Shown here in pieces: positions 1 through 64,000 of a stretch of DNA of 64,000 bases. The translations under genes were made by a program, and so were the position numbers. Origin of the DNA: an uncultured Methylomirabilota bacterium (GTDB lineage: Bacteria; Methylomirabilota; Methylomirabilia; Methylomirabilales; 2-02-FULL-66-22); contig OY970067.1 of NCBI GenBank assembly GCA_963705305.1, positions 4,128,001 to 4,192,000 of the forward strand, read 5' to 3'. The notes under the pieces were generated by a model that had not been told where the DNA came from, searched no databases, and saw only the letters and a program-made list of their open reading frames with translations. The number at the start of each line of letters is the position of its first letter. Within the stretch, counting starts at the first letter, position 1.

Positions 1-748
1 TGGTCAACCCGTGCTGGGAGCGTGCCGCCGCTTCGAAATCGCGCGTGATAGCCTCCGCCTCTTCCCCGCGGCCCTGCGACAAGAGCCAGCGCGGCGATTC
101 CGGGAGATGGCGCCGCACGATGGCGACAAAGACCGCGATCAGGGCGCCCAGCAGGAAGGCCACGCGCCAGCCGATCTCCGGCGGCAGCATCGTCAGCGCA
201 AAGAGCGTGGTGACCGAGGCCAGGACGGTGCCGAGATCCCAGGTTGCCGGCATCAGCCCGGACATGAAACCGCGGCGTTTCGACGGGATGAATTCCTGCA
301 CCGCCGAGTTCACCGCCCCGTACTCGCCGCCGACCCCGAACCCGGTCACAAGCCGAAACAGGGCCAGCGAGCCGTAGTTCCAGGCGAAGGCGCTGGCCAC
401 GGTGAAGATGGAATAGATCAGCAGCGTCAGGACGAACAGGCGCTTGCGTCCCAGCGTGTCCGCCATGTAGCCGAAGACGTAGGCGCCGCCGAACATCCCC
501 ACCAGGAAGATTGACAGCAACGACGAGGCCTGCACCGCGCTCATGTGCCAGAGCCGTACAAGCGTGCCGAGCACCGATCCATACACGGATACCTCGAATC
601 CGTCGAGTACGAAGGCGATGCCTAAAATAAGCACGATGCGGAGGTGGATGCGCGACCAGGGCAGACGGTCCAGCCGCGCGGGAATGTCCGACCGGGTGCT
701 CTGGCTGCCTGCTGCGCCGGCGCTGCTGGGAACCTGGGATGCCGTCAT
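1..748 (-). CDS. MFS transporter (sugar/aromatic acid:H+ symporter type), runs off left edge
   Basis: Not in the ORF track. Translation from ATG 748 gives MTASQ...IPARLDRLPWSRIHLRIVLILGIAFVLDGFE...GYMADTLGRKR...GFGVGGEY...LPESPRW, which carries MFS motif A and PESPRW; SD AAGGAG upstream. Confidence 0.9.
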   Translation of the reverse strand, partial: MTASQVPSSAGAAGSQSTRSDIPARLDRLPWSRIHLRIVLILGIAFVLDGFEVSVYGSVLGTLVRLWHMSAVQASSLLSIFLVGMFGGAYVFGYMADTLGRKRLFVLTLLIYSIFTVASAFAWNYGSLALFRLVTGFGVGGEYGAVNSAVQEFIPSKRRGFMSGLMPATWDLGTVLASVTTLFALTMLPPEIGWRVAFLLGALIAVFVAIVRRHLPESPRWLLSQGRGEEAEAITRDFEAAARSQHGLT

Positions 749-758
749 GGCGGTCTCC

Positions 759-1463
759 TTAGGCCTCGGCCGACGCCCGTGCGGCCGCGGCAAACTGCTC
801 GAGGATGGCGAGCCCGCTGCTGGTGCCGATGCGGGTCGCACCCTCCTTCAGAATGGCGGCGACAAGCGGCCACGAGGAGACGCCGCCGGCCGCCTTGATG
901 CCCGTGTGAGGTTGGAGCACGGAACGTAACAGCCGCACGTCGTCCGCCGATGTCCCCCGGAGGTTGAGGCCTTTGAACCCGGTCGAGGTCTTGACAATAT
1001 GGGCACCGCCGCGCTCCGCCGCGACCGCCGCCGCGACCGCCTGCTCGCCGGTCAGCAGCGGCATTTCGATGATGGTCTTCAGCAGGACGTTGTCCGGCAG
1101 CACCGCCCGGACGGTGCTCACCTCGCGCGCTACGGCATCGGCATCGCCCATACGGGCGGCGGCGATGTCGATCACCATGTCGATCTCGTCGGCGCCACGC
1201 TCGATGGCGTCACGCGCCTCGGCGCGCTTGACAGCGGAGACATCCGCCCCCAACGGGAAACTGATCACCGTTGCCACCTTGGTGCGGCTGCCTGTGGTGA
1301 TCCGGCGCGCAACGGCGACCATATTTGGCAGGATGCAGACGCAGCCGAACCGGCGCTCGACGGCGGTGGCGACAAAGTCCTCGAGGTCGCCCCGCTTCAC
1401 GCCTAGCCCGAGCTGGGTCTGGTCGATTAGGGCTGCGAGCTCATCGATGGCCTTGGGAAACAT
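759..1463 (-). CDS. deoC: Deoxyribose-phosphate aldolase (class I), canonical copy
   Basis: VISFPLG, GADEIDMV, KTSTGF and IKAAGGV motifs; start at ATG 1463 after GGAGG. Confidence 0.88.
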   Translation of the reverse strand: MFPKAIDELAALIDQTQLGLGVKRGDLEDFVATAVERRFGCVCILPNMVAVARRITTGSRTKVATVISFPLGADVSAVKRAEARDAIERGADEIDMVIDIAAARMGDADAVAREVSTVRAVLPDNVLLKTIIEMPLLTGEQAVAAAVAAERGGAHIVKTSTGFKGLNLRGTSADDVRLLRSVLQPHTGIKAAGGVSSWPLVAAILKEGATRIGTSSGLAILEQFAAAARASAEA

Positions 1464-1479
1464 AGTATTCCTCCCACGC

Positions 1480-2145
1480 TCAACTCTCGACACCCATCAC
1501 CGCAAATGGCGAGCTGGTGGCAATGCGAGTGGCACCGGCCTCGATCATCGCCATCGCATCCTGATGGGTGCGCACCCCACCCGATGCCATGACACGCAGA
1601 TCGTTGCCGAATCGCTGCTTGATCGTGCGAACATGCGCCGGCGTGGTGACGTAGCCGTACCCCGGGTTCGTCTTCAGGAACGTGATACCGGCATCGAGAA
1701 TTAACTCGGCGGCACGCAGGGCCTCGTCTTCACTCAGAACGGCCGAGTAGTAGATTACCTTCACGGTGTGTGTGCTCGCCAAGATCCTCGCCGCCCTGAG
1801 CTCATCCGCAACCTTGCTGAGGTCGTTCGATCGGAAGGCGGAGAGATCCATCGCCAGATCGAGCTCATCCGCGCCATCCGACAAGGCCTGTGCCATCTGG
1901 ACCAGCTTGCCCTCCGTCGTCATGCCGCCGAGCGGGTAGGAGATGACCGTCACCACGTTCTGTCCGCGGGGATGGAAGTACTCCGCGGCAGAACGGAGAT
2001 AGCGCGGCTCGACCATGACCGCCGCCAGCCGGTAGGGTGCCAGCTTCCGATAGAACGCGTCCATCTCGGCGAGTGTCGCTGCCGGCCTGCTGGCAATCGA
2101 TGCATCGATCATCATGGCCAACTGGGAGACGGAAATCTCGTCCAT
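1480..2145 (-). CDS. deoC: DeoC-like aldolase, divergent paralog
   Basis: VISYPLG, GADELDLAM, KTNPGYG, VMASGGVR and GATRIATS motifs; start at ATG 2145 after AAGGAGG. Confidence 0.8.
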   Translation of the reverse strand: MDEISVSQLAMMIDASIASRPAATLAEMDAFYRKLAPYRLAAVMVEPRYLRSAAEYFHPRGQNVVTVISYPLGGMTTEGKLVQMAQALSDGADELDLAMDLSAFRSNDLSKVADELRAARILASTHTVKVIYYSAVLSEDEALRAAELILDAGITFLKTNPGYGYVTTPAHVRTIKQRFGNDLRVMASGGVRTHQDAMAMIEAGATRIATSSPFAVMGVES

Positions 2146-2312
2146 CCCGTATCCTCCTTGCCGCGTGGATGTGCGGCATGCGAACGTCGGGCCCGGGAGC
2201 AAACGCGACTGCCCGACCGCTCCGCCGACGGTCTCATTAATCGAAGGCAATCCGGCGGACCCGGCCTGTTGCGGCTATGCATGCGCACCAACGGCCGCGG
2301 GCCCTAGATACA

Positions 2313-2466
2313 GAGGGGCTCCGTCAGCGACGAGGTTGACACCGACAACCCCTATGGGACCGGATTCCCCGGGAGTCAGGTCCCTGTTGTGGAGGGTCTT
2401 TAGATCGGGAGTGGGATTGGAAGGGCGAAGGCAACCCCCGGCCATACGGAGCCCCCTCCAAGGAGG
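2313..2466 (+). other. Structured non-coding element (nested stems followed by an orphan Shine-Dalgarno); possible IS110-type non-coding end
   Basis: GGGGCTCCGT (2315-2324) pairs with ACGGAGCCCC (2446-2455). Inner hairpin ACAAC..GGGACC..GATTCCC/GGGAGTC..GGTCCC..GTTGT at 2345-2390. AAGGAGG at 2460-2466. Confidence 0.4.
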
Positions 2467-2936
2467 CCTAACCAGGGAACGCTCCGGTTGGTGAAGAAGA
2501 CGCGTCGCAGCAAAATAGTTAGGCTCCACCTACCACCGGCGGATTGGCCAGTCAAGCAAAAAAAGCATATTATTCCGACACCTCGAAGTTCGACCTTAGG
2601 GGCATGTAGCAGTACGGCAGCCGGACCGTACAAGAACTGGGAAAGGGCATCCCCTCTTTCCTCTTGACAGCCGCTTTGAGCCCGCCGGATACTCTGACGC
2701 GTTTGGGGGGCGTGGTCTGTATGGGGCTGCGGGGCTGACCGGGGCCGGCGAGGAGTCCTGTGCGGGCGGGCTGATCACCCGCGTCGGGGGCCGCGAGGCG
2801 AGCGGACCGCACGGGATCCCCGAGTTGGGCGGAGGGCCCGCGGCCGTTTTGGGGATCACGCTTTCCCTGTCCGCGGAGCTCGATGACAGCATTGTGCGGT
2901 CGGCTCGGTATATCGTCGAGCCGGGAGAGGAGAGCC

Positions 2937-4232
2937 ATGAAACGAAAGACGGTCATCCGGATAGGCATCGCGGCGGTCCTCCTGGTAGGGCTGGCGGTGG
3001 GTTCGGCCATGGCGCAGGCCCCCGTGACGATCGATTTCTGGGGCGGCTGGACTGGGCCGGACCGCGGGGTCATGGAAAAACTGGTGAACCAGTACCAGAC
3101 CGAGAATCCCGGCGTGAAAGTGAACCTGTTCACCGTCCAATGGACGCCCCTCTTCGATCGCTTCCTCACCTCGTTCCGCAGCGGAGAAGTGCCGGATGTC
3201 CTGGCGATGCACGTGCAGGACATCGCCACGTTCGCCAGCAGGAATCTCCTCCAGCCTGTCGCAAAGGACGCCGAGAACGCCGGGCTCAAGTCCGACCAGT
3301 TCGCCCAGACCGCCTGGAACGGCACCTTCTGGAGCGGCATTCAGTACGCCTTTCCGCTGGATCTGCACATGCACGCGATCTTCGTCAATCTCGACATGTT
3401 CAAAGCGGCGGGTCTGGACCCCAACAAGCTGCCGACGACCGGTGCCGAGCTGATCGCCGCGGCGACGAAGCTCACCGTCGATCAGAACGGCAAGCATCCG
3501 GGTGAGAGCGGCTTCGATGCGACGAAGGTCAAGCAGTGGGGCTTTGGGATAAACTCGAATCACCACGGCTTCTACTACTTCTATGCCCTCCTGGCACAGC
3601 AGCACGCCTCCTTCCTCGATTCGGCGGGGACGAAGGTGGCCGTGGACACGGCCAAGGGGGAGCGCGCCTGGCAGTGGCTGCAGGACCTCGTTTACAAGTA
3701 TAAGGTTGTTCCCCAGGGAGAGACGAACGCCTTCCAGGACTGGGTAACCGGCCGGGTGGCAATGGCCGTGGACGGTCCGTGGCAGTTGCCGGCCGCCCAG
3801 GAGTCGGCCACCTTCGCCTGGGGCACCGCCACCTTCCCGAACGTGTTCGGGACACCGGCCACCTGGGGCAGCGGCCATGTCCTCACGCTGCCGGTGAAGA
3901 ACGACCCGGCCAAGCGCCAGGCGGCGCTGAAGTTCGTCGCGTGGCTCCTCCACAATTCCGCCGGCTGGGGGACCTCCGGCAACATCCCGGCAAACCTTGC
4001 CGCCCGGCAGACGCAGGAATTCAAGTCATTGCCGGGCCGCACGGCTTTCGTGAACTCGCTCCCGTTCGTCGTGTTCCTGCCCGATATCCCGAAGACGAAC
4101 CAGGTCTTCTCGGCCGCCGGCCCCAGCCCGATTGTGGTCGCGGCGCAGAGCGTGATCTTGAAGGACGCGCCCGTCTCCCAGGTGCTCAAGCAGCTGATCG
4201 ATGGCGTCAACCAGATCCTGGCGACACCTTAA
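2937..4232 (+). CDS. Carbohydrate ABC transporter substrate-binding protein
   Basis: Signal peptide MKRKTV...AMA; CUT1 SBP motifs (PDV, YAFPLD, NLDMFKAAGLD, AMAVDGPW); SD GAGGAG. Confidence 0.92.
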   Translation: MKRKTVIRIGIAAVLLVGLAVGSAMAQAPVTIDFWGGWTGPDRGVMEKLVNQYQTENPGVKVNLFTVQWTPLFDRFLTSFRSGEVPDVLAMHVQDIATFASRNLLQPVAKDAENAGLKSDQFAQTAWNGTFWSGIQYAFPLDLHMHAIFVNLDMFKAAGLDPNKLPTTGAELIAAATKLTVDQNGKHPGESGFDATKVKQWGFGINSNHHGFYYFYALLAQQHASFLDSAGTKVAVDTAKGERAWQWLQDLVYKYKVVPQGETNAFQDWVTGRVAMAVDGPWQLPAAQESATFAWGTATFPNVFGTPATWGSGHVLTLPVKNDPAKRQAALKFVAWLLHNSAGWGTSGNIPANLAARQTQEFKSLPGRTAFVNSLPFVVFLPDIPKTNQVFSAAGPSPIVVAAQSVILKDAPVSQVLKQLIDGVNQILATP

Positions 4233-4257
4233 GGGCGCGATGCGCGCGAGGCATCCG

Positions 4258-4289
4258 GGAGGCCCGGCCGTTGCGGCGGCCGGGCCTCC
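4258..4289 (+). terminator. Intercistronic hairpin after the SBP gene (mRNA stabiliser or partial terminator)
   Basis: GGAGGCCCGGCCG-ttgcgg-CGGCCGGGCCTCC, a 13-bp stem. Confidence 0.6.
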
Positions 4290-4317
4290 GTAATCCAGAC
4301 CACGAAAGGGACCCGGC

Positions 4318-5238
4318 GTGATCGAGAAGGCGAGGGCATCGACACGGCGCGCCGCGCGGCGCGGCGCCTCATCCCGCTGGTATGGCGGGGCCACCCCCTG
4401 GATCTTCCTGGCGCCCTTCCTCACCGCATTCATCCTTTTCCGCCTGGGCCCTGTCATCGGGGGCTTCTTCATCAGCCTGACCAGATGGGGAATCGTCGGG
4501 TCGCCGACGTGGGTCGGGCTTGCGAACTACCGGGCACTCCTGCGCGATCCGCTGTTTCATACCTCGCTGATCAACACGCTCTTCTTCGTGCTGCTCACCG
4601 TCCCGGCGATGGTGGCGCTCAGCCTGGGGCTGGCCCTCCTCGTCAACATGCCGATGGCCCCGAGGATCTTCGCGCGCACCTCCATCTTCCTGCCGTACGT
4701 CGTGATGGCGGCGGTGGTGGGGGTGATCTGGAACTGGATGCTCGACTCCAACTTCGGGCTCGTCAACTACGCGCTCAAGCTAGTTGGCCTGGGACCGTAC
4801 CGCTGGCTCACCGATTTTAATCTGGCGATGCCCGCAGTCGCCGGGGTCACGATCTGGTGGACCGTCGGCTTCAACATGATTATCTACCTCGCCGGCCTGC
4901 AGGATGTTCCGCGCGAGCTCGAAGAGGCGGCCATGATCGACGGGGCGGGCTCGTTGGCCGTGCTGCGCCACGTCACCCTGCCGATGCTCACCCCCACGAC
5001 GTTCGTGGTGCTGATGCTCACCACGATCAATGCGGCGCAGGTCTTCGACCAGATCTATGTCATGACCGGCGGAGGGCCGGGGACATCGACCCTCACGCTC
5101 GTCCAGTATCTCTATTATCAAGCGTTCCAGTCCTTCAATCTCGGCTACGGTTCGGCCGTGGCCTACTTCGTCTTCGTCCTGCTTGCCGTGTTCGGCATCA
5201 TCCAGCTGCGGCTTGTCCGCCAGCAGGTGACGTCGTGA
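4318..5238 (+). CDS. Carbohydrate ABC transporter permease
   Basis: EAA loop (ELEEAAMIDGAG), VGLANY, TGGGPGT. Confidence 0.93.
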   Translation: MIEKARASTRRAARRGASSRWYGGATPWIFLAPFLTAFILFRLGPVIGGFFISLTRWGIVGSPTWVGLANYRALLRDPLFHTSLINTLFFVLLTVPAMVALSLGLALLVNMPMAPRIFARTSIFLPYVVMAAVVGVIWNWMLDSNFGLVNYALKLVGLGPYRWLTDFNLAMPAVAGVTIWWTVGFNMIIYLAGLQDVPRELEEAAMIDGAGSLAVLRHVTLPMLTPTTFVVLMLTTINAAQVFDQIYVMTGGGPGTSTLTLVQYLYYQAFQSFNLGYGSAVAYFVFVLLAVFGIIQLRLVRQQVTS

Positions 5239-6086
5239 GCCCGTCCATGCGCAGGCGATCCTGGCAGGCCGCGGCCGCGCTCGCAATGATCGCGGTCGGC
5301 ATTGCGTTTCTTCTCCCGATCCTGTGGATGCTCATCACGAGCGTGAAGCCGGAAGGCCAGATCATGCGCTACCCGCCGGAGTTCATCCCCCGGCAGATCA
5401 CCGCGGAAAACTTCGCGAGCGTCTTCCGGCGATTCGCCTTCGGGCGCTGGGCGTTCAACAGCTTTGTGGTCGCGGCGGTCGCCACCTTCCTGGTCGTGCC
5501 GGTGGATGCGCTGGCCGGCTACGCGCTCGCGCGCATGCGCTTTCCGGGCCGGAATGCGCTCTATCTGCTGATCCTTTCGATGCTGATGGTGCCGCTCCAG
5601 GTCACCGTCATCCCGCTCTTCATCGGCTTCGTCGATGTCAACATGCTCAACACGCATTGGGCGCTGATCCTGCCTACCGTGGCGAACGTGACCGGCGTCT
5701 TTCTCCTCCGCCAATTCTTCGTGTCCGTCCCGGTCGAGCTGGAGGATGCCGGCCGTATCGACGGCACGAATCAGTTCCAGCTGTGGTGGTTCGTGATGCT
5801 GCCCCTGGCCCGGCCGGTCATGGCCACCGTGGCCATCATCACGTTTATGTCCTCGTGGAACAACTTCCTCTGGCCGCTGATCGCGATCAGCAATGACTCC
5901 ACCAGGACGCTCCCCGTGGGCATCGCGCAGTTCATGGGCGCCAGCAGCGGCGCCAGCGGCTCGGCGCCGACGTACGGCATGCCGACGGCGGCGGCGGCCA
6001 TGGCCACCGCGCCGGCCGTGCTGGTCTTTCTGGGCCTGCAACGCTGGTTCGTGCGCGGGATCACTTCCACGGGAATCAAGGGATGA
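5235..6086 (+). CDS. Carbohydrate ABC transporter permease (MalG-like)
   Basis: AGYALAR, ELEDAGRIDG, SWNNFLWP; GTG start overlaps the upstream stop. Confidence 0.92.
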   Translation: MSPSMRRRSWQAAAALAMIAVGIAFLLPILWMLITSVKPEGQIMRYPPEFIPRQITAENFASVFRRFAFGRWAFNSFVVAAVATFLVVPVDALAGYALARMRFPGRNALYLLILSMLMVPLQVTVIPLFIGFVDVNMLNTHWALILPTVANVTGVFLLRQFFVSVPVELEDAGRIDGTNQFQLWWFVMLPLARPVMATVAIITFMSSWNNFLWPLIAISNDSTRTLPVGIAQFMGASSGASGSAPTYGMPTAAAAMATAPAVLVFLGLQRWFVRGITSTGIKG

Positions 6087-7084
6087 CGAGACGCGCCACG
6101 CCGGTCAGCCCGGAAAAGGGCTCGATGACGCTCACCGTCTCTTCCCCCCAGCGGATCCTCCGAGAGCCATTCGATCCACCCGCATGCCACGGCATTACGC
6201 TCGCCCGCCTCGGCGAGAGCCGGCTTCTGGCAGTATGGTACGCCTGCTCGTTTGAGACTTCCTCGGATACCGTGCTCGTGGCGGCGGAGCGGTCCGGCGG
6301 CGGAACGTGGTCGACCCCGCGCGTGATCGTCGACATCCCCCTGACCGCCGTCGGCAACCCCGCCCTGTGGCGCGACGGCGGGGGGCTGCACCTGGCGTAC
6401 GTCATCCTCGATCGCGAGGAATGGACCAGCGCGCACATTGTCGCCTCCGATTCCAGTGACGGCGGCTCGACGTGGAGCGGGCCGCGGCTCCTGCACGAGC
6501 GCGAGGGCCTCATGGTCCGCAACCGGCCCCTGGTCACGCCTGGCGGTGCGATCTTGCTGCCGGTCTACGACGAGAAAAGCTGGGCGCCGCTGGTGCTCCG
6601 CAGCCAGGACGGCGGCGTGAGCTGGCGTCTCTTCGGAGACACCACGGCGCGCGGCGTGGCGCTGCAGCCGGCCCTGGCGCTGGCGCCGGACGGGAAGATC
6701 CTGATGCTCTCCCGCGGGCGCAAGGGCCGCGCCTTGGCCTCGTGGTCCGCCGACGAGGGGAGGTCCTGGACGGCATCCCGCCCTCTCGATATGCCCAATC
6801 CGAACAGCGGGCTGGACCTCGTCAACCTTCCCGACGGGTCGATCCTCGCCGCTTACAACCATTCTTCGACCGATCGGCTGCGCCTGGATCTGGCCGTCTC
6901 CCGGGACGGCGGGGCCCACTGGTCTGATCCGATGCCGGTCGCAGTCACGACCAATGGGGAGCTGTCCTACCCCTGCCTGCTGCTCGCCGACGGTCGGCAG
7001 GTTCACCTTGCCTACACCGTGAATCGGGTCAACTTCCACTATCACGGGATTGAGATTCCCGCGGACGCGAGTGATGAGCCCTGA
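6083..7084 (+). CDS. BNR/Asp-box (exo-alpha-sialidase-like) beta-propeller protein, cytoplasmic
   Basis: Four Asp boxes (SSDGGSTW, SQDGGVSW, SADEGRSW, SRDGGAHW), PNPNSG and LSYP; no signal peptide. Confidence 0.85.
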   Translation: MTRRATPVSPEKGSMTLTVSSPQRILREPFDPPACHGITLARLGESRLLAVWYACSFETSSDTVLVAAERSGGGTWSTPRVIVDIPLTAVGNPALWRDGGGLHLAYVILDREEWTSAHIVASDSSDGGSTWSGPRLLHEREGLMVRNRPLVTPGGAILLPVYDEKSWAPLVLRSQDGGVSWRLFGDTTARGVALQPALALAPDGKILMLSRGRKGRALASWSADEGRSWTASRPLDMPNPNSGLDLVNLPDGSILAAYNHSSTDRLRLDLAVSRDGGAHWSDPMPVAVTTNGELSYPCLLLADGRQVHLAYTVNRVNFHYHGIEIPADASDEP

Positions 7085-7275
7085 TCCGAATGTACGCTCT
7101 CGCCAAGATTGCCATTTCCAGTATGCAGCAGACAGAAGTCAGAGGTTTCGGCTTGACGAGGGTCTCGACAGAGGGGTAGCCTCCTGGCCACCGAGAGCCC
7201 GGGCCGCGGGAGGCCCGATTTCCAACACCGCTAGAGGCGCGGCTAGGGCGGCGCCGATGACACAGAGGAGAGGCG

Positions 7276-8245
7276 ATGACCTTTCGACCGAAAGTACTGA
7301 TCAGCGTTGGAAAGGTGAACTTCCCGCCGGATGTCGCGGACGCGCTCGCCGACGTCGCCGATGTCCAGTTCGTTACGGGCGATTACGGGGCGCAGCGCAT
7401 AGACACGCAGGCGGTTGTCGTCGGCGGAGAGCAGGTGAACGAAGGGTATCTGGCCCAGGCGCCGCAACTCAAGATCGTGGCCCGATTTGGCGTGGGGTAC
7501 GATGCGGTGGATGTCGCGGCCTGCACCCGCAGACGGGTGTACGTGGGGCACACGCCGGACATCTTGAGCGCCGCCGTGGCGGACCTCGCCTGGGCGCTCA
7601 TCCTTGCCTGGATGCGGCGCATCGCGGAGGGGGACCGCTTCGTCCGGACGGAGTGGGGGAAGCGTCAGTCGGCCTTTCCGTTCGGATGGGACCTCAGCGG
7701 AAAGACAGTGGGATTCCTTGGCGTCGGGCGGATCGGCGCCGAGGCGGCAAAGCGCGGATTCGGCTTCGGGGTGACCATGATCTACCACGACGTGATCCGG
7801 CGCCCCGACCTGGAGCAGAGCTACCGCCTCGAGGCGGTGAGCTTCCCGGAGCTGCTCCATCGCTCGGAACGTCCTGTCGGTGCACGTCCCGCTCCTGCCC
7901 TCCACCGCCAAGCTGCTCGGGCGTGAGGCGTTTCAGCAGATGAAGCCGTCGGCCATCGTGATCAACACGAGCCGGGGGGGCGTCATCGACCAGGCGGCGC
8001 TGGCGGAGGCCCTCGAGCAGGGGCGGATCGCCGGGGCGGCGCTCGACGTGTTCGAAAAGGAGCCGTTGCCGCTCGACGACCCCCTGCTCAAAGTCCGGAA
8101 CCTCATCCTGACGCCGCACTGCGCCTCCGCCACCTGGGAAACCAGACGAAAGATGGCGGAACGATGCGCCGAGAACGTGCGCGCGTGCGTCACAGGTCGG
8201 CGCCCGCCCTTTGTCGTCCCCGAACAGAAGGAGTGCACGTTCTAG
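7276..8245 (+). pseudogene. D-2-hydroxyacid dehydrogenase (glyoxylate reductase-like) with one +1 frameshift near 7868
   Basis: ARFGVGYD and GVGRIG in frame 1; HVPL, INTSRG, ALDVFE and TPH in frame 2. CGCTCGGAACGTC has one extra base relative to the expected R-S-D-V. Confidence 0.85.
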
Positions 8246-8504
8246 CCCCATTCCTAGGATATCTCACCGCCAAGGCGCCAAGAAGGGCACGGACTTTGGT
8301 GCCTTGGTGTCATGGCGGCTGAGCAGTTCTTTCGGTTCAAAGTCAGCTTCATCTTGAAGATGCCTTGCTGGCAAGGCGCCTGGCAGGCCATGGCCGGACG
8401 AGGAGAGGTGTCTCCATGCCATGGATCGATTCCTCCTTCGGGGTGCCTCGTGAGAGTCAGGGCACCGCACAGTCCTCCATTCGGCAAGGGAAGGAGTTGT
8501 GTGC

Positions 8505-9686
8505 ATGCGGGCGCTAACCGGCATACGCGTCCTGGACCTCTCCCGGTTTGTCGCGGGTCCGTTCTGCTGCCAGATCCTGGGAGATCACGGGGCAGATGTG
8601 GTCAAGGTTGAGAAGTCCGACGGCGAGCCGTCCCGCCGGATGCCTCCCTTCCTCAAAGAGGAAAGTCTCTACTTTTTTGCCTATAACGGCAGCAAGCGCA
8701 GCATCACCCTCAACCTGCGCTCGGAGGCGGGCCTGCGCCTGCTGCGGCAGATGATCCTGAGGGCGGATGTCGTGGTGGAGAATTTCCGGGCGGGCACCAT
8801 GGAGAAGATGGGGCTGGACTATGCCGGGCTTGCGCGCGAGCATCCGCCGCTCATCCTGGTCTCGATCTCCGGGTTCGGCACCGAAGGCCCCTACGCCGAG
8901 CGTCCCGCCTTCGACGAGATCATCCAGACCATGAGCGGGCTGGCCAGCCTGACCGGCGAGGCGGCTGGCCCCCCGCTGCTCACGGGGACCTATGTGGCCG
9001 ATTTCTTGACCGGGGTGTATGCGGCGCTGGGAGCGGTCTTGGCGGTGCAGGCGCGGGCACGGAGCGGGTGCGGACAGTGGGTCCGCATGAACCTGTTCCA
9101 GTGTCTGGTCTCCATCCTGAATACCACGGTCAGCCGCTACCTCGCTCTCGGGCAGGCGCCGTTCCGGCAAGGGAACCGGAACCCGCTGATCGCGCCGGGA
9201 AATCTCTATCGGGCGCGGGACGGCTTCGTGACCATCGAATGCCTCACGCAAGAGATGTGGGAGAATCTGGGTCGGGCCATGGGACGCGAAGATCTCTTGC
9301 AGGATCCCCGATTCAGGGATGTTCTCAGCCGGCAGCAGCATGCCGAGGCGCTGGACCGGGAGATCGGGGCGTGGATCGGCGACAAGAGCCAGGAGCAGGC
9401 GCTCGCCCTCCTGCACCAGCGCGGGGTGCCGAGCGGCCCCGTCCTGGACATTCCGGCACTCGTCAATCATCCCCAGTTCACGGCCAACCAGATGGTCGCC
9501 GAGGTGGATGTGCCGGGGTTGGGCAGTGTGCCCCTCCTGGCTCCGCCCATTCATATGGACGGGGACGCGGCGGCCGTGCGCGGGCGCCCTCCCGGACAGG
9601 GGGAACACACGGAAGCAGTCCTCGGCGAATGGCTGGGCCTCACGGCGAGCGAGGTGGGGCGATTGCGGGCGGCGGGTGCCCTGTGA
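8505..9686 (+). CDS. Family III CoA-transferase (CaiB/BaiF)
   Basis: LTGIRVLDLSRFVAGPFC, GADVVKVE, NGSKRSITLNL, ADVVVENFR, AFDEIIQ. Confidence 0.93.
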   Translation: MRALTGIRVLDLSRFVAGPFCCQILGDHGADVVKVEKSDGEPSRRMPPFLKEESLYFFAYNGSKRSITLNLRSEAGLRLLRQMILRADVVVENFRAGTMEKMGLDYAGLAREHPPLILVSISGFGTEGPYAERPAFDEIIQTMSGLASLTGEAAGPPLLTGTYVADFLTGVYAALGAVLAVQARARSGCGQWVRMNLFQCLVSILNTTVSRYLALGQAPFRQGNRNPLIAPGNLYRARDGFVTIECLTQEMWENLGRAMGREDLLQDPRFRDVLSRQQHAEALDREIGAWIGDKSQEQALALLHQRGVPSGPVLDIPALVNHPQFTANQMVAEVDVPGLGSVPLLAPPIHMDGDAAAVRGRPPGQGEHTEAVLGEWLGLTASEVGRLRAAGAL

Positions 9687-9761
9687 CGGGACGGCCGTGT
9701 GCCCGGGGCGGGCTTTCGTCGGTCCTCCGGTGAGGGAAAAGAGGAAGAGTGGGAGGAAGCC

Positions 9762-10739
9762 ATGCCAATTCAGCGAGCCGCGGTTTTGAAGCCGTATACT
9801 TGGGACTGCATGCCGATTGGAGAGGAGTTCGGTCCCGTGGAGGGAGTCGTCTCCGAGCTGAAGCTCAAGACCCACGCGTTTGCCGTGGACGATTACGGCG
9901 TGTGGTACTTTCAGGCGTCGCCGTTCGGGAACCGGATCGGGCACCCCACATTGCTGGCCACGGATATCCTGATGCTTTTCACCCTCAACTACGATGCCAG
10001 TCCGCCCACATTCCAGGGGGGACTCCACACCCGGAACGAGATGGAGTTCGTGCGGCCCGTGTTCGTGGGGCAACGCGTGACGATCACGGGACGGACCACG
10101 GAGAAGTACCGGAAGCGAGAGCAGAACTACCGTGTGCTGGAGGGCGAGGTGCGGGACGAGGCGGCGCGGGTGTGTCTGCGCGTCCGGGCCACCGAGACGG
10201 TGGGGTTGTCGCCGAGCACGCCGGTAGGGAAAGGGCTGGGCACCCCGCCGCCCGATGCCATCACCGGCGAGGTCCCGCCGGGATCTCCCGTCGTCACACG
10301 GGGCACCCGGTGGACTCCTCTGGGGGCGGCCCTGCCGTACCTGGTCAAGCATACCTCACTGGAGCAGAGCGTTCTCTACTCGGGTTTCCCCCACGGATGG
10401 GCGGATGGCGGGGCCCGCAATATGTGGGTGAATATCCACACAGACCCCGAGATCGGCCGGCGGCACGGGCAGCCGGACGCCGTCGTGCAGGGCCTGTGCT
10501 CGGCAGCCTATATCTCTGAGATGTGCACGAGCTTTTTCGGGCCCTCCTGGCTCACCACCGGCCGGCTCTCCACGGTGTTCATCCGCCCGGTGATCGTGAG
10601 AGATGAGATTACCGCCTGCGGACTGCTGAAGCGAATGGAGCGGGAGGGGGATGGCCGGCGTCTTTGGCTGGATGTCTGGTGCAAGAACCAGCGCGGGGAG
10701 CTCGTCACGGTGGGACGGGCGAGCGCCCTGGTGGAATAG
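9762..10739 (+). CDS. Tandem MaoC-like hotdog-fold (acyl-CoA dehydratase-like) protein
   Basis: Two hotdog halves (EFVRPVFVGQ; NIHTD...FIRPVIVRD...WCKNQRGE); follows the CoA-transferase. Confidence 0.75.
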   Translation: MPIQRAAVLKPYTWDCMPIGEEFGPVEGVVSELKLKTHAFAVDDYGVWYFQASPFGNRIGHPTLLATDILMLFTLNYDASPPTFQGGLHTRNEMEFVRPVFVGQRVTITGRTTEKYRKREQNYRVLEGEVRDEAARVCLRVRATETVGLSPSTPVGKGLGTPPPDAITGEVPPGSPVVTRGTRWTPLGAALPYLVKHTSLEQSVLYSGFPHGWADGGARNMWVNIHTDPEIGRRHGQPDAVVQGLCSAAYISEMCTSFFGPSWLTTGRLSTVFIRPVIVRDEITACGLLKRMEREGDGRRLWLDVWCKNQRGELVTVGRASALVE

Positions 10740-10949
10740 GCCGTTTCCATTGATCCGCGAATATGAGAGCGCCGCTCGAGCCCAGAGGCTGGAGCGGCGC
10801 ATCCGCCTGCATCGAATCACCTGATGTTCTCATCACCGGTCGGGTGCGAGGTGCCTACTTGCCGGCATCTTGCCGGATCTCGCGGCTGATCTGATTCTCC
10901 TGTGGCGTGAAAAGTACGTGGTCGTATGTGCGAGTCCAAGCACTTACAC

Positions 10950-11447
10950 CTAATCGACCAATCCGGTGATCTCGTACCGGAAACAGGCCCAGCCGAGCTC
11001 CGACTGGGTCGGGACCACGGTGGCAAACGTTCCTGTCTGGCCGGGGCGGATGGTCCTCGGGAGCACGGCTGCTTCAACGGTTTTGACAGCTTGATTCTGT
11101 GAGTCGAACAGGCTGAACCCCACGATGACCTCGGAGACCGCCCTTTGCCCCACGTTGCGATAGGTGCCCTGGACTTTCGTGCCCGGCGTGCCGGTGAGCT
11201 TGGTGATCTCCACGGCCTTTTCGTCGGGACAGATGAAATTGGTGATCGACTCCAGGGGCGCGGTCTGCGGCTGACTGGAGGCGCTCTCGGTTTCGCGCTG
11301 CTCTTTCAACTTCGCTTGTATGTACTCGCATTCCTCCCGGGAAAGCGATCCCTGGGGGAGGTTCTGACAGGTCACCTCGGCGGACACCGCGACCCCGGGC
11401 CAGATCATCAACAGGAACCCGATCGTCACAAGAAGACGGGAGGACAT
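10950..11447 (-). CDS. Exported FxLYD-domain protein
   Basis: Signal peptide MSSRLLVTIGFLL...; GTYRNVG...FSLFDSQNQ...IRPGQTGTF. Confidence 0.7.
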   Translation of the reverse strand: MSSRLLVTIGFLLMIWPGVAVSAEVTCQNLPQGSLSREECEYIQAKLKEQRETESASSQPQTAPLESITNFICPDEKAVEITKLTGTPGTKVQGTYRNVGQRAVSEVIVGFSLFDSQNQAVKTVEAAVLPRTIRPGQTGTFATVVPTQSELGWACFRYEITGLVD

Positions 11448-11485
11448 GCAGTGCTCCTTTCTTCCATCTGTGCCGCTCGATGGCC

Positions 11486-12106
11486 TCATGGCTGGCGCTC
11501 GCGGGCGCGGTTCTCTTCGAGCTGGCGTTTTCGCTCGTCGGGAGACAGCTCGCGCGGCCGTTTCTGATTCTCGCGGAGGCGCTGGCGGATCGCCTGCCGC
11601 TTCTCTGGTGACATCTGCCGCCACTGCTGCGCCCGCTCGCGGAGCCGTTGCCGCTCTTCGGGCGAAAGACGCTGGAACTGCTCGAGCCGCTGGCGGAGCG
11701 CCTGCCGCTCCTCCGGCGCCAGCTGCTGCCACCGCTGCATGCGCTCGCGAAGGCGCTGCTGCTCCTGAGGAGGCAGTTGCTGCCAACGTCGGAAGTTCTG
11801 ACGGATCTGCTGCTGCGCCTGGGGTGGAAGGTGCCGGAACGTCTCCAGGTTGCGGCGGACCTGCTCGCGCTCTTCCGGTGAGAGCTGCTTCCAGCGCTCG
11901 TAATTCTCTCGGATGCGCTGCCGTTCCTCGGGGGAGAGTTGGTTCCACCGCTGCAGGTTTTGCTGCGCGCGCGCGCGCTCGTCGGGCGTGAGGGACTCGA
12001 GGCCCGAGATCGCGCCCCCGGCGGGCGGCACCTGCGGCCGGGCCGGCGGCGGGCAGGCCAAGAAGACGAGCAACAGGCCAAGCAGGAAGATGGGCGTCCG
12101 CCTCAT
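11486..12106 (-). CDS. DUF3106-like exported helical-repeat protein
   Basis: Signal peptide; about six W(Q/K)QLxPEERQ repeats. Confidence 0.8.
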   Translation of the reverse strand: MRRTPIFLLGLLLVFLACPPPARPQVPPAGGAISGLESLTPDERARAQQNLQRWNQLSPEERQRIRENYERWKQLSPEEREQVRRNLETFRHLPPQAQQQIRQNFRRWQQLPPQEQQRLRERMQRWQQLAPEERQALRQRLEQFQRLSPEERQRLRERAQQWRQMSPEKRQAIRQRLRENQKRPRELSPDERKRQLEENRARERQP

Positions 12107-12363
12107 GGCTTCCCCTTTGTCTCTGCGCCAGTGGTCTGGGACTCCGGCGCCGCCGCCGGGCGCCGCACATCCTCTCGCGGGCGCAGCAGGTCCAACTGTT
12201 GGAGCAAATCCAGGTCGCGGAGGGCGTCCATGTCGGCGAGCATTCGGGCGTCCACTCTGGCGTCCGTTTGCGGTGACGGGGATTTCGCCGCCGGCGCCTG
12301 TTGCGCCGCCGTCAACAAGAGGCCTGCCAGGACCGCAACGGCTGTTCGCCATACCTTCCACAT
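12103..12363 (-). CDS. Small exported hypothetical protein (LxDLDLL motif)
   Basis: MWKVWRTAVAVLAGLLL signal; ATGA overlap with the downstream gene. Confidence 0.6.
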   Translation of the reverse strand: MWKVWRTAVAVLAGLLLTAAQQAPAAKSPSPQTDARVDARMLADMDALRDLDLLQQLDLLRPREDVRRPAAAPESQTTGAETKGKP

Positions 12364-12371
12364 ATGCGCGC

Positions 12372-12893
12372 TCAGCTCAACCGACCGCCGCGGTCGACGT
12401 CCAGTCGCCGCAGGAGGTCCAGTCGCTCCAGCACGTCGAAGTTTTCCAGCACGTCCAGGTTTTGCCCGATGCCAATCTCCTCGACCAGGGCCAGGGCGTC
12501 GGCGGGCGGAACCTGACGAGGCGCGCGGTCGCTTCGGACCGCGCCGAACGCCAGCACGAGGCCAAGCGCCGTGGCTGCGGCGATGGCCGGCACGCGCCAG
12601 GATTCCCAAAAATGGCGAAGTCGGACCCGGACCGAAGTCAAGAGACCGGGGGACGGGGGCGGAACGGCTTCTAGGCGGCGCCGGACGGACTCGTTGAAAT
12701 CGACCCAGAAGTCCGACGGTGGCTCCGGCACCTGGAGGGCCCGGGTGCGAGTTATCACCTCCCGGAGGAGGCGCGACTCGCGTTCGCATTCGGGACAGGC
12801 GGCCAGGTGGGCCGCCGTCCGCCGGCGCTCTTCCGGCGCCAGTTCATCCTCTTCGGCCAGCAACCATTCCCGGATGTTGTCGCATTCGCTCAT
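12372..12893 (-). CDS. Zinc-binding anti-sigma factor (zf-HC2) with TM helix
   Basis: C..(HLAACPEC) ZAS motif, PPSDFW, one TM segment. Confidence 0.8.
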   Translation of the reverse strand: MSECDNIREWLLAEEDELAPEERRRTAAHLAACPECERESRLLREVITRTRALQVPEPPSDFWVDFNESVRRRLEAVPPPSPGLLTSVRVRLRHFWESWRVPAIAAATALGLVLAFGAVRSDRAPRQVPPADALALVEEIGIGQNLDVLENFDVLERLDLLRRLDVDRGGRLS

Positions 12894-12993
12894 GGGCGTC
12901 TCAATCTCTGTTGCCCATCGCCACGCTTCGCTTTGCCGACGGTCGAGGTCGGATCTCGGGGAAATCTGCCCAGACTTCTTCGACTTTTAATGA

Positions 12994-13022
12994 GTAGACC
13001 GTGAAGTCTTGCAAAGGTTTAA
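12994..13022 (-). promoter_or_regulatory. Putative ECF sigma promoter for the anti-sigma operon
   Basis: Minus strand reads TAAAC-N17-GTCTAC, about 100 bp upstream of the anti-sigma start. Confidence 0.45.
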
Positions 13023-13760
13023 TCGTTCCTTGAAATTTTCTCAGGAGCATTTGCGGTTGCCTGCCGGGGGTATGGCATTCGCTCCAGATTCTCATATGAT
13101 TATGTGTTAGTTTAACTATATTATGTAACATTAAAAATTAAAAGGATATATTACATAAAAATAGGTTCGTCATGTCAGAGCTTGAGAGTGTGGTCGGGCA
13201 AGCAGGAGGATATAAATGAGGGGTAAATTCGAGCGTGAAGAAGGAGGGATTTTAAGAAAGGGGGGACGATCGTGGGGCCAGGTACCGAGATTGCGCGGGC
13301 CGGGTTGCGAGCGCCTCAAGGTACGCACCAGCGACTGAGCGTGGCGATCCTGCAGGCGTTGGCCTGCCATGTGCACAAGCCCGCCCGGATCGACGGCCGG
13401 AGCGTGGCCACGTATAGCAAACTCGCGAGGGCTGTTCCGGGCAAGCCGCCCTGGTGGCATGCTTTTCCGCGTCAGGGCCTTCGTGTTGACAACCCACCCC
13501 CCGGGGCGTAGGTTTTCTCTGGACAAAGTGCGTGCGGCGGAATGGAATCCGGGAGCTTGGCTTCTGGTCGGCGACTGCCTCGGGCCTTCGTCCTGCTGGC
13601 GTCCCGATCCGGCGGTGGATACCCCGAGTTGACCGTTGGCGGCTGCGGTCAGATGCATGTCAGTGCGCTTATGCGCTCCCCGATGTAACGGAAGGCCCCG
13701 GCGCGATATGTGGCATCGTGGCAGGCGCTCAGATGTTGATGCTGGCAGGGAGGTGCATCC

Positions 13761-14093
13761 ATGAAACTCTCGTTAAAGGCACTCGCTGTTGCGGCGGGGC
13801 TTCTCTGGGGGGGTGCGGTGCTCTGCTGCGGAATCGCCAACGCGATCTGGCCCCCATATGCCATGGCATTTCTCCACCTCGTCGCATCGATCTACCCGGG
13901 GTACGATCCCGCCGGGGGGGCCGGCAGTATCGTGGTGGGCACACTCTATGCCATCCTTGACGGGGCCGTAGGCGGGCTCCTGTTCGCCTGGCTGTACAAT
14001 TGCCTTGCCGGCAGCGGGCCGAGGCAGCCCGTCGAGGGCGGCTCTGCGGACCGGGCGGTCCAAGGGCCCGGCGATTCCCGCCCTCCGCGATGA
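13761..14093 (+). CDS. Small multi-TM membrane protein
   Basis: SD GGAGG; hydrophobic segments around SIYPGY and DGAVGG..FAWLYN. Confidence 0.7.
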   Translation: MKLSLKALAVAAGLLWGGAVLCCGIANAIWPPYAMAFLHLVASIYPGYDPAGGAGSIVVGTLYAILDGAVGGLLFAWLYNCLAGSGPRQPVEGGSADRAVQGPGDSRPPR

Positions 14094-14114
14094 GGAGGCC
14101 GCAATGGGGGGACC

Positions 14115-14614
14115 AACCTGAACCACTTGCCGCCCCGGCAGCGCGGCGTGCGCATGGTCTTTCAAGGCTACGCCCTCTTCCCCCACATGAAAGTCTACGA
14201 CGAGCGGTGGTTCTCGAACCTGAGCTTCCCACTGAAGATCCGCAGGCTGTTGAACCAAGAGATCGCCAGGGTGGTCTCGACGGTCACGCGGCGGGTGGGC
14301 ATCGAAAGGATGTCTACCCGCGAAAGCCGGACCAGCTCTCCGCCGGGCAGAAACAGAAGGTGGCGGTGGGGCGGGCCCTGGCCCTGCCACCAACGCTGTT
14401 CATTTTGGACGAGCCGCTGAGCAAGCTGGATCCCCTGAGCCGGGTGAAGGTGCGCGACGAGCTCAAGCGCATCCACGGCGAGATTCACGCGACCACCCTG
14501 TACGTGACGCACAACCTTCCGGAAGCGATGGCGCTGGGCGACCGGCTCGGTGATTTCTACGCCACGGAAGAGTACCGATGGCTGGAGATCGACCGCAGGT
14601 ACGGCGGCGCGTAG
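14115..14614 (+). pseudogene. Truncated, frameshifted MalK-like ABC ATPase fragment
   Basis: MVFQGYALFPHM in one frame; LSAGQKQ, LDEPLSKLD and YVTH in another; no Walker A. Confidence 0.75.
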
Positions 14615-14682
14615 TCCGTAGGGAGAGAAAGACCGCGGGGCGGGCGGCCGGATCCGGACGGGATCAGGAGGAGTGATCCACC

Positions 14683-15993
14683 ATGAATGGAGAAGGACAG
14701 AGCGGGCGCATCAGGAACGCGACGCTCCGGGTTTGGGTGCCGCGCCTGATCTTCCTGGTCCTCGGGTTTGCCTGTGGAGGTGCGGTGGCCTGCGGGCTGC
14801 TGGCCGCCCTGCCGACCTCCGGGACGATCCCCACCGGGGCGGAGACCGACTTCCGCCTGATGGCGGAGGCGTGGAACACGATCGAGCGGGTCTACGTGGA
14901 TCGGGCTGCCATCACTCCGAAGCGGATGACCTACGGTGCGGTGAGTGGCATGGTGGACGCGCTAGGCGATACGGGCCATAGTCGCTTCCTGACGCCCGAG
15001 ATGCGTAAGATCCAGCGGCAGGTGACGGAGGGGGCCCTTGAGGGTATCGGCGCCGAGGTGCGCGGGCTCCATGACCAAACCATCGTGGTGGCCACCTTCG
15101 ACAACTCGCCCGCTCGGCGGGCGGGGCTGCAACCCGGCGACATCATCCTGAAGGTCGATGCGGAGCCGGTGAGCGGCCTTCCGCTTGACGAAGTGGTCGG
15201 GCGCATCGTGGGGCCCGCCAACACCGCCGTGCAGCTCACCGTCCTGACCCCCAGTACTCACACCACGCGGGACCTGAAGCTGGTCCGCGCCCGCATCACC
15301 CTGCACAACGTGACCTGGCAGCACCTGCCGGGCACCCCGCTCGCCCATGTGCGCATCGCCTCCTTCAGCAACGGCGTGACCGGCGACCTCCGGAAGGCTC
15401 TGACGGACATCCAGCACGAGGGGCTGACCGGGCTGATCCTGGACCTACGCAATGATCCGGGCGGGTTATTCGAGGAGGCCGTGGGAACGGCCAGTCAGTT
15501 CCTGGCTGCGGGCAATGTCGTGCTGGAAAAGGACGCGGCGGGACACGTGACGCCGGTGCGAGCGGAGGGAGGAGGCGTGGCCCTCTCCATCCCGATCGCG
15601 GTGTTGATCGACGGCGGCACCGCCAGCGCCGCGGAAATCGTCGCAGGGGCATTGAAGGATGGCCGCCGGGCCACGCTGCTGGGCGAGACCACCGTGGGGA
15701 CGGGGACAATCCTCGAGCCCTTCCTGCTCTCCGATGGCTCGGCCCTGCTGTTGGCAACCAAGGAATGGCTGACCCCCGACGGACACCTGATCTGGCACCA
15801 GGGGATCGCCCCAGACATCGCGATCTCGCTGCCGGCGGGTGTGGCCCCCCTCATTCCGGAGGCGGAGCGGGAAATCACGGCGGCGGGGCTGCGCGCGAGC
15901 CGCGACACACAGCTCCTGCGCGCCCTCGCACTGCTGGAACAGCGGCTGTCCACGGAGCATCGGCGGGCCCTAGGTCTGCCGCCGAGGGGATGA
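14683..15993 (+). CDS. ctpA: S41A C-terminal processing peptidase (PDZ + S41)
   Basis: GIGAEV PDZ, LDLRNDPGG, TASAAEIVAGAL, GIAPD. Confidence 0.88.
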   Translation: MNGEGQSGRIRNATLRVWVPRLIFLVLGFACGGAVACGLLAALPTSGTIPTGAETDFRLMAEAWNTIERVYVDRAAITPKRMTYGAVSGMVDALGDTGHSRFLTPEMRKIQRQVTEGALEGIGAEVRGLHDQTIVVATFDNSPARRAGLQPGDIILKVDAEPVSGLPLDEVVGRIVGPANTAVQLTVLTPSTHTTRDLKLVRARITLHNVTWQHLPGTPLAHVRIASFSNGVTGDLRKALTDIQHEGLTGLILDLRNDPGGLFEEAVGTASQFLAAGNVVLEKDAAGHVTPVRAEGGGVALSIPIAVLIDGGTASAAEIVAGALKDGRRATLLGETTVGTGTILEPFLLSDGSALLLATKEWLTPDGHLIWHQGIAPDIAISLPAGVAPLIPEAEREITAAGLRASRDTQLLRALALLEQRLSTEHRRALGLPPRG

Positions 15994-16147
15994 TGGGATC
16001 GGCGCCTCTCCCATCAGGAAGCCTTCCGATTGCGATTGCTGCTCGTTATAGTCGCGTGGGTGCGCGACAGTCCGCCCGCCGGCCGCGCGTGGAGATGGCC
16101 GCCTATCACGGCCAGGCCAGCGCGAATCACCGAGGTCCCGAACGAGA

Positions 16148-17371
16148 ATGCCGTATCTGAAGAGCCGCATCACCTTGCTTCTGCCCGGCGGTCTCACGGT
16201 ACTGGCGGCCCTCTTGATCTTCCGACCGGGCGTCCTTCCTGACTCCACATGGCCCTACGGCGATGCATATCCCTACGTGGTCTTTGGGCTGGGAGCCGCC
16301 CTCGGCTGGTATTTCAACTGCGGTCGGGTTGTCCTTGCCCTTGCGATCCTGGGCGCAACCAACGGCATCCTGGTCGGCGGCGGGATCGGCCAGGGCGTCG
16401 CGCGCAACGGCGGACGCGCCGCATTCGATCTCCTGTGTGTCCTGCTCCCCGTCAATTTCGCAGGGTACGCTATCGTCGCCGAGCGTGGCGTGCTCACAGC
16501 GCGCGGACTGAGGCGAGTGGTTCCCATTCTGCTCCAGGGTCTGGCTGGCGGCCTGCTCCTCCTGCTGGCAAGGCGCGGGCTGGCCGGATGGCTGGAATAC
16601 CGTTTCATCGAGCCGCGCCTCACCAGCTGGACCGCCGTCCCGCAGGCGGCGCTGGCGACCTTCGGGGCGGCGGCCATTTTCCTGGCGGTTCGATGCGTCC
16701 TGAGCGGCAGTGCGATCGATGCGGGATTGTTGTGGGCCCTGCTCTCGACCTACGTTGCGCTGCACGGAATCCGACTCGGATGGGCGCCGGCGCCTTTCCT
16801 TGCCGCGGGGGGTCTTGCGCTCATCGTCGCACTCGTGGTGACATCCTATCGCATGGCCTACCATGACGAGCTGACCGGCCTGCCGGGCCGCCGAGCGTTG
16901 AACGACGCGCTGCTCCCGCTGGGGCGCCGGTATGCGGTGGCCATGGTGGATGTGGATCGCTTCAAGCGGTTCAATGATACCTACGGGCACGAGGTGGGGG
17001 ATCAGGTGCTTCGGATGGTTGCCTCGAAGCTGAGCGCGATCACGGGGGGCGGGAAAGCCTTTCGCTACGGCGGAGAGGAATTCTCGGTGATCTTCCCCGG
17101 CAAGTCGGCGGATGAGGCCGTCTCACACCTGGAGGAATTGCGCAAGGCCATTGAAGCTTCGCGATTTGTATTGCGGGGCCCTGGCCGACCCCGCAAGAAA
17201 CCCCCCGCGCCCACGCCCCGATCGGCGCCGCGCAAGGAGGTCGCCGTGACGGTCAGCATCGGTGTGGCCGACCGCGACGGCCGCAGGTCCGACCCGCAGC
17301 AGGTGATCCGGGCGGCCGACAGGGCCCTCTATCGCGCCAAGAACGCAGGGCGGAATCGCGTGGTGGGGTAG
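16148..17371 (+). CDS. Membrane-bound diguanylate cyclase
   Basis: Multi-TM N-terminus; DELTGL, DVDRFKRFNDTYGH, RYGGEEF, ADRALYRAK. Confidence 0.92.
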   Translation: MPYLKSRITLLLPGGLTVLAALLIFRPGVLPDSTWPYGDAYPYVVFGLGAALGWYFNCGRVVLALAILGATNGILVGGGIGQGVARNGGRAAFDLLCVLLPVNFAGYAIVAERGVLTARGLRRVVPILLQGLAGGLLLLLARRGLAGWLEYRFIEPRLTSWTAVPQAALATFGAAAIFLAVRCVLSGSAIDAGLLWALLSTYVALHGIRLGWAPAPFLAAGGLALIVALVVTSYRMAYHDELTGLPGRRALNDALLPLGRRYAVAMVDVDRFKRFNDTYGHEVGDQVLRMVASKLSAITGGGKAFRYGGEEFSVIFPGKSADEAVSHLEELRKAIEASRFVLRGPGRPRKKPPAPTPRSAPRKEVAVTVSIGVADRDGRRSDPQQVIRAADRALYRAKNAGRNRVVG

Positions 17372-17410
17372 GGGAAGGGAAGATCGGCGCGGCGCTTCCC
17401 AGGGTGGGTG

Positions 17411-17914
17411 TCAGGCGGCGTCCGGCAGTACCACCCGTTCGAACTGCTCGCCATCGCGGCGCACGGCGTACCGCTCGCCCCGAACGGAGTCCGCGACCGA
17501 TACCGTGCCCCCATCGGGCCAGATGAGCAGCAATTGCTGCCCGTTGCGAACGTCGCCCTTCGCCAGCAGCGTGGCCTCCGCCCACAGGGTGACGGATACT
17601 GCGTCCGGGAAGGTGCTGGAAGCGGCAAACAGTACGAGAGCGCGTGGATCGTCCGTCGCCGCGGATTGCTCTACTCCGAGCACGATCTGCCGGCTCTTGG
17701 GGTCCCGATACGCGTGCGCACGACGGATCACGGGCGATGCGTCGGAGATGGTCGCCCTCAGCCGCGCTGTCAGCGGAATCCGCATGGCCTTGCCCGGGAT
17801 GCCGGGATCCCCCACGGAGATATGAGGGTGGGGGAGGGTGTTCACGGGGATCGCGTCTGCGATGCGCAACGGCTGCACCTGGGCGGGGGCGAACTCGACA
17901 TGGAAGGCCTGCAT
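17411..17914 (-). CDS. Hypothetical protein
   Basis: ATG 17914 after GGAG; globular-looking composition (MQAFHVEFAPAQ...). Confidence 0.55.
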   Translation of the reverse strand: MQAFHVEFAPAQVQPLRIADAIPVNTLPHPHISVGDPGIPGKAMRIPLTARLRATISDASPVIRRAHAYRDPKSRQIVLGVEQSAATDDPRALVLFAASSTFPDAVSVTLWAEATLLAKGDVRNGQQLLLIWPDGGTVSVADSVRGERYAVRRDGEQFERVVLPDAA

Positions 17915-18256
17915 CTGTCTCTCCGTTTCTGGTCCCCCGCTGGCCGAACACGCGGGGGAAAGGCCGCCAACCGGGCGGACGGGCACGAGGCCGCTGCTGG
18001 ATGCGATCGATAACGAGGGACCTTCTCTCGGGCCGGGATCCGCTGAGGCGGGGCGACACCGGGAGGCAGCCGCGCGATACTGACGGGCCTAGTGTGCATC
18101 AAAGAGCGCGAATTCGCAACCGGGAAATCCGCCCGCTGCGCTCGACGAAGCAGCAGGCGGGCTCGTGGCATCGAAGGGGACGGGATTCGGCGAGACCAGA
18201 GCACCTGCAACGACTGTGGACACCGCAGAGCGCAGGAGGAGGATGGCGAACCGGGG

Positions 18257-18919
18257 ATGGATAGGAAGCTTTCACGCGATTTCTACATACGGACCAATGT
18301 CCTGACCGTGGCCCGCCAGCTCCTCGGGACGCTCCTGGTGGCGCGCGCCCCGGATGGCGGCCGGATTTCGGGAATCATCGTCGAGACGGAGGCCTACCGC
18401 GGCCCCGCTGACCGCGCGTCGCATGCGTACGGTGGGCGCCGAACTCGCCGAAACGAGACGATGTACCGGGTCGGAGGCACGGCCTACGTCTATTTCGTGT
18501 ACGGCATGTACCACCAGTTCAATGTCGTTACCAATGTCGAGGGAGTCCCCCACGCCGTCCTCGTCCGCGCCCTCCAGCCGGTGGAGGGAATCGCATGGAT
18601 GCGCCAGCGACGGCCGGCGCAGACGGATCGCAATTTGACGAGCGGACCGGGCAAGCTCTGCATCGCCATGGGGATCGATGGAACGCTGGACCGGACGGAT
18701 CTGCGCGGCGACCAGGTCTGGATCGAAGAGGGGCCGCAGCGGGTACCGCCCTCCACCATCGCCTGCGGCCCGCGGATCGGCATCGACTACGCGGGGGAAT
18801 GGGCCAACAAGCCGTGGCGGTTCTGGATCCGGGACAATCCGTTCGTCAGCCACCCGAATGCCTGTATCGGCGGGCCCACCCGCAGAGCGCGTGCCGCCGG
18901 ATCGGCACAGAGGTCATAG
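18257..18919 (+). CDS. mpg: 3-methyladenine DNA glycosylase (Mpg/AAG family)
   Basis: IIVETEAY, YVYFVYGMY, AVLVRA, GPGKLC, PRIGI, PWRF. Confidence 0.93.
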   Translation: MDRKLSRDFYIRTNVLTVARQLLGTLLVARAPDGGRISGIIVETEAYRGPADRASHAYGGRRTRRNETMYRVGGTAYVYFVYGMYHQFNVVTNVEGVPHAVLVRALQPVEGIAWMRQRRPAQTDRNLTSGPGKLCIAMGIDGTLDRTDLRGDQVWIEEGPQRVPPSTIACGPRIGIDYAGEWANKPWRFWIRDNPFVSHPNACIGGPTRRARAAGSAQRS

Positions 18920-19304
18920 GCTTCGGGCGATGCTCCAGTGCTCCGGCATATGGCACCTGGCGCACTCGACGACACATGCCCCGCCCACGAGCCTGACCCC
19001 TTCGTTTTCTCGGCATTCCCCTCGAATGTGTCGTGTGAATTTCGAGAATGGCAGACACAAAGGCATTATTACTTTTTATGGCATGCCAATACGGCAGTCA
19101 TTTGAATGTAATGAAGAGAGGACAAGAGATGGATGCATTGCACAGATATCTCTGCAGGCAGCCCAAGAGGCGCAAAAGCGAATAGAGGTAAGGTGATGGA
19201 GCGGAGGGAGGAGCCGAGCAGGTTCGAAATGTGAGAAAGAGCATGCTGGCATAGGATCTGCAAAACCTGTGGAGAAAACCCGAGGCAGAAAGGGGGTGTG
19301 TGAG

Positions 19305-19397
19305 ATGATTCTCTCCGTCACGCTCGCATTCTTCAGCGGGTTTGTCCTGGGGATGTTTCTGCTGGCCCTTTTCGTCGCCGAGCGCGAGGCGGGTTAG
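19305..19397 (+). CDS. 30-aa single-TM small protein
   Basis: MILSVTLAFFSGFVLGMFLLALFVAEREAG*, after a G-rich SD (AAGGGGG); below the ORF-track cutoff. Confidence 0.45.
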   Translation: MILSVTLAFFSGFVLGMFLLALFVAEREAG

Positions 19398-19632
19398 GCG
19401 GGAGCCTCCCGGAGCCACCTTGGCTGAGCGCGGGAGGAATCCTGCTTGCCTCCGCGGCTGTCTTCACGCCAGCTCTCCATCTCGGTCTGCGCCCCGCGTC
19501 GTTGTCCCCCTTCTTCGCCGTCAAGGTTTCGTCCGTCGCGGCTGCCCGCCAAAATAAAGCGTCCGACCGGATGCCGGTCGGACGAATGCGGATTCAAGGC
19601 TGGCAGCGTCTCTGCTCTGTTGCGGCAAGGCA

Positions 19633-20343
19633 TCAATGCATCCCGAGATAGGCCTGCTTGACCCGTGGATCCTCGCGCAGCTCGCCGGCCCGGCCCTCCA
19701 GGACGATCCGCCCCGTCTCAAGGACGTAGGCGCGATGGGCGATGGACAGGGCCATCAGAGCGTTCTGCTCCACTAGCAGGATGCTGGTTCCCTGGGAATT
19801 GATCTCTTGGATAATTCGAAAGATCTCTTCGACCAGGATGGGGCTCAAGCCCATGGAGGGCTCATCCAGCAAGAGGAGTGCGGGCTGGCACATCAACCCG
19901 CGGGCCGTCGCCAGCATCTGCTGCTCGCCGCCGGACAGCGTCCCGCCGAGCTGGTTCAGGCGTTCCCGCAGCCGGGGGAAGCTGGCGTAAACCCGCTCCA
20001 GCGTCTTCGCAATCTCCGCCGCGTTGCTGCGGGTGTAGGCGCCCATCTCCAGATTCTCGCGCACCGTGAGGGGGGCGAAGATCTTCCGGCCTTCGGGAAC
20101 CTGCCCGATGCCCATCCGGACAATCGCCTCGGCGGGGGTCATGGTGATGTCTCGCCCCTTGAACCAGATGGATCCGCGGCGCGGGCGCAGCAGGCCCGAA
20201 ATCGTGCGCAGGGTGGTCGACTTGCCCGCCCCGTTCGCCCCGATGAGCGTCACGATCTCCCCCTCGTTCACGCTGAATGAGATGCCTTGCAGGGCGTGGA
20301 TCGCGCCGTAGTAGACGTTCAGGTCCCGGACATCAAGCAGCAC
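19633..20343 (-). CDS. livF: Branched-chain amino acid ABC ATPase
   Basis: GANGAGKST, VPEGR, LSGGEQQM, DEPSMGL, VEQNA. Confidence 0.95.
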   Translation of the reverse strand: MLLDVRDLNVYYGAIHALQGISFSVNEGEIVTLIGANGAGKSTTLRTISGLLRPRRGSIWFKGRDITMTPAEAIVRMGIGQVPEGRKIFAPLTVRENLEMGAYTRSNAAEIAKTLERVYASFPRLRERLNQLGGTLSGGEQQMLATARGLMCQPALLLLDEPSMGLSPILVEEIFRIIQEINSQGTSILLVEQNALMALSIAHRAYVLETGRIVLEGRAGELREDPRVKQAYLGMH

Positions 20344-21118
20344 TGGCGGCCCCCTTGCCCAGATACGCCTCGATCACCCGGGGGTTGTCCTGGATCTCTT
20401 TGGGCGTGCCGCGGGCGATGACCTCGCCGAAGTCCATCACCGTGATGTGCTCGCAGATTCCCATCACGACCCGCATCTGGTGCTCGATCAGGAGAATGGT
20501 CAGGGAGAATCGGTCACGGATGAAATGGATCAGCTCCATCAGCCGCACGATCTCCATCGGATTCATCCCGGCGGCCGGCTCGTCCAGCAGGAGCAGCTGG
20601 GGGTTGCAGGCCAGCGCCCGCGCGATCTCCACCCGCCGCTGCTGGCCGTAGGGAAGATTCTTGGCCGTCTCGTTCTGGACCCGCTCCAGCTGGAAAATGG
20701 CCAGGAAGTCCCGGGCCCGCTCGGTGAGCTCGCGCTCCTTCACGTGGAACAGCCGGCGGCGCAGGACGGCGTCCAGCATCCCGTAGCCGGCGTGCGGGTG
20801 ATAGGCGATCCGCACGTTATCGAGGACCGTCAGGTTGGGAAAGAGGCGAATGTTCTGGAACGTCCGTCCGATCCCGAGCTGGGTGATCTCGAACGGCTCC
20901 AGGCCGACGATGCTGGTGCCCTGGAAGCGGATGTCGCCGGAGGTGGGCGCATACAGGCCGGAGATCATGTTGAAGGCGGTGGTCTTCCCGGCGCCGTTGG
21001 GTCCGATGAGACCCGCCATCTCGCCGGGCCGGATCGTCAGATCGAGCCCGTTCACGGCCCGCAGGCCGCCGAACTGCTTGAGCAGCTCCCGAATCTCGAG
21101 GGTGGGTCTTTCGTCCAT
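20333..21118 (-). CDS. livG: Branched-chain amino acid ABC ATPase
   Basis: GPNGAGKTT, RTFQNIRLF, LPYGQQR, DEPAAGMN. Confidence 0.95.
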   Translation of the reverse strand: MDERPTLEIRELLKQFGGLRAVNGLDLTIRPGEMAGLIGPNGAGKTTAFNMISGLYAPTSGDIRFQGTSIVGLEPFEITQLGIGRTFQNIRLFPNLTVLDNVRIAYHPHAGYGMLDAVLRRRLFHVKERELTERARDFLAIFQLERVQNETAKNLPYGQQRRVEIARALACNPQLLLLDEPAAGMNPMEIVRLMELIHFIRDRFSLTILLIEHQMRVVMGICEHITVMDFGEVIARGTPKEIQDNPRVIEAYLGKGAASAA

Positions 21119-21134
21119 TGCACGCCTTCCGGCT

Positions 21135-22508
21135 TCAGCTCTCGGGCTCGAGTCTTGGCTCGGGCAGCTTCTCGGCCGTCGCGGGCGCGCCGGTCTCGGG
21201 TGCGCGCAGGAACCCCCACTCTGTGTTTCCCAGCAGTCCCTGAGGCCGCAGCAGCATCATGAGGAGCAGCGCCATCGGGTAGAGCACGAAGCGCCAGGTC
21301 GGCGCCTCGGTTCCCAGTTGGCTCAGGAGAACGCGCAGTAATCCCTCCAGGAAGTACAGCCACCCGAACGAGGCCGCAATCGATCCCGTTATACTGCCCA
21401 GCCCGCCGAAGACCACGATAATCAAGGGGTTGAAGCTGACCAGAAAATCGAACGTTCCGGGACTCAGGAAACCGATGAAATGGGCATACACGCCGCCCCC
21501 GATGCCGGCGAAGAGGCTGCCCACCACGAAGGCCAGCAGCTTGTTGCTGGCCACGTCAATCCCCATGGCCTTGGCAGCCGTCTCGTCCTCGCGGACCGAC
21601 ACGATGGCCCGGCCCGTGCTGGAGTGTATGAGGTTCCGCATGACGACTGTGACGAGCAGCAGGAAGAAGAATGCCCAAAACCATGTGGTGAACTTCGGGA
21701 TGCCGATCATGCCCCGGCCGCCCTTCATCTCCGGGAAGGGCAGGATGGTGTCGGAATTGATCATCAGCGTGTTGACGACAATGACAAACCCCAAGGTGGC
21801 GATCCCGAAATAGTCGCTTCCCAGGGTCAGGACCGGCAGGCCGAAAAGGAAGCTGATCTCGGCGGCGAACGCGCCGGCGACCAGCACCGCCAGGAAAAAG
21901 ACCGCCTGGAGCGCCGGTCCGCTGTTCAGGAGGCCGGGGTGCTGGATGGTGCCGAGCCAGGGGGTCAGGAGCGGGTTGAGCGCATCGCCGACGAACACCG
22001 CCACGGTTCCGGCGGCCAGGCTGGCGATGAGGTACAGGGTAAAAGCGGACAGCACCGGCACCCCCTGATAGCGCCGGAGAAAGCGATACACCATCACAAG
22101 CGCCAGCCCGCCCAGCACCACGCCGCTGCCGAGGACCACGAGCCCACGGGCATCCCCGTTGGTCCATCGATAGGTGATGTCGGCGGAGGCGTAGGCGCCG
22201 ATCCCGTAGAATCCCCACTGCCCCAGGCTGAACTGGCCGTTGAAGCCGTAGATCAGGTTCAAGCCCAGGACCACCATGGCCATGCTGCAGGCCTCGAACA
22301 ACAGGCCGGCGTCGAAATCGCTGAGGATCTGGAAGCCGCCGAAGTTGGCCGATAAGGCGATCTGGACGACCCCGAAGGCGGCCAGGGCGCCGCTCACCTT
22401 GATCCAGCGCGAGTCCTGCCCGAGCGCCCACAACAGGCCGTAGATCCACGCTAGAATGGCGACAATCTTGAAGATGCTGACCAGCAGGAAGCCGAGGTTG
22501 ACGCCCAC
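21135..22508 (-). CDS. livM: Branched-chain amino acid ABC permease
   Basis: GFNGQFSLG, DYFGIATLGF, SVREDETAA, GGLGSITG. Confidence 0.9.
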   Translation of the reverse strand: MGVNLGFLLVSIFKIVAILAWIYGLLWALGQDSRWIKVSGALAAFGVVQIALSANFGGFQILSDFDAGLLFEACSMAMVVLGLNLIYGFNGQFSLGQWGFYGIGAYASADITYRWTNGDARGLVVLGSGVVLGGLALVMVYRFLRRYQGVPVLSAFTLYLIASLAAGTVAVFVGDALNPLLTPWLGTIQHPGLLNSGPALQAVFFLAVLVAGAFAAEISFLFGLPVLTLGSDYFGIATLGFVIVVNTLMINSDTILPFPEMKGGRGMIGIPKFTTWFWAFFFLLLVTVVMRNLIHSSTGRAIVSVREDETAAKAMGIDVASNKLLAFVVGSLFAGIGGGVYAHFIGFLSPGTFDFLVSFNPLIIVVFGGLGSITGSIAASFGWLYFLEGLLRVLLSQLGTEAPTWRFVLYPMALLLMMLLRPQGLLGNTEWGFLRAPETGAPATAEKLPEPRLEPES

Positions 22509-22518
22509 GCGCCGCCTC

Positions 22519-23646
22519 CTACGCTTTTTCCCCTTCGGGCTCGCCGAAGATGCCGGTCGGGCGCACGAGGAGCACGATGATCAAGATCGTGAAGGCCACC
22601 GCGTCGCGCATGGGAGTTGAGACGTAGCCCATCGTCAAGGCTTCGGCCTGGCCCATGATGAGCCCGCCGACAAAGGCCCCAGGGATGCTCCCGATCCCTC
22701 CCAGCACCGCCGCCACGAACGCCTTGAGGCCGGGGAGGATGCCCAGCTGGGACCAGATGGACGAGTAGGCGATGGCGTACAGAACCCCACCCAGGCCGGC
22801 AAAAGCCGAGCCGACCGCAAAGGTGAAGGAGATGACGCGATCCACGTTGATGCCCATGAGTCGGGCCGCCGGCTTGTCGAAGGCGGACGCCCGCATGGCC
22901 TTGCCCATTTTGGTCCGGCGCACCAGGAACTGGAGCAGGATCTGCATGAGGACCGATGCCGCCACGATGATGAGGAAGATGTTCGAAAACGTGATGCTGC
23001 CGTCCGGCGGGGCCTTTCCCGCGGTCACCAGGTGCACGCCGTCCTTGATGTACCAGGTGACCACGTCGAAGGGCCGCTGGTAGGGGATGAAGCGCGGGGT
23101 GAACACGAAGCTCAGCGCGCCGAAGAACTCCAGGAAGAACGAGACCCCGATGGCGGTGATGAGGGCGGCGATGCGCGGGGCATTCCGCAGCGGCTTGTAA
23201 GCGACCCGCTCGATCGTCACCGCCAGCACCGTGCAGACGACCATGGAAAGCAGCATGACGGTTAATGAGCCGATCACCACCACCCAGCCGCGCCAGAGGC
23301 CCGGGAAAAACACCGCCGGCCAGACGTGGAGCTGGAAGCGCGTGACCGCATAGAAGCTGACAAACGCCCCCACCATGAACACGTCGCCGTGGGCGAAGTT
23401 GATGAGCTTGACGATCCCGTACACCATGGTATAGCCCAGCGCGATGAGGGCGTACACGAACCCCAACTGCAGTCCGCTGAGGATGAACTGGACGAAGAGC
23501 GGCGGGTCCTGGTACAGGTTGCGGCCGAGGATATAGACGGCCCACACCGCCAGAAGCAGGAGGAAGCTCTGGCCGATCCACGCCAGGTGTGCTCCGGACC
23601 GGCGGACCGCGGGCAAGCGCCGCTCTGGTGTGACTGCGGGTTCCAT
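22519..23646 (-). CDS. livH: Branched-chain amino acid ABC permease
   Basis: YALIALGYTMVYGIVKLINFAHGD, AAVLGGIGS. Confidence 0.93.
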   Translation of the reverse strand: MEPAVTPERRLPAVRRSGAHLAWIGQSFLLLLAVWAVYILGRNLYQDPPLFVQFILSGLQLGFVYALIALGYTMVYGIVKLINFAHGDVFMVGAFVSFYAVTRFQLHVWPAVFFPGLWRGWVVVIGSLTVMLLSMVVCTVLAVTIERVAYKPLRNAPRIAALITAIGVSFFLEFFGALSFVFTPRFIPYQRPFDVVTWYIKDGVHLVTAGKAPPDGSITFSNIFLIIVAASVLMQILLQFLVRRTKMGKAMRASAFDKPAARLMGINVDRVISFTFAVGSAFAGLGGVLYAIAYSSIWSQLGILPGLKAFVAAVLGGIGSIPGAFVGGLIMGQAEALTMGYVSTPMRDAVAFTILIIVLLVRPTGIFGEPEGEKA

Positions 23647-23736
23647 TCGGGTGATTCCTCGCCAGAAGATTGGAAGGGGGCGCGCCAGGAGGGCGCCTGC
23701 GCGCCCTCCTGGCGGGACTCCAACCGCTTCGCCGGG

Positions 23737-24888
23737 CTACGGGTTCACGGTAGAGTTGAACTGCACCTTGCCGTCCTTGATCTGCAGGATGGCGGCCGAC
23801 TTGATCGGGTTGTGGTTGGCATCGAAGGTGATCTTGCCGGACACCCCGTTGAACTGGATCTTGGCCAGGGCGTCCTTCACTTTGGCGGGATCGGCCGAGT
23901 TGGCTTCCTTGATGCCCTGCAGCAGCAGGTTGGTGGCGTCGTAGGCCAGGGTGGCCAGGGCATCTGGAACCTTGGGCTGCCCCTTGTCATCCTTGTACTT
24001 GGCCCCGTAGGCCTTGACGAAGTTCTGCACCTCGGGCCGCGGGTCGTCGGGCGAGTAGTGGTTGGTGAAGTACCCACCGTCTGCCGCCTTCAGGTCGAGA
24101 TCCGCCGAGTCCCAGCCATCGCCGCCCATGAAGGTGGCCGTGATGCCCTTCTCCTTGGCCTGCTTCACCGCCAAGTTGACGATGTTGTAATAGTCGGGCA
24201 GGTACACCACATCCGGCTTCGCAACGGCCACCTTGGCCAGGATGGCAGAAAAGTCGGTGTCCTTCGAGGTGTACGTCTCCTTGCCGACGATCTTGCCGCC
24301 CGCCGCCGCAAACTCCTTCTCGAACACCTCGGCCAGGCCCTTCACGTAGTCGTTGGACTGATCCAACATCACGAAGGCCGTCTTGGCCTTGAGGGTGTCG
24401 ATGGCGAATTTCGCGGCCACCTTGCCCTGGAAGGGATCGATGAAGCAGGCGCGGAAGATGTAATCCTTCACCTTCCCATCCTTGGTCACCGTCACGTCGG
24501 GGTTGGTGGAGGTGGGGCTGATCTGGATCACGCCCTTGCTGTTGGCGATCTCCGACACCGGGATGGAAGCCTTGGAGCAGACCTCTCCGATGATGAACTT
24601 CACCTTGTCCTGATCGATGACCTTGTTCGCGGCATTGACCGCCGGATCGGGCGTGCACTGGCTGTCCTCGACGACGGTCGAGACCTTCTTGTCCAGGACG
24701 CCGCCCTTGGCATTCCACTCTTCGATGGCCAGCAGTGCGCCGTCGCGCGTGGAGACGCCGAATGTCGGGACCGGCCCGGACAGCGGGGCCAGGATCGCCA
24801 CCTTGATCGTGTCGCTGCCACCGCTGCTGCACGCCGCGAGGATGATCGCGGAGAGCAGGGTGATGCCCGCCAACTTGAGACTGCGCAT
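23737..24888 (-). CDS. livK: Branched-chain amino acid-binding lipoprotein
   Basis: Lipobox LAAC; PLSG, FRACFIDPFQG, GGDGWD, YDA. Confidence 0.9.
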   Translation of the reverse strand: MRSLKLAGITLLSAIILAACSSGGSDTIKVAILAPLSGPVPTFGVSTRDGALLAIEEWNAKGGVLDKKVSTVVEDSQCTPDPAVNAANKVIDQDKVKFIIGEVCSKASIPVSEIANSKGVIQISPTSTNPDVTVTKDGKVKDYIFRACFIDPFQGKVAAKFAIDTLKAKTAFVMLDQSNDYVKGLAEVFEKEFAAAGGKIVGKETYTSKDTDFSAILAKVAVAKPDVVYLPDYYNIVNLAVKQAKEKGITATFMGGDGWDSADLDLKAADGGYFTNHYSPDDPRPEVQNFVKAYGAKYKDDKGQPKVPDALATLAYDATNLLLQGIKEANSADPAKVKDALAKIQFNGVSGKITFDANHNPIKSAAILQIKDGKVQFNSTVNP

Positions 24889-25169
24889 GGATGCATCTCC
24901 TCCTACAGGCAGATTTTGTTCCCCGAGCGAACGTTGCGGGACCCTCGGGTCCCAACGGCCAGCCGAACCTGGGAGGCCCTGTCCCGGTTCAGCTCATCGG
25001 CTGCGGGTGGGCGGAATCCCCCCTTTCGCGGGTGCAAACGAACATTTAGAACTGGAAAAAAACCAGAGGAATACCTCGAAACGTTCAAGTGATTTCTCAC
25101 ACTTTCCGACCGGTTGAAAGGATCAACCGGGGGGATCATGGCATGAATCTGTGTGACAATTGTCGTGCA

Positions 25170-25233
25170 CTTATATCCAAGGGAGGAATAAATGTCAAGC
25201 GACTTGACAGCGGTGGGCAGAGCCGCTTATAAC
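25170..25233. promoter_or_regulatory. Back-to-back divergent sigma70 promoters
   Basis: Minus strand: TTGACA(25198-25193)-17-TATAAG toward liv. Plus strand: TTGACA(25204-25209)-18-TATAAC. Confidence 0.6.
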
Positions 25234-25338
25234 CATGCCGGCACCGCCGACAGGAAGGCGCCGCGCCGGGGAGAAGCCGGTGTTACGGCGCGGAACTGGG
25301 TTCCGTCGGCGTCCCAGGAGTAGAGGAGAGCCTAGCCC

Positions 25339-25737
25339 ATGCGCCCTCACGCTATCGCGACTCGAAGCTTCATCATGGTGGCCTTGAGCCTTCAGATCGT
25401 GCCGCTGCTCCTGTTTCCGCTGGACACCTTTGCCCCCAATTCACAGGAATGGTGGCTGCCGGCCTTCCTGGCCATCCTGGTGGTCATTGCGGACGGCGAA
25501 CTCTTCCTGCGTCGAAGGCACCAGCCGTGGCCGTGGACCCTCATGATCTTTGCGCAGGGGTTCAATATCATCAGCCGGCTCATGATGCTCTGGCCGCATG
25601 CGACGAAGATCGTGAAGGGGACGACCGTGCTGGACGTCTCCTATGTTTCCCTGAGCCTGACGGCGATCTGCCTCTCCGCCCTTCTGATCTGGTACCTCGA
25701 GCTTCCCGAGATTCGACTAGGGCTGGCGCGAGACTAG
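25339..25737 (+). CDS. Hypothetical 4-TM membrane protein
   Basis: SD GAGGAG; four hydrophobic segments. Confidence 0.7.
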   Translation: MRPHAIATRSFIMVALSLQIVPLLLFPLDTFAPNSQEWWLPAFLAILVVIADGELFLRRRHQPWPWTLMIFAQGFNIISRLMMLWPHATKIVKGTTVLDVSYVSLSLTAICLSALLIWYLELPEIRLGLARD

Positions 25738-25997
25738 CAACGCGAGCCTGGACCCCGGCGACTGCTCAGCGGGCCCCCGGATCCATCCCCGTACTGAATG
25801 GTCCTCCTCCCGCAGGAACTCTCCTGTACGGGAAAACGCTTGTCAGAATTGCCCGGTCATGTATAGTGCCACCCGGATTGTCCGGGGGCAGAAACAGGAC
25901 GCCGACCGGCTGTCCGGCGGCGGCGTCATGCGCCCCGGCACGGACGGCCAGGCGGGGGATTCCGAGTGCGCCCATCGCGGAAAGTGCTGGCAAATCC

Positions 25998-26672
25998 ATG
26001 AGGCCCTGTCCGGTTTGCCGATCGCACCAACTGCATGCCTCTCATCGCCAGAGCTTTCTGGAGCGGCGGCTGTTGACCTGGATCTGGGTCTTCCCGTTCC
26101 GCTGCGGCCAGTGCCAGACCCGCTTCTACCGGCTCCACCTGGCGGACCCACGACGCTGGCGAAAGGCGGACGTCGTCTCCGTGACGGATCGGGAGCGGCC
26201 CCCTCGCTGGGAAATGCTGTCCCCGGTTCGGGCGGTACTCGACGACGGAGGCAAGAAGATCTCCCTGGAGGGACAGCTGGAGAATGCCAGTCTGGGCGGC
26301 ACCCGGCTGCTGCTTCCCCGGTTGTTGCCAGAAGAGAGCCAGGTGGAAATCACCTGGGGGAGAGTGACGATCAAAGGCCAGGTGCGCTGGCACGAGGACA
26401 GCAGCGCCCCCCCCTTTGTCCATGGCATTCAGTTCGATCTGCCGCTTTCGCAGCACGCGCCACCGGCCCGGCCGCTGCTCAAGCTGCGGCTGATCAGGCT
26501 GACGCGGCGGGTGCTCATCTCGCTGATCAGCCTGCTCCTCATCGCCGCAGCCACCTACGGATTGGTGGCGCTAATGGGATCCTTTCAGGGGTACAGTCCC
26601 AACTACTACGAGCCGAAGGACATCGAGAGGCAGGATTTCCTGCAGCGGATCCTGAACAGCATCAAGCGCTGA
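25998..26672 (+). CDS. Zn-ribbon + PilZ + TM protein
   Basis: CPVC...FRCGQC; RxxxR (RERPPR) and NASLGG PilZ motifs, GQVRW, GIQF; C-terminal TM. Confidence 0.75.
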   Translation: MRPCPVCRSHQLHASHRQSFLERRLLTWIWVFPFRCGQCQTRFYRLHLADPRRWRKADVVSVTDRERPPRWEMLSPVRAVLDDGGKKISLEGQLENASLGGTRLLLPRLLPEESQVEITWGRVTIKGQVRWHEDSSAPPFVHGIQFDLPLSQHAPPARPLLKLRLIRLTRRVLISLISLLLIAAATYGLVALMGSFQGYSPNYYEPKDIERQDFLQRILNSIKR

Positions 26673-26734
26673 AAGGGCATCCCTCGTCGGCCCCCGCCTG
26701 GCAGAGCCTCATCATCGGACCGACAACGCGAGGC

Positions 26735-26763
26735 TTGACACCTCTCCCGGGCTTTTCTATGAT
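26735..26763 (+). promoter_or_regulatory. sigma70 promoter of the tRNA gene
   Basis: TTGACA-17 bp-TATGAT. Confidence 0.75.
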
Positions 26764-26816
26764 GCCCGGTGTGTTCGTTCGGACCGCCCCCTGATGCCGG
26801 GCGGTGTCCTCGTCAT

Positions 26817-26892
26817 GGCGGCGTAGCTCAGTTGGCAGAGCGGGGGTCTCATAAGCCCTATGTCGGTGGTTCGACTCCACCCGCCGCCACCA
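26817..26892 (+). tRNA. tRNA-Met (CAT), probably elongator
   Basis: 76-nt cloverleaf; GGCGGCG/CGCCGCC acceptor stem, CTCATAA anticodon loop, GTTCGA T loop, encoded CCA. Confidence 0.93.
26848..26892 (+). repeat. attL core (tRNA 3' half)
   Basis: CTCATAAGCCCTATGTCGGTGGTTCGACTCCACCCGCCGCCACCA; 44/45 identical to 40730-40774. Confidence 0.92.
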
Positions 26893-26914
26893 CAGTATCA
26901 ACAACTTACACGCC

Positions 26915-28197
26915 TCAATCATTCCGGCTTTCCTCCAACGTGCCCGTGATTTTCCGGGCGGCCTCCTGGAGGTCGGCCTGGCTGACGATGTGGTAGCGGT
27001 CGAACACGCTGCGCGTCTTGTGCCCGGTCACAGCCATAGCCACCCGCTCGGGCACTCCCCGGTTGACCATGTTCCGGACGGCCGTGCGCCGGAAGTCATG
27101 GCGGAGCATCTTCAACAGCCCCGGCTTCTCACCCTTCGCCGCGGCCTGCTCCAATTCCGCCTTGCGGATCTCCCGCGCCGGGCCCTCCAGACTCTCCAGG
27201 TCAAGGGTGGCCTCCAGGCAGGCGAGGGCCCACGCCTTCCGAAAGTCGTTGATGCGCTGCCCCTGGTGGCGCCCGCTGAGGTTCGGGAAGAGGTAGGGGA
27301 CGCGCTGGCTCGTTCGCATTTCGAGAATCTGAATCCGCTCCTCTTGGGCCTGGAGCAGTTGCACCAGTTCGGGGGTGAGGTACACGAGGCGCCCCTCAGT
27401 GTTCTTGGTGGTTCCCGGGTCCAGCCGGAGGGTACAGGCCGAAAGGTTCACTTGCTCGCGCGTGAGGGTCAGGACTTCGCTCTGCATCCGCCAGCCGAGG
27501 GCGTAGGCGAGGCTGACCGCGACTTGGAGGTCAGGGCGGAGGTGGCGCTTCACGGCCTCGAATTGCCCCCGCTCGAAAAATCCCGACCGCGGGGCGGCCT
27601 CTTTCAGCTTCCGGAGGATCGGGAGGCGAATCAATTTTCCGTTTTCCACGGCCAGCTTGAGCATCCGCCCCAAGACGGCGATCTCCCGGTTGACGGTCCC
27701 GTTCGCCGCGTCCTCTGCCTTCCGCTCCGCGGTGTACTTGGCCACGTCGGCTGCCCCGATGCTGACAAGGCGCCGATTCGTGAAGAAGCGGGCCAGGTGG
27801 CGGAGGCGCTTCTCCGCGTCCTGAAGGTTGCGCTTTCCCGTCGTCTGATAGTAGGTGCGAAGGTCGCGCGCGGCGTCCTCGTACAGGATCCGATTGAGGC
27901 GGGGAAGAATAGGCTGGCCCGTGACGGCCTTCCCCTCCTGGTCCTTCAAGAACCGCCGGGCCTCGGTCTCTTTCTCGGTCTCGGTGCTCTCGCGCGTCGC
28001 CTTCCCGTTCACGTAATACTTGACCCACCACACCTTCCCGAACCGGGCCCCGCAGCCGGGGCACACGTCGGCCCGACCGTGGGCGGGGTGGTGGCACTTC
28101 CCGTCATCCTCCGGCCCCGGCTCAAGGACAGGTCTTCGGGGGTCAGCGTGAAGTCCGGTTGCTTCCCCTTGAGCATCGGCCGGTACAGGTAGCCCAT
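26915..28197 (-). CDS. Tyrosine integrase (apparent frameshift near the N-terminus)
   Basis: GWR, TTKN, HDFRR, GH and DRY catalytic residues; VWWVKYY arm domain. The SD-preceded ATG 28197 (MGYLYRP) is in a different frame from the body. Confidence 0.9.
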
Positions 28198-28268
28198 CCC
28201 TCACCCCTCCTTTACGCCGGGCCCCCGGCCAGGTCCCGCCGGCGCGGGGGCGCATTCCTAATGGCATT

Positions 28269-28454
28269 CTACTCTGTATCTTCTACGTTCAGGATGGGCT
28301 TAGGAGTACCCATGCCCATGGGAACCCAGTACCGCTTGCTCTGATGCCACGCGAACACCTTGCCCTTGTTCGTCAATCCGTATAGGGTCCCATTTGGTCC
28401 CACGGCGATCATCTTGAAGGTCAATTGCTCCAGTCTGCGCTTTCCTTTTTGCAT
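28269..28454 (-). CDS. Small hypothetical protein
   Basis: SD GGAGG; 61 aa, beta-rich. Confidence 0.55.
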   Translation of the reverse strand: MQKGKRRLEQLTFKMIAVGPNGTLYGLTNKGKVFAWHQSKRYWVPMGMGTPKPILNVEDTE

Positions 28455-28513
28455 CGCATCCTCCCTTCGGTCGGTGCCTACGCCACCAGCTCCCCCACCG
28501 TCACCCGGAGCGC

Positions 28514-28756
28514 CTATTTCAGCTCTTCGATCTTTTTCCGCAATTTGGCGAGGGCCTCTAGTCGAGGGTCTGTCGCCTCTTCCACCATGAACGCGGCCTC
28601 AACCGTCTTCACTGCCTGTTCGATCTCATCGGCAGTGATGACGCCTTTCTCCAGGAGCAGATACTTGAGCGCCTCGAATTGTCGGGCATACTGCAGGGCA
28701 AATCGCTCGATCTCCGACACGTAGGCGATAACTGCATCCCGCTCTTCCGGTGTCAT
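28514..28756 (-). CDS. Small hypothetical protein
   Basis: 80 aa helical (LLLEKGVITADE); start next to the XRE stop. Confidence 0.6.
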   Translation of the reverse strand: MTPEERDAVIAYVSEIERFALQYARQFEALKYLLLEKGVITADEIEQAVKTVEAAFMVEEATDPRLEALAKLRKKIEELK

Positions 28757-28959
28757 TCTAATAACCTCCCCGCCTTCACCTTGAGGGCCTTGGCGAGGGC
28801 CTTCAATACCTCAAGGGAGGGGTTCGCCTTGGCCCCGCTCTCCAGCATCGTAATGTACTCCCGGGTAACGCCCGCTCGCTCTGCGAGTTGCGCTTGCGTC
28901 ATCCCTTTTTCTTCCCGGAGCTGTTTCAGCATGTCGGGGAGCCTCTTCTTGCGTCTCAT
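28753..28959 (-). CDS. XRE-family HTH regulator
   Basis: LREEKGMTQAQLAERAGVTREYITMLESG..NPSLEVL..LAKAL. Confidence 0.9.
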   Translation of the reverse strand: MRRKKRLPDMLKQLREEKGMTQAQLAERAGVTREYITMLESGAKANPSLEVLKALAKALKVKAGRLLE

Positions 28960-28961
28960 AT

Positions 28962-28990
28962 AATGTAACCTCTGGTTACCTACTTGTCAA
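28962..28990 (-). promoter_or_regulatory. sigma70 promoter with palindromic operator upstream of the XRE gene
   Basis: TTGACA-17-TACATT on the minus strand; GTAACC-tct-GGTTAC at 28965-28979. Confidence 0.7.
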
Positions 28991-29060
28991 GAGGGATTCT
29001 GGCGGCCGATCAAGATTACCGCTCAGATTCCCCCGTCAGGCAAGAGCTGCCCCACGGATT

Positions 29061-30029
29061 CTATGTGAAACGGCGAACTGCTTCCCACAACTCCTCCGGT
29101 TCAATAATAAGGTTGCCCTCCTCCAACGGCTGATCCTCAGCCGCAAGCTTGAAGTTGATATTATATCGATTCTGGAACCCTGCCGGCCGTGGCGCGTAGG
29201 GAATCCGTTCCGTGCGCGTGATGTCCAGTGCGAGGCCGGGATGTATCACATCACCCTCTCTGCCGGCATATACAATTGGACGCTCCGAGGGAACCACGAG
29301 ACCACGAGGTAGCCCCTCATTGCGGTTTCCATCGAGACCGTACTCACCCAGATGAATGCTGCCCGGCAACTCCAACCGCAACATGGGATAGCGCGCGACT
29401 GCCCTTCCGGCGTTCCTGAGACTCAAGATGATGTCAAAGGAGGACCACGGTTGCCCTTCGATTTGCATCGGCTCTCGTTTTTCGACTCTCCACTCTAATC
29501 GAAGTTGTGGTCGCCGTCGTCGGCCAAACATGTCTGCAATATCGAAATGCTCCATCCTGTAGAAGCCGTCACCGGAGCGCTTCCAATATTCACGGCTCGC
29601 ACCTTTCAACATGCCCCGATGCGGACCGATGTCGCTCGCAGGAACATATACGATCACGTACCCATAGTCGGGGTTACCCTCGCTTGGGAACGATGAGACA
29701 TCCGCACCATCTACGGGCGGCATAACGGCCTGCCCGAGTAATGACTGGCAATCACTAGCCGCAGCGCGAAAGCCTTCGAACGGCTTTACGCCCGTGATTT
29801 CATCCGGCTGTCCCTTATCCGCCCGTTTCGCTGTGAGGCCGAAAATGAGCACGCCGCCGTCAGAATTTGCAAAGCCCGAGAGAGCCTGTGAGAGGTACCC
29901 CTTCAGGTCTTCGGTTAGTGGCCCCTTTCCTTCTTTTGCCTCCAGATACAACGTCTCACTCGTTCCAACCAATGCCAGTAAGCTGGCTGGATTTCGTAGC
30001 GACTCGAAAAGTTGACGGGCTTGAGTCAT
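29061..30029 (-). CDS. Schlafen/AlbA_2-domain protein with C-terminal beta-rich domain
   Basis: ETLYLEAK, SGFANSDGGVLIFG, PH, YWKRSG; visibly lower GC than its flanks. Confidence 0.82.
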   Translation of the reverse strand: MTQARQLFESLRNPASLLALVGTSETLYLEAKEGKGPLTEDLKGYLSQALSGFANSDGGVLIFGLTAKRADKGQPDEITGVKPFEGFRAAASDCQSLLGQAVMPPVDGADVSSFPSEGNPDYGYVIVYVPASDIGPHRGMLKGASREYWKRSGDGFYRMEHFDIADMFGRRRRPQLRLEWRVEKREPMQIEGQPWSSFDIILSLRNAGRAVARYPMLRLELPGSIHLGEYGLDGNRNEGLPRGLVVPSERPIVYAGREGDVIHPGLALDITRTERIPYAPRPAGFQNRYNINFKLAAEDQPLEEGNLIIEPEELWEAVRRFT

Positions 30030-30317
30030 TGCCTAATCCTCCCCCTCACTCGCTCATGCGCTGCAACGCCGCCTTGAGTAGTTCCCTAACTGTCAGCGGC
30101 CACCCTATACTGAGCCACCGGGGTCGGGGATACTGAGCCACCCAGGGTCGCCCAACCTGAGCCAGCAGGGTCACCCATTCTGAGCCACCCAGGGTCGGGC
30201 ATACTGAGCCACCTCGGGTCGCCTGATACTGAGCCACCCCAGCAGGCCGCCGGGTCCCTTGCGCTTCGCAGCCACATGGGGGCTTGCTCTCCGGGAACCC
30301 CAACCCGGAGGTGCCCC

Positions 30318-31890
30318 ATGGCTGGACGGAGGTGCGAGGTGACCGATGTACGCGAAGTGCTCCGCCGGCTCCGCCTCGGAGAGCCGGCCCGCCGGATCGC
30401 CCGCGAACTCGGGCTCAGTCGGAACACCGTGGCCGGCTACCACCGCTGGGCGCGGCAGCACGGCCTGCTCACCGGCGAACTGCCCGACGCGGCCGCGCTG
30501 GCCACGCTGCTCCACCCGCCGGAGCGCGCCCAGCCCCGGCTCGAGCAGTCCGGCGTGGCCCCGTTCCGCGCGCAGGTGGTGGCGTGGCGCCAGCAGGGTG
30601 TGGAGGGCCAGGCGATCTTCCAGCTCCTCGTCGAACAGCATGGCTTCACCGGGAGCTACTCCGCCGTGAAGCGCTTCCTCCGCCGCCTGGAGCCGCCGAC
30701 CCCGCGGGCCACGGTCCGGGTGGAGACGCCCCCGGGGGAGGAAGCGCAGGTCGACTTCGGCGCGGCGGGCCAGTTCTTCGATCCCGACCAGGGCCGCCTC
30801 CGCCGCGCCTGGGCGTTCGTGATGACGTTGGCCTTCAGCCGCCACCAGGTCCGTGGAGTTCGTCTTCGACCAGACCGTGACCACCTGGTGCCGCTGCCAC
30901 CGCGCCGCCTTCGAGTGGTTCCAGGGGGTGACGCGCCGGGTGGTGCTCGATAACCTGAAGGCCGCCATCGTCCACGCGGCCCTCTACGACCCGGAGGTCC
31001 AGCGCGTCTACCGAGAGTGCGCCGAGCACTACGGCTTCCTCATCGCGCCCTGTCGGGTGCGGACCCCCGAGCACAAGGGCAAGGTCGAGCAGGGGGGCGT
31101 CCACTACGTGAAGCGCAATTGCCTCGCCGGCCGGGCCTTCCGCGACCTCCACCACGCGAACCAGCACGGCCTCCGCTGGTGCCTGGAGACCGCCGGGAGG
31201 CGCCGCCACGGCACGATCAAGCAGCAGCCCCTGGTGGCCTTCGAGACGGTCGAGCGGGCCGCGCTCCTCCCGCTCCCGGCGACCCCGTGGGCGCCGGTGA
31301 CCTGGAAGCAGGCGAAGCTGCACCCCGACTGCCACGTCGTCTTCGCTGGCGCCTACTACTCGGCGCCCTTCCGCCTGATCGGGCAGCGGCTCTGGGTGCG
31401 GGCCACGGCCACCCAGGTGCAGCTCTTCCACGAGCACGCCCTGGTCGCCACGCACCTCGCGGCCCGCCCCGGGCAGCGGCGCACACTCCACGACCACCTC
31501 CCCCCGGACAAGGTCCACTTCCTGCTGCAGACGCCGCTCTGGTGCCAGCAGCGGGCCGCCGACATCGGCCCGACCTGCGCCGCGTTCATCGCCGCCCTGC
31601 TGGGGGAGCGGCCCCTCGATCGGCTGCGGACCGCCCAGGGCGTTCTCCGGTTGGCGCCGCGCTACGGCGCGGCGCGCCTCGAGGCCGCCTGTGCCCGGGC
31701 GCTCGCGGTCGGCGAGATCCGGTATGCCACGGTGAAGACCATCCTGGCCGCGGGCCTCGATCGGCAGCCGCTGCTCGAGTTGGGGCTGGCGCCTCCGCCG
31801 CCCCCTGCCGCACCGCCCCCGCGGCATGCGCGCCCCTGGACCGACTTCTTCCCCGACCCCGGTGGCGAAGGAGGTCCCCCATGGAACTGA
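30318..31890 (+). CDS. istA: IS21 transposase IstA (+1 frameshift near 30851)
   Basis: HTH, ETPPGEEAQVDFG, then DNLKAA, KGKVE and DCHV in the second frame. Confidence 0.9.
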
Positions 31891-32674
31891 CGCACCAGCT
31901 CACCCCGATGCTCCGCACGCTCCGGCTCTCCGGGATCCTGGAGACCCTGGAGGTGCGCAACCACCAGGCGATCGAGAGCCGCGCCTCGTTCGTCGAGTTC
32001 CTGACCCTGCTCCTGCACGACGAGGTGGAGCGGCGGGCCCAGTCCGCCCTCCGGCTCCGCCTCCGCCGCGCGGCCTTCGATCCTGGCAAGACGCTCGAGG
32101 GCTTCGACTTCGGCTTCAACCCAAAGTTGAACAAGGCCCAGGTCTTCGACCTCGCCACCTGCCAGTTCGTCGCACGGCACGAGAACGTGTTGATCTACGG
32201 CCCGACCGGCGTGGGCAAGAGCCACCTGTCGCAAGCCCTGGCGCACGAGGCGTGCCGCCGCGGGTACGAGGTCCTCTTCGTGTCCACCGGGAAGCTGCTG
32301 GCCCCCTGGCCGGCGGCCGGGCCGACGGCACGCTCGCCCACCGGCTGGCCAAGTACCTGCGGCCCGATGTGCTCGTCCTGGATGACTTCGGGCTGAAGGC
32401 CCTCCGGGCCCCCGGCCCCGAGGACCTCTACGACATCATCCACGAGCGGTACGAGCGCGCGTCCATCGTGCTCACGAGCAACCGGGCCGTGAGCGAGTGG
32501 CCGGAGATCTTCGGCGAGCCGCTCCTGGCCTCCGCGGCCTTGGATCGGCTGACCCACCGGGCCCACTTCGTGGAGATCACGGGGGCCAGCTACCGGGCCG
32601 AGCAGACCAAGCAGCAGCTCGCGGCCCAGCGGCGCAGTAAGCCGTCACCGAAGCAGGAGGCACGCCCAGCGTAA
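31881..32674 (+). CDS. istB: IS21 helper ATPase IstB (1-bp deletion near 32303)
   Basis: GPTGVGKS, then LVLDDFG, TSN and LDRLTH in the second frame. Confidence 0.9.
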
Positions 32675-33061
32675 AGGTCCGGACAACCCACTTGCGAGGG
32701 ACCCGGCTACGTCCTTCGCTGGCTCACCATGGGGTGACCCTGAGTGGCTCTCAATGGCCGGCCGTTGACACTAACCTGCCGGTCCCTTTCCACTTGCTGC
32801 TCCCCCCGAGTGCGTCGGCTGAGGGCCGCCCGACAGCGGGGGCTGCATGCCGACCGTTGCCGGCCCACCAGGGGCACCCCGCACTCGGGGCAGACGCGAG
32901 AAACCGCCTTTCCTGGGACGATCTCCGCTGGACGGCTACAGCCGGGCGGGTGTGTCCCGTTTGTTTCTGGAATCCTATCACAGATGCCCTCTGGAGCCGC
33001 ACGTTCGCTTTCTAGCAGGGGGTCAGGTATCAGCATGAGCGATTCATCCTCCTAGGGGATT

Positions 33062-34235
33062 CTAGTCTAGTGTGTCATAAATACGGTGACTTATAGTACG
33101 TACTCTGGTATGCTCCTCGGTGAGGAGGAGCAAGCCATGCGTGTGGCGGTGCCGATTGTGCTGAGCCCGCAGGAACGCACCATCTTGGAACGCTGGGCAC
33201 GGGGGCGGCGCACCCCCGCGCGCCTCGTGCGCCGGGCGCAGATCGTCCTGCGCGCGGCGGCGGGGCAGCGGAACGACGAGGTCGCCCGGGCCCTGGACAC
33301 GGATCGCGAGTGTGTGGGTCGGTGGCGGACTCGCTTCGCCCAGCAGCGGCTGGCCGGGATCGAGCGGGATGCCCCGCGCCCCGGCCGGACGCCCGCCATC
33401 GCCCCGGCGGTCCTGCAGCGCATCGTCACCCTGACGACAACCAGCGCGCCGCCCGCCGCCACCCACTGGAGCACGCGGACCCTGGCGGCCGCGGTCGGCG
33501 TGAGCCCGAAGACCGTGCACCGGGTCTGGCAGGCCCACGGCCTGAAGCCGCATCGGGTCCGCCCGTTCAAGGTGAGCCGCGACCGGCGGTTCCTCGAGAA
33601 GCTGACCGATGTGGTGGGGCTGTACCTGAATCCCCCTGAGCACGCGTTGGTGCTGTGCGCCGACGAGAAGAGCCAGATCCAAGCGCTCGACCGCACCCAA
33701 CCCGGCCTCCCGCTGAAGAAGGGCCGGTGCGGCACCCTGACCCACGACTACAAGCGGAACGGCACGACCACGCTCTTCGCCGCCCTGGGGCTCGTGACGG
33801 GCCAGCTCATCGGCACGTGCCTGCCCAAGCATCGGCACCAGGAGTGGCTCCGGTTCCTCCGGCTGATCGACGCGCAGACCCCGCCCGACCTGGACCTCCA
33901 CCTGATCGTGGACAACTACGCCACCCATAAACACCCTGCGGTCCAGCGCTGGCTCGCCCGCCACCCACGCTTCCACATGCACTTCATTCCGACCAGCAGC
34001 TCGTGGTTGAATCTCATCGAGCGGTGGTTCCGGGAGCTCACGACCAAGCGGCTCCGCCGGGGCGTCTTCAAGAGCGTCGCCGACCTCATCGCCGCCATTG
34101 AGGCCTTCATCGCACACCACAACCGCCACCCCCGGTCGTTCACCTGGACGGCCAAGGTGGAGGACATCCTGGCGAAAGTCGAGCGGGCTCGAGCAGTGCT
34201 GCATAAGATGGCATCTGTGTGACACGGTAGACTAG
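33062..34235 (+). mobile_element. IS630-family insertion sequence
   Basis: Imperfect terminal IR CTAGTCTA..GTGTCA / TGACAC..TAGACTAG; TA target duplication within CTAG. Confidence 0.9.
33137..34222 (+). CDS. IS630 transposase, intact
   Basis: [45 protein letters not shown]. Confidence 0.95.
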
Positions 34236-34461
34236 GGCAAGATTGCCAGGGCTGCCCTATGGTGGGGGTGGGAGTGTCGCTCGCCTCTGTGACCAACCGG
34301 ATCGCAATGCAGGGCCCGTCCATCCCGACTAGAGCTGTCGCGCGTGAGGTCAGGTCTCGGGGGGCCTCCCGGGGGAGGTAGTGTCCAGCGCCCATCCACC
34401 AGGGCCAGGATACCCGGGCCCGCCCACACGCCGATATGCTCAATCTTTGGTGCCTTCCGCA

Positions 34462-34656
34462 TCATTGCTCCCCGGTCGGTCCTGGCGTCGGGATCTCCAG
34501 CCGGCGCGCGAGGGCCAGGCGCCGCCTCCAGTGCTTGCCCCGGCGGATCGCCTCGGCGTACTCGGCCCGGGTGAGCAGCAAGACAGCCCCCTTGAGGCGA
34601 ATTGGAATCAAGCCGGCGGGGGCGTCTGATGGTACAAGCGCCGGTTTCTCGTTCAC
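34462..34656 (-). CDS. Small basic hypothetical protein
   Basis: GTG after GGAGG; LLLTRAEYAEAIRRGKHWRRR. Confidence 0.5.
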   Translation of the reverse strand: MNEKPALVPSDAPAGLIPIRLKGAVLLLTRAEYAEAIRRGKHWRRRLALARRLEIPTPGPTGEQ

Positions 34657-34690
34657 AAGCCCCACGGCGGCCCTCCACGTTGCCCCACGT

Positions 34691-34852
34691 TCAACGATCG
34701 CGCTTCCGCTTGGCCTTCGATACGGGCCTGGTGGGCGGCTGCTCGCACTTCCGGCAGAGACCGGACAGGCGCTCTGCGGGGGCCAGGGGGCCTCCGCATG
34801 CATCGCAGCGGTCCAGGCCGCGGAAGATCAGGGGAGGCGTCCCCTTCATCAT
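34691..34852 (-). CDS. 53-aa zinc-finger protein
   Basis: MMKGTPPLIFRGLDRCDACGGPLAPAERLSGLCRKCEQ...; ATGA overlap with the upstream stop; below the ORF-track cutoff. Confidence 0.6.
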   Translation of the reverse strand: MMKGTPPLIFRGLDRCDACGGPLAPAERLSGLCRKCEQPPTRPVSKAKRKRDR

Positions 34853-35420
34853 GCGAGCGGCCCGGGTTCGAGGTCGGGGATCCGCGTCTCCATCGTTATG
34901 TCATGGCGCTCCGGCTTCTCCACCACGGTCGGCCGCGTGTCCGGGGCCGCGCTCTTCAAGCGCTCGGTCAACTCCCGGAGGTCCTGCTCCACGGCCGCGG
35001 CCAGCCGCCGCAGGGCGCCGATGTTGGACCGAAGGGCGTCCATGGTCGGTTTCTGCATCATCCGCAGGTGAAGGCCCTGGTAGACGTCCGAATCACTCAA
35101 GGTGTCAACCCGCCGGATGAATTCGCGGTACGCTGCTACGCCGCCGTCCATGCAGCCGGCGAGCATCCCGTCCCCGCCGAGCTGCCGAAGATGGCCCTGG
35201 AGCCCTGAGTGGACGATACCAAGCCGGGCAGCCGCGTGGAATTTTGCCTGGGCGTTCAGGAAAAGGGGGCGCACTTGGGATACCACGCTGAGGATTTCCT
35301 TGAGTCCTCGTTCCGCTTCCGCACGGGCAGGGGCCAGCGCCCGCTTGGCCTCCGCCACGGGGGCCGCGGCCTGCGCCGCGACGGTCGACACGCCTGTTGA
35401 AACTCTCTGTCGGTATTCAT
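34849..35420 (-). CDS. Helical hypothetical protein (probable 1-bp deletion near 35391)
   Basis: SD-preceded ATG 35420 (MNTDREFQQA) joins VSTVAAQAAAP if one G is restored. Confidence 0.6.
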
Positions 35421-35433
35421 CGGTTTTCCCCTT

Positions 35434-35928
35434 TCACTTCATGCGCCGGCCGAGGTCGACCAGCAGTTTGATTGCCGTCACATCATCTGGGAATGCCTGC
35501 GCGACTTGCTTGATTATGCCCTCACGTCCCTTGAAGATGTCCGCCGCCGTGCGCTGGGCCAGGGCCATGTTTGCTTCATAGTCGCCGCCCCACTCCTGGC
35601 GGAGGGCCGTCACCACCTCCCGCCGGTTCTCGGTCTCTTCCGGTGTCTCGCCGGGCAAGGCGTCCGGTGTGTCCAGTTTCGCCACCGGATCGGGGGCGGG
35701 CCGAGGAAATTCGGTGTGAAGCTCTACGCCGTCGGATATGGGAACCGGCTCGCCCGGTGGGATGCGCCCATAGAGCCTATCCACATGATCCAGCGTGGCC
35801 TTGTCCCCGCGTTTCCAGCCCTGATAGTGTGGGTTCTGTGGATTCGACATGATGTCCGACAACTCCGCTTTCGCCGTTTGGTGCGCCGTCTCCTCCCGGG
35901 TGGCGCTCCCCGCTTCCTCATTCGGCAT
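35434..35928 (-). CDS. Putative phage scaffold-like protein
   Basis: SD AAGGAG; segments AKAELSDIMSNPQNPHY...VDRLY and LRQEWGGDYEANMALAQR...IKLLVDLG. Confidence 0.55.
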   Translation of the reverse strand: MPNEEAGSATREETAHQTAKAELSDIMSNPQNPHYQGWKRGDKATLDHVDRLYGRIPPGEPVPISDGVELHTEFPRPAPDPVAKLDTPDALPGETPEETENRREVVTALRQEWGGDYEANMALAQRTAADIFKGREGIIKQVAQAFPDDVTAIKLLVDLGRRMK

Positions 35929-35931
35929 GAC

Positions 35932-36537
35932 TCATTCTCCTTTCGTTCTGGCGGGACCGGCCCGCATGGCCTTGATGGCGCCATACGCGGTTTGTACGGC
36001 CGTCCAGGCGGTCGCGTCCCCGCCCGGGTCGGGATGCTCCCGCTTCGCGCGGGCCTTGAAGAGTAAGGTAATCACCTCTATGCTGGCCTGCGGGTGAACC
36101 CCTAACACCTTGAACGGGTCCGGCCCGTTCGGGTGCGTGCCCGATCGCCACGTCTGAGCCTCGGTCAGCAATTCACCGGCCAACTCTTCCAGTTGCGCCG
36201 GCCCGGTCAAGCGGGCCGCCAGCGCATAGGGCTTGCCCTCGGCAACGAGCTTCCGCCCGTGGGCGCCGTCTGGCCGAATCACAAAATTGATGCCGTTCAC
36301 TTCCACGAGAGCGGGAGAGGGATAGCGCGAGGTGGGGGCGCGCCTCGAAAGGGGGCCCCCGGGGGTCGTCCTGGTGAATCGACTCGCTCGTGCGAGGCCG
36401 GGGCGGGGAGCCGCGGGGCGAGGGTGAGCTCCAGCCCCCGATACGCAGCTTGTCCCCGCCACGTCCTCAAGGCCACGCGCCACGACTCGCCAGGCCGTCC
36501 GCGTATGCTCCAGGTCCATTATGCTCGGTCCTTCCAC
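35932..36537 (-). CDS. Protein with C-terminal J-domain
   Basis: DPFKVLGV...AKREHPDPGG...VQTAY, with the HPD motif. Confidence 0.75.
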   Translation of the reverse strand: MEGPSIMDLEHTRTAWRVVARGLEDVAGTSCVSGAGAHPRPAAPRPGLARASRFTRTTPGGPLSRRAPTSRYPSPALVEVNGINFVIRPDGAHGRKLVAEGKPYALAARLTGPAQLEELAGELLTEAQTWRSGTHPNGPDPFKVLGVHPQASIEVITLLFKARAKREHPDPGGDATAWTAVQTAYGAIKAMRAGPARTKGE

Positions 36538-36875
36538 GCTTCCACGAGTCGGTCAAGGTCTGCTCGGTCAAACAGGAGTTTCCGCAGCTCGCCACCAGCC
36601 GGCAGCGGGATCCGCACCCGCTGGAGTACGTCACGAGCTGCGAGGTCATAGACGCTCGCCCCCGGCAGACTGAGATACAAGGCCGCCCCGTGCACGTCCA
36701 GGAGGCGAGGGAGTAGGGGAGCATTGGCTTCTAAAGCCACTGTTCCGATTTCTGGCCCTTTGTTCTCAAGGGCTTCCGCATCCGACGTGCCTGTAACGTG
36801 CCCATACTCGGCCTTCCGTGGCCGTCCAGGATGCGGGCGCCGGGCGCTCGGCAGGTACACGGGCTGCTCACTCAC
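36519..36875 (-). CDS. Excisionase-like HTH (HTH_17/MerR-like) protein
   Basis: PRLLDVHGAALYLSL...VYDL...LLFDRADLDRLVE. Confidence 0.75.
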   Translation of the reverse strand: MSEQPVYLPSARRPHPGRPRKAEYGHVTGTSDAEALENKGPEIGTVALEANAPLLPRLLDVHGAALYLSLPGASVYDLAARDVLQRVRIPLPAGGELRKLLFDRADLDRLVEAWKDRA

Positions 36876-36989
36876 ACGACACCCCACGGCTGGAGGCCCC
36901 CGGACAAGGCATAGTCAAGCGGCCTTGCGGCGTCCCGAAATGGCGAGGCGAGGCCGAATTTATGCCCGTCTCTGCATCTCTCTCCACAT

Positions 36990-37177
36990 GTTGGCAGTTG
37001 GCAGAGTTGGCAACAGGGGGTCCTATAGACCCCCTTGTGTTGCCACAAACTCATTTTCACGCTGCCACCAGCTTTATTCATTTCTGCGTAACCCATCAGA
37101 ATTCATACAGTTGGCAGTTGCCACAACTCCCCCTTGCCAGCTTGCCAACTCATAGGAATGCCGCTTGCGAGTTGGCA
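36990..37177. other. Putative replication origin with iterons
   Basis: About ten GTTGGCA/TTGCCA copies in both orientations, hairpin GGGGGTC-ctata-GACCCCC and an AT-rich core, just downstream of the helicase. Confidence 0.65.
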
Positions 37178-38604
37178 ACGACTTCCAAGGGCTTCCGCTG
37201 CCCATGATCCGTGAGCTTCTTCTCCCGGATCGCGGAGGCCGTGGCGTCCCTGGCCGTCCTGTCGGAACACCCGAACCGCTTGGACACCTCTGCGTAGAAG
37301 TCCAGGCGCTTGCCGGTCCAGACCCCGTTCAGTTCCTCACTCATCCACGCCACCAGGGCCGCAGTAGAACACAAGGTCTCGGCCTCATCCACGGGGCGGA
37401 ACACCAGGGTTTCCTTATCCAGTTCGAGCGTCAGAGGCTCTTTCCACCTCGGCGCGAAATTCGTCTTGACCAGGTTCAGCCGATAGAGGTTTGGACCGTT
37501 CTTGGATTGCTCCCGTAGGGCCAGCTCGAAATCGGCCCAGGCCCGGAGGGCCGTGGTCCCCCGACCGCGGGCGTCGTCCCCATCGGGGGCCCATCCGGCA
37601 TGATGGACGACCAGCAGCGCCGCTCCCGCCTGCCGGCAGACTTCCCGGAGCGGCACCAGCCACCGCATCATCTCCGAGCTGCTGTTCTCCTCCGCCTCGT
37701 GGAGGTACACCAGCGGATCGAAGAGCACCACGTCAACCAGGGCATGCCGACTGAGCGTCACGCCCAACCGCTTCAGGGCGCCGTCCAGCGGTCGGCCTTT
37801 CGGGCCGCCGAACCGCATGGGCTCCCGCCGCGTAAACAGGATGATGTTCTCCGGGATCTCTGCCCCGGCCAGCATCATCCGTAACCGCTCCTGCACCATG
37901 CCCGGGGCGTCCTCCACCTGGAACACCAGAACCCGCAGGGGGCGCGCCGCTGGCATCGCCTGACCCAGGGGCAACGGGAAGCCGGTCCAATGGAGCGCCA
38001 AGTTGAGACCACAGACGCTCTTGCCGTGGCCGCCTGCCCCGGTCAGGAGGCCCACGCCTACTTCCGTCAGGCCAAGGGACGGCACCAACCGGACGGCGCC
38101 AGCGAACGAGGTCCGCATGAATTCCGGGCCCGGCAACACCTCATAGGGCTGGATCTCCTCCTGCCGTTTTTCGAGTTTCCCTCGCGTACCAGGGCCGGGC
38201 ACTTCGGCTGCTGCGTCCACCGTCGTCTCCTCGCCGTGGTCGACGTCTTCCCGTTGTGCTTCCTCTCGCCCCTTGGCCCAGGCCCGGAGGGTCTTCTGCA
38301 GCTTGGTCTGATGGAGTTTCTTTTTCCCAGGTCGGCTGTAGAGGTCACAGAGTAGCCACGTCGCATCTTCGACCGAGAGTCCGGCATGCCCTGCGTGGTA
38401 GGCCAGCGCATAGGCGCGCTCGCTGTCGCTGGAGTAGCCGTCGCGCGTGCCGTCCCAGGTCTCCCGCAAGCGGGCGTTGCCCTTGAGCACGCGCTCCCCA
38501 CGCTCCGACAACTTCTCCGGCCGCTCGGGAGCGTTCACGTCGGGCCGCGCCTCATCGGCCTCCGTCCAGGGGATGCTGTCGAATTCCGTTAGATCGTAGG
38601 CCAT
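37150..38604 (-). CDS. RepA/AAA_25-type (RecA-fold) replicative helicase with N-terminal primase-accessory helical domain
   Basis: GAGGHGKS, QVED, VLFDP, EENSS, LVVHHA, ARG; N-terminal SDSERAYALA. Confidence 0.82.
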   Translation of the reverse strand: MAYDLTEFDSIPWTEADEARPDVNAPERPEKLSERGERVLKGNARLRETWDGTRDGYSSDSERAYALAYHAGHAGLSVEDATWLLCDLYSRPGKKKLHQTKLQKTLRAWAKGREEAQREDVDHGEETTVDAAAEVPGPGTRGKLEKRQEEIQPYEVLPGPEFMRTSFAGAVRLVPSLGLTEVGVGLLTGAGGHGKSVCGLNLALHWTGFPLPLGQAMPAARPLRVLVFQVEDAPGMVQERLRMMLAGAEIPENIILFTRREPMRFGGPKGRPLDGALKRLGVTLSRHALVDVVLFDPLVYLHEAEENSSSEMMRWLVPLREVCRQAGAALLVVHHAGWAPDGDDARGRGTTALRAWADFELALREQSKNGPNLYRLNLVKTNFAPRWKEPLTLELDKETLVFRPVDEAETLCSTAALVAWMSEELNGVWTGKRLDFYAEVSKRFGCSDRTARDATASAIREKKLTDHGQRKPLEVVANSQAAFL

Positions 38605-39182
38605 GAAACCAGCCTCACTTGACAGTCAGGATACTTGTGATTAAAGGTGCCCGGGATCCGAAGCACCCGGCTCCGATCGGTCGCCGCGGGGTCGGCCTCG
38701 AGGGCGCACACAATACCCTTGAGCCGCCCCTCGAATGCCTCATCGGCATGTACGGCCTGCTTGAGCTGCCAGTAGACGTGGTATCCACCTCCGGTGGCGA
38801 CGATCCAAGTCGGAGGCAAGGGGAATTCTCCCAGCTTCCGGAGGGCCCCCGCCTCGCCGTCCGAGAATCGCTTGAAGTCCAGGTCAGCCCATAAGCCGGG
38901 GGCATGCGTCACGCTGGTCTTGTCCCCTTGTGGCCGGATGCGAGGGCATACGCCGAAGTAACAGTCGTACTCCTCCACCAACTCACAGGCTCGCCAGTAG
39001 AGCTCGCGGGTCGCGCCCAGGGTGAAAAATTCCTGGTGGACGGCCTTGTCAGTAACGCGGATCGCGCGGAGCTTGAGGAGTTGATCAGCGGGGCAGGCGG
39101 CAAACCAGGATTCGAGAAACGTGGTCGGCCGCGGCGGGAGAGCGGTCTTGGTTGTGAGCAGGGGGACGGTCGCCGTACTCAT
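38589..39182 (-). CDS. RepB-like (AEP superfamily) DNA primase
   Basis: YFGVCPR, LWADLD, TGGGYHVYW, D..RVLRIPGTFNHK. Confidence 0.85.
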   Translation of the reverse strand: MSTATVPLLTTKTALPPRPTTFLESWFAACPADQLLKLRAIRVTDKAVHQEFFTLGATRELYWRACELVEEYDCYFGVCPRIRPQGDKTSVTHAPGLWADLDFKRFSDGEAGALRKLGEFPLPPTWIVATGGGYHVYWQLKQAVHADEAFEGRLKGIVCALEADPAATDRSRVLRIPGTFNHKYPDCQVRLVSWPTI

Positions 39183-39382
39183 CGGCCGCTCGCGACGGCT
39201 TCTTCGAGACGGAGTTTCTCCGCCGCCGCTTCGAGTACTGTGACTAAAACGCGGCGGGCATGTCTAGGGTCCTTCGCCAACAGACGTGCCCACTGAGGCG
39301 AGACGCCAAGGCGGGCGGCGTAGTCGATAGACTGCACGCCGAGCAGCCGGGCAAGTACCAGAGGGTCGGTAGTGGTTCGCAT
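39179..39382 (-). CDS. Small Cro/HTH-like protein
   Basis: YAARLGVSPQWARLL; ATGA overlap with the primase gene. Confidence 0.55.
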   Translation of the reverse strand: MRTTTDPLVLARLLGVQSIDYAARLGVSPQWARLLAKDPRHARRVLVTVLEAAAEKLRLEEAVASGR

Positions 39383-39386
39383 GCCG

Positions 39387-39412
39387 CAAGGGTAGAGACA
39401 CTCCTACCCTTG
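39387..39412 (-). promoter_or_regulatory. Inverted repeat (operator) over the promoter of the replication operon
   Basis: CAAGGGTAG-N8-CTACCCTTG; TACCCT lies 6 nt before ATG 39382. Confidence 0.5.
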
Positions 39413-39442
39413 GAGCAATCCCTTGGAAATTGCGCTCAGTTT

Positions 39443-40241
39443 CTATTTTCCAGATTTTTTGCGGGAGAGACGGAGGCCCACCGCGTTCAGGTAGCGAATC
39501 TTTCCGCGGAGGCGCTCCCGGGCTTTCGGGTCGGAGGGAATCGTTACGCTGAGGATCTTTCGGGCGACCTGCCACACGTCCATGCCGTCCTGTGTGCCCT
39601 GATATACACGTCGCGCGAGTTCTGGATCAACTTGCGACTTGCCAGACTTCGGGGGCTTCGCTTGTCCCTTCGGACGTTCCTGGGGCTCGCGCGGGTAGTC
39701 GAGCGCTCTCTAGACTGGCAATCTCCAGCCAATGCTTGCGCGTGGGCATTTCGCCGGCTGGCACCTCATAGCGAAACGCACCGGTGATGCGGTCCTCGGT
39801 GATACGAATCGGATTGTCGGGGAGGGGAGTGCCGACCGTCACGGATTTCGGCACTCTCCGAGCCGCTCGGCGGAGACGTTCCCTCATTCCCTCATCTGTG
39901 GCCTCTTTTTCCAGGATGGCCAACGCCGCCTGCTGAGGTAGGAGAGGGCGATCCTCACAGACCCGATGAAACTTCGGGACGTACTCTTTGATGCGATCAA
40001 GTAGGAGCCAGGACAATTCAGCAAGCCGGTCCACTGGCTCGGGCCCCAACGCTTCCCATCGGGGTTCGAGTTTTCGCACGAGCTTATAGACCGGATGGTC
40101 ACACAAATTGAGATGCTCGGCCAGGGCGGCGGCGAAATAGTAGAAATGGCTTCTGACCTGTGGATGCTGCGTAAGCTCTAGAGCCAACTCTGCCGGCCGG
40201 ATAACCGTTCTGTCCAGAAACTTTGTTTGTCTGAGAACCAT
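39443..40241 (-). CDS. Hypothetical regulator-like protein (probable frameshift near 39700)
   Basis: ORF 39627-40241 continues in another frame as ...VDPELARRVYQGTQDGMDVWQVARKIL...LRGKIRYL..* (HTH-like). Confidence 0.5.
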
Positions 40242-40318
40242 CGCTCTCCCTGTAGAGCTCCCCTGGAGGTCTCGCGGGCCAGGTCGGCAGAGTCCGGCTT
40301 CCGGTCGCCATCAATTAG

Positions 40319-40585
40319 CTAATAGAAGGGCGTTCTGTTCTTGCGCCTTCCCCTGATGTCTGTGGCCTGCTCAAGCTCACGAATCCTTCGATCCTTCTCA
40401 AGCAGTAGTTCCTCAATCCCTGCAATCTTAGTCTTTGCTTGGGCTAGGGCGTCCAACAGTTCGGCCAGTTTCATTTTGCTCTCGGCCTTTTCGGGCGAAG
40501 CATCTGCGCGCCTGATTGACCGGGCGATCCCTGTTGCTGTCTTGATACTCGCCAGGACATCTTGAATGGAGGCCAAGTCCGACAT
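40319..40585 (-). CDS. Coiled-coil hypothetical protein
   Basis: SIKTATGIARSI...KLAELLDALAQAK...LLEKDRRIRELE. Confidence 0.55.
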   Translation of the reverse strand: MSDLASIQDVLASIKTATGIARSIRRADASPEKAESKMKLAELLDALAQAKTKIAGIEELLLEKDRRIRELEQATDIRGRRKNRTPFY

Positions 40586-40729
40586 GTCCATCTCCCTGTC
40601 AAAACGTGCCCGCAAACGTGCCCACGGCGAAAGAAAACCGCCGGAAATCACGCCACTTCAGCGGAAAGCATAGCACATAACCCCTTGTAAATACACGATA
40701 TTGAAAGGGTAGGGGAGGCCTGGCTTGGC

Positions 40730-40774
40730 CTCATAAGCCCTGTGTCGGTGGTTCGACTCCACCCGCCGCCACCA
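40730..40774 (+). repeat. attR core (displaced tRNA-Met 3' half)
   Basis: CTCATAAGCCCTGTGTCGGTGGTTCGACTCCACCCGCCGCCACCA. Confidence 0.92.
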
Positions 40775-40820
40775 GACGTGATCGCTCGTTGACCCTCGCC
40801 AGAGGCTCTCTGGGATCGCG

Positions 40821-40846
40821 CCGGGAGGACAACCCCCGGTTTTTTT
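40821..40846 (+). terminator. Rho-independent terminator (original tRNA terminator)
   Basis: CCGGGAGG-acaa-CCCCCGG followed by T7. Confidence 0.7.
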
Positions 40847-40859
40847 ATTCCCGGACGCA

Positions 40860-41312
40860 TCAGGCGAGGTGCTCGCCCCGGTTGCGGCCTTCGGCCGCCA
40901 GCAAGCGCTGCACGGTGGTTTTCAGCAGGACCAGGGTGGCCTCCGGGTAGCGGAGCAGGAACGCGCGGAATCGCTGGTAATCGAGGCAGAGCAGCACCAC
41001 GTCGGTCGCCGCCTGGAGGGTGGCGGTGCGGGCCATATTCGAGAACATGCCATATTCGCCCAGCAGCTCTCCCCGCTCGACGGTCCGCACCGGCCGGGAT
41101 TGCCCCGGCAATACGACGTTAAGCATGCCGCTGGCCACGACATAGACACTGCCGGAGACCTCGCCCGCCTCGAACAGGATCTCTGATTCCCGCAAATGCT
41201 CCGTCCGCATCATTTCCGCGAGGGTGGCAAGCTCCGCCGGCGGAACGCCCGTGAACACCGGGCAGGCGCCCAGGACACTGGTCTTTTCGGCCATGCTCAG
41301 GGTGGTTCTCAT
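40860..41312 (-). CDS. Stand-alone cyclic-nucleotide-binding domain protein
   Basis: LFEAGE..YVVASG, GELLGEYG...RTAT; no HTH; ATGA overlap with the ABC stop. Confidence 0.87.
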   Translation of the reverse strand: MRTTLSMAEKTSVLGACPVFTGVPPAELATLAEMMRTEHLRESEILFEAGEVSGSVYVVASGMLNVVLPGQSRPVRTVERGELLGEYGMFSNMARTATLQAATDVVLLCLDYQRFRAFLLRYPEATLVLLKTTVQRLLAAEGRNRGEHLA

Positions 41313-43855
41313 GCTCGCTGAAGCGTGGTGCGGAAGATCTCCGACGCTTCCTCCAGCTCCTGGAACGTGCCGCTGGCCGCCAGCCGGCCGCCATGCATGA
41401 GCTTGATGTCGTCCGCCTCGCGGATGAAATTCAGATCGTGGCTGACGGTGATGACGATCCTGTCTCGCCTCCACTGCCGCAGCAGCTCGGCAACCGCGCT
41501 GCGGCTGGCAGGGTCGAGAGCCGATGTCGGCTCGTCCAGCACCACGATCGGTGTGCGGCGCAAGAGCGCGCGGCAGAGCGCCACCGTCTGGCCCTGACCG
41601 CCGGAGAGGTTGCTGCCCAGCCGCCCGACCTCGCACTCCAGGCCGAGCCGTGTCAGGCAGTCGTTCAACCCCGCCTGTTCGACAAAGCCCAGCAGGCTTT
41701 GATCCAGGAGGCGGCTCGCCCGAGTATTGGGGACCTCCACGACGCCAAAGATCAAATTCTCCCGCCAGGTCAAGCCGGGGTGCACCTCGTCGGCGACAAA
41801 GGGGCGCCAGGCACCCGCCAGGAGCTGCTGCAGCAGCTCGATATCAGCGGCAAACACCTTGCGGGTTTCGGGCGCTCGCAAGGCCTCCACACCTCCATCG
41901 CTCGCTAATTCGGCTAAAGAGCTAGTCAGGCCGATCAGCAACAGCGACAATCCTTGCTTGGGCGACACGGCGGGTTTGTCAGCCAGATCCACGCAGGATG
42001 ATCGCAGCTTCCACAAGGGCTCGCTTACCGAGAAGGGAGAGAGCTGCGCATACACGTGGTAATTGGAGATACTGAGCAGGTGCCGGTTCTCGCGCAGCAG
42101 GCTCTTTCCCAGCGCCATCAGCGCCGAGCGGCTGCCGTTTGGCGGCAGGCGTTCCAGCCGGCGGGCGGCTTTCTTGCTTAACAGCAGCTCCACGCACTTG
42201 GCCCGCTCGCAGCGGCCGCCCAGCAGGCATTCCAGCACCCAGTGCTGCGAGTCCACGCTGCCGTGCTCGAAGGGCAAGACCAGAGCCTGGCACTCGTCCC
42301 GCAGGCGCTGGCGAAGGCTATTCCGCAGCTCGCCGATGCGCGCGGCGATCGCAGGCTGCGCGCCGCCTTCACCCGCCGGCATGTCCAGGGCCTTCAGCCG
42401 GCAAATCTTGCCCAAGCCTGCCCGCTCGACCACCTCCATGTCGGCGGCGGAAAGGGGGATCTCGCCTTCGGTCTGTCCAAAGTAGAGGTTTTCGCGGATC
42501 GTCGTATTCAAGAGGGCCACGGATTGCGGCATGATTGAGAAGAGGGCTGCGCGCCGTCGGTCATCGATCGCCTGGAACGGGAGGGATCCGTAGCGGACGT
42601 CGCCTTCCTGCGCTTTCAGGCGCCCCAGCACCAGTTTCAGCAGGGTGGATTTGCCGGAGCCCGCGCCGCCCACGATGGCGGTCCAGCGATCCGGACTGAA
42701 CACGGTGCTGACGCCGGCCACGCCGCCTTGTTGCGTGCCATCGGGGCTGGTATAGCGATAGGTGACGTTGTCCAGGGTGATCGGCTCGGCCGCCCCCTCC
42801 TGAACTGCCGAGTCTGCCGAGCTACCAGTCTCGACGCTCTGAGTCTCGTACTCAAGGAGCCGGTCCAAACTGACGCGCGCAATCTGGAAATCCAGGCGCA
42901 GGAAGACCAGCTCCGAAGATTCGCTGAACAGCGAGGGCAAGCGCAGCACGATCACCGGCACCAGGGCGAGAGAAAGACCGCTGATCCCCCCGCTCCGCAT
43001 CTGATATACCACCACGATCATAGACGCAAACGCCAGCAGGTACGCGACCGTATTTCTAATCCGCAGAGCCCCGTTGAGCCCGATGTACTTGAGAAACGTC
43101 CTGCTCCGGTCCTCCAGAAGCTGCAGGAACCGTCGCCGGATGTTCTCGTACGCATTTGAAACCTGAACTTCGGGCGCGGCCCGCAGCAGATCCTCGAAGC
43201 GTGACTTAATTCTGTCATCCTGGACGAGATAGTTCTGGTCCATGTTGGCCACTGGTTTGGTCGTTCGCAGCGTCCAAAGAACTCCGACAAGACAGGTCGC
43301 AATGGCCACGAGCGCCAGCCGCCAGTCCTTGAGAAAGAAGAAGACCAGATTGCCGGCCACCAGCAGCGAGCTCCACCAGACCTTGGTTACTCCGAGGCGG
43401 CGCTCACTTACTCGAGAGAGGTCCACGGCCAGCCGGTTCACCATTTCCGCCGGAGAATGACGGCTGAAAAAGGAGTCCTCTTTTCGCAGCAGGTGGAGCA
43501 GGATTTCCGTCTCCAGATCGTCCTTGGTGCGAATGGCGAGCTTGCCGCCGAGACGGGCTCTCCAGAACTCCACCGCGCCCGACGTGAGCCGGGCAGCCAC
43601 GAACAGGCCCAGAAGCAGGAAGGGCAGGCTGATTGCCAGCGAATCGGCGAGCGTGTGCGAAAGTGCCGCCAGGCCGTGCTGGGCAGCGGCAGCCGGCGCT
43701 TGCCCTTGGCCCAGCGATTGCGTCAGCAGGTCGAGCAGATCGTTCTCAACGTAAACAAGCACAGATGCCAGGCTGCCGGCAAGGATCAAGGAGATCAGCG
43801 CCGCACGGTAACGCGGGTGCCAGAGGGCGAACCAGGAAGCCAGCCCCGATTTCAT
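41309..43855 (-). CDS. Fused ABC exporter (TMD+NBD) with large insertion in the NBD
   Basis: TM helices; GGAGSGKST; RENLYFG...RENLIFG; LSGGQ; LDEPTSALD; VSH. Confidence 0.88.
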   Translation of the reverse strand: MKSGLASWFALWHPRYRAALISLILAGSLASVLVYVENDLLDLLTQSLGQGQAPAAAAQHGLAALSHTLADSLAISLPFLLLGLFVAARLTSGAVEFWRARLGGKLAIRTKDDLETEILLHLLRKEDSFFSRHSPAEMVNRLAVDLSRVSERRLGVTKVWWSSLLVAGNLVFFFLKDWRLALVAIATCLVGVLWTLRTTKPVANMDQNYLVQDDRIKSRFEDLLRAAPEVQVSNAYENIRRRFLQLLEDRSRTFLKYIGLNGALRIRNTVAYLLAFASMIVVVYQMRSGGISGLSLALVPVIVLRLPSLFSESSELVFLRLDFQIARVSLDRLLEYETQSVETGSSADSAVQEGAAEPITLDNVTYRYTSPDGTQQGGVAGVSTVFSPDRWTAIVGGAGSGKSTLLKLVLGRLKAQEGDVRYGSLPFQAIDDRRRAALFSIMPQSVALLNTTIRENLYFGQTEGEIPLSAADMEVVERAGLGKICRLKALDMPAGEGGAQPAIAARIGELRNSLRQRLRDECQALVLPFEHGSVDSQHWVLECLLGGRCERAKCVELLLSKKAARRLERLPPNGSRSALMALGKSLLRENRHLLSISNYHVYAQLSPFSVSEPLWKLRSSCVDLADKPAVSPKQGLSLLLIGLTSSLAELASDGGVEALRAPETRKVFAADIELLQQLLAGAWRPFVADEVHPGLTWRENLIFGVVEVPNTRASRLLDQSLLGFVEQAGLNDCLTRLGLECEVGRLGSNLSGGQGQTVALCRALLRRTPIVVLDEPTSALDPASRSAVAELLRQWRRDRIVITVSHDLNFIREADDIKLMHGGRLAASGTFQELEEASEIFRTTLQRA

Positions 43856-45231
43856 GCGCGGACACCCTTTAGCCGAACCTTTTCAGTGATGACCCGTAAC
43901 ACTCCTGATTGTACGCTCTCGGAGGCGAGAGCACGGTCGCGGATGCGGTCGCGCAGCTGTTGCAGGAAGGACTCGCAGTATCGCATTGCGTCGAATTGCT
44001 CAGGTTGAAACCGATGCAGGTGCGGACATCCGCCCCCACAGCCGGGGAGTGCGGGGCATTCCGCGCAGCGCTTGTACTGCAACCAGTCGTACATCAGCCA
44101 TGGGACCAGGTTGGCCAAGTTCGTCGGCGTGCCGGTCTCCACCGAGCCGTAGCTTCGCTCCGCCAGTCCGACGTCCTCCGGGCATTTGTACAGCAAACCG
44201 TCCGGTCCGATCACCATGGAGTGGCGTGTTGTGGCGCCGCATCCGATCGGCTCGGGCCGGCACACGTCATCGACAGGCAGGCGCCTCGCTGTGGCCCGGC
44301 GCCGCTCGCGCGTGCTCGCCTGCGCGTAGATCAGATAGGGCATGGCGGTAAACCGGCATCCGCGCGGCCCGCACTCGGGTACAAGAACGTAGGCAAAATG
44401 AATCTTCTGGAGATGCTGGTGCAGCTTGCGTCGGATCAGCGCGTCATACAGCCGGTCGAACCCCGCCGGCTCATCGCGTCCCAGGTTAATCCGCAAACGT
44501 ATGGGAATTCTTCTGGCCGCAAACGCCAGGTTGTCCAAAACCAATTCCGCCGTGGCACGACCGCGCCGGTCGCGCTTTTCAGCCGCGGGAATATCCACGG
44601 TTACCTGGATGTATGTCAACTCGCACGTTTCCAGCCTGCTGACCACGTCGCGACTCAGCAGCGTGCCATTGGTCACCAGCGTTGCGGAGTAGCTCATACC
44701 GGCGTGCTTGCACGCGGGAATCAGCAGCGAGCTGACCCGGGAGATTGTTTTGATCGCAAGGAGCGGCTCTCCGCCGAACCAGCAGACGTTTATGGCCCTC
44801 TTGCCGCTGGCAGCGGTGGCGATATGCTGCACAACCTGGTTTTCCCGCTCCGCGGTCCAGGCCCGTGCCGCCCTGGAAGCTTGAGCGGCACCTTCAAAGC
44901 AGTAGCTGCAGCGCAAGTTGCAGGCCAGCGTCGGAACGAGCGTCACCCCGAGACTGGAGTCGCTGAATTGTCCAGACAGGTAGTGCAGCCGAACGAGATC
45001 AAGCTCATCGACATCCCGGGGAACGAGAAAACCGTGCGACTGGAGAAAGGCCAGACCCTCAGCGGCCTCGGCCTGATCGCAGTCCAACTGGCGGCCGGAA
45101 GCGAGATACTGCGACCATGTTTCCTCCGCGAGTACCACCAACGCCCCGGTGAAGGTGTTGAGGATCGCTTTGCGGTGGCGTGGCAGATCAACCGCCAGAT
45201 TGAATCGCGATGGAGCCCAGACCTGCGACAC
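43852..45231 (-). CDS. Radical SAM/SPASM peptide maturase with N-terminal RRE-like region
   Basis: PSRFN...LNTFTGAL; CNLRCSYC; WFGGEPLL; CGA..GPDGLLYKC; CAECPALPGCGGGC; GTG 45231 after AAGGAAGG. Confidence 0.88.
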   Translation of the reverse strand: MSQVWAPSRFNLAVDLPRHRKAILNTFTGALVVLAEETWSQYLASGRQLDCDQAEAAEGLAFLQSHGFLVPRDVDELDLVRLHYLSGQFSDSSLGVTLVPTLACNLRCSYCFEGAAQASRAARAWTAERENQVVQHIATAASGKRAINVCWFGGEPLLAIKTISRVSSLLIPACKHAGMSYSATLVTNGTLLSRDVVSRLETCELTYIQVTVDIPAAEKRDRRGRATAELVLDNLAFAARRIPIRLRINLGRDEPAGFDRLYDALIRRKLHQHLQKIHFAYVLVPECGPRGCRFTAMPYLIYAQASTRERRRATARRLPVDDVCRPEPIGCGATTRHSMVIGPDGLLYKCPEDVGLAERSYGSVETGTPTNLANLVPWLMYDWLQYKRCAECPALPGCGGGCPHLHRFQPEQFDAMRYCESFLQQLRDRIRDRALASESVQSGVLRVITEKVRLKGVRA

Positions 45232-45655
45232 GAATTTCCTTCCTTTGCCGGGACCGTCTCTTGGGCCTTGCCGAAATGGCGACACGGTCACGGCTCCGGC
45301 CCCTCCCGAGTGGACGTCGCCACGAGCCTCCGCACCTCTGACGCCCGGGCGCGGGAGCTGGGCGGGGCGCCCTCCAGCGTGAGAAGCTCGCGCCAAGTCT
45401 GCGAGATCGCGGGGGGTGGTGTGGCGCCAAACGGGTTCGGGGGAATCGAGGTCGGGCGCGCAGGGCAGTAGCCGCTCCACGACACTGCGGCAGGGCTTGG
45501 CCACCCAGGCGGGAGCACACAGATCCTGCTACGGGCGGTGCCGGTCACCGGCGGGGGTAAAGCCGGGGACGGCAGGGAACCGCCGATAGACGACCATTCC
45601 GCAGCATGAAACCCAGCCGCCGGACCAACGGGGTTAACCCGACCCTCTGAAAGCG

Positions 45656-45862
45656 TCAGCCCCTGACTCCGCCGATCGCCGCAAAACCGCAGCCCTGTCC
45701 TTCAACGTCGCCCTTCTTCTTCTTGGGTGCGCGCAGCACCTTGGCGAGATCAGCGACCGACGCCGACTTTTTCACCTGCAGGTCTGTTCCTTCCGGAAAC
45801 ACCAAACTCACTCGGTTCTTGCCCTCAACCACCACTTTCACGCCCTCGGCTTTCTTCACCAT
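45656..45862 (-). CDS. Candidate RiPP precursor peptide (68 aa)
   Basis: Strong SD AAAGGAG; Lys/Val-rich leader and Gly-rich tail GDVEGQGCGFAAIGGVRG; lies between two rSAM genes. Confidence 0.65.
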   Translation of the reverse strand: MVKKAEGVKVVVEGKNRVSLVFPEGTDLQVKKSASVADLAKVLRAPKKKKGDVEGQGCGFAAIGGVRG

Positions 45863-46050
45863 TGCTGTCGCTCCTTTGATTGATCTCGCCCCCGGCGCCT
45901 ATGATCACGGAGACGGCGGCCGCCGCGGGCACCCGCCCGGCGGTCTAGACCCTCCGGCCCGCTGAATCGCCGCAACTGGTAGCACATAACCCCGGATAAA
46001 ACAACAGAAATTCCCTCCTCGGCATCCCTTCGGCCGGCGGTGTTCCGCTT

Positions 46051-47436
46051 TCACCCGCCGTCCGCAAAGAGGGAGCGGATACGATCCAGGGCCTCGGGGT
46101 GAAAGCGGTACAGGAACCTGTGGGTGATGGAGGCGCGGGCAAACTGGGCCCGCATCAAGTCGCACCAGAGCTTCTGCATGGGGTCGCTGCGGCCCGAAGG
46201 CAGCAGAGCGCACTTCTGGCATTGAAACGCGCATCCCCCTCCGCACCAGGCGAAAGCCCAGCAGCGGGCGCACTCTTCATCTGCCGGCCGCACCCTCGGC
46301 ATCGGCAGTGGGGCGCTGGCGTCCAAGGTTTCGCAGTCTCCCAGCGCCGGCACGTCCGCCCTTCCATACAGACTGGGGCAAGGATATACGCTTCCGTGGG
46401 CATCGATGTAGATTTCCCGCCGCCCGCAGCCGCACAGCCCGTCCGGACCTTTCGGTTGGGATGAAATCTGCGCCGCGAAACGCATGTCCACCTCCGGACT
46501 GCCCTCAATCGCGGATTGGACGAAGTATCGGTAAAACTTCGCGCGCTGCAGCATGAGCTCCCGCAGATCGGATTTCGACCACGGGCTGGAATCATTCGCC
46601 CCGGCGGTCAGATACAGGAAGCTGATGCGGCGAAACCCGCGAGTCCGAAGCTCCTTGGCAATGGCAGTCAGATCGGAATTGCCCGGGGTAAGGACGACCT
46701 GCGCATCCACCCTGGCATCCTTGCTCGCCGCGCGCAGCCGCCGCATCCCGCTCAGGGCCGCCTGGTAGGAGCCGGCCCCATCCGGATAGCGGCGGTGCCG
46801 GTCGTGGCCATCCTGCAGCCCGTCAATGCTGATCTGGACGGTCAGGTCCGGCGCCACCAGGTCTTTCGCGAGGGCATCCGTGATCAGGGTGCCATTGGTC
46901 CCGATGCTGAAATGCGGACTCTTGCCCAGCCGGCGGGCCTTGCGGCGGACGGTATTGACCAGAAAGCGGCCGACGGACCAGTTCGCCAGCGGCTCGCCGC
47001 CGAGGAAGGAAATCAGCGGCCTGTCCACGGGGACCGCCAAAATGTAGTCGGCAATGCGCTCGGCCGTCGGCCGATCCAGACGGCTGGAGGGTGCGCAATT
47101 GGCCGAATCAAAGCAATAATCGCAGGCCAGATTACAGCGGCCGGACAGCCGCACCATGAAGGTGTGCGGCCACTGGTGCCCCGACTCGCGCTGTTTCGGC
47201 CGCGTCCTTGGTAGGCCGCCGAGTCCCTGGAGAAAGAAGATTTCCGGCTGCTCGACGGCAAATGCGAGGATGGCCTCTTGGAGCTCCTCCGCTGCGCGCT
47301 GCTCCGGCTGTGCGGCACGCACCTGCCGGCATGCGGGACCCGACGTGCCGTTTCGAATACCCCGAGCCTTTGGTGTGCGGTCTGCCGGTGCCACGCAGGA
47401 CCCTCGCGTCTCCGGACCCGCGTTCCCTTCTCTCAT
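46051..47436 (-). CDS. Radical SAM/SPASM protein (anSME/thioether-maturase-like)
   Basis: CNLACDYC; FLGGEPL; SIDG..HDRHR; CGCG..GSVYPC; CARCWAFAWCGGGC. Confidence 0.87.
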   Translation of the reverse strand: MREGNAGPETRGSCVAPADRTPKARGIRNGTSGPACRQVRAAQPEQRAAEELQEAILAFAVEQPEIFFLQGLGGLPRTRPKQRESGHQWPHTFMVRLSGRCNLACDYCFDSANCAPSSRLDRPTAERIADYILAVPVDRPLISFLGGEPLANWSVGRFLVNTVRRKARRLGKSPHFSIGTNGTLITDALAKDLVAPDLTVQISIDGLQDGHDRHRRYPDGAGSYQAALSGMRRLRAASKDARVDAQVVLTPGNSDLTAIAKELRTRGFRRISFLYLTAGANDSSPWSKSDLRELMLQRAKFYRYFVQSAIEGSPEVDMRFAAQISSQPKGPDGLCGCGRREIYIDAHGSVYPCPSLYGRADVPALGDCETLDASAPLPMPRVRPADEECARCWAFAWCGGGCAFQCQKCALLPSGRSDPMQKLWCDLMRAQFARASITHRFLYRFHPEALDRIRSLFADGG

Positions 47437-47601
47437 GGTGCGACCGGAGGCGGTCTCTTGAACGGCGACGATACCATACGACCAGCCGACGGTAAATCCC
47501 CAAGAGGCGCCCCGCCCGGCATGAGGTTCATCTTGACTTTTACTGGGGAATGGCGTACGGCAATGGTGGCTGAAGGCTGACCGTCCGCGTGGGGGTGATG
47601 C

Positions 47602-48267
47602 ATGGCGCCAAAGATCGCGGTACTGCAGGCCTATCTCGGGATTTCGTCTCAGAGCGAGGAGGGCGCGATCCTCCGGCTGCTGATCGAACTGGTGGCCCAA
47701 TGCGTGGGGGCGCAGGAGGGCTCTCTCCTGGTGTTCGATGAAAAGAAGAATGACCTGGTATTTGCCATGACGGTTGGCGACACGTCGTCGGAAAAGGTCC
47801 TGGTCGGCCAGCGGGTTCCGCTGGGACAGGGGATCACCGGGCTGGCGGCGCAGCTGCGCGAGGTGCAGATCGGGGCACCGACCTTCAAGACGCGTCAGGC
47901 CAAGCACCGCGGGGGAGCCCCTCAAGAGCCGCAAGCGGTGCTGGCAGCGCCCATGCTGGTTTCCGACCGGCTGATCGGCGTGCTGACGGCAGTCAGCTTC
48001 GCGCCAGGGAAACGGTTCACCAGCGGCGACGCGCTCTTGTACGGCCGCCTGGCCGCGGTCGCCGGAGTCGTGGTGGATCAGGCGCACCGGCTGCGGGCCG
48101 TCACCGCCCTGCAGCGCGGGCAGCGTCCGCCTGGGGGGATCGGCCGGGCGCTGCGGCTCGAGAACGCCATCGTCGATGCCGTCACGCGGTTGACTCGCTC
48201 GCGGCCGCACGCCAAGAGCGACATTGCCAGGCTGCTGACGGCCGTGGCTGACCTGCTCGAGCCGTAA
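47602..48267 (+). CDS. Stand-alone GAF-domain protein
   Basis: GSLLVFDE..LVF; VPLGQGITG; LAAPML..LIGVL. Confidence 0.82.
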   Translation: MAPKIAVLQAYLGISSQSEEGAILRLLIELVAQCVGAQEGSLLVFDEKKNDLVFAMTVGDTSSEKVLVGQRVPLGQGITGLAAQLREVQIGAPTFKTRQAKHRGGAPQEPQAVLAAPMLVSDRLIGVLTAVSFAPGKRFTSGDALLYGRLAAVAGVVVDQAHRLRAVTALQRGQRPPGGIGRALRLENAIVDAVTRLTRSRPHAKSDIARLLTAVADLLEP

Positions 48268-48278
48268 TCGGGGGAGAC

Positions 48279-49040
48279 GTGGCCGCCCGGACGCTGTTGC
48301 ATATCCTCAAGGCGGGATTCAGGGACCTCAGGCGGCGCAGGCGGGAGCCGGTCACGGTGGCCGTCGTGGATAGCGGCATCGACGGCACTCACCCGCAGCT
48401 GGCGGGGCGGATCGTTCGGGCTGTCCAGGTCACCCCGCAGGGCAGGCAGCAGCGGGTCATCGAGAGCCCTGTGCCGAGCAACCAGGATGTCTACGGTCAC
48501 GGCACCGCCGTCGCCAGCATCATCTGCAAGCTTGCACCCAACGCCAGAATCCTCGACGTGCGCGTGCTCGACGCCGAGAACGTGTGTACTGGAGACACGC
48601 TGATCGCGGGCTTTCGCTGGGCGGTCGAGTCCAGGGCCCGGATTATCAACATGAGCCTGGCGGCCAACGCCCGGTTCGCCGCGGCGCTGCGCCAACTCTG
48701 CGATGCCGCCTACCGTCAGAACCAGCTCGTCGTCGCCGCGCGGCGCAACATGCCGCTCACCGACCAGGGCTTTCCCGCCGAGGTGGCCACCTGCATCGGG
48801 GTGGATATTAAGAAGTTGCGGTCGCAATTCGAGCTTATATTTCAGGACAACCACATTATCGAGTTTGCGGCCCATGGCGAGGGAGTGGTGGTGGCTGCAG
48901 CTGGCGGCGGTCACACCACGATGACGGGGACCAGCTTTGCCACGCCCGCGGTGAGCGGCCTGTGTGCGCTGCTGGTGGGCGCGTACCCCGATCTCCGGCC
49001 GTTCGAGGTGAAGAGCGTGCTGCGCGCCTTCGCCGTGTGA
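48279..49040 (+). CDS. Minimal cytoplasmic S8 (subtilisin-like) serine peptidase
   Basis: Catalytic triad DSGID / HGTAVA / GTSFATP; no signal peptide or prodomain. Confidence 0.9.
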   Translation: MAARTLLHILKAGFRDLRRRRREPVTVAVVDSGIDGTHPQLAGRIVRAVQVTPQGRQQRVIESPVPSNQDVYGHGTAVASIICKLAPNARILDVRVLDAENVCTGDTLIAGFRWAVESRARIINMSLAANARFAAALRQLCDAAYRQNQLVVAARRNMPLTDQGFPAEVATCIGVDIKKLRSQFELIFQDNHIIEFAAHGEGVVVAAAGGGHTTMTGTSFATPAVSGLCALLVGAYPDLRPFEVKSVLRAFAV

Positions 49041-49097
49041 GGGGGTCGGGCCGAAGGGGCGCCCTGCATTTGTGATGGGCCGAAACAGAGTCATCGA

Positions 49098-49838
49098 ATG
49101 GCGTGCTCTGCCAAGCTGGAGTTGGATCCGAAGAACTTCTTCCGTCTCTCCAACGGACGCCTGCTGACGGCCCCGCCGGAAATCCCGTTCAGGGAAATGT
49201 TCTCCGAGATCGTCGAATCGGGCTGTTACCTGCCTTCGGCCGAATTTCGGATCGGGGCAGGGGAAATCGTGCTTGATATCGGGGCGAACGTCGGCCTGTT
49301 CTCGATGTGGGTCGCCCTGAACGTCCCGTCGGCGAGAGTCTACGCATTCGAGGCTGCCTCCGACAATTATCTGGCGCTGGCCGAGAACGTCCGGAGCAAT
49401 CACCTGACAAGCGTCTCGGTCCACCATTACGCTGTGTCGGACGGCGGCAGCTCCCGGGTAACCCTCTACCGCGGATACCATGGCGGGATTCATTCCATCT
49501 GCCCGGAGTACCGGAATTGGCCTGCTTCGGCGAAAAGGGAGCGCCGGACGGAGAAAGTCCGTGCCATCACGCTGTCGCAGATCTTGCGGCGATTTCAGAT
49601 CGAGCGCGTCGATTTTCTGAAGCTGGGTTGCGAAGGGGCCGAATACGAGATTCTCTTCTCGGCGTCGCGGGCAACGCTCTCGCGGATTCGAAGGATCGTC
49701 GGCGAGTACCACGACCTGGACGCCGAGCGGCACGGAGGAGTCCTGAAGGCGTTCCTGACGCAGAACGGATTTCACACCGCTTTCAAGGCGGCCGGGCGGG
49801 GGAGGCCATGGGGAATATTCGCGGCGCTTTCCCGCTGA
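49098..49838 (+). CDS. FkbM-family methyltransferase
   Basis: LDIGANVGLFS, VYAFE, KLGCEGAEYEIL, GEYH. Confidence 0.85.
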   Translation: MACSAKLELDPKNFFRLSNGRLLTAPPEIPFREMFSEIVESGCYLPSAEFRIGAGEIVLDIGANVGLFSMWVALNVPSARVYAFEAASDNYLALAENVRSNHLTSVSVHHYAVSDGGSSRVTLYRGYHGGIHSICPEYRNWPASAKRERRTEKVRAITLSQILRRFQIERVDFLKLGCEGAEYEILFSASRATLSRIRRIVGEYHDLDAERHGGVLKAFLTQNGFHTAFKAAGRGRPWGIFAALSR

Positions 49839-49873
49839 CCGATCGCAGAGCTCTCCCCGAGACGATTCGCTAG

Positions 49874-51637
49874 ATGATACATTCGATCGTACTGCCGGGG
49901 CGCTTCCCGACCACGTTCTACGCCTATCCGGAGTTCACCCTCCTCACCCGGCGGGTTCACGAAGAGGTCTGCTTCGAGAACCTCAATCTCCTCTTTTGGG
50001 ATTACCTGTTCTCCGCGGATTTCCTGGGATTCCTGCGGCGCCATCTCGGTCCGGCATCCTCCCCGCACTTCGACTTCCTGTCGGCCGTCATCGACTCCGG
50101 CACCATGGCCACGCTCCGCGACCGGAAATTGTTCTATGACGCGGAGCGATACCTGGCTGCCATCTTCTGCCTCGGCGGTTACCTGGGAGCGGCCTCCGAT
50201 CTCCTGCGGCAGATCAGCGGAGGCACCTTGCAGGGGATCTCGCTCTATGGCGTGAGCTACGACACGCGGCGCCCCCTCGGAGAGGTGCTGGCCTATGCCG
50301 GAAGCGACCGCAACCCCTTCATGGATTTTTGCCGGACGCGGCCGGAGCCGATCCGGGAGATCTTCGATGCGGATATCGTCAGCGCCGTGACCTACAATTA
50401 CACCGATTTCCTGCATCTGGGTGTCCTGAGCGAGCGGTACCGGCGGCCCGGCACCAGCGTGTTCGTCCATGGCCACAGCTGGGAGAACAACGCCGTCGAC
50501 TACCTGATCGAACACGCCGGCCGGTATGCCGAGTTCCTCCGGCACATCGACGGCATCGTTCTTGGGGAGGATGACCTCGCCGAGACGTTCAACCGGCTTG
50601 CCGAGGCGGGAGCGACGTCGGGAGTCCACAATCTCTACCGGTTCGGGGACGACCCACCTTCCGACCGCAGCAGCCGGGGCCGGCGGCGCAATCCTCTTGA
50701 TGACCTCGATTTCATCCGCTTGCGCCAGGAGGCGGAGCGGCAGCGCAGCAAGATATTCTCTCCCGAGCTGGTGACCCTGTACCGCCTCTCCGCGCGGGGC
50801 TGCTACTGGAGCCAATGCGCCTTCTGTCGGCACAACAGCCGGCACCCCGGGGGCCCTGACCGTCGGGATCAGCAGGCGGAGGATCCAACCCTGTGGCCCG
50901 TCAGGATGCGCCGGCTTTCCGCCATCTCCCCCGTCCTTGTCTTCTGCGACCAGGGAATCGATCCGGAAGTGGCGGCGGCACTGGCTGCCGCACCCCGGGA
51001 TGCCGACGGCGGGACCACCTGGTCGCTTCGGACGCGAATCGATCCCCGCTGGGATGCCCGCCGTATCGCGACGGTGGCCCGCGGGGGGTGCGCCGAGCTG
51101 ATCTTGGGGATGGAGTCCGTCAACGACGAGACGCTGCGGCGGATGCGCAAGACTCCGCTGGGCGGAGAGGCATACCGTTCCCTGGTAAGGCAGATCCACC
51201 GCGAGTCCGTCTCCTGCGGCATATACAACCATTACTGCATGATCTATGGCTACCCGGGCGAGACCTATGAAGAATGCCGACAGACCCTCGGCTTCCTCGC
51301 GGACCTCGTCCGCAGCGCTCCCAAGACGACCTTCAGCCTGAACCGGTTCCAGCTCTTGTTCAAGTCGGACATCTACAATTCTCCCGAGGCGTATGGGATA
51401 CGCTCGGTGACCAAGGCCCCCTTCCTGTCCAACGCGTTTTGGTATGATGAGCCCGCCAGCACACGCAGCATCGAGCTGGTGGAAAATGGGCAGAGTGACT
51501 TCTATCGGGCAATAGGCTACCGCGAAGATATCCTGACCAACCGGATACTTCTGGAGACGGTTTCAGCCTTCATCAACGACAGCGGCCACGCGCCGCTGCT
51601 CAAAGCCGGCCACCCGAGAAATCCGTTCGTGGCGTAG
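49874..51637 (+). CDS. Radical SAM protein of B12-binding/methyltransferase-like type
   Basis: RGCYWSQCAFC (CX4CX2C), LGMES..LRRMRK, YGYPGET. Confidence 0.75.
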   Translation: MIHSIVLPGRFPTTFYAYPEFTLLTRRVHEEVCFENLNLLFWDYLFSADFLGFLRRHLGPASSPHFDFLSAVIDSGTMATLRDRKLFYDAERYLAAIFCLGGYLGAASDLLRQISGGTLQGISLYGVSYDTRRPLGEVLAYAGSDRNPFMDFCRTRPEPIREIFDADIVSAVTYNYTDFLHLGVLSERYRRPGTSVFVHGHSWENNAVDYLIEHAGRYAEFLRHIDGIVLGEDDLAETFNRLAEAGATSGVHNLYRFGDDPPSDRSSRGRRRNPLDDLDFIRLRQEAERQRSKIFSPELVTLYRLSARGCYWSQCAFCRHNSRHPGGPDRRDQQAEDPTLWPVRMRRLSAISPVLVFCDQGIDPEVAAALAAAPRDADGGTTWSLRTRIDPRWDARRIATVARGGCAELILGMESVNDETLRRMRKTPLGGEAYRSLVRQIHRESVSCGIYNHYCMIYGYPGETYEECRQTLGFLADLVRSAPKTTFSLNRFQLLFKSDIYNSPEAYGIRSVTKAPFLSNAFWYDEPASTRSIELVENGQSDFYRAIGYREDILTNRILLETVSAFINDSGHAPLLKAGHPRNPFVA

Positions 51638-51666
51638 AAGCTTGGCGGCTCGAGATTCTTCGCAGT

Positions 51667-52965
51667 TCACGGCGAGCGCTCGGTCCCTCGGAACGGGCGC
51701 GCGGCAGTCCCCGGCGTCCCGCCGGGCCGGACCGAGATCCGGGGACGGATTCGCGAGAGCTCCCTCAAGAAGATCAGGCCGCTGAGAAGACACACCCCGC
51801 CCCCCAGGGCGATCGTAGCCGGGGTGCCGATGCGACCGGCGAGAGCGCCCGAACACAGATTGCCCAGCGGCACGGTGCCCATGAAGGACAAGGCGAAAAG
51901 GCTCATCACCCGGCCCCGCTTATCCGCATCGGCAATCATCAGGAGAATGGTGTTGCTGGAGGCCATGATCAGCGTGATCCCGCAGCCGACCATGACGAGG
52001 AGCGCCACCGAGAGGCTGAGCGAGGGCGACAGGGAAAATAGGATGAGTCCGAGGCCGAACAGGCCGGCCCCCAGCACGATCGTCCGATCCAGCCCGAACC
52101 CGGTGCGCCGAGACCCCAGCCAGGCGGCGCCCAGAAGCGCCCCCATGCCGATGGATGCGACCAGGATGCCCAGGGTGTGGGGTCCCCCCTTCAGCACCGT
52201 GGCCGCCATGATCGGCATCAGGACGCCGTACGGGCTGCCGGCGAAGCATATGCACCCAACAAAGAGGAGGACGGCCCGGATCGGGGGAGAAGCGCACACA
52301 TAACGGATCCCCTCGACAAGCGTGGGAAGGACCGGCCCGGATGGGGTCTCTGCGCTTCCCGCCGAATGCCGCAGGGCGAGGAGGGCACCCAGGATGGCGA
52401 GGTAGCTGACCCCATTCGCCAGAAAGCACACCCCTTCGCCCCCCCAGGCAATGACCATCCCGCCCAGCGCGGGGCCGATCAGACGGGCGGAGTCATACAC
52501 CAGGGAGTGCAGGGCGATGGCGCTGGCCAGCTGCTCCCGGCTTTCCACGAGATGCGCGAGCAGCACCTGGCGGGCTGGGGCATCGATGCCGTTGAGGATT
52601 CCGAGGACGCAGCTCAGGCAGAGAATGATAGGAACGTCGAGGCGGCCGGCAAAGACGAGCAGTGCCAGCAGGACAGCCTGCAGCATGGCAAGCGATTGGG
52701 TCGCCAGCATGATCCGGTGCGGACGCACCCGATCGGCGAGGACGCCGGCGAGCAGGGCGGCTGGCACAGCGGGGAGTTCGCCCACGAACCCTACCAGCCC
52801 GAGGATGAGTGCCGAGTGGGTCAGCCGGTACACCAGCCAGCTCATTGCCACCATTTGCAGGAAAGTCCCGATCAGGGAGGGGGCCTGTCCTGCGATGAAG
52901 AGGCGGTAGTTTCTCGATCGGAGGGCCGGCCAGCCCCGCATCAGCGCTCCCCATAAGTCACACAT
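51667..52965 (-). CDS. MFS exporter (H+ antiporter/MFS_3-like)
   Basis: ALRSRNYRLF, GVLADR, DAPARQ, RGRVMS. Confidence 0.9.
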   Translation of the reverse strand: MCDLWGALMRGWPALRSRNYRLFIAGQAPSLIGTFLQMVAMSWLVYRLTHSALILGLVGFVGELPAVPAALLAGVLADRVRPHRIMLATQSLAMLQAVLLALLVFAGRLDVPIILCLSCVLGILNGIDAPARQVLLAHLVESREQLASAIALHSLVYDSARLIGPALGGMVIAWGGEGVCFLANGVSYLAILGALLALRHSAGSAETPSGPVLPTLVEGIRYVCASPPIRAVLLFVGCICFAGSPYGVLMPIMAATVLKGGPHTLGILVASIGMGALLGAAWLGSRRTGFGLDRTIVLGAGLFGLGLILFSLSPSLSLSVALLVMVGCGITLIMASSNTILLMIADADKRGRVMSLFALSFMGTVPLGNLCSGALAGRIGTPATIALGGGVCLLSGLIFLRELSRIRPRISVRPGGTPGTAARPFRGTERSP

Positions 52966-53097
52966 TGTCACCGCCTCTGTCGCGCGGGTGGAATGAACGT
53001 GTGAAAAGCCACGCCCGTATGCTATCATTCACGAGTTTGAAGCCAATCAATATTTCTGACCTGGCATCATCCATTGCGCCGTCGACGCCGGGTGGCC

Positions 53098-54198
53098 ATG
53101 CCCCGCAAGCTGCTCCTGGTTCATCACTTCCCCCTGCCGCGCGTCAGCGGCGTCACCGTGATGGTGTCCGACCTCTTGCAGCTGATCCCTGCCGTCGATT
53201 CCGGCACGTGCGCCGCCTACCAGAGCTTCGAGGGGCTGCGCACGCCCGCCGATCTCACCGAGTCGCTCGACTCGCGCTATCCGGACGCCGGTTGCGTCGT
53301 GGGCGTGAACCTTCATATCGAAGTGCAATGGGAGCTGAGCCTCGCGCTGTTCGAATGGTGCGAGCGCCGCGGCGTCCCCGCCTATGTCTACGTCCACGAC
53401 TACTGGCCTCATCATCGCGAGAATCTCCGCCTCCTGGCCGGCCGCTGCGGCGCCCGCCTTCTCGCCGCCACACCCTTCATTCTCGAGACGCTCGGGCAGG
53501 ACGCCTTCGAGGCGACGCTGGTCATGGTGGGCGTGCCGCTGGGGGACGATCTCCCCGCGGGGAGAGCCCTCTGGCCGTCCCCATTTCCCCGCCTCGTGGC
53601 GTCGGGTGGTCGCCTGGTGCCCCGCAAGCGTTTTCCCGACATCGTGCGCGCCTTCTGCCAGGCGCGGCTCGACGGCGCCGCCCGTCTCTACCTCAGGCTC
53701 CTGCCCAGTCTCGTCTACCCACCGGATGAGGACGACGAGCAGTTTCGTCGGCTGGAGGCCGAGGTGCGGGCGGGATGCGAGGGGTGCATTCATCTTCACC
53801 GCGTGATGATGGGACCGCTCGACTACGACGCGTATTCCGCCTACGTGTGCGCCTCCGGCTACGAGGGCTTCAGCATGACCCCCATCGAGGCGGCCCGTCG
53901 TGCCTGTCCCCCCATCATGTCGGATATCCCCGCCCACCGCGCGATCGCCGGCGCGCTGTTCGGCGATTCGGCCGCGGAGTTTCTCTATCCGATGGGCGAT
54001 CACCGGGCGCTCGCCGAACTGCTCCGGGACGAAATTGCGACCGGCTGGAGGCGGACGTTCCTGGCGGGCCGCCTCCAGGAGATGCGGGCGACGATCGAAT
54101 CGCGCTGGTCACTCCGGACCACCGCGCGAATGCTGGCGTTTCTGTCGCATGGCACTCGGTCGGCGGCCGCGACGGGCTCCTCCGGCGACCCCGCGTGA
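53098..54198 (+). CDS. GT4 glycosyltransferase
   Basis: GRLVPRKR, EGFSMTPIEA...SDIP. Confidence 0.8.
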   Translation: MPRKLLLVHHFPLPRVSGVTVMVSDLLQLIPAVDSGTCAAYQSFEGLRTPADLTESLDSRYPDAGCVVGVNLHIEVQWELSLALFEWCERRGVPAYVYVHDYWPHHRENLRLLAGRCGARLLAATPFILETLGQDAFEATLVMVGVPLGDDLPAGRALWPSPFPRLVASGGRLVPRKRFPDIVRAFCQARLDGAARLYLRLLPSLVYPPDEDDEQFRRLEAEVRAGCEGCIHLHRVMMGPLDYDAYSAYVCASGYEGFSMTPIEAARRACPPIMSDIPAHRAIAGALFGDSAAEFLYPMGDHRALAELLRDEIATGWRRTFLAGRLQEMRATIESRWSLRTTARMLAFLSHGTRSAAATGSSGDPA

Positions 54199-54232
54199 GG
54201 GGCGGTCGACGGAGGCGGCTGGAGACGGATCG

Positions 54233-55342
54233 GTGAGGGTGCTTTTTCTGCATCAGTTCGACCTCAACTTCGCCGGAGGCTCCGGGATCTACCTGCGGGC
54301 GCTCTGCAGCGCCCTCACCGGCCTCGGGCACCGCGTGGAAGTCGTCTCAGCCCGCCGGCCCGATCAATACGGTCTGACGGCCTACCAGCTTCCGTTCGAC
54401 TTCACGCTGTCCTTCGGCCCCGAAAAGCGCGACGGCGAGCGGACGCTGGACGAGCTGGGGACGGCCGATCTGCAGACATTGGCGGCGCGCGCGGCCGCCG
54501 CGCTCGAAGCCGAAGCGTTCGGCGACGGCCGGCCCGATTTGATCCTGGTCAATCACATCAACCTGATGGCGCAGGTGGGCTGGCGGCTCGGGAAGACGTT
54601 CGGCGTGCCCTACCGCATCATCAGCTACGGCACCGATACCAATCTGCTGCTGAGGGACGAGAGGTATGTGGGCCTCTTCCTCGAGGCGGCCTGCAACGCC
54701 GAGCGCATCTTCGCCATCAGTGGCTTTGTCGCGAGGGATATCGCCGCGACCATACCCGGCGGGAACATCCAGGTGCTGGGAGGGGCCGTAGACGAAGCGT
54801 TGTTCTACCCGTCGGAGACACTGCCGGACGGCTTGGGCAAGATTGCCTACGTCGGTCGCCTGGTGACCGAGAAGGGGATCTGGGCGCTCCTGGAGGCGTT
54901 CCAGATACAGCGCGCGGCCAGCGAGCTGCGCGTGGCAGGGGAGGGGCCGCTCCGGAGCGCGCTGGAAGCGTACCTGGCACACTCGGAACTTCGTGAGCGG
55001 GTGAGCCTTCTCGGGTACGTTCAGCCCAGCCGGCTCCGCGAGCTCCTGATCGATTCGGCGCTGCTTGTCGTGCCGTCCACGTGGCAGGAACCTTTGGGGC
55101 TGGTCGTGCTGGAGGCCATGGCCTGCGGGATCCCGGTGGTGGCCAGCGATGTGGGCGGCATTCCGGAGATGATCCGGCATGGGGTCGACGGATACCTGGT
55201 GCCGCCTGGGGACGCGAATGCCCTGGCGGCGGCAATCGACCGGATCCTTGGCGATCGCGCGCTCTACGACAGGATGCGACGCAGCCTTCGCCGGTTGACC
55301 ATCCCATCCTATCGCGACGTGGCGCGAAGGGCGATCGAATAG
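54233..55342 (+). CDS. GT4 glycosyltransferase
   Basis: GRLVTEKG, EPLGLVVLEAMACGIPVVASDVGG. Confidence 0.9.
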   Translation: MRVLFLHQFDLNFAGGSGIYLRALCSALTGLGHRVEVVSARRPDQYGLTAYQLPFDFTLSFGPEKRDGERTLDELGTADLQTLAARAAAALEAEAFGDGRPDLILVNHINLMAQVGWRLGKTFGVPYRIISYGTDTNLLLRDERYVGLFLEAACNAERIFAISGFVARDIAATIPGGNIQVLGGAVDEALFYPSETLPDGLGKIAYVGRLVTEKGIWALLEAFQIQRAASELRVAGEGPLRSALEAYLAHSELRERVSLLGYVQPSRLRELLIDSALLVVPSTWQEPLGLVVLEAMACGIPVVASDVGGIPEMIRHGVDGYLVPPGDANALAAAIDRILGDRALYDRMRRSLRRLTIPSYRDVARRAIE

Positions 55343-55352
55343 GCGGGGCAGG

Positions 55353-58300
55353 ATGCGGGTCTATATCTCGTCGACGTATGCGGACCTCGCCGACCACCGG
55401 AAGGAGGTCTGCGATAAGCTGCGTCGGCTGGGGCACGACATCGCACGCATGGAGGACTATGTCGCAAGCGATGAGCGTCCCGTGGATAAGTGCATTGCCG
55501 ATGTCCGGAGCTGCGATATCTATATCGGGATCTTTGCATGGCGCTACGGCTACATCCCGCCCGGCCACGATCGCTCCATTACCGAGCTCGAATATCGGGC
55601 CGCCACCGAAGCCGGGAAGCCGCGGCTGATCTTCCTCTGCGATGAGTCCGCGCCGTGGCCCCGCAACCAGATCGAGGGCGGGGCCGGCGGAGTAAAGATC
55701 GAGCAGCTCAGGACCGAGCTCGCCACCAATCACGTCGTCAGCTTTTTCAAGAGTGCCGAGGAGCTCGGTCGCCTGGCAGCCGCGGCCATCGCCCAGCGCG
55801 CGCAGCAGCGGCTGGATGAGGACGTTGCCGGTCTGCGCACTCGCCAGGTGGACGAACAGCGTGGGCGCGTTCGCGAGCCCGAGCGCGTCGTGAACCTGCC
55901 GCCGATCGAGGTGTCGCGGTTTGTCAACCGGGAGGTGGAGCAGGCGGACTTTCGCCGCTTCCTCTCCGACGGAACCGTCCGGCTGGTGGCCGTGGTCGGC
56001 CGGGCCGGCATGGGAAAGAGCGCGCTGGCAAGCCGGACCCTCACGGAGCTCGAGCAGGCCGCTCGCAGCGGAGAGCCCGGTGCCAGCGGCTTGCGCGTGG
56101 ACGGCATCCTCTACCTGAGCGCGGGCAGCACCGGGCTGGATCTCGATCACCTCTATGCGGGCATCCGCAGGATGCTCGACGAACAGGAGGCGGCCAAGAT
56201 CGCCTCCACATGGGCCCGCACGGACGCCACGGTCGCCGAGCGGGTGGACGCGCTCCTGGCGACCTTGCGAGGCGGCCGGCACCTCATCCTGCTCGACGGC
56301 ATGGACACGATCATCGGGGCCGACGGCGGGATCGCCGACGAGGGCCTCCGGGGCTTCGTAGACGGATGCTTGTCCCGGGCCGGCCGCACGACGCTGATCG
56401 TGACCTCGCGCATCGATTTTCCCATCTCCGCCAAGAGTCTCCAGGGATCGCGCGTCATCCGGCTGCGCGAAGGTCTCAAAATGGAACACGCGGCGCAGCT
56501 CCTGGAGAGTCTCGATCCCCAAGGCGAGCTGGGCCTGCGCGGCGCCCCGGCGGAAGAGCTCAGGCGGGCGGCAGAACTGAGCGGCGGCATCCCGCGCGCC
56601 CTCGAGGTCCTGGCGGGCATTCTGCAGCAGGATCCCTCCCTCACCTTGCACGACCTGCTCGCCGACGACTCCGCCCTGCGCAGCCAGACTGTGGAAGGCT
56701 TGGTGGCGGAGGCGTATCGCCGCCTGGGAGCAGACGAGCGACATGTCATCCAGGCGGTGGCCGTCCTCAACCGGCCGGTCCACAAGACGGCCATCGCGTA
56801 CGTCCTGCACCCGTGGCTCCCGCTGATCGATATCCCCGCTGCGCTCAAACGCCTGACGAGCACCTATTTCATCTCGACCAGCCGCGGCAGGGAAGAGTAC
56901 CAGTTGCAGCCACTGGACCGCGAGCACGCCTACAAGCAGATCCCCGAGACGCGGGATGGCGCTGGCGAAGGCGATCCCCCCTATTCGCGGGCGGACCTCG
57001 AACGACGGGCCGCCGATTTTTACGCCAGCATTCGGAAGCCGGCAGCGGAATGGCGCTCGATCGAAGACCTGGGACCGGCGATCGCCGAGGTCGAGCATCG
57101 TGCGAAGGGCGGCGACTTCGATCGGGCGCTCGAAGTCATGGATTCCATCGACGCGGGGCACCTGTTCCTCTGGGGGCACTACACCCGCATCGTGGAGCTC
57201 AGGAAGCGCATGATCGACACGCCCGCGGCGCCGCGTTTGCGGGCGGCCAATCTCGCCAGCCTGGCGACCTGCTGCCAGGTTCTGACACAGTTCGACGCGG
57301 CCGTCCAGTATTACGAGGCCGCCGTCGGCATCGCCCGGGACAGCGGCGACCGTGCCGGCGAGGCCCGCTATATCGGCCACCTCGGGCGGCTCTACCGGAA
57401 CCTCGGCTACATCGATAAGGCGATGAGCTGCTCGAACGAGGCCCTCGCCTTTGCTCTGGAAGGGGGGGACCGGCGCGCCGAGGCGCTCTGGACCGACCGG
57501 CTCGGACTTTGTACCGCCTTGATCGGACGGCTCGAGGAGGCCGAGGGGCTGTACGCCCGTGCGATTGCGATCGCGCGCGAGGTGCAGGATCGGCAGACGG
57601 AGGGGGCGGCGCTCGGTAACCTCGGATTGGTGTACGAGGACCTGGGGCGGTTGGAGGCGGCGGCGGGGTGCTTTGCGGCCTCGCTCGACATCTACCGGGA
57701 GATCGGCGACCGGCGCGGCGAGGCCATCCTGCTCGGCCGGCTGGGTACGGCCGCCGAGGACGCCGGCGATCACGGGAAAGCCCTCGAGCAGCACACGCTG
57801 GCCCTGACCATCGCGAGGGATCTCAACGAGCATCGGGAGGAGAGCTATCAGCTGCTGGGAATCGGGAGGGCTCTCCTGGGGAGCGGCGAGTATGCCAAGG
57901 CAGAGCAGCAGCTTCGGGCCGCGCGGGATCTAAACGTGCCGGAGACGAGCTACCTGGCGGCGGTGGCCCTGGGTCTGGTCCTCTTGCGTCAGCGGGACCG
58001 GATGGCTGCCGACGCGTTTCGCGACGCCGTCCGGCGATGCACCGAGCGGCTGCAGCGCAACGATCGACTCTACCGGGCCCGCTACGCCCTGGCCACGGCG
58101 ACCGTTGGATGCGTGGTGTGTACCCCGGCATGGGCCGGGGAGGAGGGCCGAGCGGGCCTTTTGGCTCCGGCAATTGCGGAGTACGAGCGGGCGCTCGGCA
58201 ACTGCGCGGGATGCGGCATCGTGGTCGCCGCCCTCCGCGACCTCGAGCAGATGCAGGCCGCCGGCCTCGAGGGCCTCGATTCCGTGATGCGTGTCCTCGA

Positions 58301-58427
58301 ACAGGGGCGGCAGGCGAAGGAAAAACATGCGGCGGGCACAGAGGGTCCCCGGCGTGACCCCGCCGGGGGGGCCCGGCAGACGGCAGCGGAATCAGGCGGA
58401 CCGGGCGGGGAGGATCCCAATCCATGA
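55353..58427 (+). CDS. DUF4062 + STAND (NB-ARC-like) NTPase + TPR protein
   Basis: RVYISSTYADL...CDIYIGI..RYG...SITELEY; FVNRE, GRAGMGKS, LLDG, VTSR, GGIPRAL; MalT-like TPRs. Confidence 0.87.
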   Translation: MRVYISSTYADLADHRKEVCDKLRRLGHDIARMEDYVASDERPVDKCIADVRSCDIYIGIFAWRYGYIPPGHDRSITELEYRAATEAGKPRLIFLCDESAPWPRNQIEGGAGGVKIEQLRTELATNHVVSFFKSAEELGRLAAAAIAQRAQQRLDEDVAGLRTRQVDEQRGRVREPERVVNLPPIEVSRFVNREVEQADFRRFLSDGTVRLVAVVGRAGMGKSALASRTLTELEQAARSGEPGASGLRVDGILYLSAGSTGLDLDHLYAGIRRMLDEQEAAKIASTWARTDATVAERVDALLATLRGGRHLILLDGMDTIIGADGGIADEGLRGFVDGCLSRAGRTTLIVTSRIDFPISAKSLQGSRVIRLREGLKMEHAAQLLESLDPQGELGLRGAPAEELRRAAELSGGIPRALEVLAGILQQDPSLTLHDLLADDSALRSQTVEGLVAEAYRRLGADERHVIQAVAVLNRPVHKTAIAYVLHPWLPLIDIPAALKRLTSTYFISTSRGREEYQLQPLDREHAYKQIPETRDGAGEGDPPYSRADLERRAADFYASIRKPAAEWRSIEDLGPAIAEVEHRAKGGDFDRALEVMDSIDAGHLFLWGHYTRIVELRKRMIDTPAAPRLRAANLASLATCCQVLTQFDAAVQYYEAAVGIARDSGDRAGEARYIGHLGRLYRNLGYIDKAMSCSNEALAFALEGGDRRAEALWTDRLGLCTALIGRLEEAEGLYARAIAIAREVQDRQTEGAALGNLGLVYEDLGRLEAAAGCFAASLDIYREIGDRRGEAILLGRLGTAAEDAGDHGKALEQHTLALTIARDLNEHREESYQLLGIGRALLGSGEYAKAEQQLRAARDLNVPETSYLAAVALGLVLLRQRDRMAADAFRDAVRRCTERLQRNDRLYRARYALATATVGCVVCTPAWAGEEGRAGLLAPAIAEYERALGNCAGCGIVVAALRDLEQMQAAGLEGLDSVMRVLEQGRQAKEKHAAGTEGPRRDPAGGARQTAAESGGPGGEDPNP

Positions 58428-58939
58428 TCCAAGGAGTGCTTTTCGACTTCGGTGAGACCCTCGTCGAGCGGGTCAGCGACGCTGTCCGGCCGCTCAACCA
58501 GCTTGCGTTGACGCCGTTTCCCGAATCCGTAACGGTCCTGGCCCAGCTCAACCGCTCGGGCTACCGGCTGGCGCTGGTGAGCAATACCTCGCAGTCGAAC
58601 GAGGGTGTGCTGAGAGAAGCCCTGCACACGCTCGCCATGCGTTGCTATTTCGATGCGATCGTGACCTCCGTGGATGTCGGCTGCGAAAAGCCGAACCCCG
58701 CCATCTTTGTCCGGGCTCTCGAGCGGCTGGGATGCTCACCCGCGGAAGTGGTGATGGTGGGGGATGACCTGGCGAGAGACATTCAGGGAGCCGCCAACTT
58801 GGGCATCATCACCATCTACGTGCGACGGAACGGCGCGACGTCGCCCGCGCCCGACGCCGCGGCCAGATTCACCGTCTCATCTCTCTCGGAGATTCCCGGT
58901 ATTCTAGAGCAATTGGCTGCGAGCCGAAAGGAGACCTGA
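58424..58939 (+). CDS. HAD-family hydrolase
   Basis: FDFGETL, VSN, KP, VGDDLARDI; ATGA overlap with the STAND gene. Confidence 0.88.
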   Translation: MIQGVLFDFGETLVERVSDAVRPLNQLALTPFPESVTVLAQLNRSGYRLALVSNTSQSNEGVLREALHTLAMRCYFDAIVTSVDVGCEKPNPAIFVRALERLGCSPAEVVMVGDDLARDIQGAANLGIITIYVRRNGATSPAPDAAARFTVSSLSEIPGILEQLAASRKET

Positions 58940-59020
58940 ACCGCCAGGACGCCAGGGTACCGACGATCAGCAGGCTTCGGATAATTCGCGTCTTGGCTGG
59001 GGGCATCGGGATCTTGCAGG

Positions 59021-59851
59021 CTAGGGCTTGCAGCCCTCCATGTACAGGCTGGTACCCTTCCAGACCTGCTGGTCGGAGTCGCCGTCGAGCCGGTAGGTGC
59101 TCCACCCGGGGATTTGGCTGGTCGTGGGCGTCATGCGGCGGATGTCCGCCAGTCCGCTTTCCCGCATGAGATCCCCCAGCGAGAACTCGTCATACATCCA
59201 CCGGTGGTTTTCGCCCCGGCGGCGAAACAGCGCATCTGCCACCATCATCCCGCACCGTCCGGGAAGCCACGTCTCGATCAGCCGCAGCCTGCGCTCGAAT
59301 CGCGACCGGCTCGAATCCGGGTCCCGCAGGATTTCTATCAGCCGGGGCCCGAACGCGCCCAGTCTCGGGAGGATGAACGGATCGGCCTCCGGATGTTCCC
59401 GGATCATCCTGTCCAGCTCCCCGCCGGGGCGCGTGCGGGCGATCTGGTCGATCATCTCGATGACCAGCCACTTCCGCTCAAGGGGCGCGGCGGCACCCGC
59501 CCGCAGCCGGTCGAGGATCGCGACGTAGTCGCGCGCGCTTTGCTCCAGGTCCGGCACCACGATGCGAAGAATTCCGCCGGGCTTCAGGACCCGGAGGCAC
59601 TCGCCAAGGAACGGCCGGGCCAGAGCGGGCGTGAAGTGCTCGAGAAGATGGGAGTGATAGACGGCAGAGGCGACGTTGTTCCGCAAGGGGATGCGTCGGC
59701 GAAGGTCGGCGCGCTTGACCTGCGGGCTCGCCGGGAACCGGTCGAAATTCAGCCAAGCGGGATGCCAGCGATGCCCGCAGGCGAGATTTGCCATGATCGG
59801 CCGGTCTTGGCCTGCCTGCCTGTTCGGGTCGGATCGCCCGGTTGACTCCAC
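59021..59851 (-). CDS. Class I SAM methyltransferase-like protein (start may be ATG 59794)
   Basis: NLACG, YHSHLLEH, RVLKPGG..RIVVPD, SLYMEG. Confidence 0.8.
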   Translation of the reverse strand: MESTGRSDPNRQAGQDRPIMANLACGHRWHPAWLNFDRFPASPQVKRADLRRRIPLRNNVASAVYHSHLLEHFTPALARPFLGECLRVLKPGGILRIVVPDLEQSARDYVAILDRLRAGAAAPLERKWLVIEMIDQIARTRPGGELDRMIREHPEADPFILPRLGAFGPRLIEILRDPDSSRSRFERRLRLIETWLPGRCGMMVADALFRRRGENHRWMYDEFSLGDLMRESGLADIRRMTPTTSQIPGWSTYRLDGDSDQQVWKGTSLYMEGCKP

Positions 59852-59894
59852 AGCGCCTCCTGGACGAGCGCTCGGAACGTTTCCACCCCGGCGC

Positions 59895-60797
59895 TCAGCC
59901 TTTGAGCCCGCCAGCGGTGAGACCGGCCACGATGCGCCGCTGGAACAGAAGCACCACCAGGACGAGCGGGATGGTCAACACCACCCCCGCGGCCATCTGC
60001 GTGCCGAACGGCTGCTGGAACTGCGACTCACCCGTGAATTTCGCGATCGCCACCGTCACCGGCTCCGAGGCGAGCGTCTGCGACATCACGCTGGCCACCA
60101 GGTATTCGTTCCACGCGTAAATGAACACCAGGATCGCAGCGGTGAACACGCCCGGCGCCGCCAGCGGGAGGATGACGGCTCGGAAGGCCCGCCCGGGCGT
60201 GCAGCCGTCGATCTGCGCCGCCTGTTCAAGCTCCCACGGTATGTCTGCGAAGAAGCTGGCGAAGATCCAGATGCCCAGCGGCAGCGCAAAGCTGATGTCG
60301 GGGATGATCATGGACTGGTACTGATCGATCCAGCCGAAGCCGGAAAACAGCTGGAACAGCGGCGTCACGATCACGGCGCCGGGAAACATGGTGGTCGCCA
60401 GAACGGCCGCCAGCACCAAAAGCTTGCCGCGGAAGCGCAGGCGCACCAGGGCGTACGCCGCAAAAATGCCGATGCCCATGGCGATGATCGTCACTGTCCC
60501 GGCGATGATGAGGCTGTTGCGAAGCGCGTAGGCGAAATTGTTCTGTCCGCCGAAAATGGCGCGGTAGTTCTCGAGCGACGGGCTCAGGGGGAACAGGCTG
60601 TTGTTAAAGATCGCGCCCGGTGATTTCAGGCTCGAGGCCAGCATCCAGTAAAAGGGTGCAAGGCAGTAGAGGACGATCAGTGCGATGCCGAGCCACCCCC
60701 CGAGCCTTCGCCAGGGGACATGGCCCGGCGGGGAGGGCATCGCGGCGACATCGGTCGCGTGGGCGGCGGACCCGGCAGCCATCAGTTTTTCGCCCAC
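59895..60797 (-). CDS. Carbohydrate ABC permease
   Basis: AAYAL, ELEQAAQIDG, AWNEY. Confidence 0.92.
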   Translation of the reverse strand: MGEKLMAAGSAAHATDVAAMPSPPGHVPWRRLGGWLGIALIVLYCLAPFYWMLASSLKSPGAIFNNSLFPLSPSLENYRAIFGGQNNFAYALRNSLIIAGTVTIIAMGIGIFAAYALVRLRFRGKLLVLAAVLATTMFPGAVIVTPLFQLFSGFGWIDQYQSMIIPDISFALPLGIWIFASFFADIPWELEQAAQIDGCTPGRAFRAVILPLAAPGVFTAAILVFIYAWNEYLVASVMSQTLASEPVTVAIAKFTGESQFQQPFGTQMAAGVVLTIPLVLVVLLFQRRIVAGLTAGGLKG

Positions 60798-61723
60798 CGC
60801 TGCAGCGTCTGAATGGTGTCGGCATGCAGCAGCTTCACAAAGAGGAAGGCGATCAGGAAGATCACGAGGAACATCAGCGTGGACAGGGCCGATCCGTACC
60901 CCGGCTGCAGGTTGCGGATCATGGCGCGCACCACCAGGATCGACAGCGTTGTCGTGTCATTGGCCCCTCCGGTGAGGATCGCCGGCAGATCGTACATCCG
61001 GAGGACGTCCAGGATGCGGAACAGCACCGCCACCAGCAGTGCCGGCCTGACCAGGGGTATCGTCACGTGCCGGAACCGCTGCCACGTGCTGGCCCCGTCC
61101 ACCTTGGCGGCCTCGTAAAGCTCCTGGGGGATGAGTTGCAGCCCTGCCAGGAGGAGCAGGGCGATGAAGGGGGCGGTCTTCCAGGTGTCGGCGATGATCA
61201 CCGCGCACGTGGCGGGCCACTGGCTGCCCGTCCACAAGATCTCGGCGCCGAGCAGATGATTGATGATGCCGGTCGGCTGCAGCATCCATGACCAGAGCAC
61301 CGCGCTGACCGCGGTGGGAATGGCCCACGGCACCAGCACGCTGGCGCGCACGAGGGCGCGGCCCCGGAAGGCGCGATGCATGATTACCGCCATCGCAAAC
61401 CCGATGATGACCTCGAGGGTCACCGTGGCCGCGGTGAAGAACAGCGTGACTCGCAGGGCCGCCCAGAATTCCGTGCTTGACAGCGCGCGGGTGTAATTGG
61501 CGAGCCCGACGAATATTGGGGCCGCGACGATGGGGTCGTCGAAAAAGGAGCGAAGGAGGGCCCGCAGGATGGGGTAACCGACGACGACGGCCAGCATGAC
61601 AATCGTCGGCAGCAACAGCCAGAAGGCGAGCCGTCCCTCGTTGCGGGTCGGCCGTGCCCCCGCGGCGGGGCGCCCTCGCTTGCCGGCGCGGCGGTGACCT
61701 CGACACTCAGCGGTGCGGAGAAT
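60782..61723 (-). CDS. Carbohydrate ABC permease (start uncertain)
   Basis: VPWAIP, WKTAPF, ELYEAAKVDGA. The only SD-positioned in-frame codon is ATT at 61723. Confidence 0.85.
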   Translation of the reverse strand: MLRTAECRGHRRAGKRGRPAAGARPTRNEGRLAFWLLLPTIVMLAVVVGYPILRALLRSFFDDPIVAAPIFVGLANYTRALSSTEFWAALRVTLFFTAATVTLEVIIGFAMAVIMHRAFRGRALVRASVLVPWAIPTAVSAVLWSWMLQPTGIINHLLGAEILWTGSQWPATCAVIIADTWKTAPFIALLLLAGLQLIPQELYEAAKVDGASTWQRFRHVTIPLVRPALLVAVLFRILDVLRMYDLPAILTGGANDTTTLSILVVRAMIRNLQPGYGSALSTLMFLVIFLIAFLFVKLLHADTIQTLQRWAKN

Positions 61724-61768
61724 GGGATCGCCTCCTCGCGTGCCTTTCGGTTGCAGCCAGCGGGACGG

Positions 61769-63040
61769 TCAGCGGCGGCTTGCCGCTTGCCTGAGCGCAT
61801 CCGCCATATCGGTGATGGCCTGGTCGACGCGTTTTCTGCCCTGCAGTGCGGCATAGGCATTCGTCTGAATAGCCATGCTGGTGGCATTGTAGCTGACCGT
61901 CTCCGGTCGCTTCTTGGCCTTTAGGATGCTCTCCTTCAGCATCGCCAGGTACGGAATCCGTTTCTGCAGGTCCGCCTCCTCATAGACCGACCGCGCCACC
62001 GGGCTCTGTGAGAGGTCGGTCAGCAGGCGGCGCTGCGTCTCTTCGGACTGCATGAACTCCATCCAGTCCCTCGCACTCACCTTGTGCCTGGAAAACCTCG
62101 ACAGCATGAGGTTGGATCCTCCGAGGGTCGGCGTGCCGGGACCGTCCGGCCCGGGGAGCAGCGCCACCTTGAACTTGCCAGCGATCGTCGAATCCGGGCC
62201 CTCCGTGTTCGCCAAGTTGTACACGTAGGACCAGTTGCGCAGGAACAAGAGGCGGCCCTGCTGGAAGGCCCTCCGGCTCTCCTCTTCCTTGTAGGTAATG
62301 GCCTCCTTCGGGATCCATCCCTGGGCGAAGCCGTCGACGAGAAATTGCAGCCCGCGGCGTGCCTGCGGCGAGTCGACGGCCACCGTCCGGCCGCCATCCT
62401 CGACGAAGCGGCCGCCGGCGGAATAGACCGCCTCGGAGACGTTTACGGTGAGTCCTTCGTACTGTGCGAACTGGCCGGCATAGCAGGAGATGCCCTTCTG
62501 CGCGGCGACCGCATGGCAGAGCGTCACCAGCTCGGCCCACGTCGCCGGCGGCGTCTTCACCAGATCGCTGCGGTAGTAGAGCATTCCGGCGTTGGTGGTA
62601 TAGGGTGCCCCGAACAGTTTCCCCTCGTACCTGGCGGTGTCCGCCGCGGTTTCGAGGATCCGGCTCGAGGTGAACCGTTTCTCGTCCAGCGGTTGGATCC
62701 AGCCGCGGGCGGCAAACTCGGCGGTCCAGATAACGTCCGCCTTGACAACGTCGTAGCGGGAGCTCTTCGCCTGGAAGTTCTGGATGATCAAGGTGCGCTG
62801 ATCGTCCGCCGACTCCGGCAGCTCGAGCAGCGTGACGGGCTCATCGGGGTGTTTCCGATTCCACTCGTCGAGGAGGAGATGCAGCTTGCCGGTCGTGTCT
62901 TTCCCCGCGGCGAGGGTGATCGGGCCGCGCGCCTCCCCCTGGTCCTGGCGCGGCTCGTTCCCGGACGGTGTGCAGCCCGTGGCGAGCACGAAACCAACGC
63001 CGAGTGCGAGAAGGACCGTCGTAGGTCGGCCTCGCCGCAT
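61769..63040 (-). CDS. Carbohydrate ABC substrate-binding lipoprotein (trehalose/maltose-like)
   Basis: Lipobox ATGC; DVIWTAEFA, QYEGL, FLRNW, TLGG. Confidence 0.88.
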   Translation of the reverse strand: MRRGRPTTVLLALGVGFVLATGCTPSGNEPRQDQGEARGPITLAAGKDTTGKLHLLLDEWNRKHPDEPVTLLELPESADDQRTLIIQNFQAKSSRYDVVKADVIWTAEFAARGWIQPLDEKRFTSSRILETAADTARYEGKLFGAPYTTNAGMLYYRSDLVKTPPATWAELVTLCHAVAAQKGISCYAGQFAQYEGLTVNVSEAVYSAGGRFVEDGGRTVAVDSPQARRGLQFLVDGFAQGWIPKEAITYKEEESRRAFQQGRLLFLRNWSYVYNLANTEGPDSTIAGKFKVALLPGPDGPGTPTLGGSNLMLSRFSRHKVSARDWMEFMQSEETQRRLLTDLSQSPVARSVYEEADLQKRIPYLAMLKESILKAKKRPETVSYNATSMAIQTNAYAALQGRKRVDQAITDMADALRQAASRR

Positions 63041-63298
63041 GATTGCACCTCCCAGCAGCCTGGTCGGCGGGCGGGAATCCGGCCGCCGCCGCTCCTTTCT
63101 GCAGGCCGACCGCGACGCCCGCGAGACCCCCGGGTGGAGGTGCCGTCGGTTCTCTCGTCCACGCCTGACCCTGTGTAGCATTGGGGCGGCTTCGTGCGGA
63201 CGGCAACCCTCTCGGACTGCTGGTGAGGGCAGGCGCGCTGTTGCGCGGCTCGAACCGGTGACGCTGCGGGACGTTTCTACCACCGCGCATGTCCGCAG

Positions 63299-64000
63299 TC
63301 AAGCCAGGGGACCGCGGCGACGGACATGGTAGGTCGGAAAGGTTCCGTAGCCTTTGGCCAGAGAGGTTTGGCCGACATAGTCGCAGGTGAAGTCGGTGAC
63401 GCCCTGGGCGGCCGCCAGGGCAGCGAAGGCCTGGCTGGCATACACATGGCCGGGGGGTGTGATCGGCTCGATGCGGGCCGCGCGGCTTACGTGGGTTCCG
63501 GTGTAATCGGGCTGTTGCCCAGTCACCGGGTTTCGGATGGGGTAGACCGGCCCCGCATGCAGGGCGATCCTGAGGCTCAGGTTGGCCGGCAGCCCGTGCA
63601 CGGTCCAGTCGGTCCCGTTCACCCGCTCGCAGAGATCCAGCGCGAAGCGGCCGGCATCCCGGGCGCTTCTGAAGACAAAATACAGGCCATCCCCCCACGT
63701 GTTCTTGCATACGGGCGCGTAGGGCGGCTGAGCGGTTGCGGCGGCGGAGATGATCTCTGCGATTGCTCCCAGGAAGTGCTCTACGAAGCGGGCCACCTGC
63801 ACCTCGGTGAGTTTGGAGAACCTGACCGCGTCGGCAAACAGCATGGCCATGACCGTCTGGTCGGCGGCCCCCTGCGGCTCGGCGGGCGCTGGCGAAACGG
63901 GTCTCACCCCTCCGGCTGCCCCCTTGACGCCGGCGGGCATGCGCTGGAGCATCTCCGCCAGGTCGATGATCTCGACGTGGTGCCCCAACGCCTGCCAGCG
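63299..64000 (-). CDS. Class III adenylate/guanylate cyclase domain protein, partial (N-terminus off the right edge)
   Basis: LFADAVRFS, TWGDG, LRIALHAGPV, VSRAARIE, LAKGYG. Confidence 0.85.
   Translation of the reverse strand, partial: RWQALGHHVEIIDLAEMLQRMPAGVKGAAGGVRPVSPAPAEPQGAADQTVMAMLFADAVRFSKLTEVQVARFVEHFLGAIAEIISAAATAQPPYAPVCKNTWGDGLYFVFRSARDAGRFALDLCERVNGTDWTVHGLPANLSLRIALHAGPVYPIRNPVTGQQPDYTGTHVSRAARIEPITPPGHVYASQAFAALAAAQGVTDFTCDYVGQTSLAKGYGTFPTYHVRRRGPLA

Follow-up and report, generated by a model that had tools for sequence, protein, structure and literature searches.

What can a gene made of podovirus scaffold modules in reversed order do in an element that appears to encode no capsid? 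The question is raised by an ORF of 164 aa (35434..35928, minus strand, ATG start according to the ORF list) in the window, by which we mean the whole stretch of 64,000 nucleotides analysed from the genome of an uncultured Methylomirabilota bacterium. In the original prediction the product was described as two segments joined by a Pro-rich linker, with the motifs of podovirus head-assembly proteins in the opposite order, and was taken for an alternative scaffold by which a satellite redirects the capsid assembly or capsid size of its helper. The reading that we put forward here, and that we regard as evenly balanced between right and wrong, is that of a mini-scaffold derived from podovirus scaffold modules in reversed order, encoded by a satellite-like island and acting on the assembly of a helper podovirus.

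Two scaffold modules in exchanged order

Positions 35434-35928 are confirmed as a real gene. Its translation contains both segments quoted in the original prediction, AKAELSDIMSNPQNPHYQGWKRGDKATLDHVDRLY and LRQEWGGDYEANMALAQR...AIKLLVDLG, a Shine-Dalgarno sequence (AGGAG) is located 9 nt before the ATG, and the GC contents of the three codon positions amount to 0.69/0.45/0.76. The gene is closely coupled to the preceding ORF201, whose stop codon lies 3 nt before the ATG. AlphaFold2, supplied with an alignment of 32 rows, gave a model with a mean pLDDT of 83.1, in which helices are predicted for residues 9-28, 35-40 and 43-54 and for residues 96-131, 136-145 and 150-163. The first group of helices corresponds to module A (residues 9-54; 35767..35904, minus strand; pLDDT 86-98), delineated by hhalign and the long-form profile, and the second to module B (residues 96-163; 35440..35643, minus strand), delineated by phrog_3742, hhalign and the long-form profile; both modules are predicted with a pLDDT of about 90. 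The stretch between them, about residues 55-95 (35644..35766, minus strand), is rich in proline as originally described, devoid of predicted secondary structure and, with a pLDDT of about 50-70, predicted to be disordered.

The 164-aa protein has no family match in Pfam. In PHROGs, its residues 100-163 align with positions 169-229 of the 287 positions of phrog_3742 (E 5e-7), which is itself catalogued as a family of unknown function. Profile-profile comparison by hhalign of the short form with the long forms, i.e. the phage proteins of this family, placed short-form positions 8-67 (module A) on long-form positions 247-305 (probability 99.0%, E 3.6e-18) and the C-terminal half (module B) on positions 173-234 (probability 97.3%, E 2.1e-11). 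When the long-form profile was run against the genome of the window, the 164-aa ORF was the sole match and was hit in two pieces of swapped order, profile positions 206-276 falling on its N-terminal part (E 8.3e-15) and positions 153-223 on its C-terminal part (E 8.8e-10). In the long-form alignment the counterpart of module A, described in family terms by the motif ..DIM.NP.NP.H....GD.A....V..LY, forms the outermost C-terminal tail, which follows a Gly/Ser-rich stretch, and the counterpart of module B is the L..EWG..Y..N...A module preceding this tail. Because of the hhalign alignments and the swapped two-piece profile match, both the order given in the original prediction for podovirus scaffolds (L..EWG..Y..N first, then the terminal segment) and its reversal in the protein of the window are borne out, and each half matches phage head-assembly proteins separately, the C-terminal half by phrog_3742 and both halves by hhalign. 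These profile comparisons show that both modules have their homologues in the C-terminal region of podovirus capsid-assembly proteins. The 164-aa protein is not a full member of the phage-scaffold family, because it deviates in full-length architecture, module order and gene position. It covers only positions of about 153-276 of the 280 profile positions, the N-terminal and middle portions of the phage scaffold, ca. 150 residues, are missing, and its gene is flanked by ORF201 and ORF180 instead of being located between portal and major capsid genes.

The assignment of the long forms as scaffolds is based on their gene position and family matches. All six long forms scanned match phrog_3742, five of them also phrog_458 (labelled 'protease'), and one is distantly similar to PF05396, the capsid assembly family of T7 gp9 (E 8e-5, below the cut-off). 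A tblastn search with the long form P0038 found 113 phage records, among which Pelagibacter phages form the largest group (22) and the matched proteins are annotated as 'capsid assembly protein', 'putative protease' or hypothetical. Location of the matches between portal and major capsid genes, the check proposed originally, holds for Pelagibacter phage Baldr (OQ414636) and Yersinia phage YeP4 (MK733262), where the long form has the head-tail connector/portal gene on one side and, on the other, either the gene encoding the major capsid protein or the large ORF that comes next. It also holds for the viral contig L019 with the gene order TerL-like (phrog_2472), portal (phrog_332), long form and major head protein (phrog_3437, PF19821). 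The long forms thus occupy the scaffold position.

A tRNA-bounded island without detected capsid genes

The gene is situated in an island of about 13.9 kb (26845-40774) whose integration target is a tRNA-Met gene (CAT anticodon; 26817..26892, plus strand), recognized by ARAGORN and, as the only Rfam match, by the tRNA model with 68.1 bits. The last 48 nt of this gene constitute the left att repeat (26845-26892, direct repeat D2), and a 48-nt copy with 96% identity forms the right one (40727..40774; repeat family D2, spacing 13882). Next to the tRNA gene follow a tyrosine integrase of 450 aa (26915..28267, minus strand; PF00589, E 3.6e-10), 51% and 40% identical to the integrases of the related islands L015 and L016 treated below, and a Cro/CI-type HTH protein of 68 aa (28753..28959, minus strand; PF01381, E 2e-20), which is similar to ORFs of the islands L017 (4376-4579, phmmer E 4.5e-18) and L016 (6595-6801, E 1.7e-12). 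A putative cargo protein with a Schlafen/AlbA_2 domain (29061..30029, minus strand; PF04326, E 3.3e-7) is without a PADLOC match. Two Cys-rich ORFs recall L017 as well: one of 109 aa (32707..33036, minus strand; no Pfam match) resembles L017 4626-5099 (phmmer E 8.7e-6), and one of 53 aa from the ORF list (34691..34852, minus strand) resembles a small L017 ORF, the tblastn alignment of L017 4973-5260 with positions 34736-34879 of the window extending over 49 aa with 53% identity (E 1.7e-9).

Two insertion sequences are found inside the island, which may be decaying. The first is IS21-like (30853..32674, plus strand) and comprises a piece of an IstA-like transposase (PF22483 1.4e-18, rve 1e-4) and a frameshifted IstB, whose IstB_IS21 domain is distributed over two reading frames (1.4e-31 and 4.4e-29); the second encodes an IS630-family transposase (33086..34222, plus strand; DDE_3 7e-20, HTH_32 2.2e-14).

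Downstream of the target gene lies ORF180 (34849..35391, minus strand; codon-position GC 0.75/0.48/0.82), for which no Pfam or PHROG match exceeds noise, the protein atlas yields no usable match and a single homologue with 56% identity is found among 5.8 billion clusters. Upstream, ORF201 (35932..36537, minus strand) ends in a J-domain-like part with the HPD tripeptide (PF00226 E 9.3e-4, below the cut-off; phrog_9210 1.8e-7), and the 122-aa ORF preceding it (36519..36887, minus strand) shows weak similarity to AlpA/excisionase-type HTH_17 proteins (PF12728; E 0.045; 14.5 bits, with the cut-off at 27). In L017 the corresponding position holds a clear HTH_17 domain (1.8e-11), and in L016 such a domain forms part of the helicase protein (3e-6). 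The replication module consists of an AAA_25 (RepA/DnaB-like) replicative helicase (37150..38604, minus strand; PF13481 E 1.4e-25; phrog_239 primase/helicase 1.4e-12) and a protein with a RepB-type primase domain (38589..39182, minus strand; PF16793 E 8.3e-6, above the cut-off). A scan of positions 34200-40800 for promoter and terminator consensus sequences found none. One DNA metagenome run contains a third of the sequence words, and no RNA run is listed; the contigs of that run cover the island in patches and provide neither a joint across the island nor a circle junction, so that they are uninformative on excision and expression.

Neither Pfam nor PHROGs assigned any of the tested island ORFs to a capsid, portal, terminase or tail family. 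The stretches left without a family are ORF180, the N-terminal part of ORF201 and the ORFs at 30171-30968 and 39627-40241, the largest family-less ORF being 265 aa long and none approaching the size of a portal protein. The description of the element as capsid-less is supported, resting on the failure to detect such genes and on the lack of any family-less ORF above 265 aa, and the original picture of a capsid-less element agrees with this att-bounded island. An integrase with att repeats and a primase/helicase of its own, combined with no detected structural genes, give an island layout which, as far as gene content indicates, is that of a phage satellite.

The complete 5.65-Mb genome gives no sign of a resident helper, having no match to Terminase_6C, Phage_capsid (HK97) or Phage_capsid_2 and no second phrog_3742-type gene; the corresponding search with Head-tail_con (PF12236) is uninformative because its control matched nowhere. 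A phage with a phrog_3742-type scaffold was found neither in this genome nor in the 20 genomes of the same genus searched. One helper candidate, contig G004:C38 of the same genus, which carries TerL (with an intein), an SPP1-type portal, a PF06810 scaffold and a capsid gene, was rejected as it matches neither scaffold profile.

Related islands and short forms elsewhere

The short-form profile matches five and the long-form profile four of the 251 phylum genomes searched. In six more loci from this phylum, a scaffold-like gene is accompanied by an integrase or by neighbours of the island type; three of these loci (L015, L016 and L017) have tRNA att repeats, and their integrases are related to that of the window. 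L016 (G241) is an att-bounded island of 13.0 kb at a tRNA-Leu gene with an integrase, a Cro/CI-type HTH protein, an AAA_25+HTH_17 helicase and a scaffold-like protein of 241 aa in the order A-mid-B. L017 (G019, of the same genus) is bounded by att repeats at a tRNA-Val gene, 12.8 kb long and equipped with two integrases, an HTH_17 protein, a DUF3854+AAA_25 primase-helicase and the small HTH and Cys-rich ORFs that it has in common with the window; its scaffold-like ORF contains A, a middle part, B and a second A-like end. L015 (G108), likewise att-bounded at a tRNA-Val gene, spans 6.9 kb and is followed by the remnants of a second integrase copy. In L013 (G110) an integrase is located 0.5 kb from the scaffold-like copy, in L075 (G133) an integrase fragment adjoins a 125-aa fragment of the order B then A, and the copy of G102 is found at contig ends, next to a SIR2-like gene (best PADLOC SIR2 E 3.9e-12). 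The only long-form match in the order is an N-terminal part at the end of a 1.8-kb contig of G052. Neither a major capsid nor a portal family was found among the scanned ORFs of the related loci, which had been pre-filtered by codon-position GC and overlap removal, with small or atypical genes left out.

The island-borne relatives are heterogeneous in their module order, with A-mid-B, A-mid-B-A and one B-A fragment among them. Because of this heterogeneity, the swap itself may not be the functional point.

A phmmer search of 1.84 billion representatives returned 80 proteins at E<=1e-3, each of them standing for one cluster at 50% identity; 10 of these reach E<=1e-10. Modules were assigned with HMMs cut from the short-form alignment: 55 of the 80, including the target, have A followed by B (mostly 122-190 aa), and the others comprise 11 with an N-terminal A only, 11 with B then A, two with a C-terminal A only and one with B only, proportions that are biased to short forms since resemblance to the target was the basis of selection and the HMMs themselves derive from short forms. 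The 31 aligned relatives share 24-38% identity with the target, and at least 90% of the sequences in the 32-row alignment retain Y53 and G114. The other A-then-B proteins looked up (30 cases) are encoded on metagenome contigs of 0.6-40.7 kb and are 'hypothetical' or unnamed. The longest of these contigs belong to P0053 (40.7 kb), P0082 (25.3 kb), P0032 (17.0 kb), P0019 (13.9 kb), P0040 (12.2 kb), P0010 (11.7 kb) and P0054 (11.6 kb).

Other searches yielded little for the short form. The word-indexed search of 5.8 billion clusters retrieved only the target itself, PDB sequence searches with the target and both profiles gave no relevant match, and the protein atlas offered only leads under 0.9, among them one cluster (score 0.85) with PF05396 on 16% of its members. 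Foldseek against BFVD and PDB produced no match to the target at E<=0.001, and the best VIA-align hit in the wide search (Z 5.0 over 58 residues) is in the range expected of common helical arrangements; known scaffolds do not appear among the fold-search results, an absence that is uninformative either way. Scans with P0002 and P0040 against genome contigs, and with P0006 against viral and metagenome contigs, returned nothing or only long forms and other proteins, and alignment A3 retrieved one long form from genome contigs, at a contig end. In a sample of 401 genomes from the phylum of G251, 25 genomes match, all with frames of 248-384 aa, i.e. long forms.

These data bear on the possibility, which we consider quite unlikely, that the 164-aa protein serves as the normal scaffold of a phage or other capsid-forming element, small or unrecognised, with capsid genes that have diverged beyond detection, and that no helper is parasitized. 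An autonomous virus would fit the A-then-B order of 55 of the 80 matches; those looked up lie on metagenome contigs, one of which reaches 40.7 kb, and some of them could belong to small phages. It would also be compatible with two features of the related islands. In L016, family-less ORFs of 282-306 aa adjoin the scaffold-like gene, and the one of 282 aa matches phrog_418 'internal virion protein' (4.7e-15), and L017 contains a TerL-like gene (phrog_2472 1.1e-35; phrog_2 1.5e-25). However, in the island of the window the largest family-less ORF remains below portal size, a search of 2.9 million IMG/VR contigs recovered no short form for any of six short-form queries (P0002, P0006, P0008, P0032, P0053 and P0082, five of which come from JGI/IMG metagenomes), and tblastn against 50,697 phage records gave no match at E<=1 for the target and no match for the short form P0008. 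The TerL-like gene of L017 is at the same time evidence for the mini-scaffold reading: phrog_2472 is matched as well by the TerL-like gene upstream of the portal gene in the phage contig L019, which points to an L019-type podovirus as the possible source or helper.

Alternatively, the island might be the degraded remnant of a prophage and the ORF a rearranged, functionless leftover of its scaffold. The insertion sequences with the frameshifted IstB, the decayed version in G133 and the integrase remnants behind L015 are what such a relic would leave, and we nevertheless judge it very unlikely. The ORF is intact, preceded by a Shine-Dalgarno sequence and closely coupled to its neighbour, both modules are predicted to fold, and the A-then-B order recurs in 54 other diverged proteins with conserved positions, as do islands that have intact att repeats and measure 7-14 kb.

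A possible role in helper phage assembly

The mini-scaffold reading implies the following scenario. A helper podovirus with a phrog_3742-type scaffold would infect the host, and the 164-aa protein would most likely engage its capsid protein and/or its scaffold. Module A, which we assume to be the capsid-binding end, would attach to the major capsid protein of the helper at the site used by the tail of the helper scaffold, and module B would associate with itself or with the helper scaffold. The assembly of the helper procapsid would thereby be either re-shaped for the benefit of the island, as by SaPI1 CpmB, or poisoned, so that the element probably hijacks or blocks head assembly of the helper phage. 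Such a division of tasks is familiar from scaffolds elsewhere, where contact with the capsid protein is made by a terminal module and self-association is left to a different part. Capsid binding, the existence of a helper and the outcome, i.e. size change or interference, are those parts of the explanation that we infer, and the capsid redirection envisaged originally is of the same kind.

Binding of module A to a capsid protein receives weak support from a complex prediction for the cognate pair of contig L019, i.e. its major head protein and residues 222-278 of its scaffold. The pair scored 0.54 in comparison with 0.00 for the best of three controls, the runs agreeing in at least 91% of the contacts with a partner pLDDT of at least 79. 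Of 157 solved complexes in the benchmark, 116 passed the mark, as did 2 of 215 mismatched pairs; at scores of up to 0.60 only 18 of the 157 passed, together with both of these mismatches. The counts hold only roughly for the L019 run, which was based on alignments of our own.

The closest analogue in kind is CpmB of SaPI1, an internal scaffold that shares the C-terminal capsid-binding motif of the helper scaffold and competes for its site, according to the part of the report on 80alpha/SaPI1 consulted (PMC5644958). Of the three analogies drawn in the original prediction it is the one that fits: CpmB is likewise a small helical protein of a capsid-less integrative satellite and has a module in common with the helper scaffold. 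The correspondence is limited, as CpmB, which has an N-terminal dimerisation domain, shares only a C-terminal helix-and-hook of ca. 16 residues (RIIK), whereas two modules of about 45 and 65 residues are present and swapped in the protein described here. Moreover, the helper is a siphovirus in the case of CpmB and, as we infer, a podovirus with a T7/HTVC010P-type scaffold in the present case, and the function of CpmB has been shown, whereas the protein of the window is known from its sequence and predicted fold. The PDB sequence and fold searches listed no CpmB entry, which does not speak against a relation to CpmB, although one at the sequence level would not be expected; the protein of the window would be derived from, or convergent on, a helper scaffold. 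The other two analogies fit less well. TcaP of PLE is an external scaffold. The same applies to Sid of P4, and both are satellite-encoded and set a small capsid size, as stated in the consulted parts of the respective papers (PMC7552001, PMC10945586); not being derived from the internal scaffold of the helper, they appear to resemble the protein of the window in outcome only.

The element as a whole resembles P4-like satellites and Gram-negative PICIs, which are likewise integrated at tRNA genes, about 10-14 kb in size and equipped with a tyrosine integrase, a primase/helicase and a morphogenesis-like gene. The AlpA-type HTH protein of these elements is clear in L016 and L017 and weak in the window, the replication module combines a RepB primase with AAA_25 in place of the P4 alpha-type fusion, and the host belongs to a different phylum. 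Packaging as concatemers has been described for marine satellites that lack capsid genes, as far as the consulted part of that report indicates (PMC9618062). In the literature surveyed, mostly in the form of abstracts, we found no link between phage satellites and phrog_3742-type scaffolds.

The same binding logic, which follows from the homology of the modules, could also serve a sensing function: the modules would bind the capsid protein or scaffold of an incoming phage and thus report the infection, triggering induction of the island or an abortive/interference response. The Cro/CI-type HTH protein and the Schlafen/AlbA_2 gene of the island, the SIR2-like neighbour with PADLOC SIR2 matches in G102 and the J-domain-like end of the adjoining ORF201, which could provide a coupling to host chaperones, are compatible with such a defence role. 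We consider it unlikely, since PADLOC found no match in any of the eight window ORFs scanned, i.e. the target and seven others, the target neither carries a fused effector domain nor has an obvious effector partner, and the known satellite proteins with homology to helper scaffolds act in assembly, as exemplified by CpmB in the consulted part of its description (PMC5644958).

A more far-reaching version of the mini-scaffold reading would regard the A-then-B proteins as the hallmark of an unrecognised, widespread class of satellites, some of whose islands also contain a hijacked TerL-like gene as L017 does, and the swap as a size-determining or assembly-poisoning adaptation against podoviruses with T7/HTVC010P-type scaffolds. 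We regard this generalization as rather doubtful.

Satellites that remodel the capsids of their helpers are represented by a handful of systems, namely P4, SaPIs/PICIs and PLE, which mostly exploit siphoviruses or myoviruses infecting well-studied pathogens. If the mini-scaffold reading is true, the island of the window would add a hijack gene of scaffold origin that is directed at a family of podovirus scaffolds, in a little-studied host phylum. The phrog_3742-type scaffold family is common in environmental phages, and the A-then-B order of modules would serve as a sequence marker for finding such elements in metagenomes. The swap would, finally, constitute a natural experiment on the question which scaffold modules bind the capsid protein and which set the geometry of the shell.

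Neighbours of the scaffold mimic and state of the island

The scaffold mimic is close-coupled to ORF201 (window 35932–36537, minus strand), which lies upstream of it and carries a J-domain-like C-terminal end including an HPD tripeptide (PF00226, E = 9.3e-4, below the cut-off; phrog_9210, 1.8e-7). A co-chaperone-like protein encoded next to the scaffold mimic could be relevant to assembly or to replication. Two insertion elements reside inside the island, an IS21-like element with a frameshifted IstB (30853–32674) and an IS630 element (33086–34222). As these elements set apart the small Cys-rich ORFs that are neighbours in L017, the 12.8-kb tRNA-Val island of a same-genus genome, the window island may be impaired or decaying.

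Immediately left of the IS21-like element, ~24-nt repeats (CTGAGCCACC...GGGTCG...) are clustered at 30098–30238 within a stretch of 72% GC. The tRNA-Leu island L016 contains 25-nt repeats close to either island end (3564–3622, 16314–16338 and 16558–16582). The repeats of both islands may serve as iterons or integrase arm sites. To the right of the island, a minus-strand gene group (window 40860–48210) codes for a cNMP-binding protein, for an ABC transporter whose membrane and ATPase domains are fused, and for two radical-SAM proteins (550 and 719 residues). This group may constitute a peptide-modification cluster.

Scaffold-like copies in other genomes

In L075 (G133:C3, 9831–10635), the C-terminal part of an integrase, which matches the window integrase at 6e-20, abuts a 125-residue scaffold fragment with module B preceding module A; the locus resembles a decayed member of the window island's family. 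The scaffold-like gene of G102 adjoins a SIR2-like gene (L014, G102:C40, 8129–9136, minus strand; PADLOC Aga_SIR2/SIR2, best E = 3.9e-12). It seems to be divided between two contig ends, L014 and L010, which have the peptide RQEIQASFGEFG in common.

Terminase genes in the same genus

On the phage-like contig L071 (G004:C38) of a same-genus genome, the large terminase gene (1895–4312, plus strand) is interrupted by an intein (Hint_2, Intein_splicing) and is followed by portal (SPP1-type), scaffold (PF06810) and capsid genes. In L017 (G019:C76), a TerL-like gene (8455–9792, minus strand; phrog_2472, phrog_2) is located directly upstream of the scaffold-like gene, and no portal or capsid gene was detected in this island. 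A capsid-less satellite equipped with its own large terminase would be unusual.

Follow-up and report, generated by a model that had tools for sequence, protein, structure and literature searches.

A candidate RiPP gene cluster with two SPASM radical SAM enzymes and sensor-domain partners beside its protease and exporter

Several described peptide-maturing systems resemble parts of the locus analysed here. In the Qhp system, as laid out in PMC7876137, cross-linking comes first, followed by leader removal in the cytoplasm and then export, and the S8 protease, ABC exporter and radical SAM (rSAM) enzyme of our cluster mirror QhpE, QhpF and QhpD as presented there. The likeness to QhpD, QhpE and QhpF acting on QhpC extends to a SPASM rSAM, an S8 protease lacking a prodomain, an ABC pump and a small substrate that bears a leader. 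However, the scores of the cluster against the QhpD and QhpE profiles are 142.4 and 107.7 bits, below the cutoffs of 453 and 165, and the cluster has neither a QhpC-like substrate nor its three-Cys pattern. It also has one SPASM enzyme more, a pair of methyltransferase-type enzymes and partner proteins with GAF and cNMP-binding domains. Those ORFs of the window (the whole stretch of DNA that was analysed, 64,000 nucleotides) that were scanned with Pfam gave none of the qhpA, qhpB or qhpC subunit domains.

Ranthipeptides and SCIFF peptides, matured by enzymes such as PapB and CteB, share with our cluster a Cys in most cores, and one of the two SPASM enzymes (rSAM1) has its best NCBIfam and PDB matches among them. 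In contrast, rSAM1 stays below the PapB and SCIFF cutoffs (340 and 425), and the leader of the precursor is unrelated to any named leader family. The substrates of the PapB family carry motifs of the Cys-X3-Asp/Glu type, whereas the core in the window, GCGFAAIGGVRG, has one Cys and no acidic residue after it. The other SPASM enzyme (rSAM2) has matches to the TIGR04463, Clo7bot and geopeptide maturase families, all uncharacterized, but falls below all of their cutoffs and belongs to a family of its own, of about 60 clusters.

Proteusins of the polytheonamide and pythonamide type combine a B12-type rSAM with an FkbM-like methyltransferase on a peptide with a long leader, as our cluster appears to do. 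EreM, for example, is described in PMC11285071 as an FkbM-like backbone N-methyltransferase that acts on valines in a proteusin. The peptide of the cluster differs in having no NHLP/Nif11 leader and in its short cores of 12-25 aa. Additionally, we take the SPASM enzymes of the cluster not to be epimerases of the PoyD type.

Finally, the NHLP/Nif11 export cassette (TIGR03896, TIGR03796/03797) likewise encodes a cNMP-domain protein together with a peptide-export ABC protein. The matches are weak, at 32.9 bits to TIGR03896 for the cNMP protein (cutoff 161) and 153 bits to TIGR03797 for the ABC protein (cutoff 709). Our cNMP protein is a single domain of 150 aa against a profile of 317 positions, and our ABC protein lacks a C39 peptidase and has about 245 aa inserted into its NBD. 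No curated family names the cluster, and the original view of it as a RiPP-type cluster of no recognized class is supported. A search of open-access PMC and bioRxiv full text found no paper describing the peptide motif or the gene set.

Gene layout and proposed roles

The features of the locus, in window coordinates, are as follows.

40860-41312, minus strand: cNMP-binding protein, 150 aa, PF00027 at 65.6 bits (cutoff 27.5)
41309-43855, minus strand: ABC exporter, 848 aa, TMD and NBD (PF00664 and PF00005)
43852 to about 45231, minus strand: rSAM2, a SPASM rSAM with SPASM motifs, best NCBIfam match TIGR04463
45656-45862, minus strand: ORF of the putative precursor peptide, 68 aa, with homologues and the ribosome-binding site AAGGAG
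46051-47436, minus strand: rSAM1, a SPASM rSAM with SPASM motifs and below-cutoff matches to PapB, QhpD and SCIFF maturases
47437-47601, no strand: divergent intergenic region between rSAM1 and the GAF gene, presumed to hold promoters
47602-48267, plus strand: GAF-domain protein, 221 aa, PF13185/PF01590
48279-49040, plus strand: S8 subtilisin-like protease, 253 aa, PF00082 at 99 bits
49098-49838, plus strand: FkbM-family SAM-dependent methyltransferase, 246 aa, TIGR01444 at 103 bits
49874-51637, plus strand: class-B-like rSAM enzyme, 587 aa, PF04055 at 22 bits, below cutoff
51667-53028, convergent to the plus-strand operon: MFS gene

All ten ORFs that the original prediction had placed here were confirmed at the same positions in the window. 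The gene order it gave for the two operons is present, as are the two ATGA overlaps, rSAM2/ABC at 43852-43855 and ABC/cNMP at 41309-41312. Its divergent gap of 165 bp holds when rSAM1 starts at the ATG at 47436, and becomes 207 bp from the GTG at 47394. It had also mentioned the convergent MFS gene, which is not part of the conserved set: at the loci of relatives that were examined, no equivalent lies next to the cluster. For rSAM2 the GTG at 45231 is the more likely start over the first start of the ORF at 45504. The precursor ORF has its AAGGAG 8 nt 5' of the ATG.

Scans of 40500-53200 gave 4 promoter-like sites, not clearly above the 1.5±1.4 in shuffled sequence, with no sigma-70-like site called in the rSAM1/GAF intergenic region, and 7 terminator-like sites against 8.0±3.4 in shuffles. 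No riboswitch was seen, as Rfam at gathering thresholds over 26000-59000 returned only tRNA. We considered whether the minus-strand operon continues into the ORFs beyond the cNMP gene and rejected this for all three: those at 39627-40241 and 40319-40651 are both inside an integrative element, and the one at 40648-40860 overlaps the attR repeat of that element.

The explanation that we favor, with a probability of roughly two in three, is a horizontally spread RiPP cluster of five two-gene modules whose peptide is modified, cut and exported. The first module would consist of the precursor and rSAM2; binding of the conserved leader is probably the task of the RRE-like domain at the N terminus of this enzyme. 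The second brings in rSAM1 as a SPASM enzyme from a thioether-forming neighborhood. In the third, the FkbM protein and the class-B-like rSAM together may add O/N- and C-methyl groups. The fourth would comprise the GAF protein and the S8 protease, which is short, cytoplasmic and QhpE-like and would remove the leader, probably after V-x-G-Q. In the fifth, the ABC exporter, partnered by the stand-alone cNMP-binding protein, would secrete the product.

The precursor family and its co-inheritance with the enzymes

The 68-aa ORF reads as a genuine precursor peptide. Its leader covers residues 1-56, ends in GDVEGQ and is followed by GCGFAAIGGVRG. Searching 1.84 billion representatives gave 19 matches at E<=0.001, of which 16 are peptides of 66-105 aa. 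The other three, P0038, P0044 and P0047, are long proteins (1347-2186 aa) of repeat or coiled-coil type whose Pfam domains are unrelated, and they were dropped from the peptide alignment. Close homologues number 5 beyond the peptide of the window itself (6 listed at E<=0.1 including its own, among 8 candidates). The family shows the pattern generic to RiPPs, a conserved leader, here with a V-x-G-Q end, ahead of a hypervariable core that varies in length (12-25 aa) as well as in sequence. V8, F22, P23, L43, V53, G55 and Q56 are invariant in the alignment. The leader is under purifying selection, its codon changes being mostly synonymous (for example 25 synonymous and 8 non-synonymous over 58 leader codons between copies L014a and L015a). 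No Pfam or NCBIfam family matched the 19 members at E<=1, apart from scattered single noise matches, and an NHLP/Nif11-type leader was absent from all of them in the same two databases.

Most cores contain a Cys, found in 16 of the 19 aligned members and in 16 of the 17 copies taken from loci, and missing from 3 of the 19 family representatives and from the copy in genome G014. The other recurring element is a tail, ...AIGGVRG, which is often conserved and is the sole core segment common to the precursor copies of the window, its genus-mates and the Verrucomicrobia. An ending of the form ...(V/I/L)RG is found in only 12 of the 19 representatives. The tail is also kept by Cys-less precursors, namely the G014 copy, P0006 (16 member sequences) and P0033.

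The gene conserved beside a maturase is a further mark of a RiPP precursor, and here the precursor adjoins an orthologue of rSAM2 or rSAM1 in all eight genomes that carry the peptide, and again in a distant locus (L024). Absence of such conservation was what the original prediction had named as its own disproof, and the peptide proves to be kept near homologous rSAM genes throughout. L024 is a metagenome locus of 39% GC in which a 38%-identical peptide is followed by a 35%-identical rSAM2 homologue, and the pair adjoins two bona fide B12-rSAMs. It is one locus, from a metagenome search with a single distant peptide, and the wider context of the family is drawn from it.

All nine genes are found in seven of the eight genomes, in three different arrangements. 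The window has everything at one locus. In two genomes (G013 and G014) the set is split: one contig carries rSAM2, peptide and rSAM1 divergent from FkbM and the class-B-like rSAM, and a second contig carries ABC, cNMP, GAF and S8 in that order. Four Verrucomicrobia MAGs carry a two-peptide form. The eighth genome, the G254 MAG, has no detected ABC or rSAM2 gene, and its contig ends exactly at that spot. The two operons therefore occur together elsewhere, even where they lie on different contigs, and the other disproof named in the original prediction, that they never do so, does not apply either. Across the arrangements the pairs ABC-cNMP, GAF-S8 and FkbM with the class-B-like rSAM always stay adjacent. 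Since the same genes are together again in seven other genomes, the layout goes beyond chance, and the three gene orders show that the modules are inherited as one system, which makes the cluster a clean case of co-inheritance.

The precursor family, which Pfam and NCBIfam leave unnamed, and the SPASM maturase family that goes with it (about 60 sequence clusters) offer a good lead for genome mining. The bacteria that carry them are uncultured and belong to Methylomirabilota-like and Verrucomicrobia lineages, groups from which, to our knowledge, almost no natural products have been characterized.

Protease, exporter and their sensor-domain partners

The S8 protease is presumably the leader peptidase. 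Its PF00082 match spans aa 25-249, leaving no space for either a signal peptide or a prodomain, and D31, H74 and S219 are invariant. Directly 5' of its gene in all eight genomes is that of the GAF protein, which has no output domain and a mean column identity of 81% across 8 orthologues. The ABC exporter has no C39 peptidase domain, and its insert separates the Walker A motif (aa 396) of the NBD from LSGG (aa 750); the ABC_tran match falls in two stretches, and the orthologues measure 844-854 aa. When the insert (aa 470-730) was searched against the Atlas, all clusters returned, at 0.91-0.92, were unnamed. The gene of the stand-alone cNMP-binding protein lies directly 3' of the ABC gene in all seven genomes in which both were found, and judging from the ATGA overlap it is translationally coupled to it. 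The phosphate-binding cassette of a cyclic-nucleotide-binding domain is marked by a Glu and an Arg. The cassette of the window protein, GEYGMFSNMARTAT, looks intact and has both, next to the PF00027 match. Among the orthologues the Gly-Glu is invariant, and the key Arg is replaced by His in 2 of 7.

The strict adjacency of ABC with cNMP and of GAF with S8 through three arrangements is the sole support for a functional coupling of these proteins. The gating of processing or export by cyclic nucleotides that the original prediction had inferred is still a hypothesis. If both sensors act as switches, a second messenger or a metabolite would exert post-translational control over when the peptide is released. 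The full version of this idea, a new RiPP class in which the GAF protein controls a QhpE-like peptidase and the cNMP protein controls an insert-bearing ABC exporter, together with a new class-B-like rSAM of the Cx4Cx2C type, is one we regard as unlikely. A role as ligand gates, if borne out for the GAF and cNMP proteins, would make the cluster an uncommon case of post-translational control over RiPP release.

Alternatively, the GAF and cNMP proteins could serve the protease and exporter as adaptor, chaperone or immunity subunits that need no ligand, or be ordinary regulators that act elsewhere, a tentative reading to which we give distinctly less than even odds. Pfam shows no output or DNA-binding domain in either protein, and two of the seven cNMP orthologues have His for the phosphate-binding Arg. 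GAF domains bind many types of ligand, and the domain here indicates none in particular; the conserved gene set also contains no cyclase gene. Arguing against this reading, however, is the persistence of both adjacencies through the rearrangements and across two phyla. The invariant Gly-Glu of the cNMP cassette and the high conservation of the GAF protein also speak against it, as does the existence in NCBIfam of a cNMP family called 'bacteriocin-type transport-associated' (TIGR03896), to which the match is weak. The nearest cyclase-type genes outside the conserved set are a GGDEF gene at 16148-17368 and an ORF with a cyclase domain at 63302-63988.

Putative modifying enzymes, proposed chemistry and genomic setting

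Both rSAM1 and rSAM2 carry CxxxCxxC and the SPASM motif C-x2-C-x5-C-x3-C. The best NCBIfam scores of rSAM2 are 183.3 bits for TIGR04463 (cutoff 525), 170 for Clo7bot TIGR04334 (600) and 154 for geopeptide TIGR04280 (400), and its alignment with these three profiles takes in the N-terminal domain and almost the entire protein; against the PapB-family profile NF047865 it reaches 90.3 bits (cutoff 340). In its AF2 model (pLDDT 89.5) the N terminus forms a strand/helix domain, and residues 8-437 align with CteB 5WGG/5WHY from CteB residues 1-2 onwards at Z 26-27, while TigE is also among the top structural matches (Z 25.1). CteB and TigE are both RiPP maturases bearing an RRE, and since rSAM2 aligns with them end to end, the model predicts an RRE-like N-terminal domain at the level of fold only; an RRE-type domain on the maturase is another hallmark of RiPP systems. 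The rSAM2 family is discrete, with 60 clusters at E<=3.4e-82 and at least 38% identity before the next match at 30% and E=6e-43, and it stays beside the precursor family even in the distant branch represented by L024.

By its matches, rSAM1 is nearest to the thioether-forming PapB, QhpD and SCIFF maturases (158.1 bits for PapB and 115 for the SCIFF maturase, besides the QhpD score given above; E=1.6e-27 to CteB 5WGG). It has a short conserved N-terminal extension, and its orthologues measure 426-433 aa. Given that no enzyme reaches the curated cutoff of a named maturase family, the chemistry cannot be transferred from them. Our proposal that rSAM1 may cross-link the near-invariant Cys after V-x-G-Q to a carbon of another core residue falls somewhat short of an even bet. 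Against a cross-link of the PapB or QhpD kind is the lack of an Asp/Glu acceptor in the core of the window. Additionally, the core Cys is absent in some members, and a thioether thus cannot be the sole conserved modification, nor even the essential one.

The FkbM protein is above the TIGR01444 cutoff of 37.7, and its gene lies directly 5' of that of the class-B-like rSAM in every locus compared. The latter enzyme does not have the canonical CxxxCxxC; three Cys are present at an unusual spacing, Cx4Cx2C (C310, C315, C318), invariant in 17 of 17 family members. The family is narrow, with 24 clusters at 63% identity or above and the next at 26-27%. The enzyme had been called a B12-type rSAM, and this label is a matter of architectural resemblance only. 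In favor of it, Foldseek places AprD4, TokK, MgmA, TsrM, CysS and OxsB on top at E 1e-7 to 3e-4, weak matches of a poor AF2 model (17 close homologues, pLDDT 53.2, TM about 0.3) in which strands and helices alternate through the N-terminal half. Among Atlas clusters, those nearest to it also bear the name B12-binding rSAM, with PF02310 in 19% of one of them. The protein itself gave no match to the B12-binding domain PF02310 at E<=0.01. Its score against the PhpK family is 51.7 bits (cutoff 600), and by BLASTP one of the two B12-rSAMs of L024 matches it weakly (E=2e-5) and the other does not. The set of two SPASM enzymes, the FkbM protein and the atypical class-B-like rSAM matches no named class, so that the modifications of the product are probably combined in a new way.

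A different chemistry within the same cluster would have the enzymes decorate the aliphatic residues of the tail (A-I-G-G-V-R-G, V-R-T-P) in the manner of proteusins, with no Cys thioether: the SPASM enzymes would contribute epimerization or C-C chemistry, the class-B-like rSAM would methylate carbon, and the FkbM protein would methylate N or O in the backbone or in side chains. The Cys-less precursors that keep the tail fit this well, the more so as G014 retains all four modifying genes at full length, and so does the tail being the one core segment shared so widely. TigE, a SPASM enzyme described as valine-cyclopropanating in PMC10878394, is among the top matches of rSAM2, although structural similarity at that level does not fix the reaction. 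The precedent of EreM, an FkbM-like enzyme that N-methylates proteusin valines (PMC11285071), and the B12-rSAMs that again adjoin the distant family member point the same way. On the other hand, the leader is not of the NHLP/Nif11 type, the nearest families of rSAM1 are all thioether formers, and the ...RG ending is absent in 7 of the 19 representatives. We consider this chemistry doubtful.

That the peptide gives rise to a cofactor or to a small protein subunit, on the model of QhpC, PQQ or mycofactocin, and not to a secreted bioactive RiPP, is improbable. The rSAM, S8 and ABC trio does resemble QhpD, QhpE and QhpF, which mature an enzyme subunit, and cofactor precursors have conserved C-termini that the conserved tail here recalls. 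However, the core is hypervariable in length and sequence, no Qhp structural-subunit domain was found among those window ORFs that were scanned with Pfam, and the Verrucomicrobia genomes carry 2-4 precursor copies each, some far from the enzymes, which is typical of diversifying secreted peptides. A cluster this rare and patchy is also not a housekeeping system.

Returning to the RiPP cluster that we favor, the eight genomes span two phyla, and it is rare in both. Its immediate neighbor in the window is a tRNA-Met integration hot spot that contains mobile-element genes. Such a spot can gather unrelated cargo, but with nine genes together in seven of eight genomes in three orders, including a two-locus split, and with the neighboring MFS, glycosyltransferase and STAND genes not recurring in the relatives' loci examined, an accidental neighborhood is highly improbable. 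The right flank (58400-62000) gave only short paralogous DNA matches in five genus-mates. Among public sequencing runs no RNA run was listed as containing the sequence, and one DNA run matches 0.25 of the sampled words.

Gene layout and the precursor family

An ORF map with Pfam and NCBIfam scans reproduced the gene layout of the original prediction, which had proposed a RiPP cluster.

Genes of the cluster and the adjoining MFS gene
40860-41312, minus: cNMP-binding protein
41309-43855, minus: ABC exporter
43852 to about 45231, minus: rSAM2, SPASM radical SAM enzyme
45656-45862, minus: 68-aa peptide ORF
46051-47436, minus: rSAM1, SPASM radical SAM enzyme
47602-48267, plus: GAF protein
48279-49040, plus: S8 protease
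49098-49838, plus: FkbM methyltransferase
49874-51637, plus: 587-aa radical SAM protein (class-B-like rSAM)
51667-53028, convergent to the plus-strand genes: MFS gene

Both 4-nt ATGA overlaps are present as claimed, and so is the divergent gap of 165 bp, which becomes 207 bp with the alternative rSAM1 start (GTG 47394). The SPASM label fits rSAM1 and rSAM2, both of which carry CxxxCxxC and a C-x2-C-x5-C-x3-C motif. A ribosome-binding site (AAGGAG) lies 8 nt upstream of the peptide ATG. Between the peptide gene and rSAM2 lies a spacer of 424 bp (45232-45655), versus about 125-170 bp in two same-genus relatives, and it may be the scar of a rearrangement merging two precursor genes into one; the peptide profile detected no second copy in the window's genome. 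Elsewhere in the window, two overlapping ORFs (7276-7923 and 7880-8242) share one D-isomer-specific 2-hydroxyacid dehydrogenase (7276-8242) between them, which suggests a frameshift or sequencing error.

On sequence grounds, the 68-aa ORF belongs to a real family of predicted precursors. Five close homologues (81-91% identity) came from a word-indexed search. Among 1.84 billion representatives, a profile search had 19 matches at E<=0.001, 16 of them peptides of 66-105 aa; the other three, long repeat proteins with unrelated domains, were dropped from the peptide set. In a 19-sequence alignment of family members V8, F22, P23, L43, V53, G55 and Q56 are invariant, and a leader of pattern ...L-x-F-P... 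ends in V-x-G-Q, downstream of which length and composition diverge. At least one Cys follows this junction in 16 of the 19, Trp or Tyr in many, and 12 end in ...(V/I/L)RG. Peptide copies taken directly from relatives' DNA have the same leader/core plan, with a core Cys in 16/17 locus-derived copies; the Verrucomicrobia cores approximate C-(Y/W/L)-x-H..., then (V)RTP-x-A-I-G-G-V-R-G. Between two Verrucomicrobia leaders (L014a and L015a, 58 codons) there are 26 third-position changes versus 8 at position 1 and 4 at position 2, or 25 synonymous versus 8 non-synonymous codon changes, and by this comparison the leader is under purifying selection. No Pfam or NCBIfam model rose above noise for any of the 19 members.

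Predicted modifying enzymes and a proposed maturation

Three uncharacterised RiPP maturase families in NCBIfam match rSAM2 over its full length, all under cutoff (TIGR04463 183 bits, Clo7bot 170, geopeptide 154). The rSAM2 family itself is discrete, with 60 clusters at E<=3.4e-82 and at least 38% identity and the next match at 30%. In a structure model built from a 45-sequence alignment (pLDDT 89.5, pTM 0.89) the N-terminal 90 residues form strands and then helices; residues 8-437 align with CteB (Z 26-27, 386-389 residues) and residues 1-445 with TigE (Z 25.1). These model alignments support, at fold level, the RRE-like label that rSAM2 had been given. The nearest NCBIfam families of rSAM1, also all under cutoff, are PapB (158 bits), QhpD (142), Nif11-peptide maturase (135) and SCIFF maturase (115), and in the PDB it matches CteB best (E=1.6e-27). 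Orthologues of rSAM1 range from 426 to 433 aa and have only about 55-60 conserved residues ahead of the rSAM core.

The 587-aa radical SAM protein matches PF04055 only below threshold; in NCBIfam the PhpK family comes closest, with 51.7 bits versus a cutoff of 600. It belongs to a narrow family, in which 24 clusters have >=63% identity before a drop to 26-27%, and a Cx4Cx2C motif is invariant in all 17 members. Its AF2 model is poor (pLDDT 53), yet the top Foldseek ranks go to class-B-type enzymes (AprD4, TokK, MgmA, TsrM, CysS and OxsB), and the nearest Atlas clusters are named B12-binding rSAM proteins; Pfam gave no match to the B12-binding domain PF02310. The label "B12-type" thus describes a resemblance in architecture, and we call the protein class-B-like. 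Because AprD4, the top structural match, is not known to use cobalamin, we go no further than to predict a methylase function.

The S8 protease has 253 aa with its domain at aa 25-249, leaving no space for a signal peptide or prodomain; its triad D31/H74/S219 is invariant and its best NCBIfam match is QhpE (107.7 bits versus a cutoff of 165). Pfam found no C39 peptidase domain in the ABC exporter. Its nucleotide-binding domain contains an insertion of about 245 residues, and about 354 residues separate the Walker A motif (aa 396) from the LSGG motif (aa 750); a segment T(I/W)RENL(Y/I)FG...AGL is duplicated, and 6 orthologues, of 844-854 aa, share the extra length. For the insert (aa 470-730) the Atlas returned unnamed clusters only.

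The 150-aa cNMP protein consists of one CAP-type domain. Its cassette, GEYGMFSNMARTAT, shows two features required for cyclic-nucleotide binding, Gly-Glu and Arg-Thr-Ala. The Gly-Glu is invariant, and the Arg is His in 2/7 orthologues. The NCBIfam "bacteriocin-type transport-associated" cNMP-domain family scores 32.9 bits, far under cutoff. Conservation is high in the 221-aa GAF protein, which offered no ligand hint; Pfam found no output domain in either protein. Two predicted cyclase genes lie in the window, a GGDEF diguanylate cyclase (16148-17368) and an adenylate/guanylate-cyclase-domain ORF cut by the window end (63302-63988), 24 kb and 12 kb off the cluster and outside the conserved set.

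In kind this is a known type of locus, a radical-SAM RiPP cluster with a protease and an exporter. The most likely maturation, in which every step is inferred, is modelled on Qhp, where according to PMC7876137 cross-linking comes first, QhpE then removes the leader in the cytoplasm, and QhpF carries out the export. By this analogy rSAM2 would bind the leader, rSAM1 and rSAM2 would modify the core, the FkbM enzyme and the class-B-like rSAM would methylate the peptide, the S8 protease would cleave at or near V-x-G-Q, and the ABC pump would export the product. An FkbM-like enzyme, EreM, N-methylates a proteusin, according to PMC11285071. For the product of rSAM1 our first guess is a Cys-derived thioether, and the chief weakness of this idea is the Cys-less precursors, namely the copy in a same-genus relative (G014) and the family representatives P0006 (16 member sequences), P0033 and P0046. 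G014 has a Cys-less precursor yet all four modifying genes intact. This leads to a rival reading, in which the conserved chemistry would lie on the aliphatic tail A-I-G-G-V-R-G instead of in a Cys thioether.

The original prediction had fitted the combination to no recognised class, and we agree. The precursor family, the discrete rSAM2 family, the atypical class-B-like enzyme and the fixed sensor-protease and sensor-exporter pairs are unnamed in the curated models queried, and we found no published description of them in open-access full text.

Gene order among relatives

The cluster consists of five two-gene modules in three arrangements. In two same-genus genomes (G013, G014) one contig reads rSAM2<pep<rSAM1 <> FkbM>class-B-like rSAM and lacks the GAF, S8, ABC and cNMP genes, which are contiguous on another contig as ABC>cNMP>GAF>S8. 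Four Verrucomicrobia MAG loci (L014, L015, L016, L018) read cNMP<ABC<rSAM2<pepA <> FkbM>rSAM ... pepB<rSAM1 <> GAF>S8, with two precursor genes each. A fifth (L017) has only the right half, because its contig begins 808 bp ahead of FkbM; a search of the rest of that MAG (G254) at E<=1e-30 recovered neither ABC nor rSAM2. Co-occurrence of the two operons, whose absence elsewhere would by its own terms have counted against the original prediction, is borne out by the complete nine-gene set in 7/8 genomes. ABC-cNMP, GAF-S8 and FkbM/class-B-like rSAM are adjacent wherever found, and it is this unbroken adjacency through three gene orders that speaks for possible direct partnerships of cNMP protein with exporter and GAF protein with protease.

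In G013 (L012, G013:C16) rSAM2 and the class-B-like rSAM (10034-11390 and 14142-15903) each fall into two tblastn pieces in different frames, which are frameshifts or MAG assembly errors. In L014 the class-B-like rSAM is separated from the second precursor gene by an additional rSAM2 paralogue (12316-13752), which has 479 aa and is 48% identical. Verrucomicrobia genomes hold 2-4 precursor copies, some of them orphans with no cluster enzyme within about 9 kb each side, contig permitting.

A distant family member, a 38% identical peptide on a metagenome contig of 39% GC, is directly followed by a 35%-identical rSAM2 homologue; upstream are two bona fide B12-binding rSAMs and an NAD-dependent epimerase/dehydratase-family gene. 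From this one locus, therefore, rSAM2 looks like the cognate maturase of the peptide family and a B12-type rSAM like its recurring companion.

The MFS gene is convergent as claimed, but has no counterpart in relatives' loci. The same holds for the genes to its right (53074-58427): two GT4 glycosyltransferases, one also matching a "GT4-conflict" family, and beyond them a 1024-aa STAND protein (DUF4062 + NB-ARC/NACHT + TPR) that looks like a defence-island gene.

Distribution and the neighbouring element

Within the window's phylum the peptide profile matched 3 of 251 genomes, and these three belong to a single genus; the remaining five carriers are Verrucomicrobia MAGs, and 400 further Verrucomicrobia genomes sampled gave no match. 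Together, rare carriers in two phyla and protein identities of 53-72% across them point to spread by horizontal transfer.

An integrative element of 13.9 kb (26817-40774) ends 85 bp from the cNMP stop codon. It is inserted at a tRNA-Met, whose 3' end recurs as a 48-nt direct repeat that marks the bounds of the element (26845-26892 and 40727-40774, 46/48 identical).

Features of the integrative element
26817-26892: tRNA-Met
26918-28267: integrase, after the tRNA-Met
30853-31887: Mu-transposase-like gene
33086-34219: DDE_3 transposase
37153-38604: AAA_25 protein
38592-39182: RepB-primase-like gene

Two sets of candidates were rejected as operon members: ORFs at 39.6-40.65 kb, inside the element, and a 70-aa ORF (40648-40860), which overlaps the attR repeat. 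Two genus-mates (G020, G005) carry other element remnants at the same tRNA, with no cluster homology within its next 17-19 kb, and in G013 the cluster and this tRNA are on different contigs. Next to the tRNA-Met of G020 lies a copy of window 30091-32770 with 91% identity. In the window, the Mu-transposase-like gene is closely preceded by three direct repeats of 47 nt that overlap one another (30110-30227; CTGAGCCACC...) and may be transposase binding sites.

Follow-up and report, generated by a model that had tools for sequence, protein, structure and literature searches.

The question raised by this locus is whether a short open reading frame lying between two genes for radical SAM/SPASM enzymes encodes a RiPP precursor and, if so, which of its residues would be modified. 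The window, the whole stretch of 64,000 nucleotides that was analysed, comes from a genome of the NC10 group (Methylomirabilota), in which the peptide gene is present in a single copy. The features of the locus are shown in Table 1. A strong Shine-Dalgarno site and a composition unlike that of shadow ORFs had been proposed for the gene, and both statements held. Of the 120 ORFs in the window that begin with ATG and encode 50-90 aa, 7 are preceded by AGGAG or GGAGG, the 68-aa ORF among them. The share of Arg and Pro was 0.07 in this ORF, the lowest among the seven and unlike that of shadow frames. The plus strand opposite the gene carries a different stop-free frame of 69 residues, from which a start codon is absent. 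In comparisons of five DNA copies of the peptide gene, the dN/dS of the leader was 0.07-0.19, and the last eight codons showed 0-1 non-synonymous and 1-3 synonymous changes per pair. The low leader dN/dS and the near absence of replacements in the last eight codons indicate that the 68-aa gene is real, translated and under selection. The gap between the peptide gene and the downstream radical SAM gene (window 45232-45655) measures about 420 bp, compared with 30-70 bp to the first start in relatives; it contained no repeat found elsewhere in the genome and no terminator-like site.

Table 1. Positions of the peptide gene, its parts and the surrounding genes in the window
Feature	Position	Strand	Remark
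Precursor-like gene, 68 aa	45656..45862	(-)	Sequence read 45862->45656
Shine-Dalgarno site AAAGGAG	45871..45877	(-)	8 nt 5' of ATG
Conserved leader, residues 1-56	45695..45862	(-)	From the family alignment; a low-confidence model predicts a beta-hairpin (9-13, 17-21) and a helix (36-43)
DVEGQ leader-end motif, family form [DE]VxGQ	45695..45709	(-)	GQ in 34/34 members
Predicted 12-aa core GCGFAAIGGVRG	45659..45694	(-)	Cys58 (GQ+2, 11 from the C-terminus) and conserved AIGGVRG tail
Downstream radical SAM enzyme	43852..45231	(-)	N-terminal RRE-type domain and seven-Cys SPASM; start as in P0056
Upstream radical SAM/SPASM enzyme	46051..47436	(-)	PapB/QhpD/CteB-like below cut-off; start codon uncertain
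Third radical SAM enzyme	49874..51637	(+)	Weakly like PhpK/TIGR03975 methyltransferases
FkbM-family methyltransferase	49098..49838	(+)	Conserved in the cassette
Compact subtilisin-like S8 protease, candidate leader peptidase	48279..49040	(+)	Best NCBIfam match QhpE
Stand-alone GAF-domain protein of the ABC-cNMP-GAF-S8 module	47602..48267	(+)	
ABC exporter (permease and ATPase)	41309..43855	(-)	Gene start overlaps the stop of the gene for the downstream enzyme
Protein with a cyclic-nucleotide-binding domain, same module	40860..41312	(-)	

A family of 34 sequences was assembled by a profile search of 1.84 billion representatives, which gave 19 matches, and by a second profile search. Three long proteins with partial matches of 24-30 residues (P0013, P0019 and P0022) were removed from the 19 before counting. 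Residues V8, F22, P23, L43, G55 and Q56 are invariant across the 34 members, and G14, N16 and V53 are found in 33 of them. In five close homologues, 81-91% identical, the leader and AIG[GA]VRG are conserved and the stretch between the two is variable. The tails that follow GQ are 11-28 aa long across the 34 members, differ widely and have little in common across clades. Since the family sets the boundary between leader and core after DVEGQ, the predicted core is 12 aa long and not 18 aa, and the leader would be cleaved after Gln56. The sequence does contain the K4 tract and the stretch of 18 aa in which Cys, Phe, Asp and Glu each occur once, as the preliminary description had remarked, but a role for Asp, Glu, Phe or the K4 tract finds no support: Asp and Glu both belong to the leader motif DVEGQ, position 60 (Phe60 here) is F, L, Y or P among close homologues, and Lys occupies the columns of the K4 tract in only 5-7 of the 34 members.

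Cys is present in 31 of the 34 members and lies at +1 or +2 after GQ in 27. [VIL]RG forms the C-terminal end in 15 members, in 11 of which the last Cys lies 11-13 residues from the end, and [AS]I[GA][GA]VRG is kept in 10. Conservation is thus not confined to the N-terminal fold, the pattern that had been named beforehand as the mark of an accessory protein. The members of a second large clade have CxxxC-type cores without RG. One cluster at 90% identity carries four different cores, and leaders more than 90% alike (P0029 and P0053-55) bear different cores. A conserved leader joined to a hypervariable core is the usual pattern of RiPP precursors. Two Cys-rich core types recur in a distant clade, CxWxHxCPPD and CxxxCxIWCDPF (P0024, P0030, P0031, P0034 and P0035; P0012, P0033, P0036 and P0037), and are apparently arranged in tandem on the same contigs (equal sizes 2784 and 3089).

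No precursor model in Pfam or NCBIfam matched any of the 22 family members scanned (E<=1), PADLOC did not assign the peptide to any meaningful family, and the ESM Atlas gave no match of at least 0.9 to it or to the second DVEGQ peptide described below. Phages gave no match for the peptide and plasmids gave none for P0020. The family, which lacks a name in Pfam and NCBIfam, is uncatalogued as judged by sequence. One locus from Oscillospiraceae (L002) was rejected as a chance match (family profile E 1.1). Precursors were absent from 80 loci on viral contigs that carry distant radical SAM genes (best E 0.043), and two plasmid loci of distant relatives of the downstream enzyme contained no family precursor.

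The preliminary description had placed two SPASM enzymes at the locus, and one was indeed found on each side of the peptide gene. That count fell short of the inventory: three radical SAM genes lie nearby, and the third one and the FkbM gene had been passed over although both travel with the peptide gene. The minus strand adds the ABC exporter and the cNMP-domain gene, and the plus strand carries, in this order, the genes for the GAF protein, the S8 protease, the FkbM methyltransferase and the third radical SAM enzyme. Genomic context was read directly from close NC10 loci alone (77-95% identical), and distant members were linked solely by equal longest-contig sizes. The third radical SAM gene, FkbM, the upstream radical SAM gene, the peptide gene and the downstream radical SAM gene occur together in L001, L003, L004 and G018 (76-91% identity), flanked by different genes. 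A further locus, L005, starts at the upstream radical SAM gene and stops after this gene, the peptide gene and the downstream radical SAM gene. Among 251 genomes of the phylum, the same 3 contained both the peptide and the upstream SPASM enzyme, and the third radical SAM enzyme was present in exactly the 3 peptide-bearing genomes among the 21 of the family; many genomes in both sets are incomplete. Precursors and downstream-type enzymes had equal longest-contig sizes in 5 of 22 cases, against 0.17 expected. These five coincidences include two distant subfamily pairs and one enzyme of the outer group, and distant precursors appear, on this indirect evidence, to share contigs with a downstream-type enzyme.

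The ABC, cNMP, GAF and S8 genes form one co-directional block in G008, G014 and G018, and in L003 and L004 the ABC gene is reduced to 52 codons, which directly follow the gene for the downstream enzyme. The gene order in the window would follow from one inversion in an operon of nine genes. Frameshifts split two genes of G018, those for the downstream and the third radical SAM enzyme (L011:17290-17411 and L012:5142-6903), which may reflect decay or assembly error. Just to the left of the cassette (window 35932-40241) lies a cluster of ORFs that, by eye, resembles a mobile element, with products like a primase, a helicase, an excisionase and DnaJ. After the cassette (window 51667-58427) lie genes for an MFS transporter, two GT4 glycosyltransferases and a DUF4062/NB-ARC/TPR protein, which are absent from the other loci examined.

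The conserved leader, the hypervariable cores, the near-identical leaders with different cores and the co-occurrence with the upstream SPASM enzyme support the claim that the peptide is a precursor, and the 68-aa gene very probably encodes one of the RiPP type. The opposing possibility is that it encodes an accessory partner, a small protein that serves the radical SAM enzymes as a folded chaperone or docking subunit, and that their true substrate is another molecule. The length of the conserved part (56 aa) and its predicted secondary structure would suit such a role. However, the AlphaFold model, a leader hairpin and helix, is of low confidence (pLDDT 59, pTM 0.30) and matched no PDB fold at E<=0.001, and precursors fit better with the hypervariable, Cys-patterned tails on near-identical leaders and with the sharing of DVEGQ by two unrelated small ORFs adjacent to radical SAM genes. 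We regard the accessory role as very unlikely.

The seven SPASM cysteines of the downstream enzyme are C331, C350, C389, C392, C398, C402 and C419. Its own subfamily comprises 60 proteins at 295 bits or more, with the next match at 165 bits, from sources named NC10 and also Verrucomicrobia and Alphaproteobacteria. The seven cysteines are kept in 59-60 of the 60 members, which leaves the AuxI site open. The alignment of its profile to CteB begins at residue 16 and includes the RRE. The model (pLDDT 91) has an RRE-type N-terminus of three strands and three helices, and its best fold matches were CteB and TigE. The best NCBIfam match was TIGR04463, at 183.3 bits against a cut-off of 525, and all matches of cassette enzymes to NCBIfam family HMMs were below the curated cut-offs. 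The PapB-type model NF047865 (cut-off 340) gave 156.9 and 90.3 bits for the cassette maturases.

The best matches of the upstream enzyme were PapB and QhpD, at 157 and 141 bits, respectively, both below cut-off, with CteB in the PDB. Only about 70-100 residues precede its cluster motif, an N-terminal stretch that is apparently too short to hold a complete RRE. Five close copies have extra Cys residues in the SPASM region, which may fill AuxI. The third radical SAM enzyme gave matches below cut-off to PhpK, HpnJ, TIGR03975 and ApyD, and Pfam gave no B12 domain for it. For the FkbM enzyme a precedent is offered by pythonamide, in which, according to excerpts of the report, the FkbM enzyme EreM N-methylates a RiPP backbone (PMC9259500).

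The S8 protease scored 107.7 bits against the QhpE model NF049966, below its cut-off of 165. QhpE removes the leader after radical-SAM cross-linking, as stated in part of the report on it (PMC7876137). In the source genome, the two best sub-threshold matches of the family profile were small ORFs with DVEGQG directly 5' of other SPASM-type genes. The first, a 60-aa ORF (G000:C1:3791125-3791307; L016:9125-9307) with a two-Cys tail and a leader unlike that of the peptide family, lies directly 5' of a gene for a compact, 331-aa radical SAM enzyme (best match TIGR04463 below cut-off). The other, a 75-aa ORF (G000:C1:2434026-2434253; L017:6026-6253) in which CCxRxANWC follows DVEGQG, lies 5' of genes for a SPASM enzyme and a B12-type radical SAM enzyme and is kept in 3 of the 21 family genomes (also G018 L037 and G014 L059). 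The DVEGQG pattern was found at 22 loci over the 21 genomes. At four of them it ends a short frame (three in the source genome and one in G018); a radical SAM motif adjoins all four and none of the other 18. S8 orthologues were present in 4 of the 21 genomes, exactly those with the 68-aa or the second DVEGQ precursor; they fall in three separate RecA lineages, a suggestive pattern that amounts to few events. The ABC-cNMP-GAF-S8 module may have another role, because in three relatives it lies elsewhere beside other genes. The four-gene block was seen at L054:8843-13356, L056:7000-11682 and L052, in two cases behind genes that by eye are TIR/WD40-repeat-like and RyR-domain-like. That the S8 protease cuts at DVEGQ has a chance that we put a little short of even.

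The preliminary description had reasoned that, with one Cys for two SPASM enzymes, at least one enzyme makes a non-thioether modification. Three of the 34 members (P0007, P0008 and P0021) have no Cys. The P0007 cluster is the most abundant close variant, and Cys was absent from 15 of 15 members among those listed. This Cys-free, Thr-containing variant, which has an RTP core, sits in L001 and L005 between intact copies of both SPASM genes. The family profile found no second precursor in G008, and the dN/dS of the downstream enzyme between the two Cys-free loci was 0.26. Thioether formation therefore cannot be the sole job of the downstream enzyme lineage. These homologues strengthen the earlier reasoning and fall short of proving it.

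The downstream enzymes of L001 and L005 are 92% identical to each other and 83-85% identical to those of the Cys-core loci L003 and G018, and the upstream enzyme groups in the opposite way; physical linkage could explain the grouping of the downstream enzyme by core type as well as co-evolution does. Position 352, two residues after the AuxI Cys350, is His beside RTP cores and Glu or Gln beside Cys cores. His352 occurs in 4 of the 60 subfamily enzymes, a small number, and for one of these, a distant member, the linked core is likewise of the RTP type. A Thr-based ether is formed by TqqB. PapB can join Cys to a C-terminal Gly in vitro, according to the excerpted report (PMC12373016), and on this account the invariant Gly at the end of the peptide is a candidate acceptor. 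One specific scheme would combine these observations: a single open-site SPASM lineage would close a lariat onto the C-terminal Gly of the ...G[VI]RG tail, giving a new RiPP class, with a donor switched between a Cys thioether (-11 to -13) and, in Cys-free loci, a Thr ether (-10, RTP cores). The switch would track the change from Glu/Gln to His two residues after the AuxI Cys, and DVEGQ would be a shared leader-end signal letting one QhpE-like protease serve several unrelated precursor families per genome. As a whole this scheme is speculative and we consider it improbable.

The explanation that we favour, and consider probable, is that the 68-residue peptide, made up of a leader of 56 residues with DVEGQ at its end and a tail of 12, serves as precursor to an undescribed radical-SAM RiPP; the neighbouring gene products would cross-link, methylate, cut off and export the tail. 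A beta-strand of the leader would dock on the RRE of the downstream enzyme, and this seven-Cys SPASM enzyme would bond the sulfur of Cys58 to a downstream carbon of the core, candidate acceptors being the invariant C-terminal Gly and the AIGG stretch. The upstream SPASM enzyme would make a Cys-independent change in AIGGVRG, such as a C-C link, an epimerisation or an oxidation. The third radical SAM enzyme would likely C-methylate Ile, Val or Arg, and FkbM would N- or O-methylate the core. The QhpE-like protease would cleave after DVEGQ and the ABC transporter would export the product. For thioether formation at Cys by the downstream enzyme in this locus, the analysis tips the balance slightly in favour.

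The same RiPP could instead carry only Cys-independent modifications of its AIGGVRG tail, for example epimerisation of Ile or Val, a C-C cross-link or oxidation of the C-terminal Gly. Consistent with this are the Cys-free cores beside intact, selected enzymes, the near invariance of the tail in DNA, and the case of ApyA, whose conserved Cys is unmodified but required, as stated in part of the preprint (bioRxiv 10.1101/2023.10.30.564719). Against these stand the seven-Cys SPASM that the downstream enzyme has in common with thioether formers and the Cys found throughout most of the family. Moreover, CxxxC cores without the RG tail appear, by coincidence of contig size, to pair with the same enzyme subfamily (P0012/P0030 with P0089). 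We consider the wholly Cys-independent chemistry rather unlikely. A cyclopropylglycine product would draw on the resemblance of AIGG/AVGG to the TVGG and TIGSVS motifs, where TvgB and TigE build cyclopropanes from Val or Ile, and on the place of TigE among the PDB matches. A GYW motif is strictly conserved in cyclopropyl synthases, according to the portion of the work describing them (PMC10878394), but it was found in none of the three cassette radical SAM enzymes and in none of 118 homologues of the downstream enzyme, and the motif is not repeated in the core. A cyclopropylglycine is accordingly a most improbable outcome.

The locus defines an uncatalogued precursor family and a matching radical SAM subfamily of 60 members from uncultured bacteria. 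It offers natural Cys and Cys-free substrate variants that adjoin enzymes 81-92% identical. The core, of 12-14 residues, is short enough to synthesise and can be used to probe sulfur-free chemistry by a seven-Cys SPASM enzyme of the 'thioether type' and the residues that decide it. Peptide engineering would also profit from a tolerant leader that bears very different cores and from a DVEGQ protease, possibly a shared one.

Searches of the open-licence literature, supplements aside (which may list such precursors), gave no description of this system or of DVEGQ, EVEGQ or DVEGH leader peptides. Among known enzymes, CrpC of methanogens, a member of the TIGR04463 family, forms thioethers according to the excerpted report (PMC13692751) and has, like the downstream enzyme, an RRE, a radical SAM domain and a seven-Cys SPASM. 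The Cys numbering is nearly identical: 104/108/111, 333/352/403 and 390/393/399/422 in CrpC and 104/108/111, 331/350/402 and 389/392/398/419 in the downstream enzyme, respectively. The CrpA/CrpC substrate described there is a large Cys-repeat protein, whereas the putative substrate here is a peptide of 68 aa whose single Cys is missing from some relatives, and the locus has extra enzymes. The ranthipeptide maturases PapB, CteB and QhpD (freyrasin, thermocellin and the QHNDH gamma subunit), with QhpE, resemble this system in the best matches of the upstream enzyme, the QhpE-like protease and the ABC exporter. In contrast to ranthipeptides, the core here has no Cys-x3-Asp/Glu and no acidic residue after Cys58, and Cys-free variants exist. 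The cyclopropylglycine RiPPs TvgA/B and TigB/E, as far as the cited portion (PMC10878394) describes them, share the Ile/Val-Gly-Gly-rich core and the RRE-SPASM fold and differ in having the GYW motif and a repeated core motif.

With proteusin-type systems, of which pythonamide is the example, the locus shares FkbM beside radical SAM enzymes, a core rich in Gly, Ala, Val and Ile, and a long structured leader (predicted here), whereas the core here is very short and the SPASM enzymes are of the thioether type. This reading was dropped because no NHLP or Nif11 leader model was among the NCBIfam and Pfam matches of the 22 family members (E<=1). The aminopyruvatides (ApyA/D/O/HI/S) likewise combine a radical SAM enzyme, Class-B-like there and possibly so here, with a methyltransferase and have one conserved Cys beside the leader. 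They were set aside, as no MNIO or P450 was found among the 15 ORFs scanned in the cluster here and the C-terminus is Gly and not Asp. Triceptides, which contain three-residue cyclophanes, have a conserved aromatic residue in an aromatic-X-X motif; this class was dropped on account of the variability at Phe60. The locus has the general features of radical-SAM RiPP systems, namely a short ORF with a conserved leader and a variable core and a co-located, co-occurring SPASM maturase with an RRE. From sequence comparison, the system lacks features that define membership of the ranthipeptide and CrpC systems, yet is predicted to work like them.
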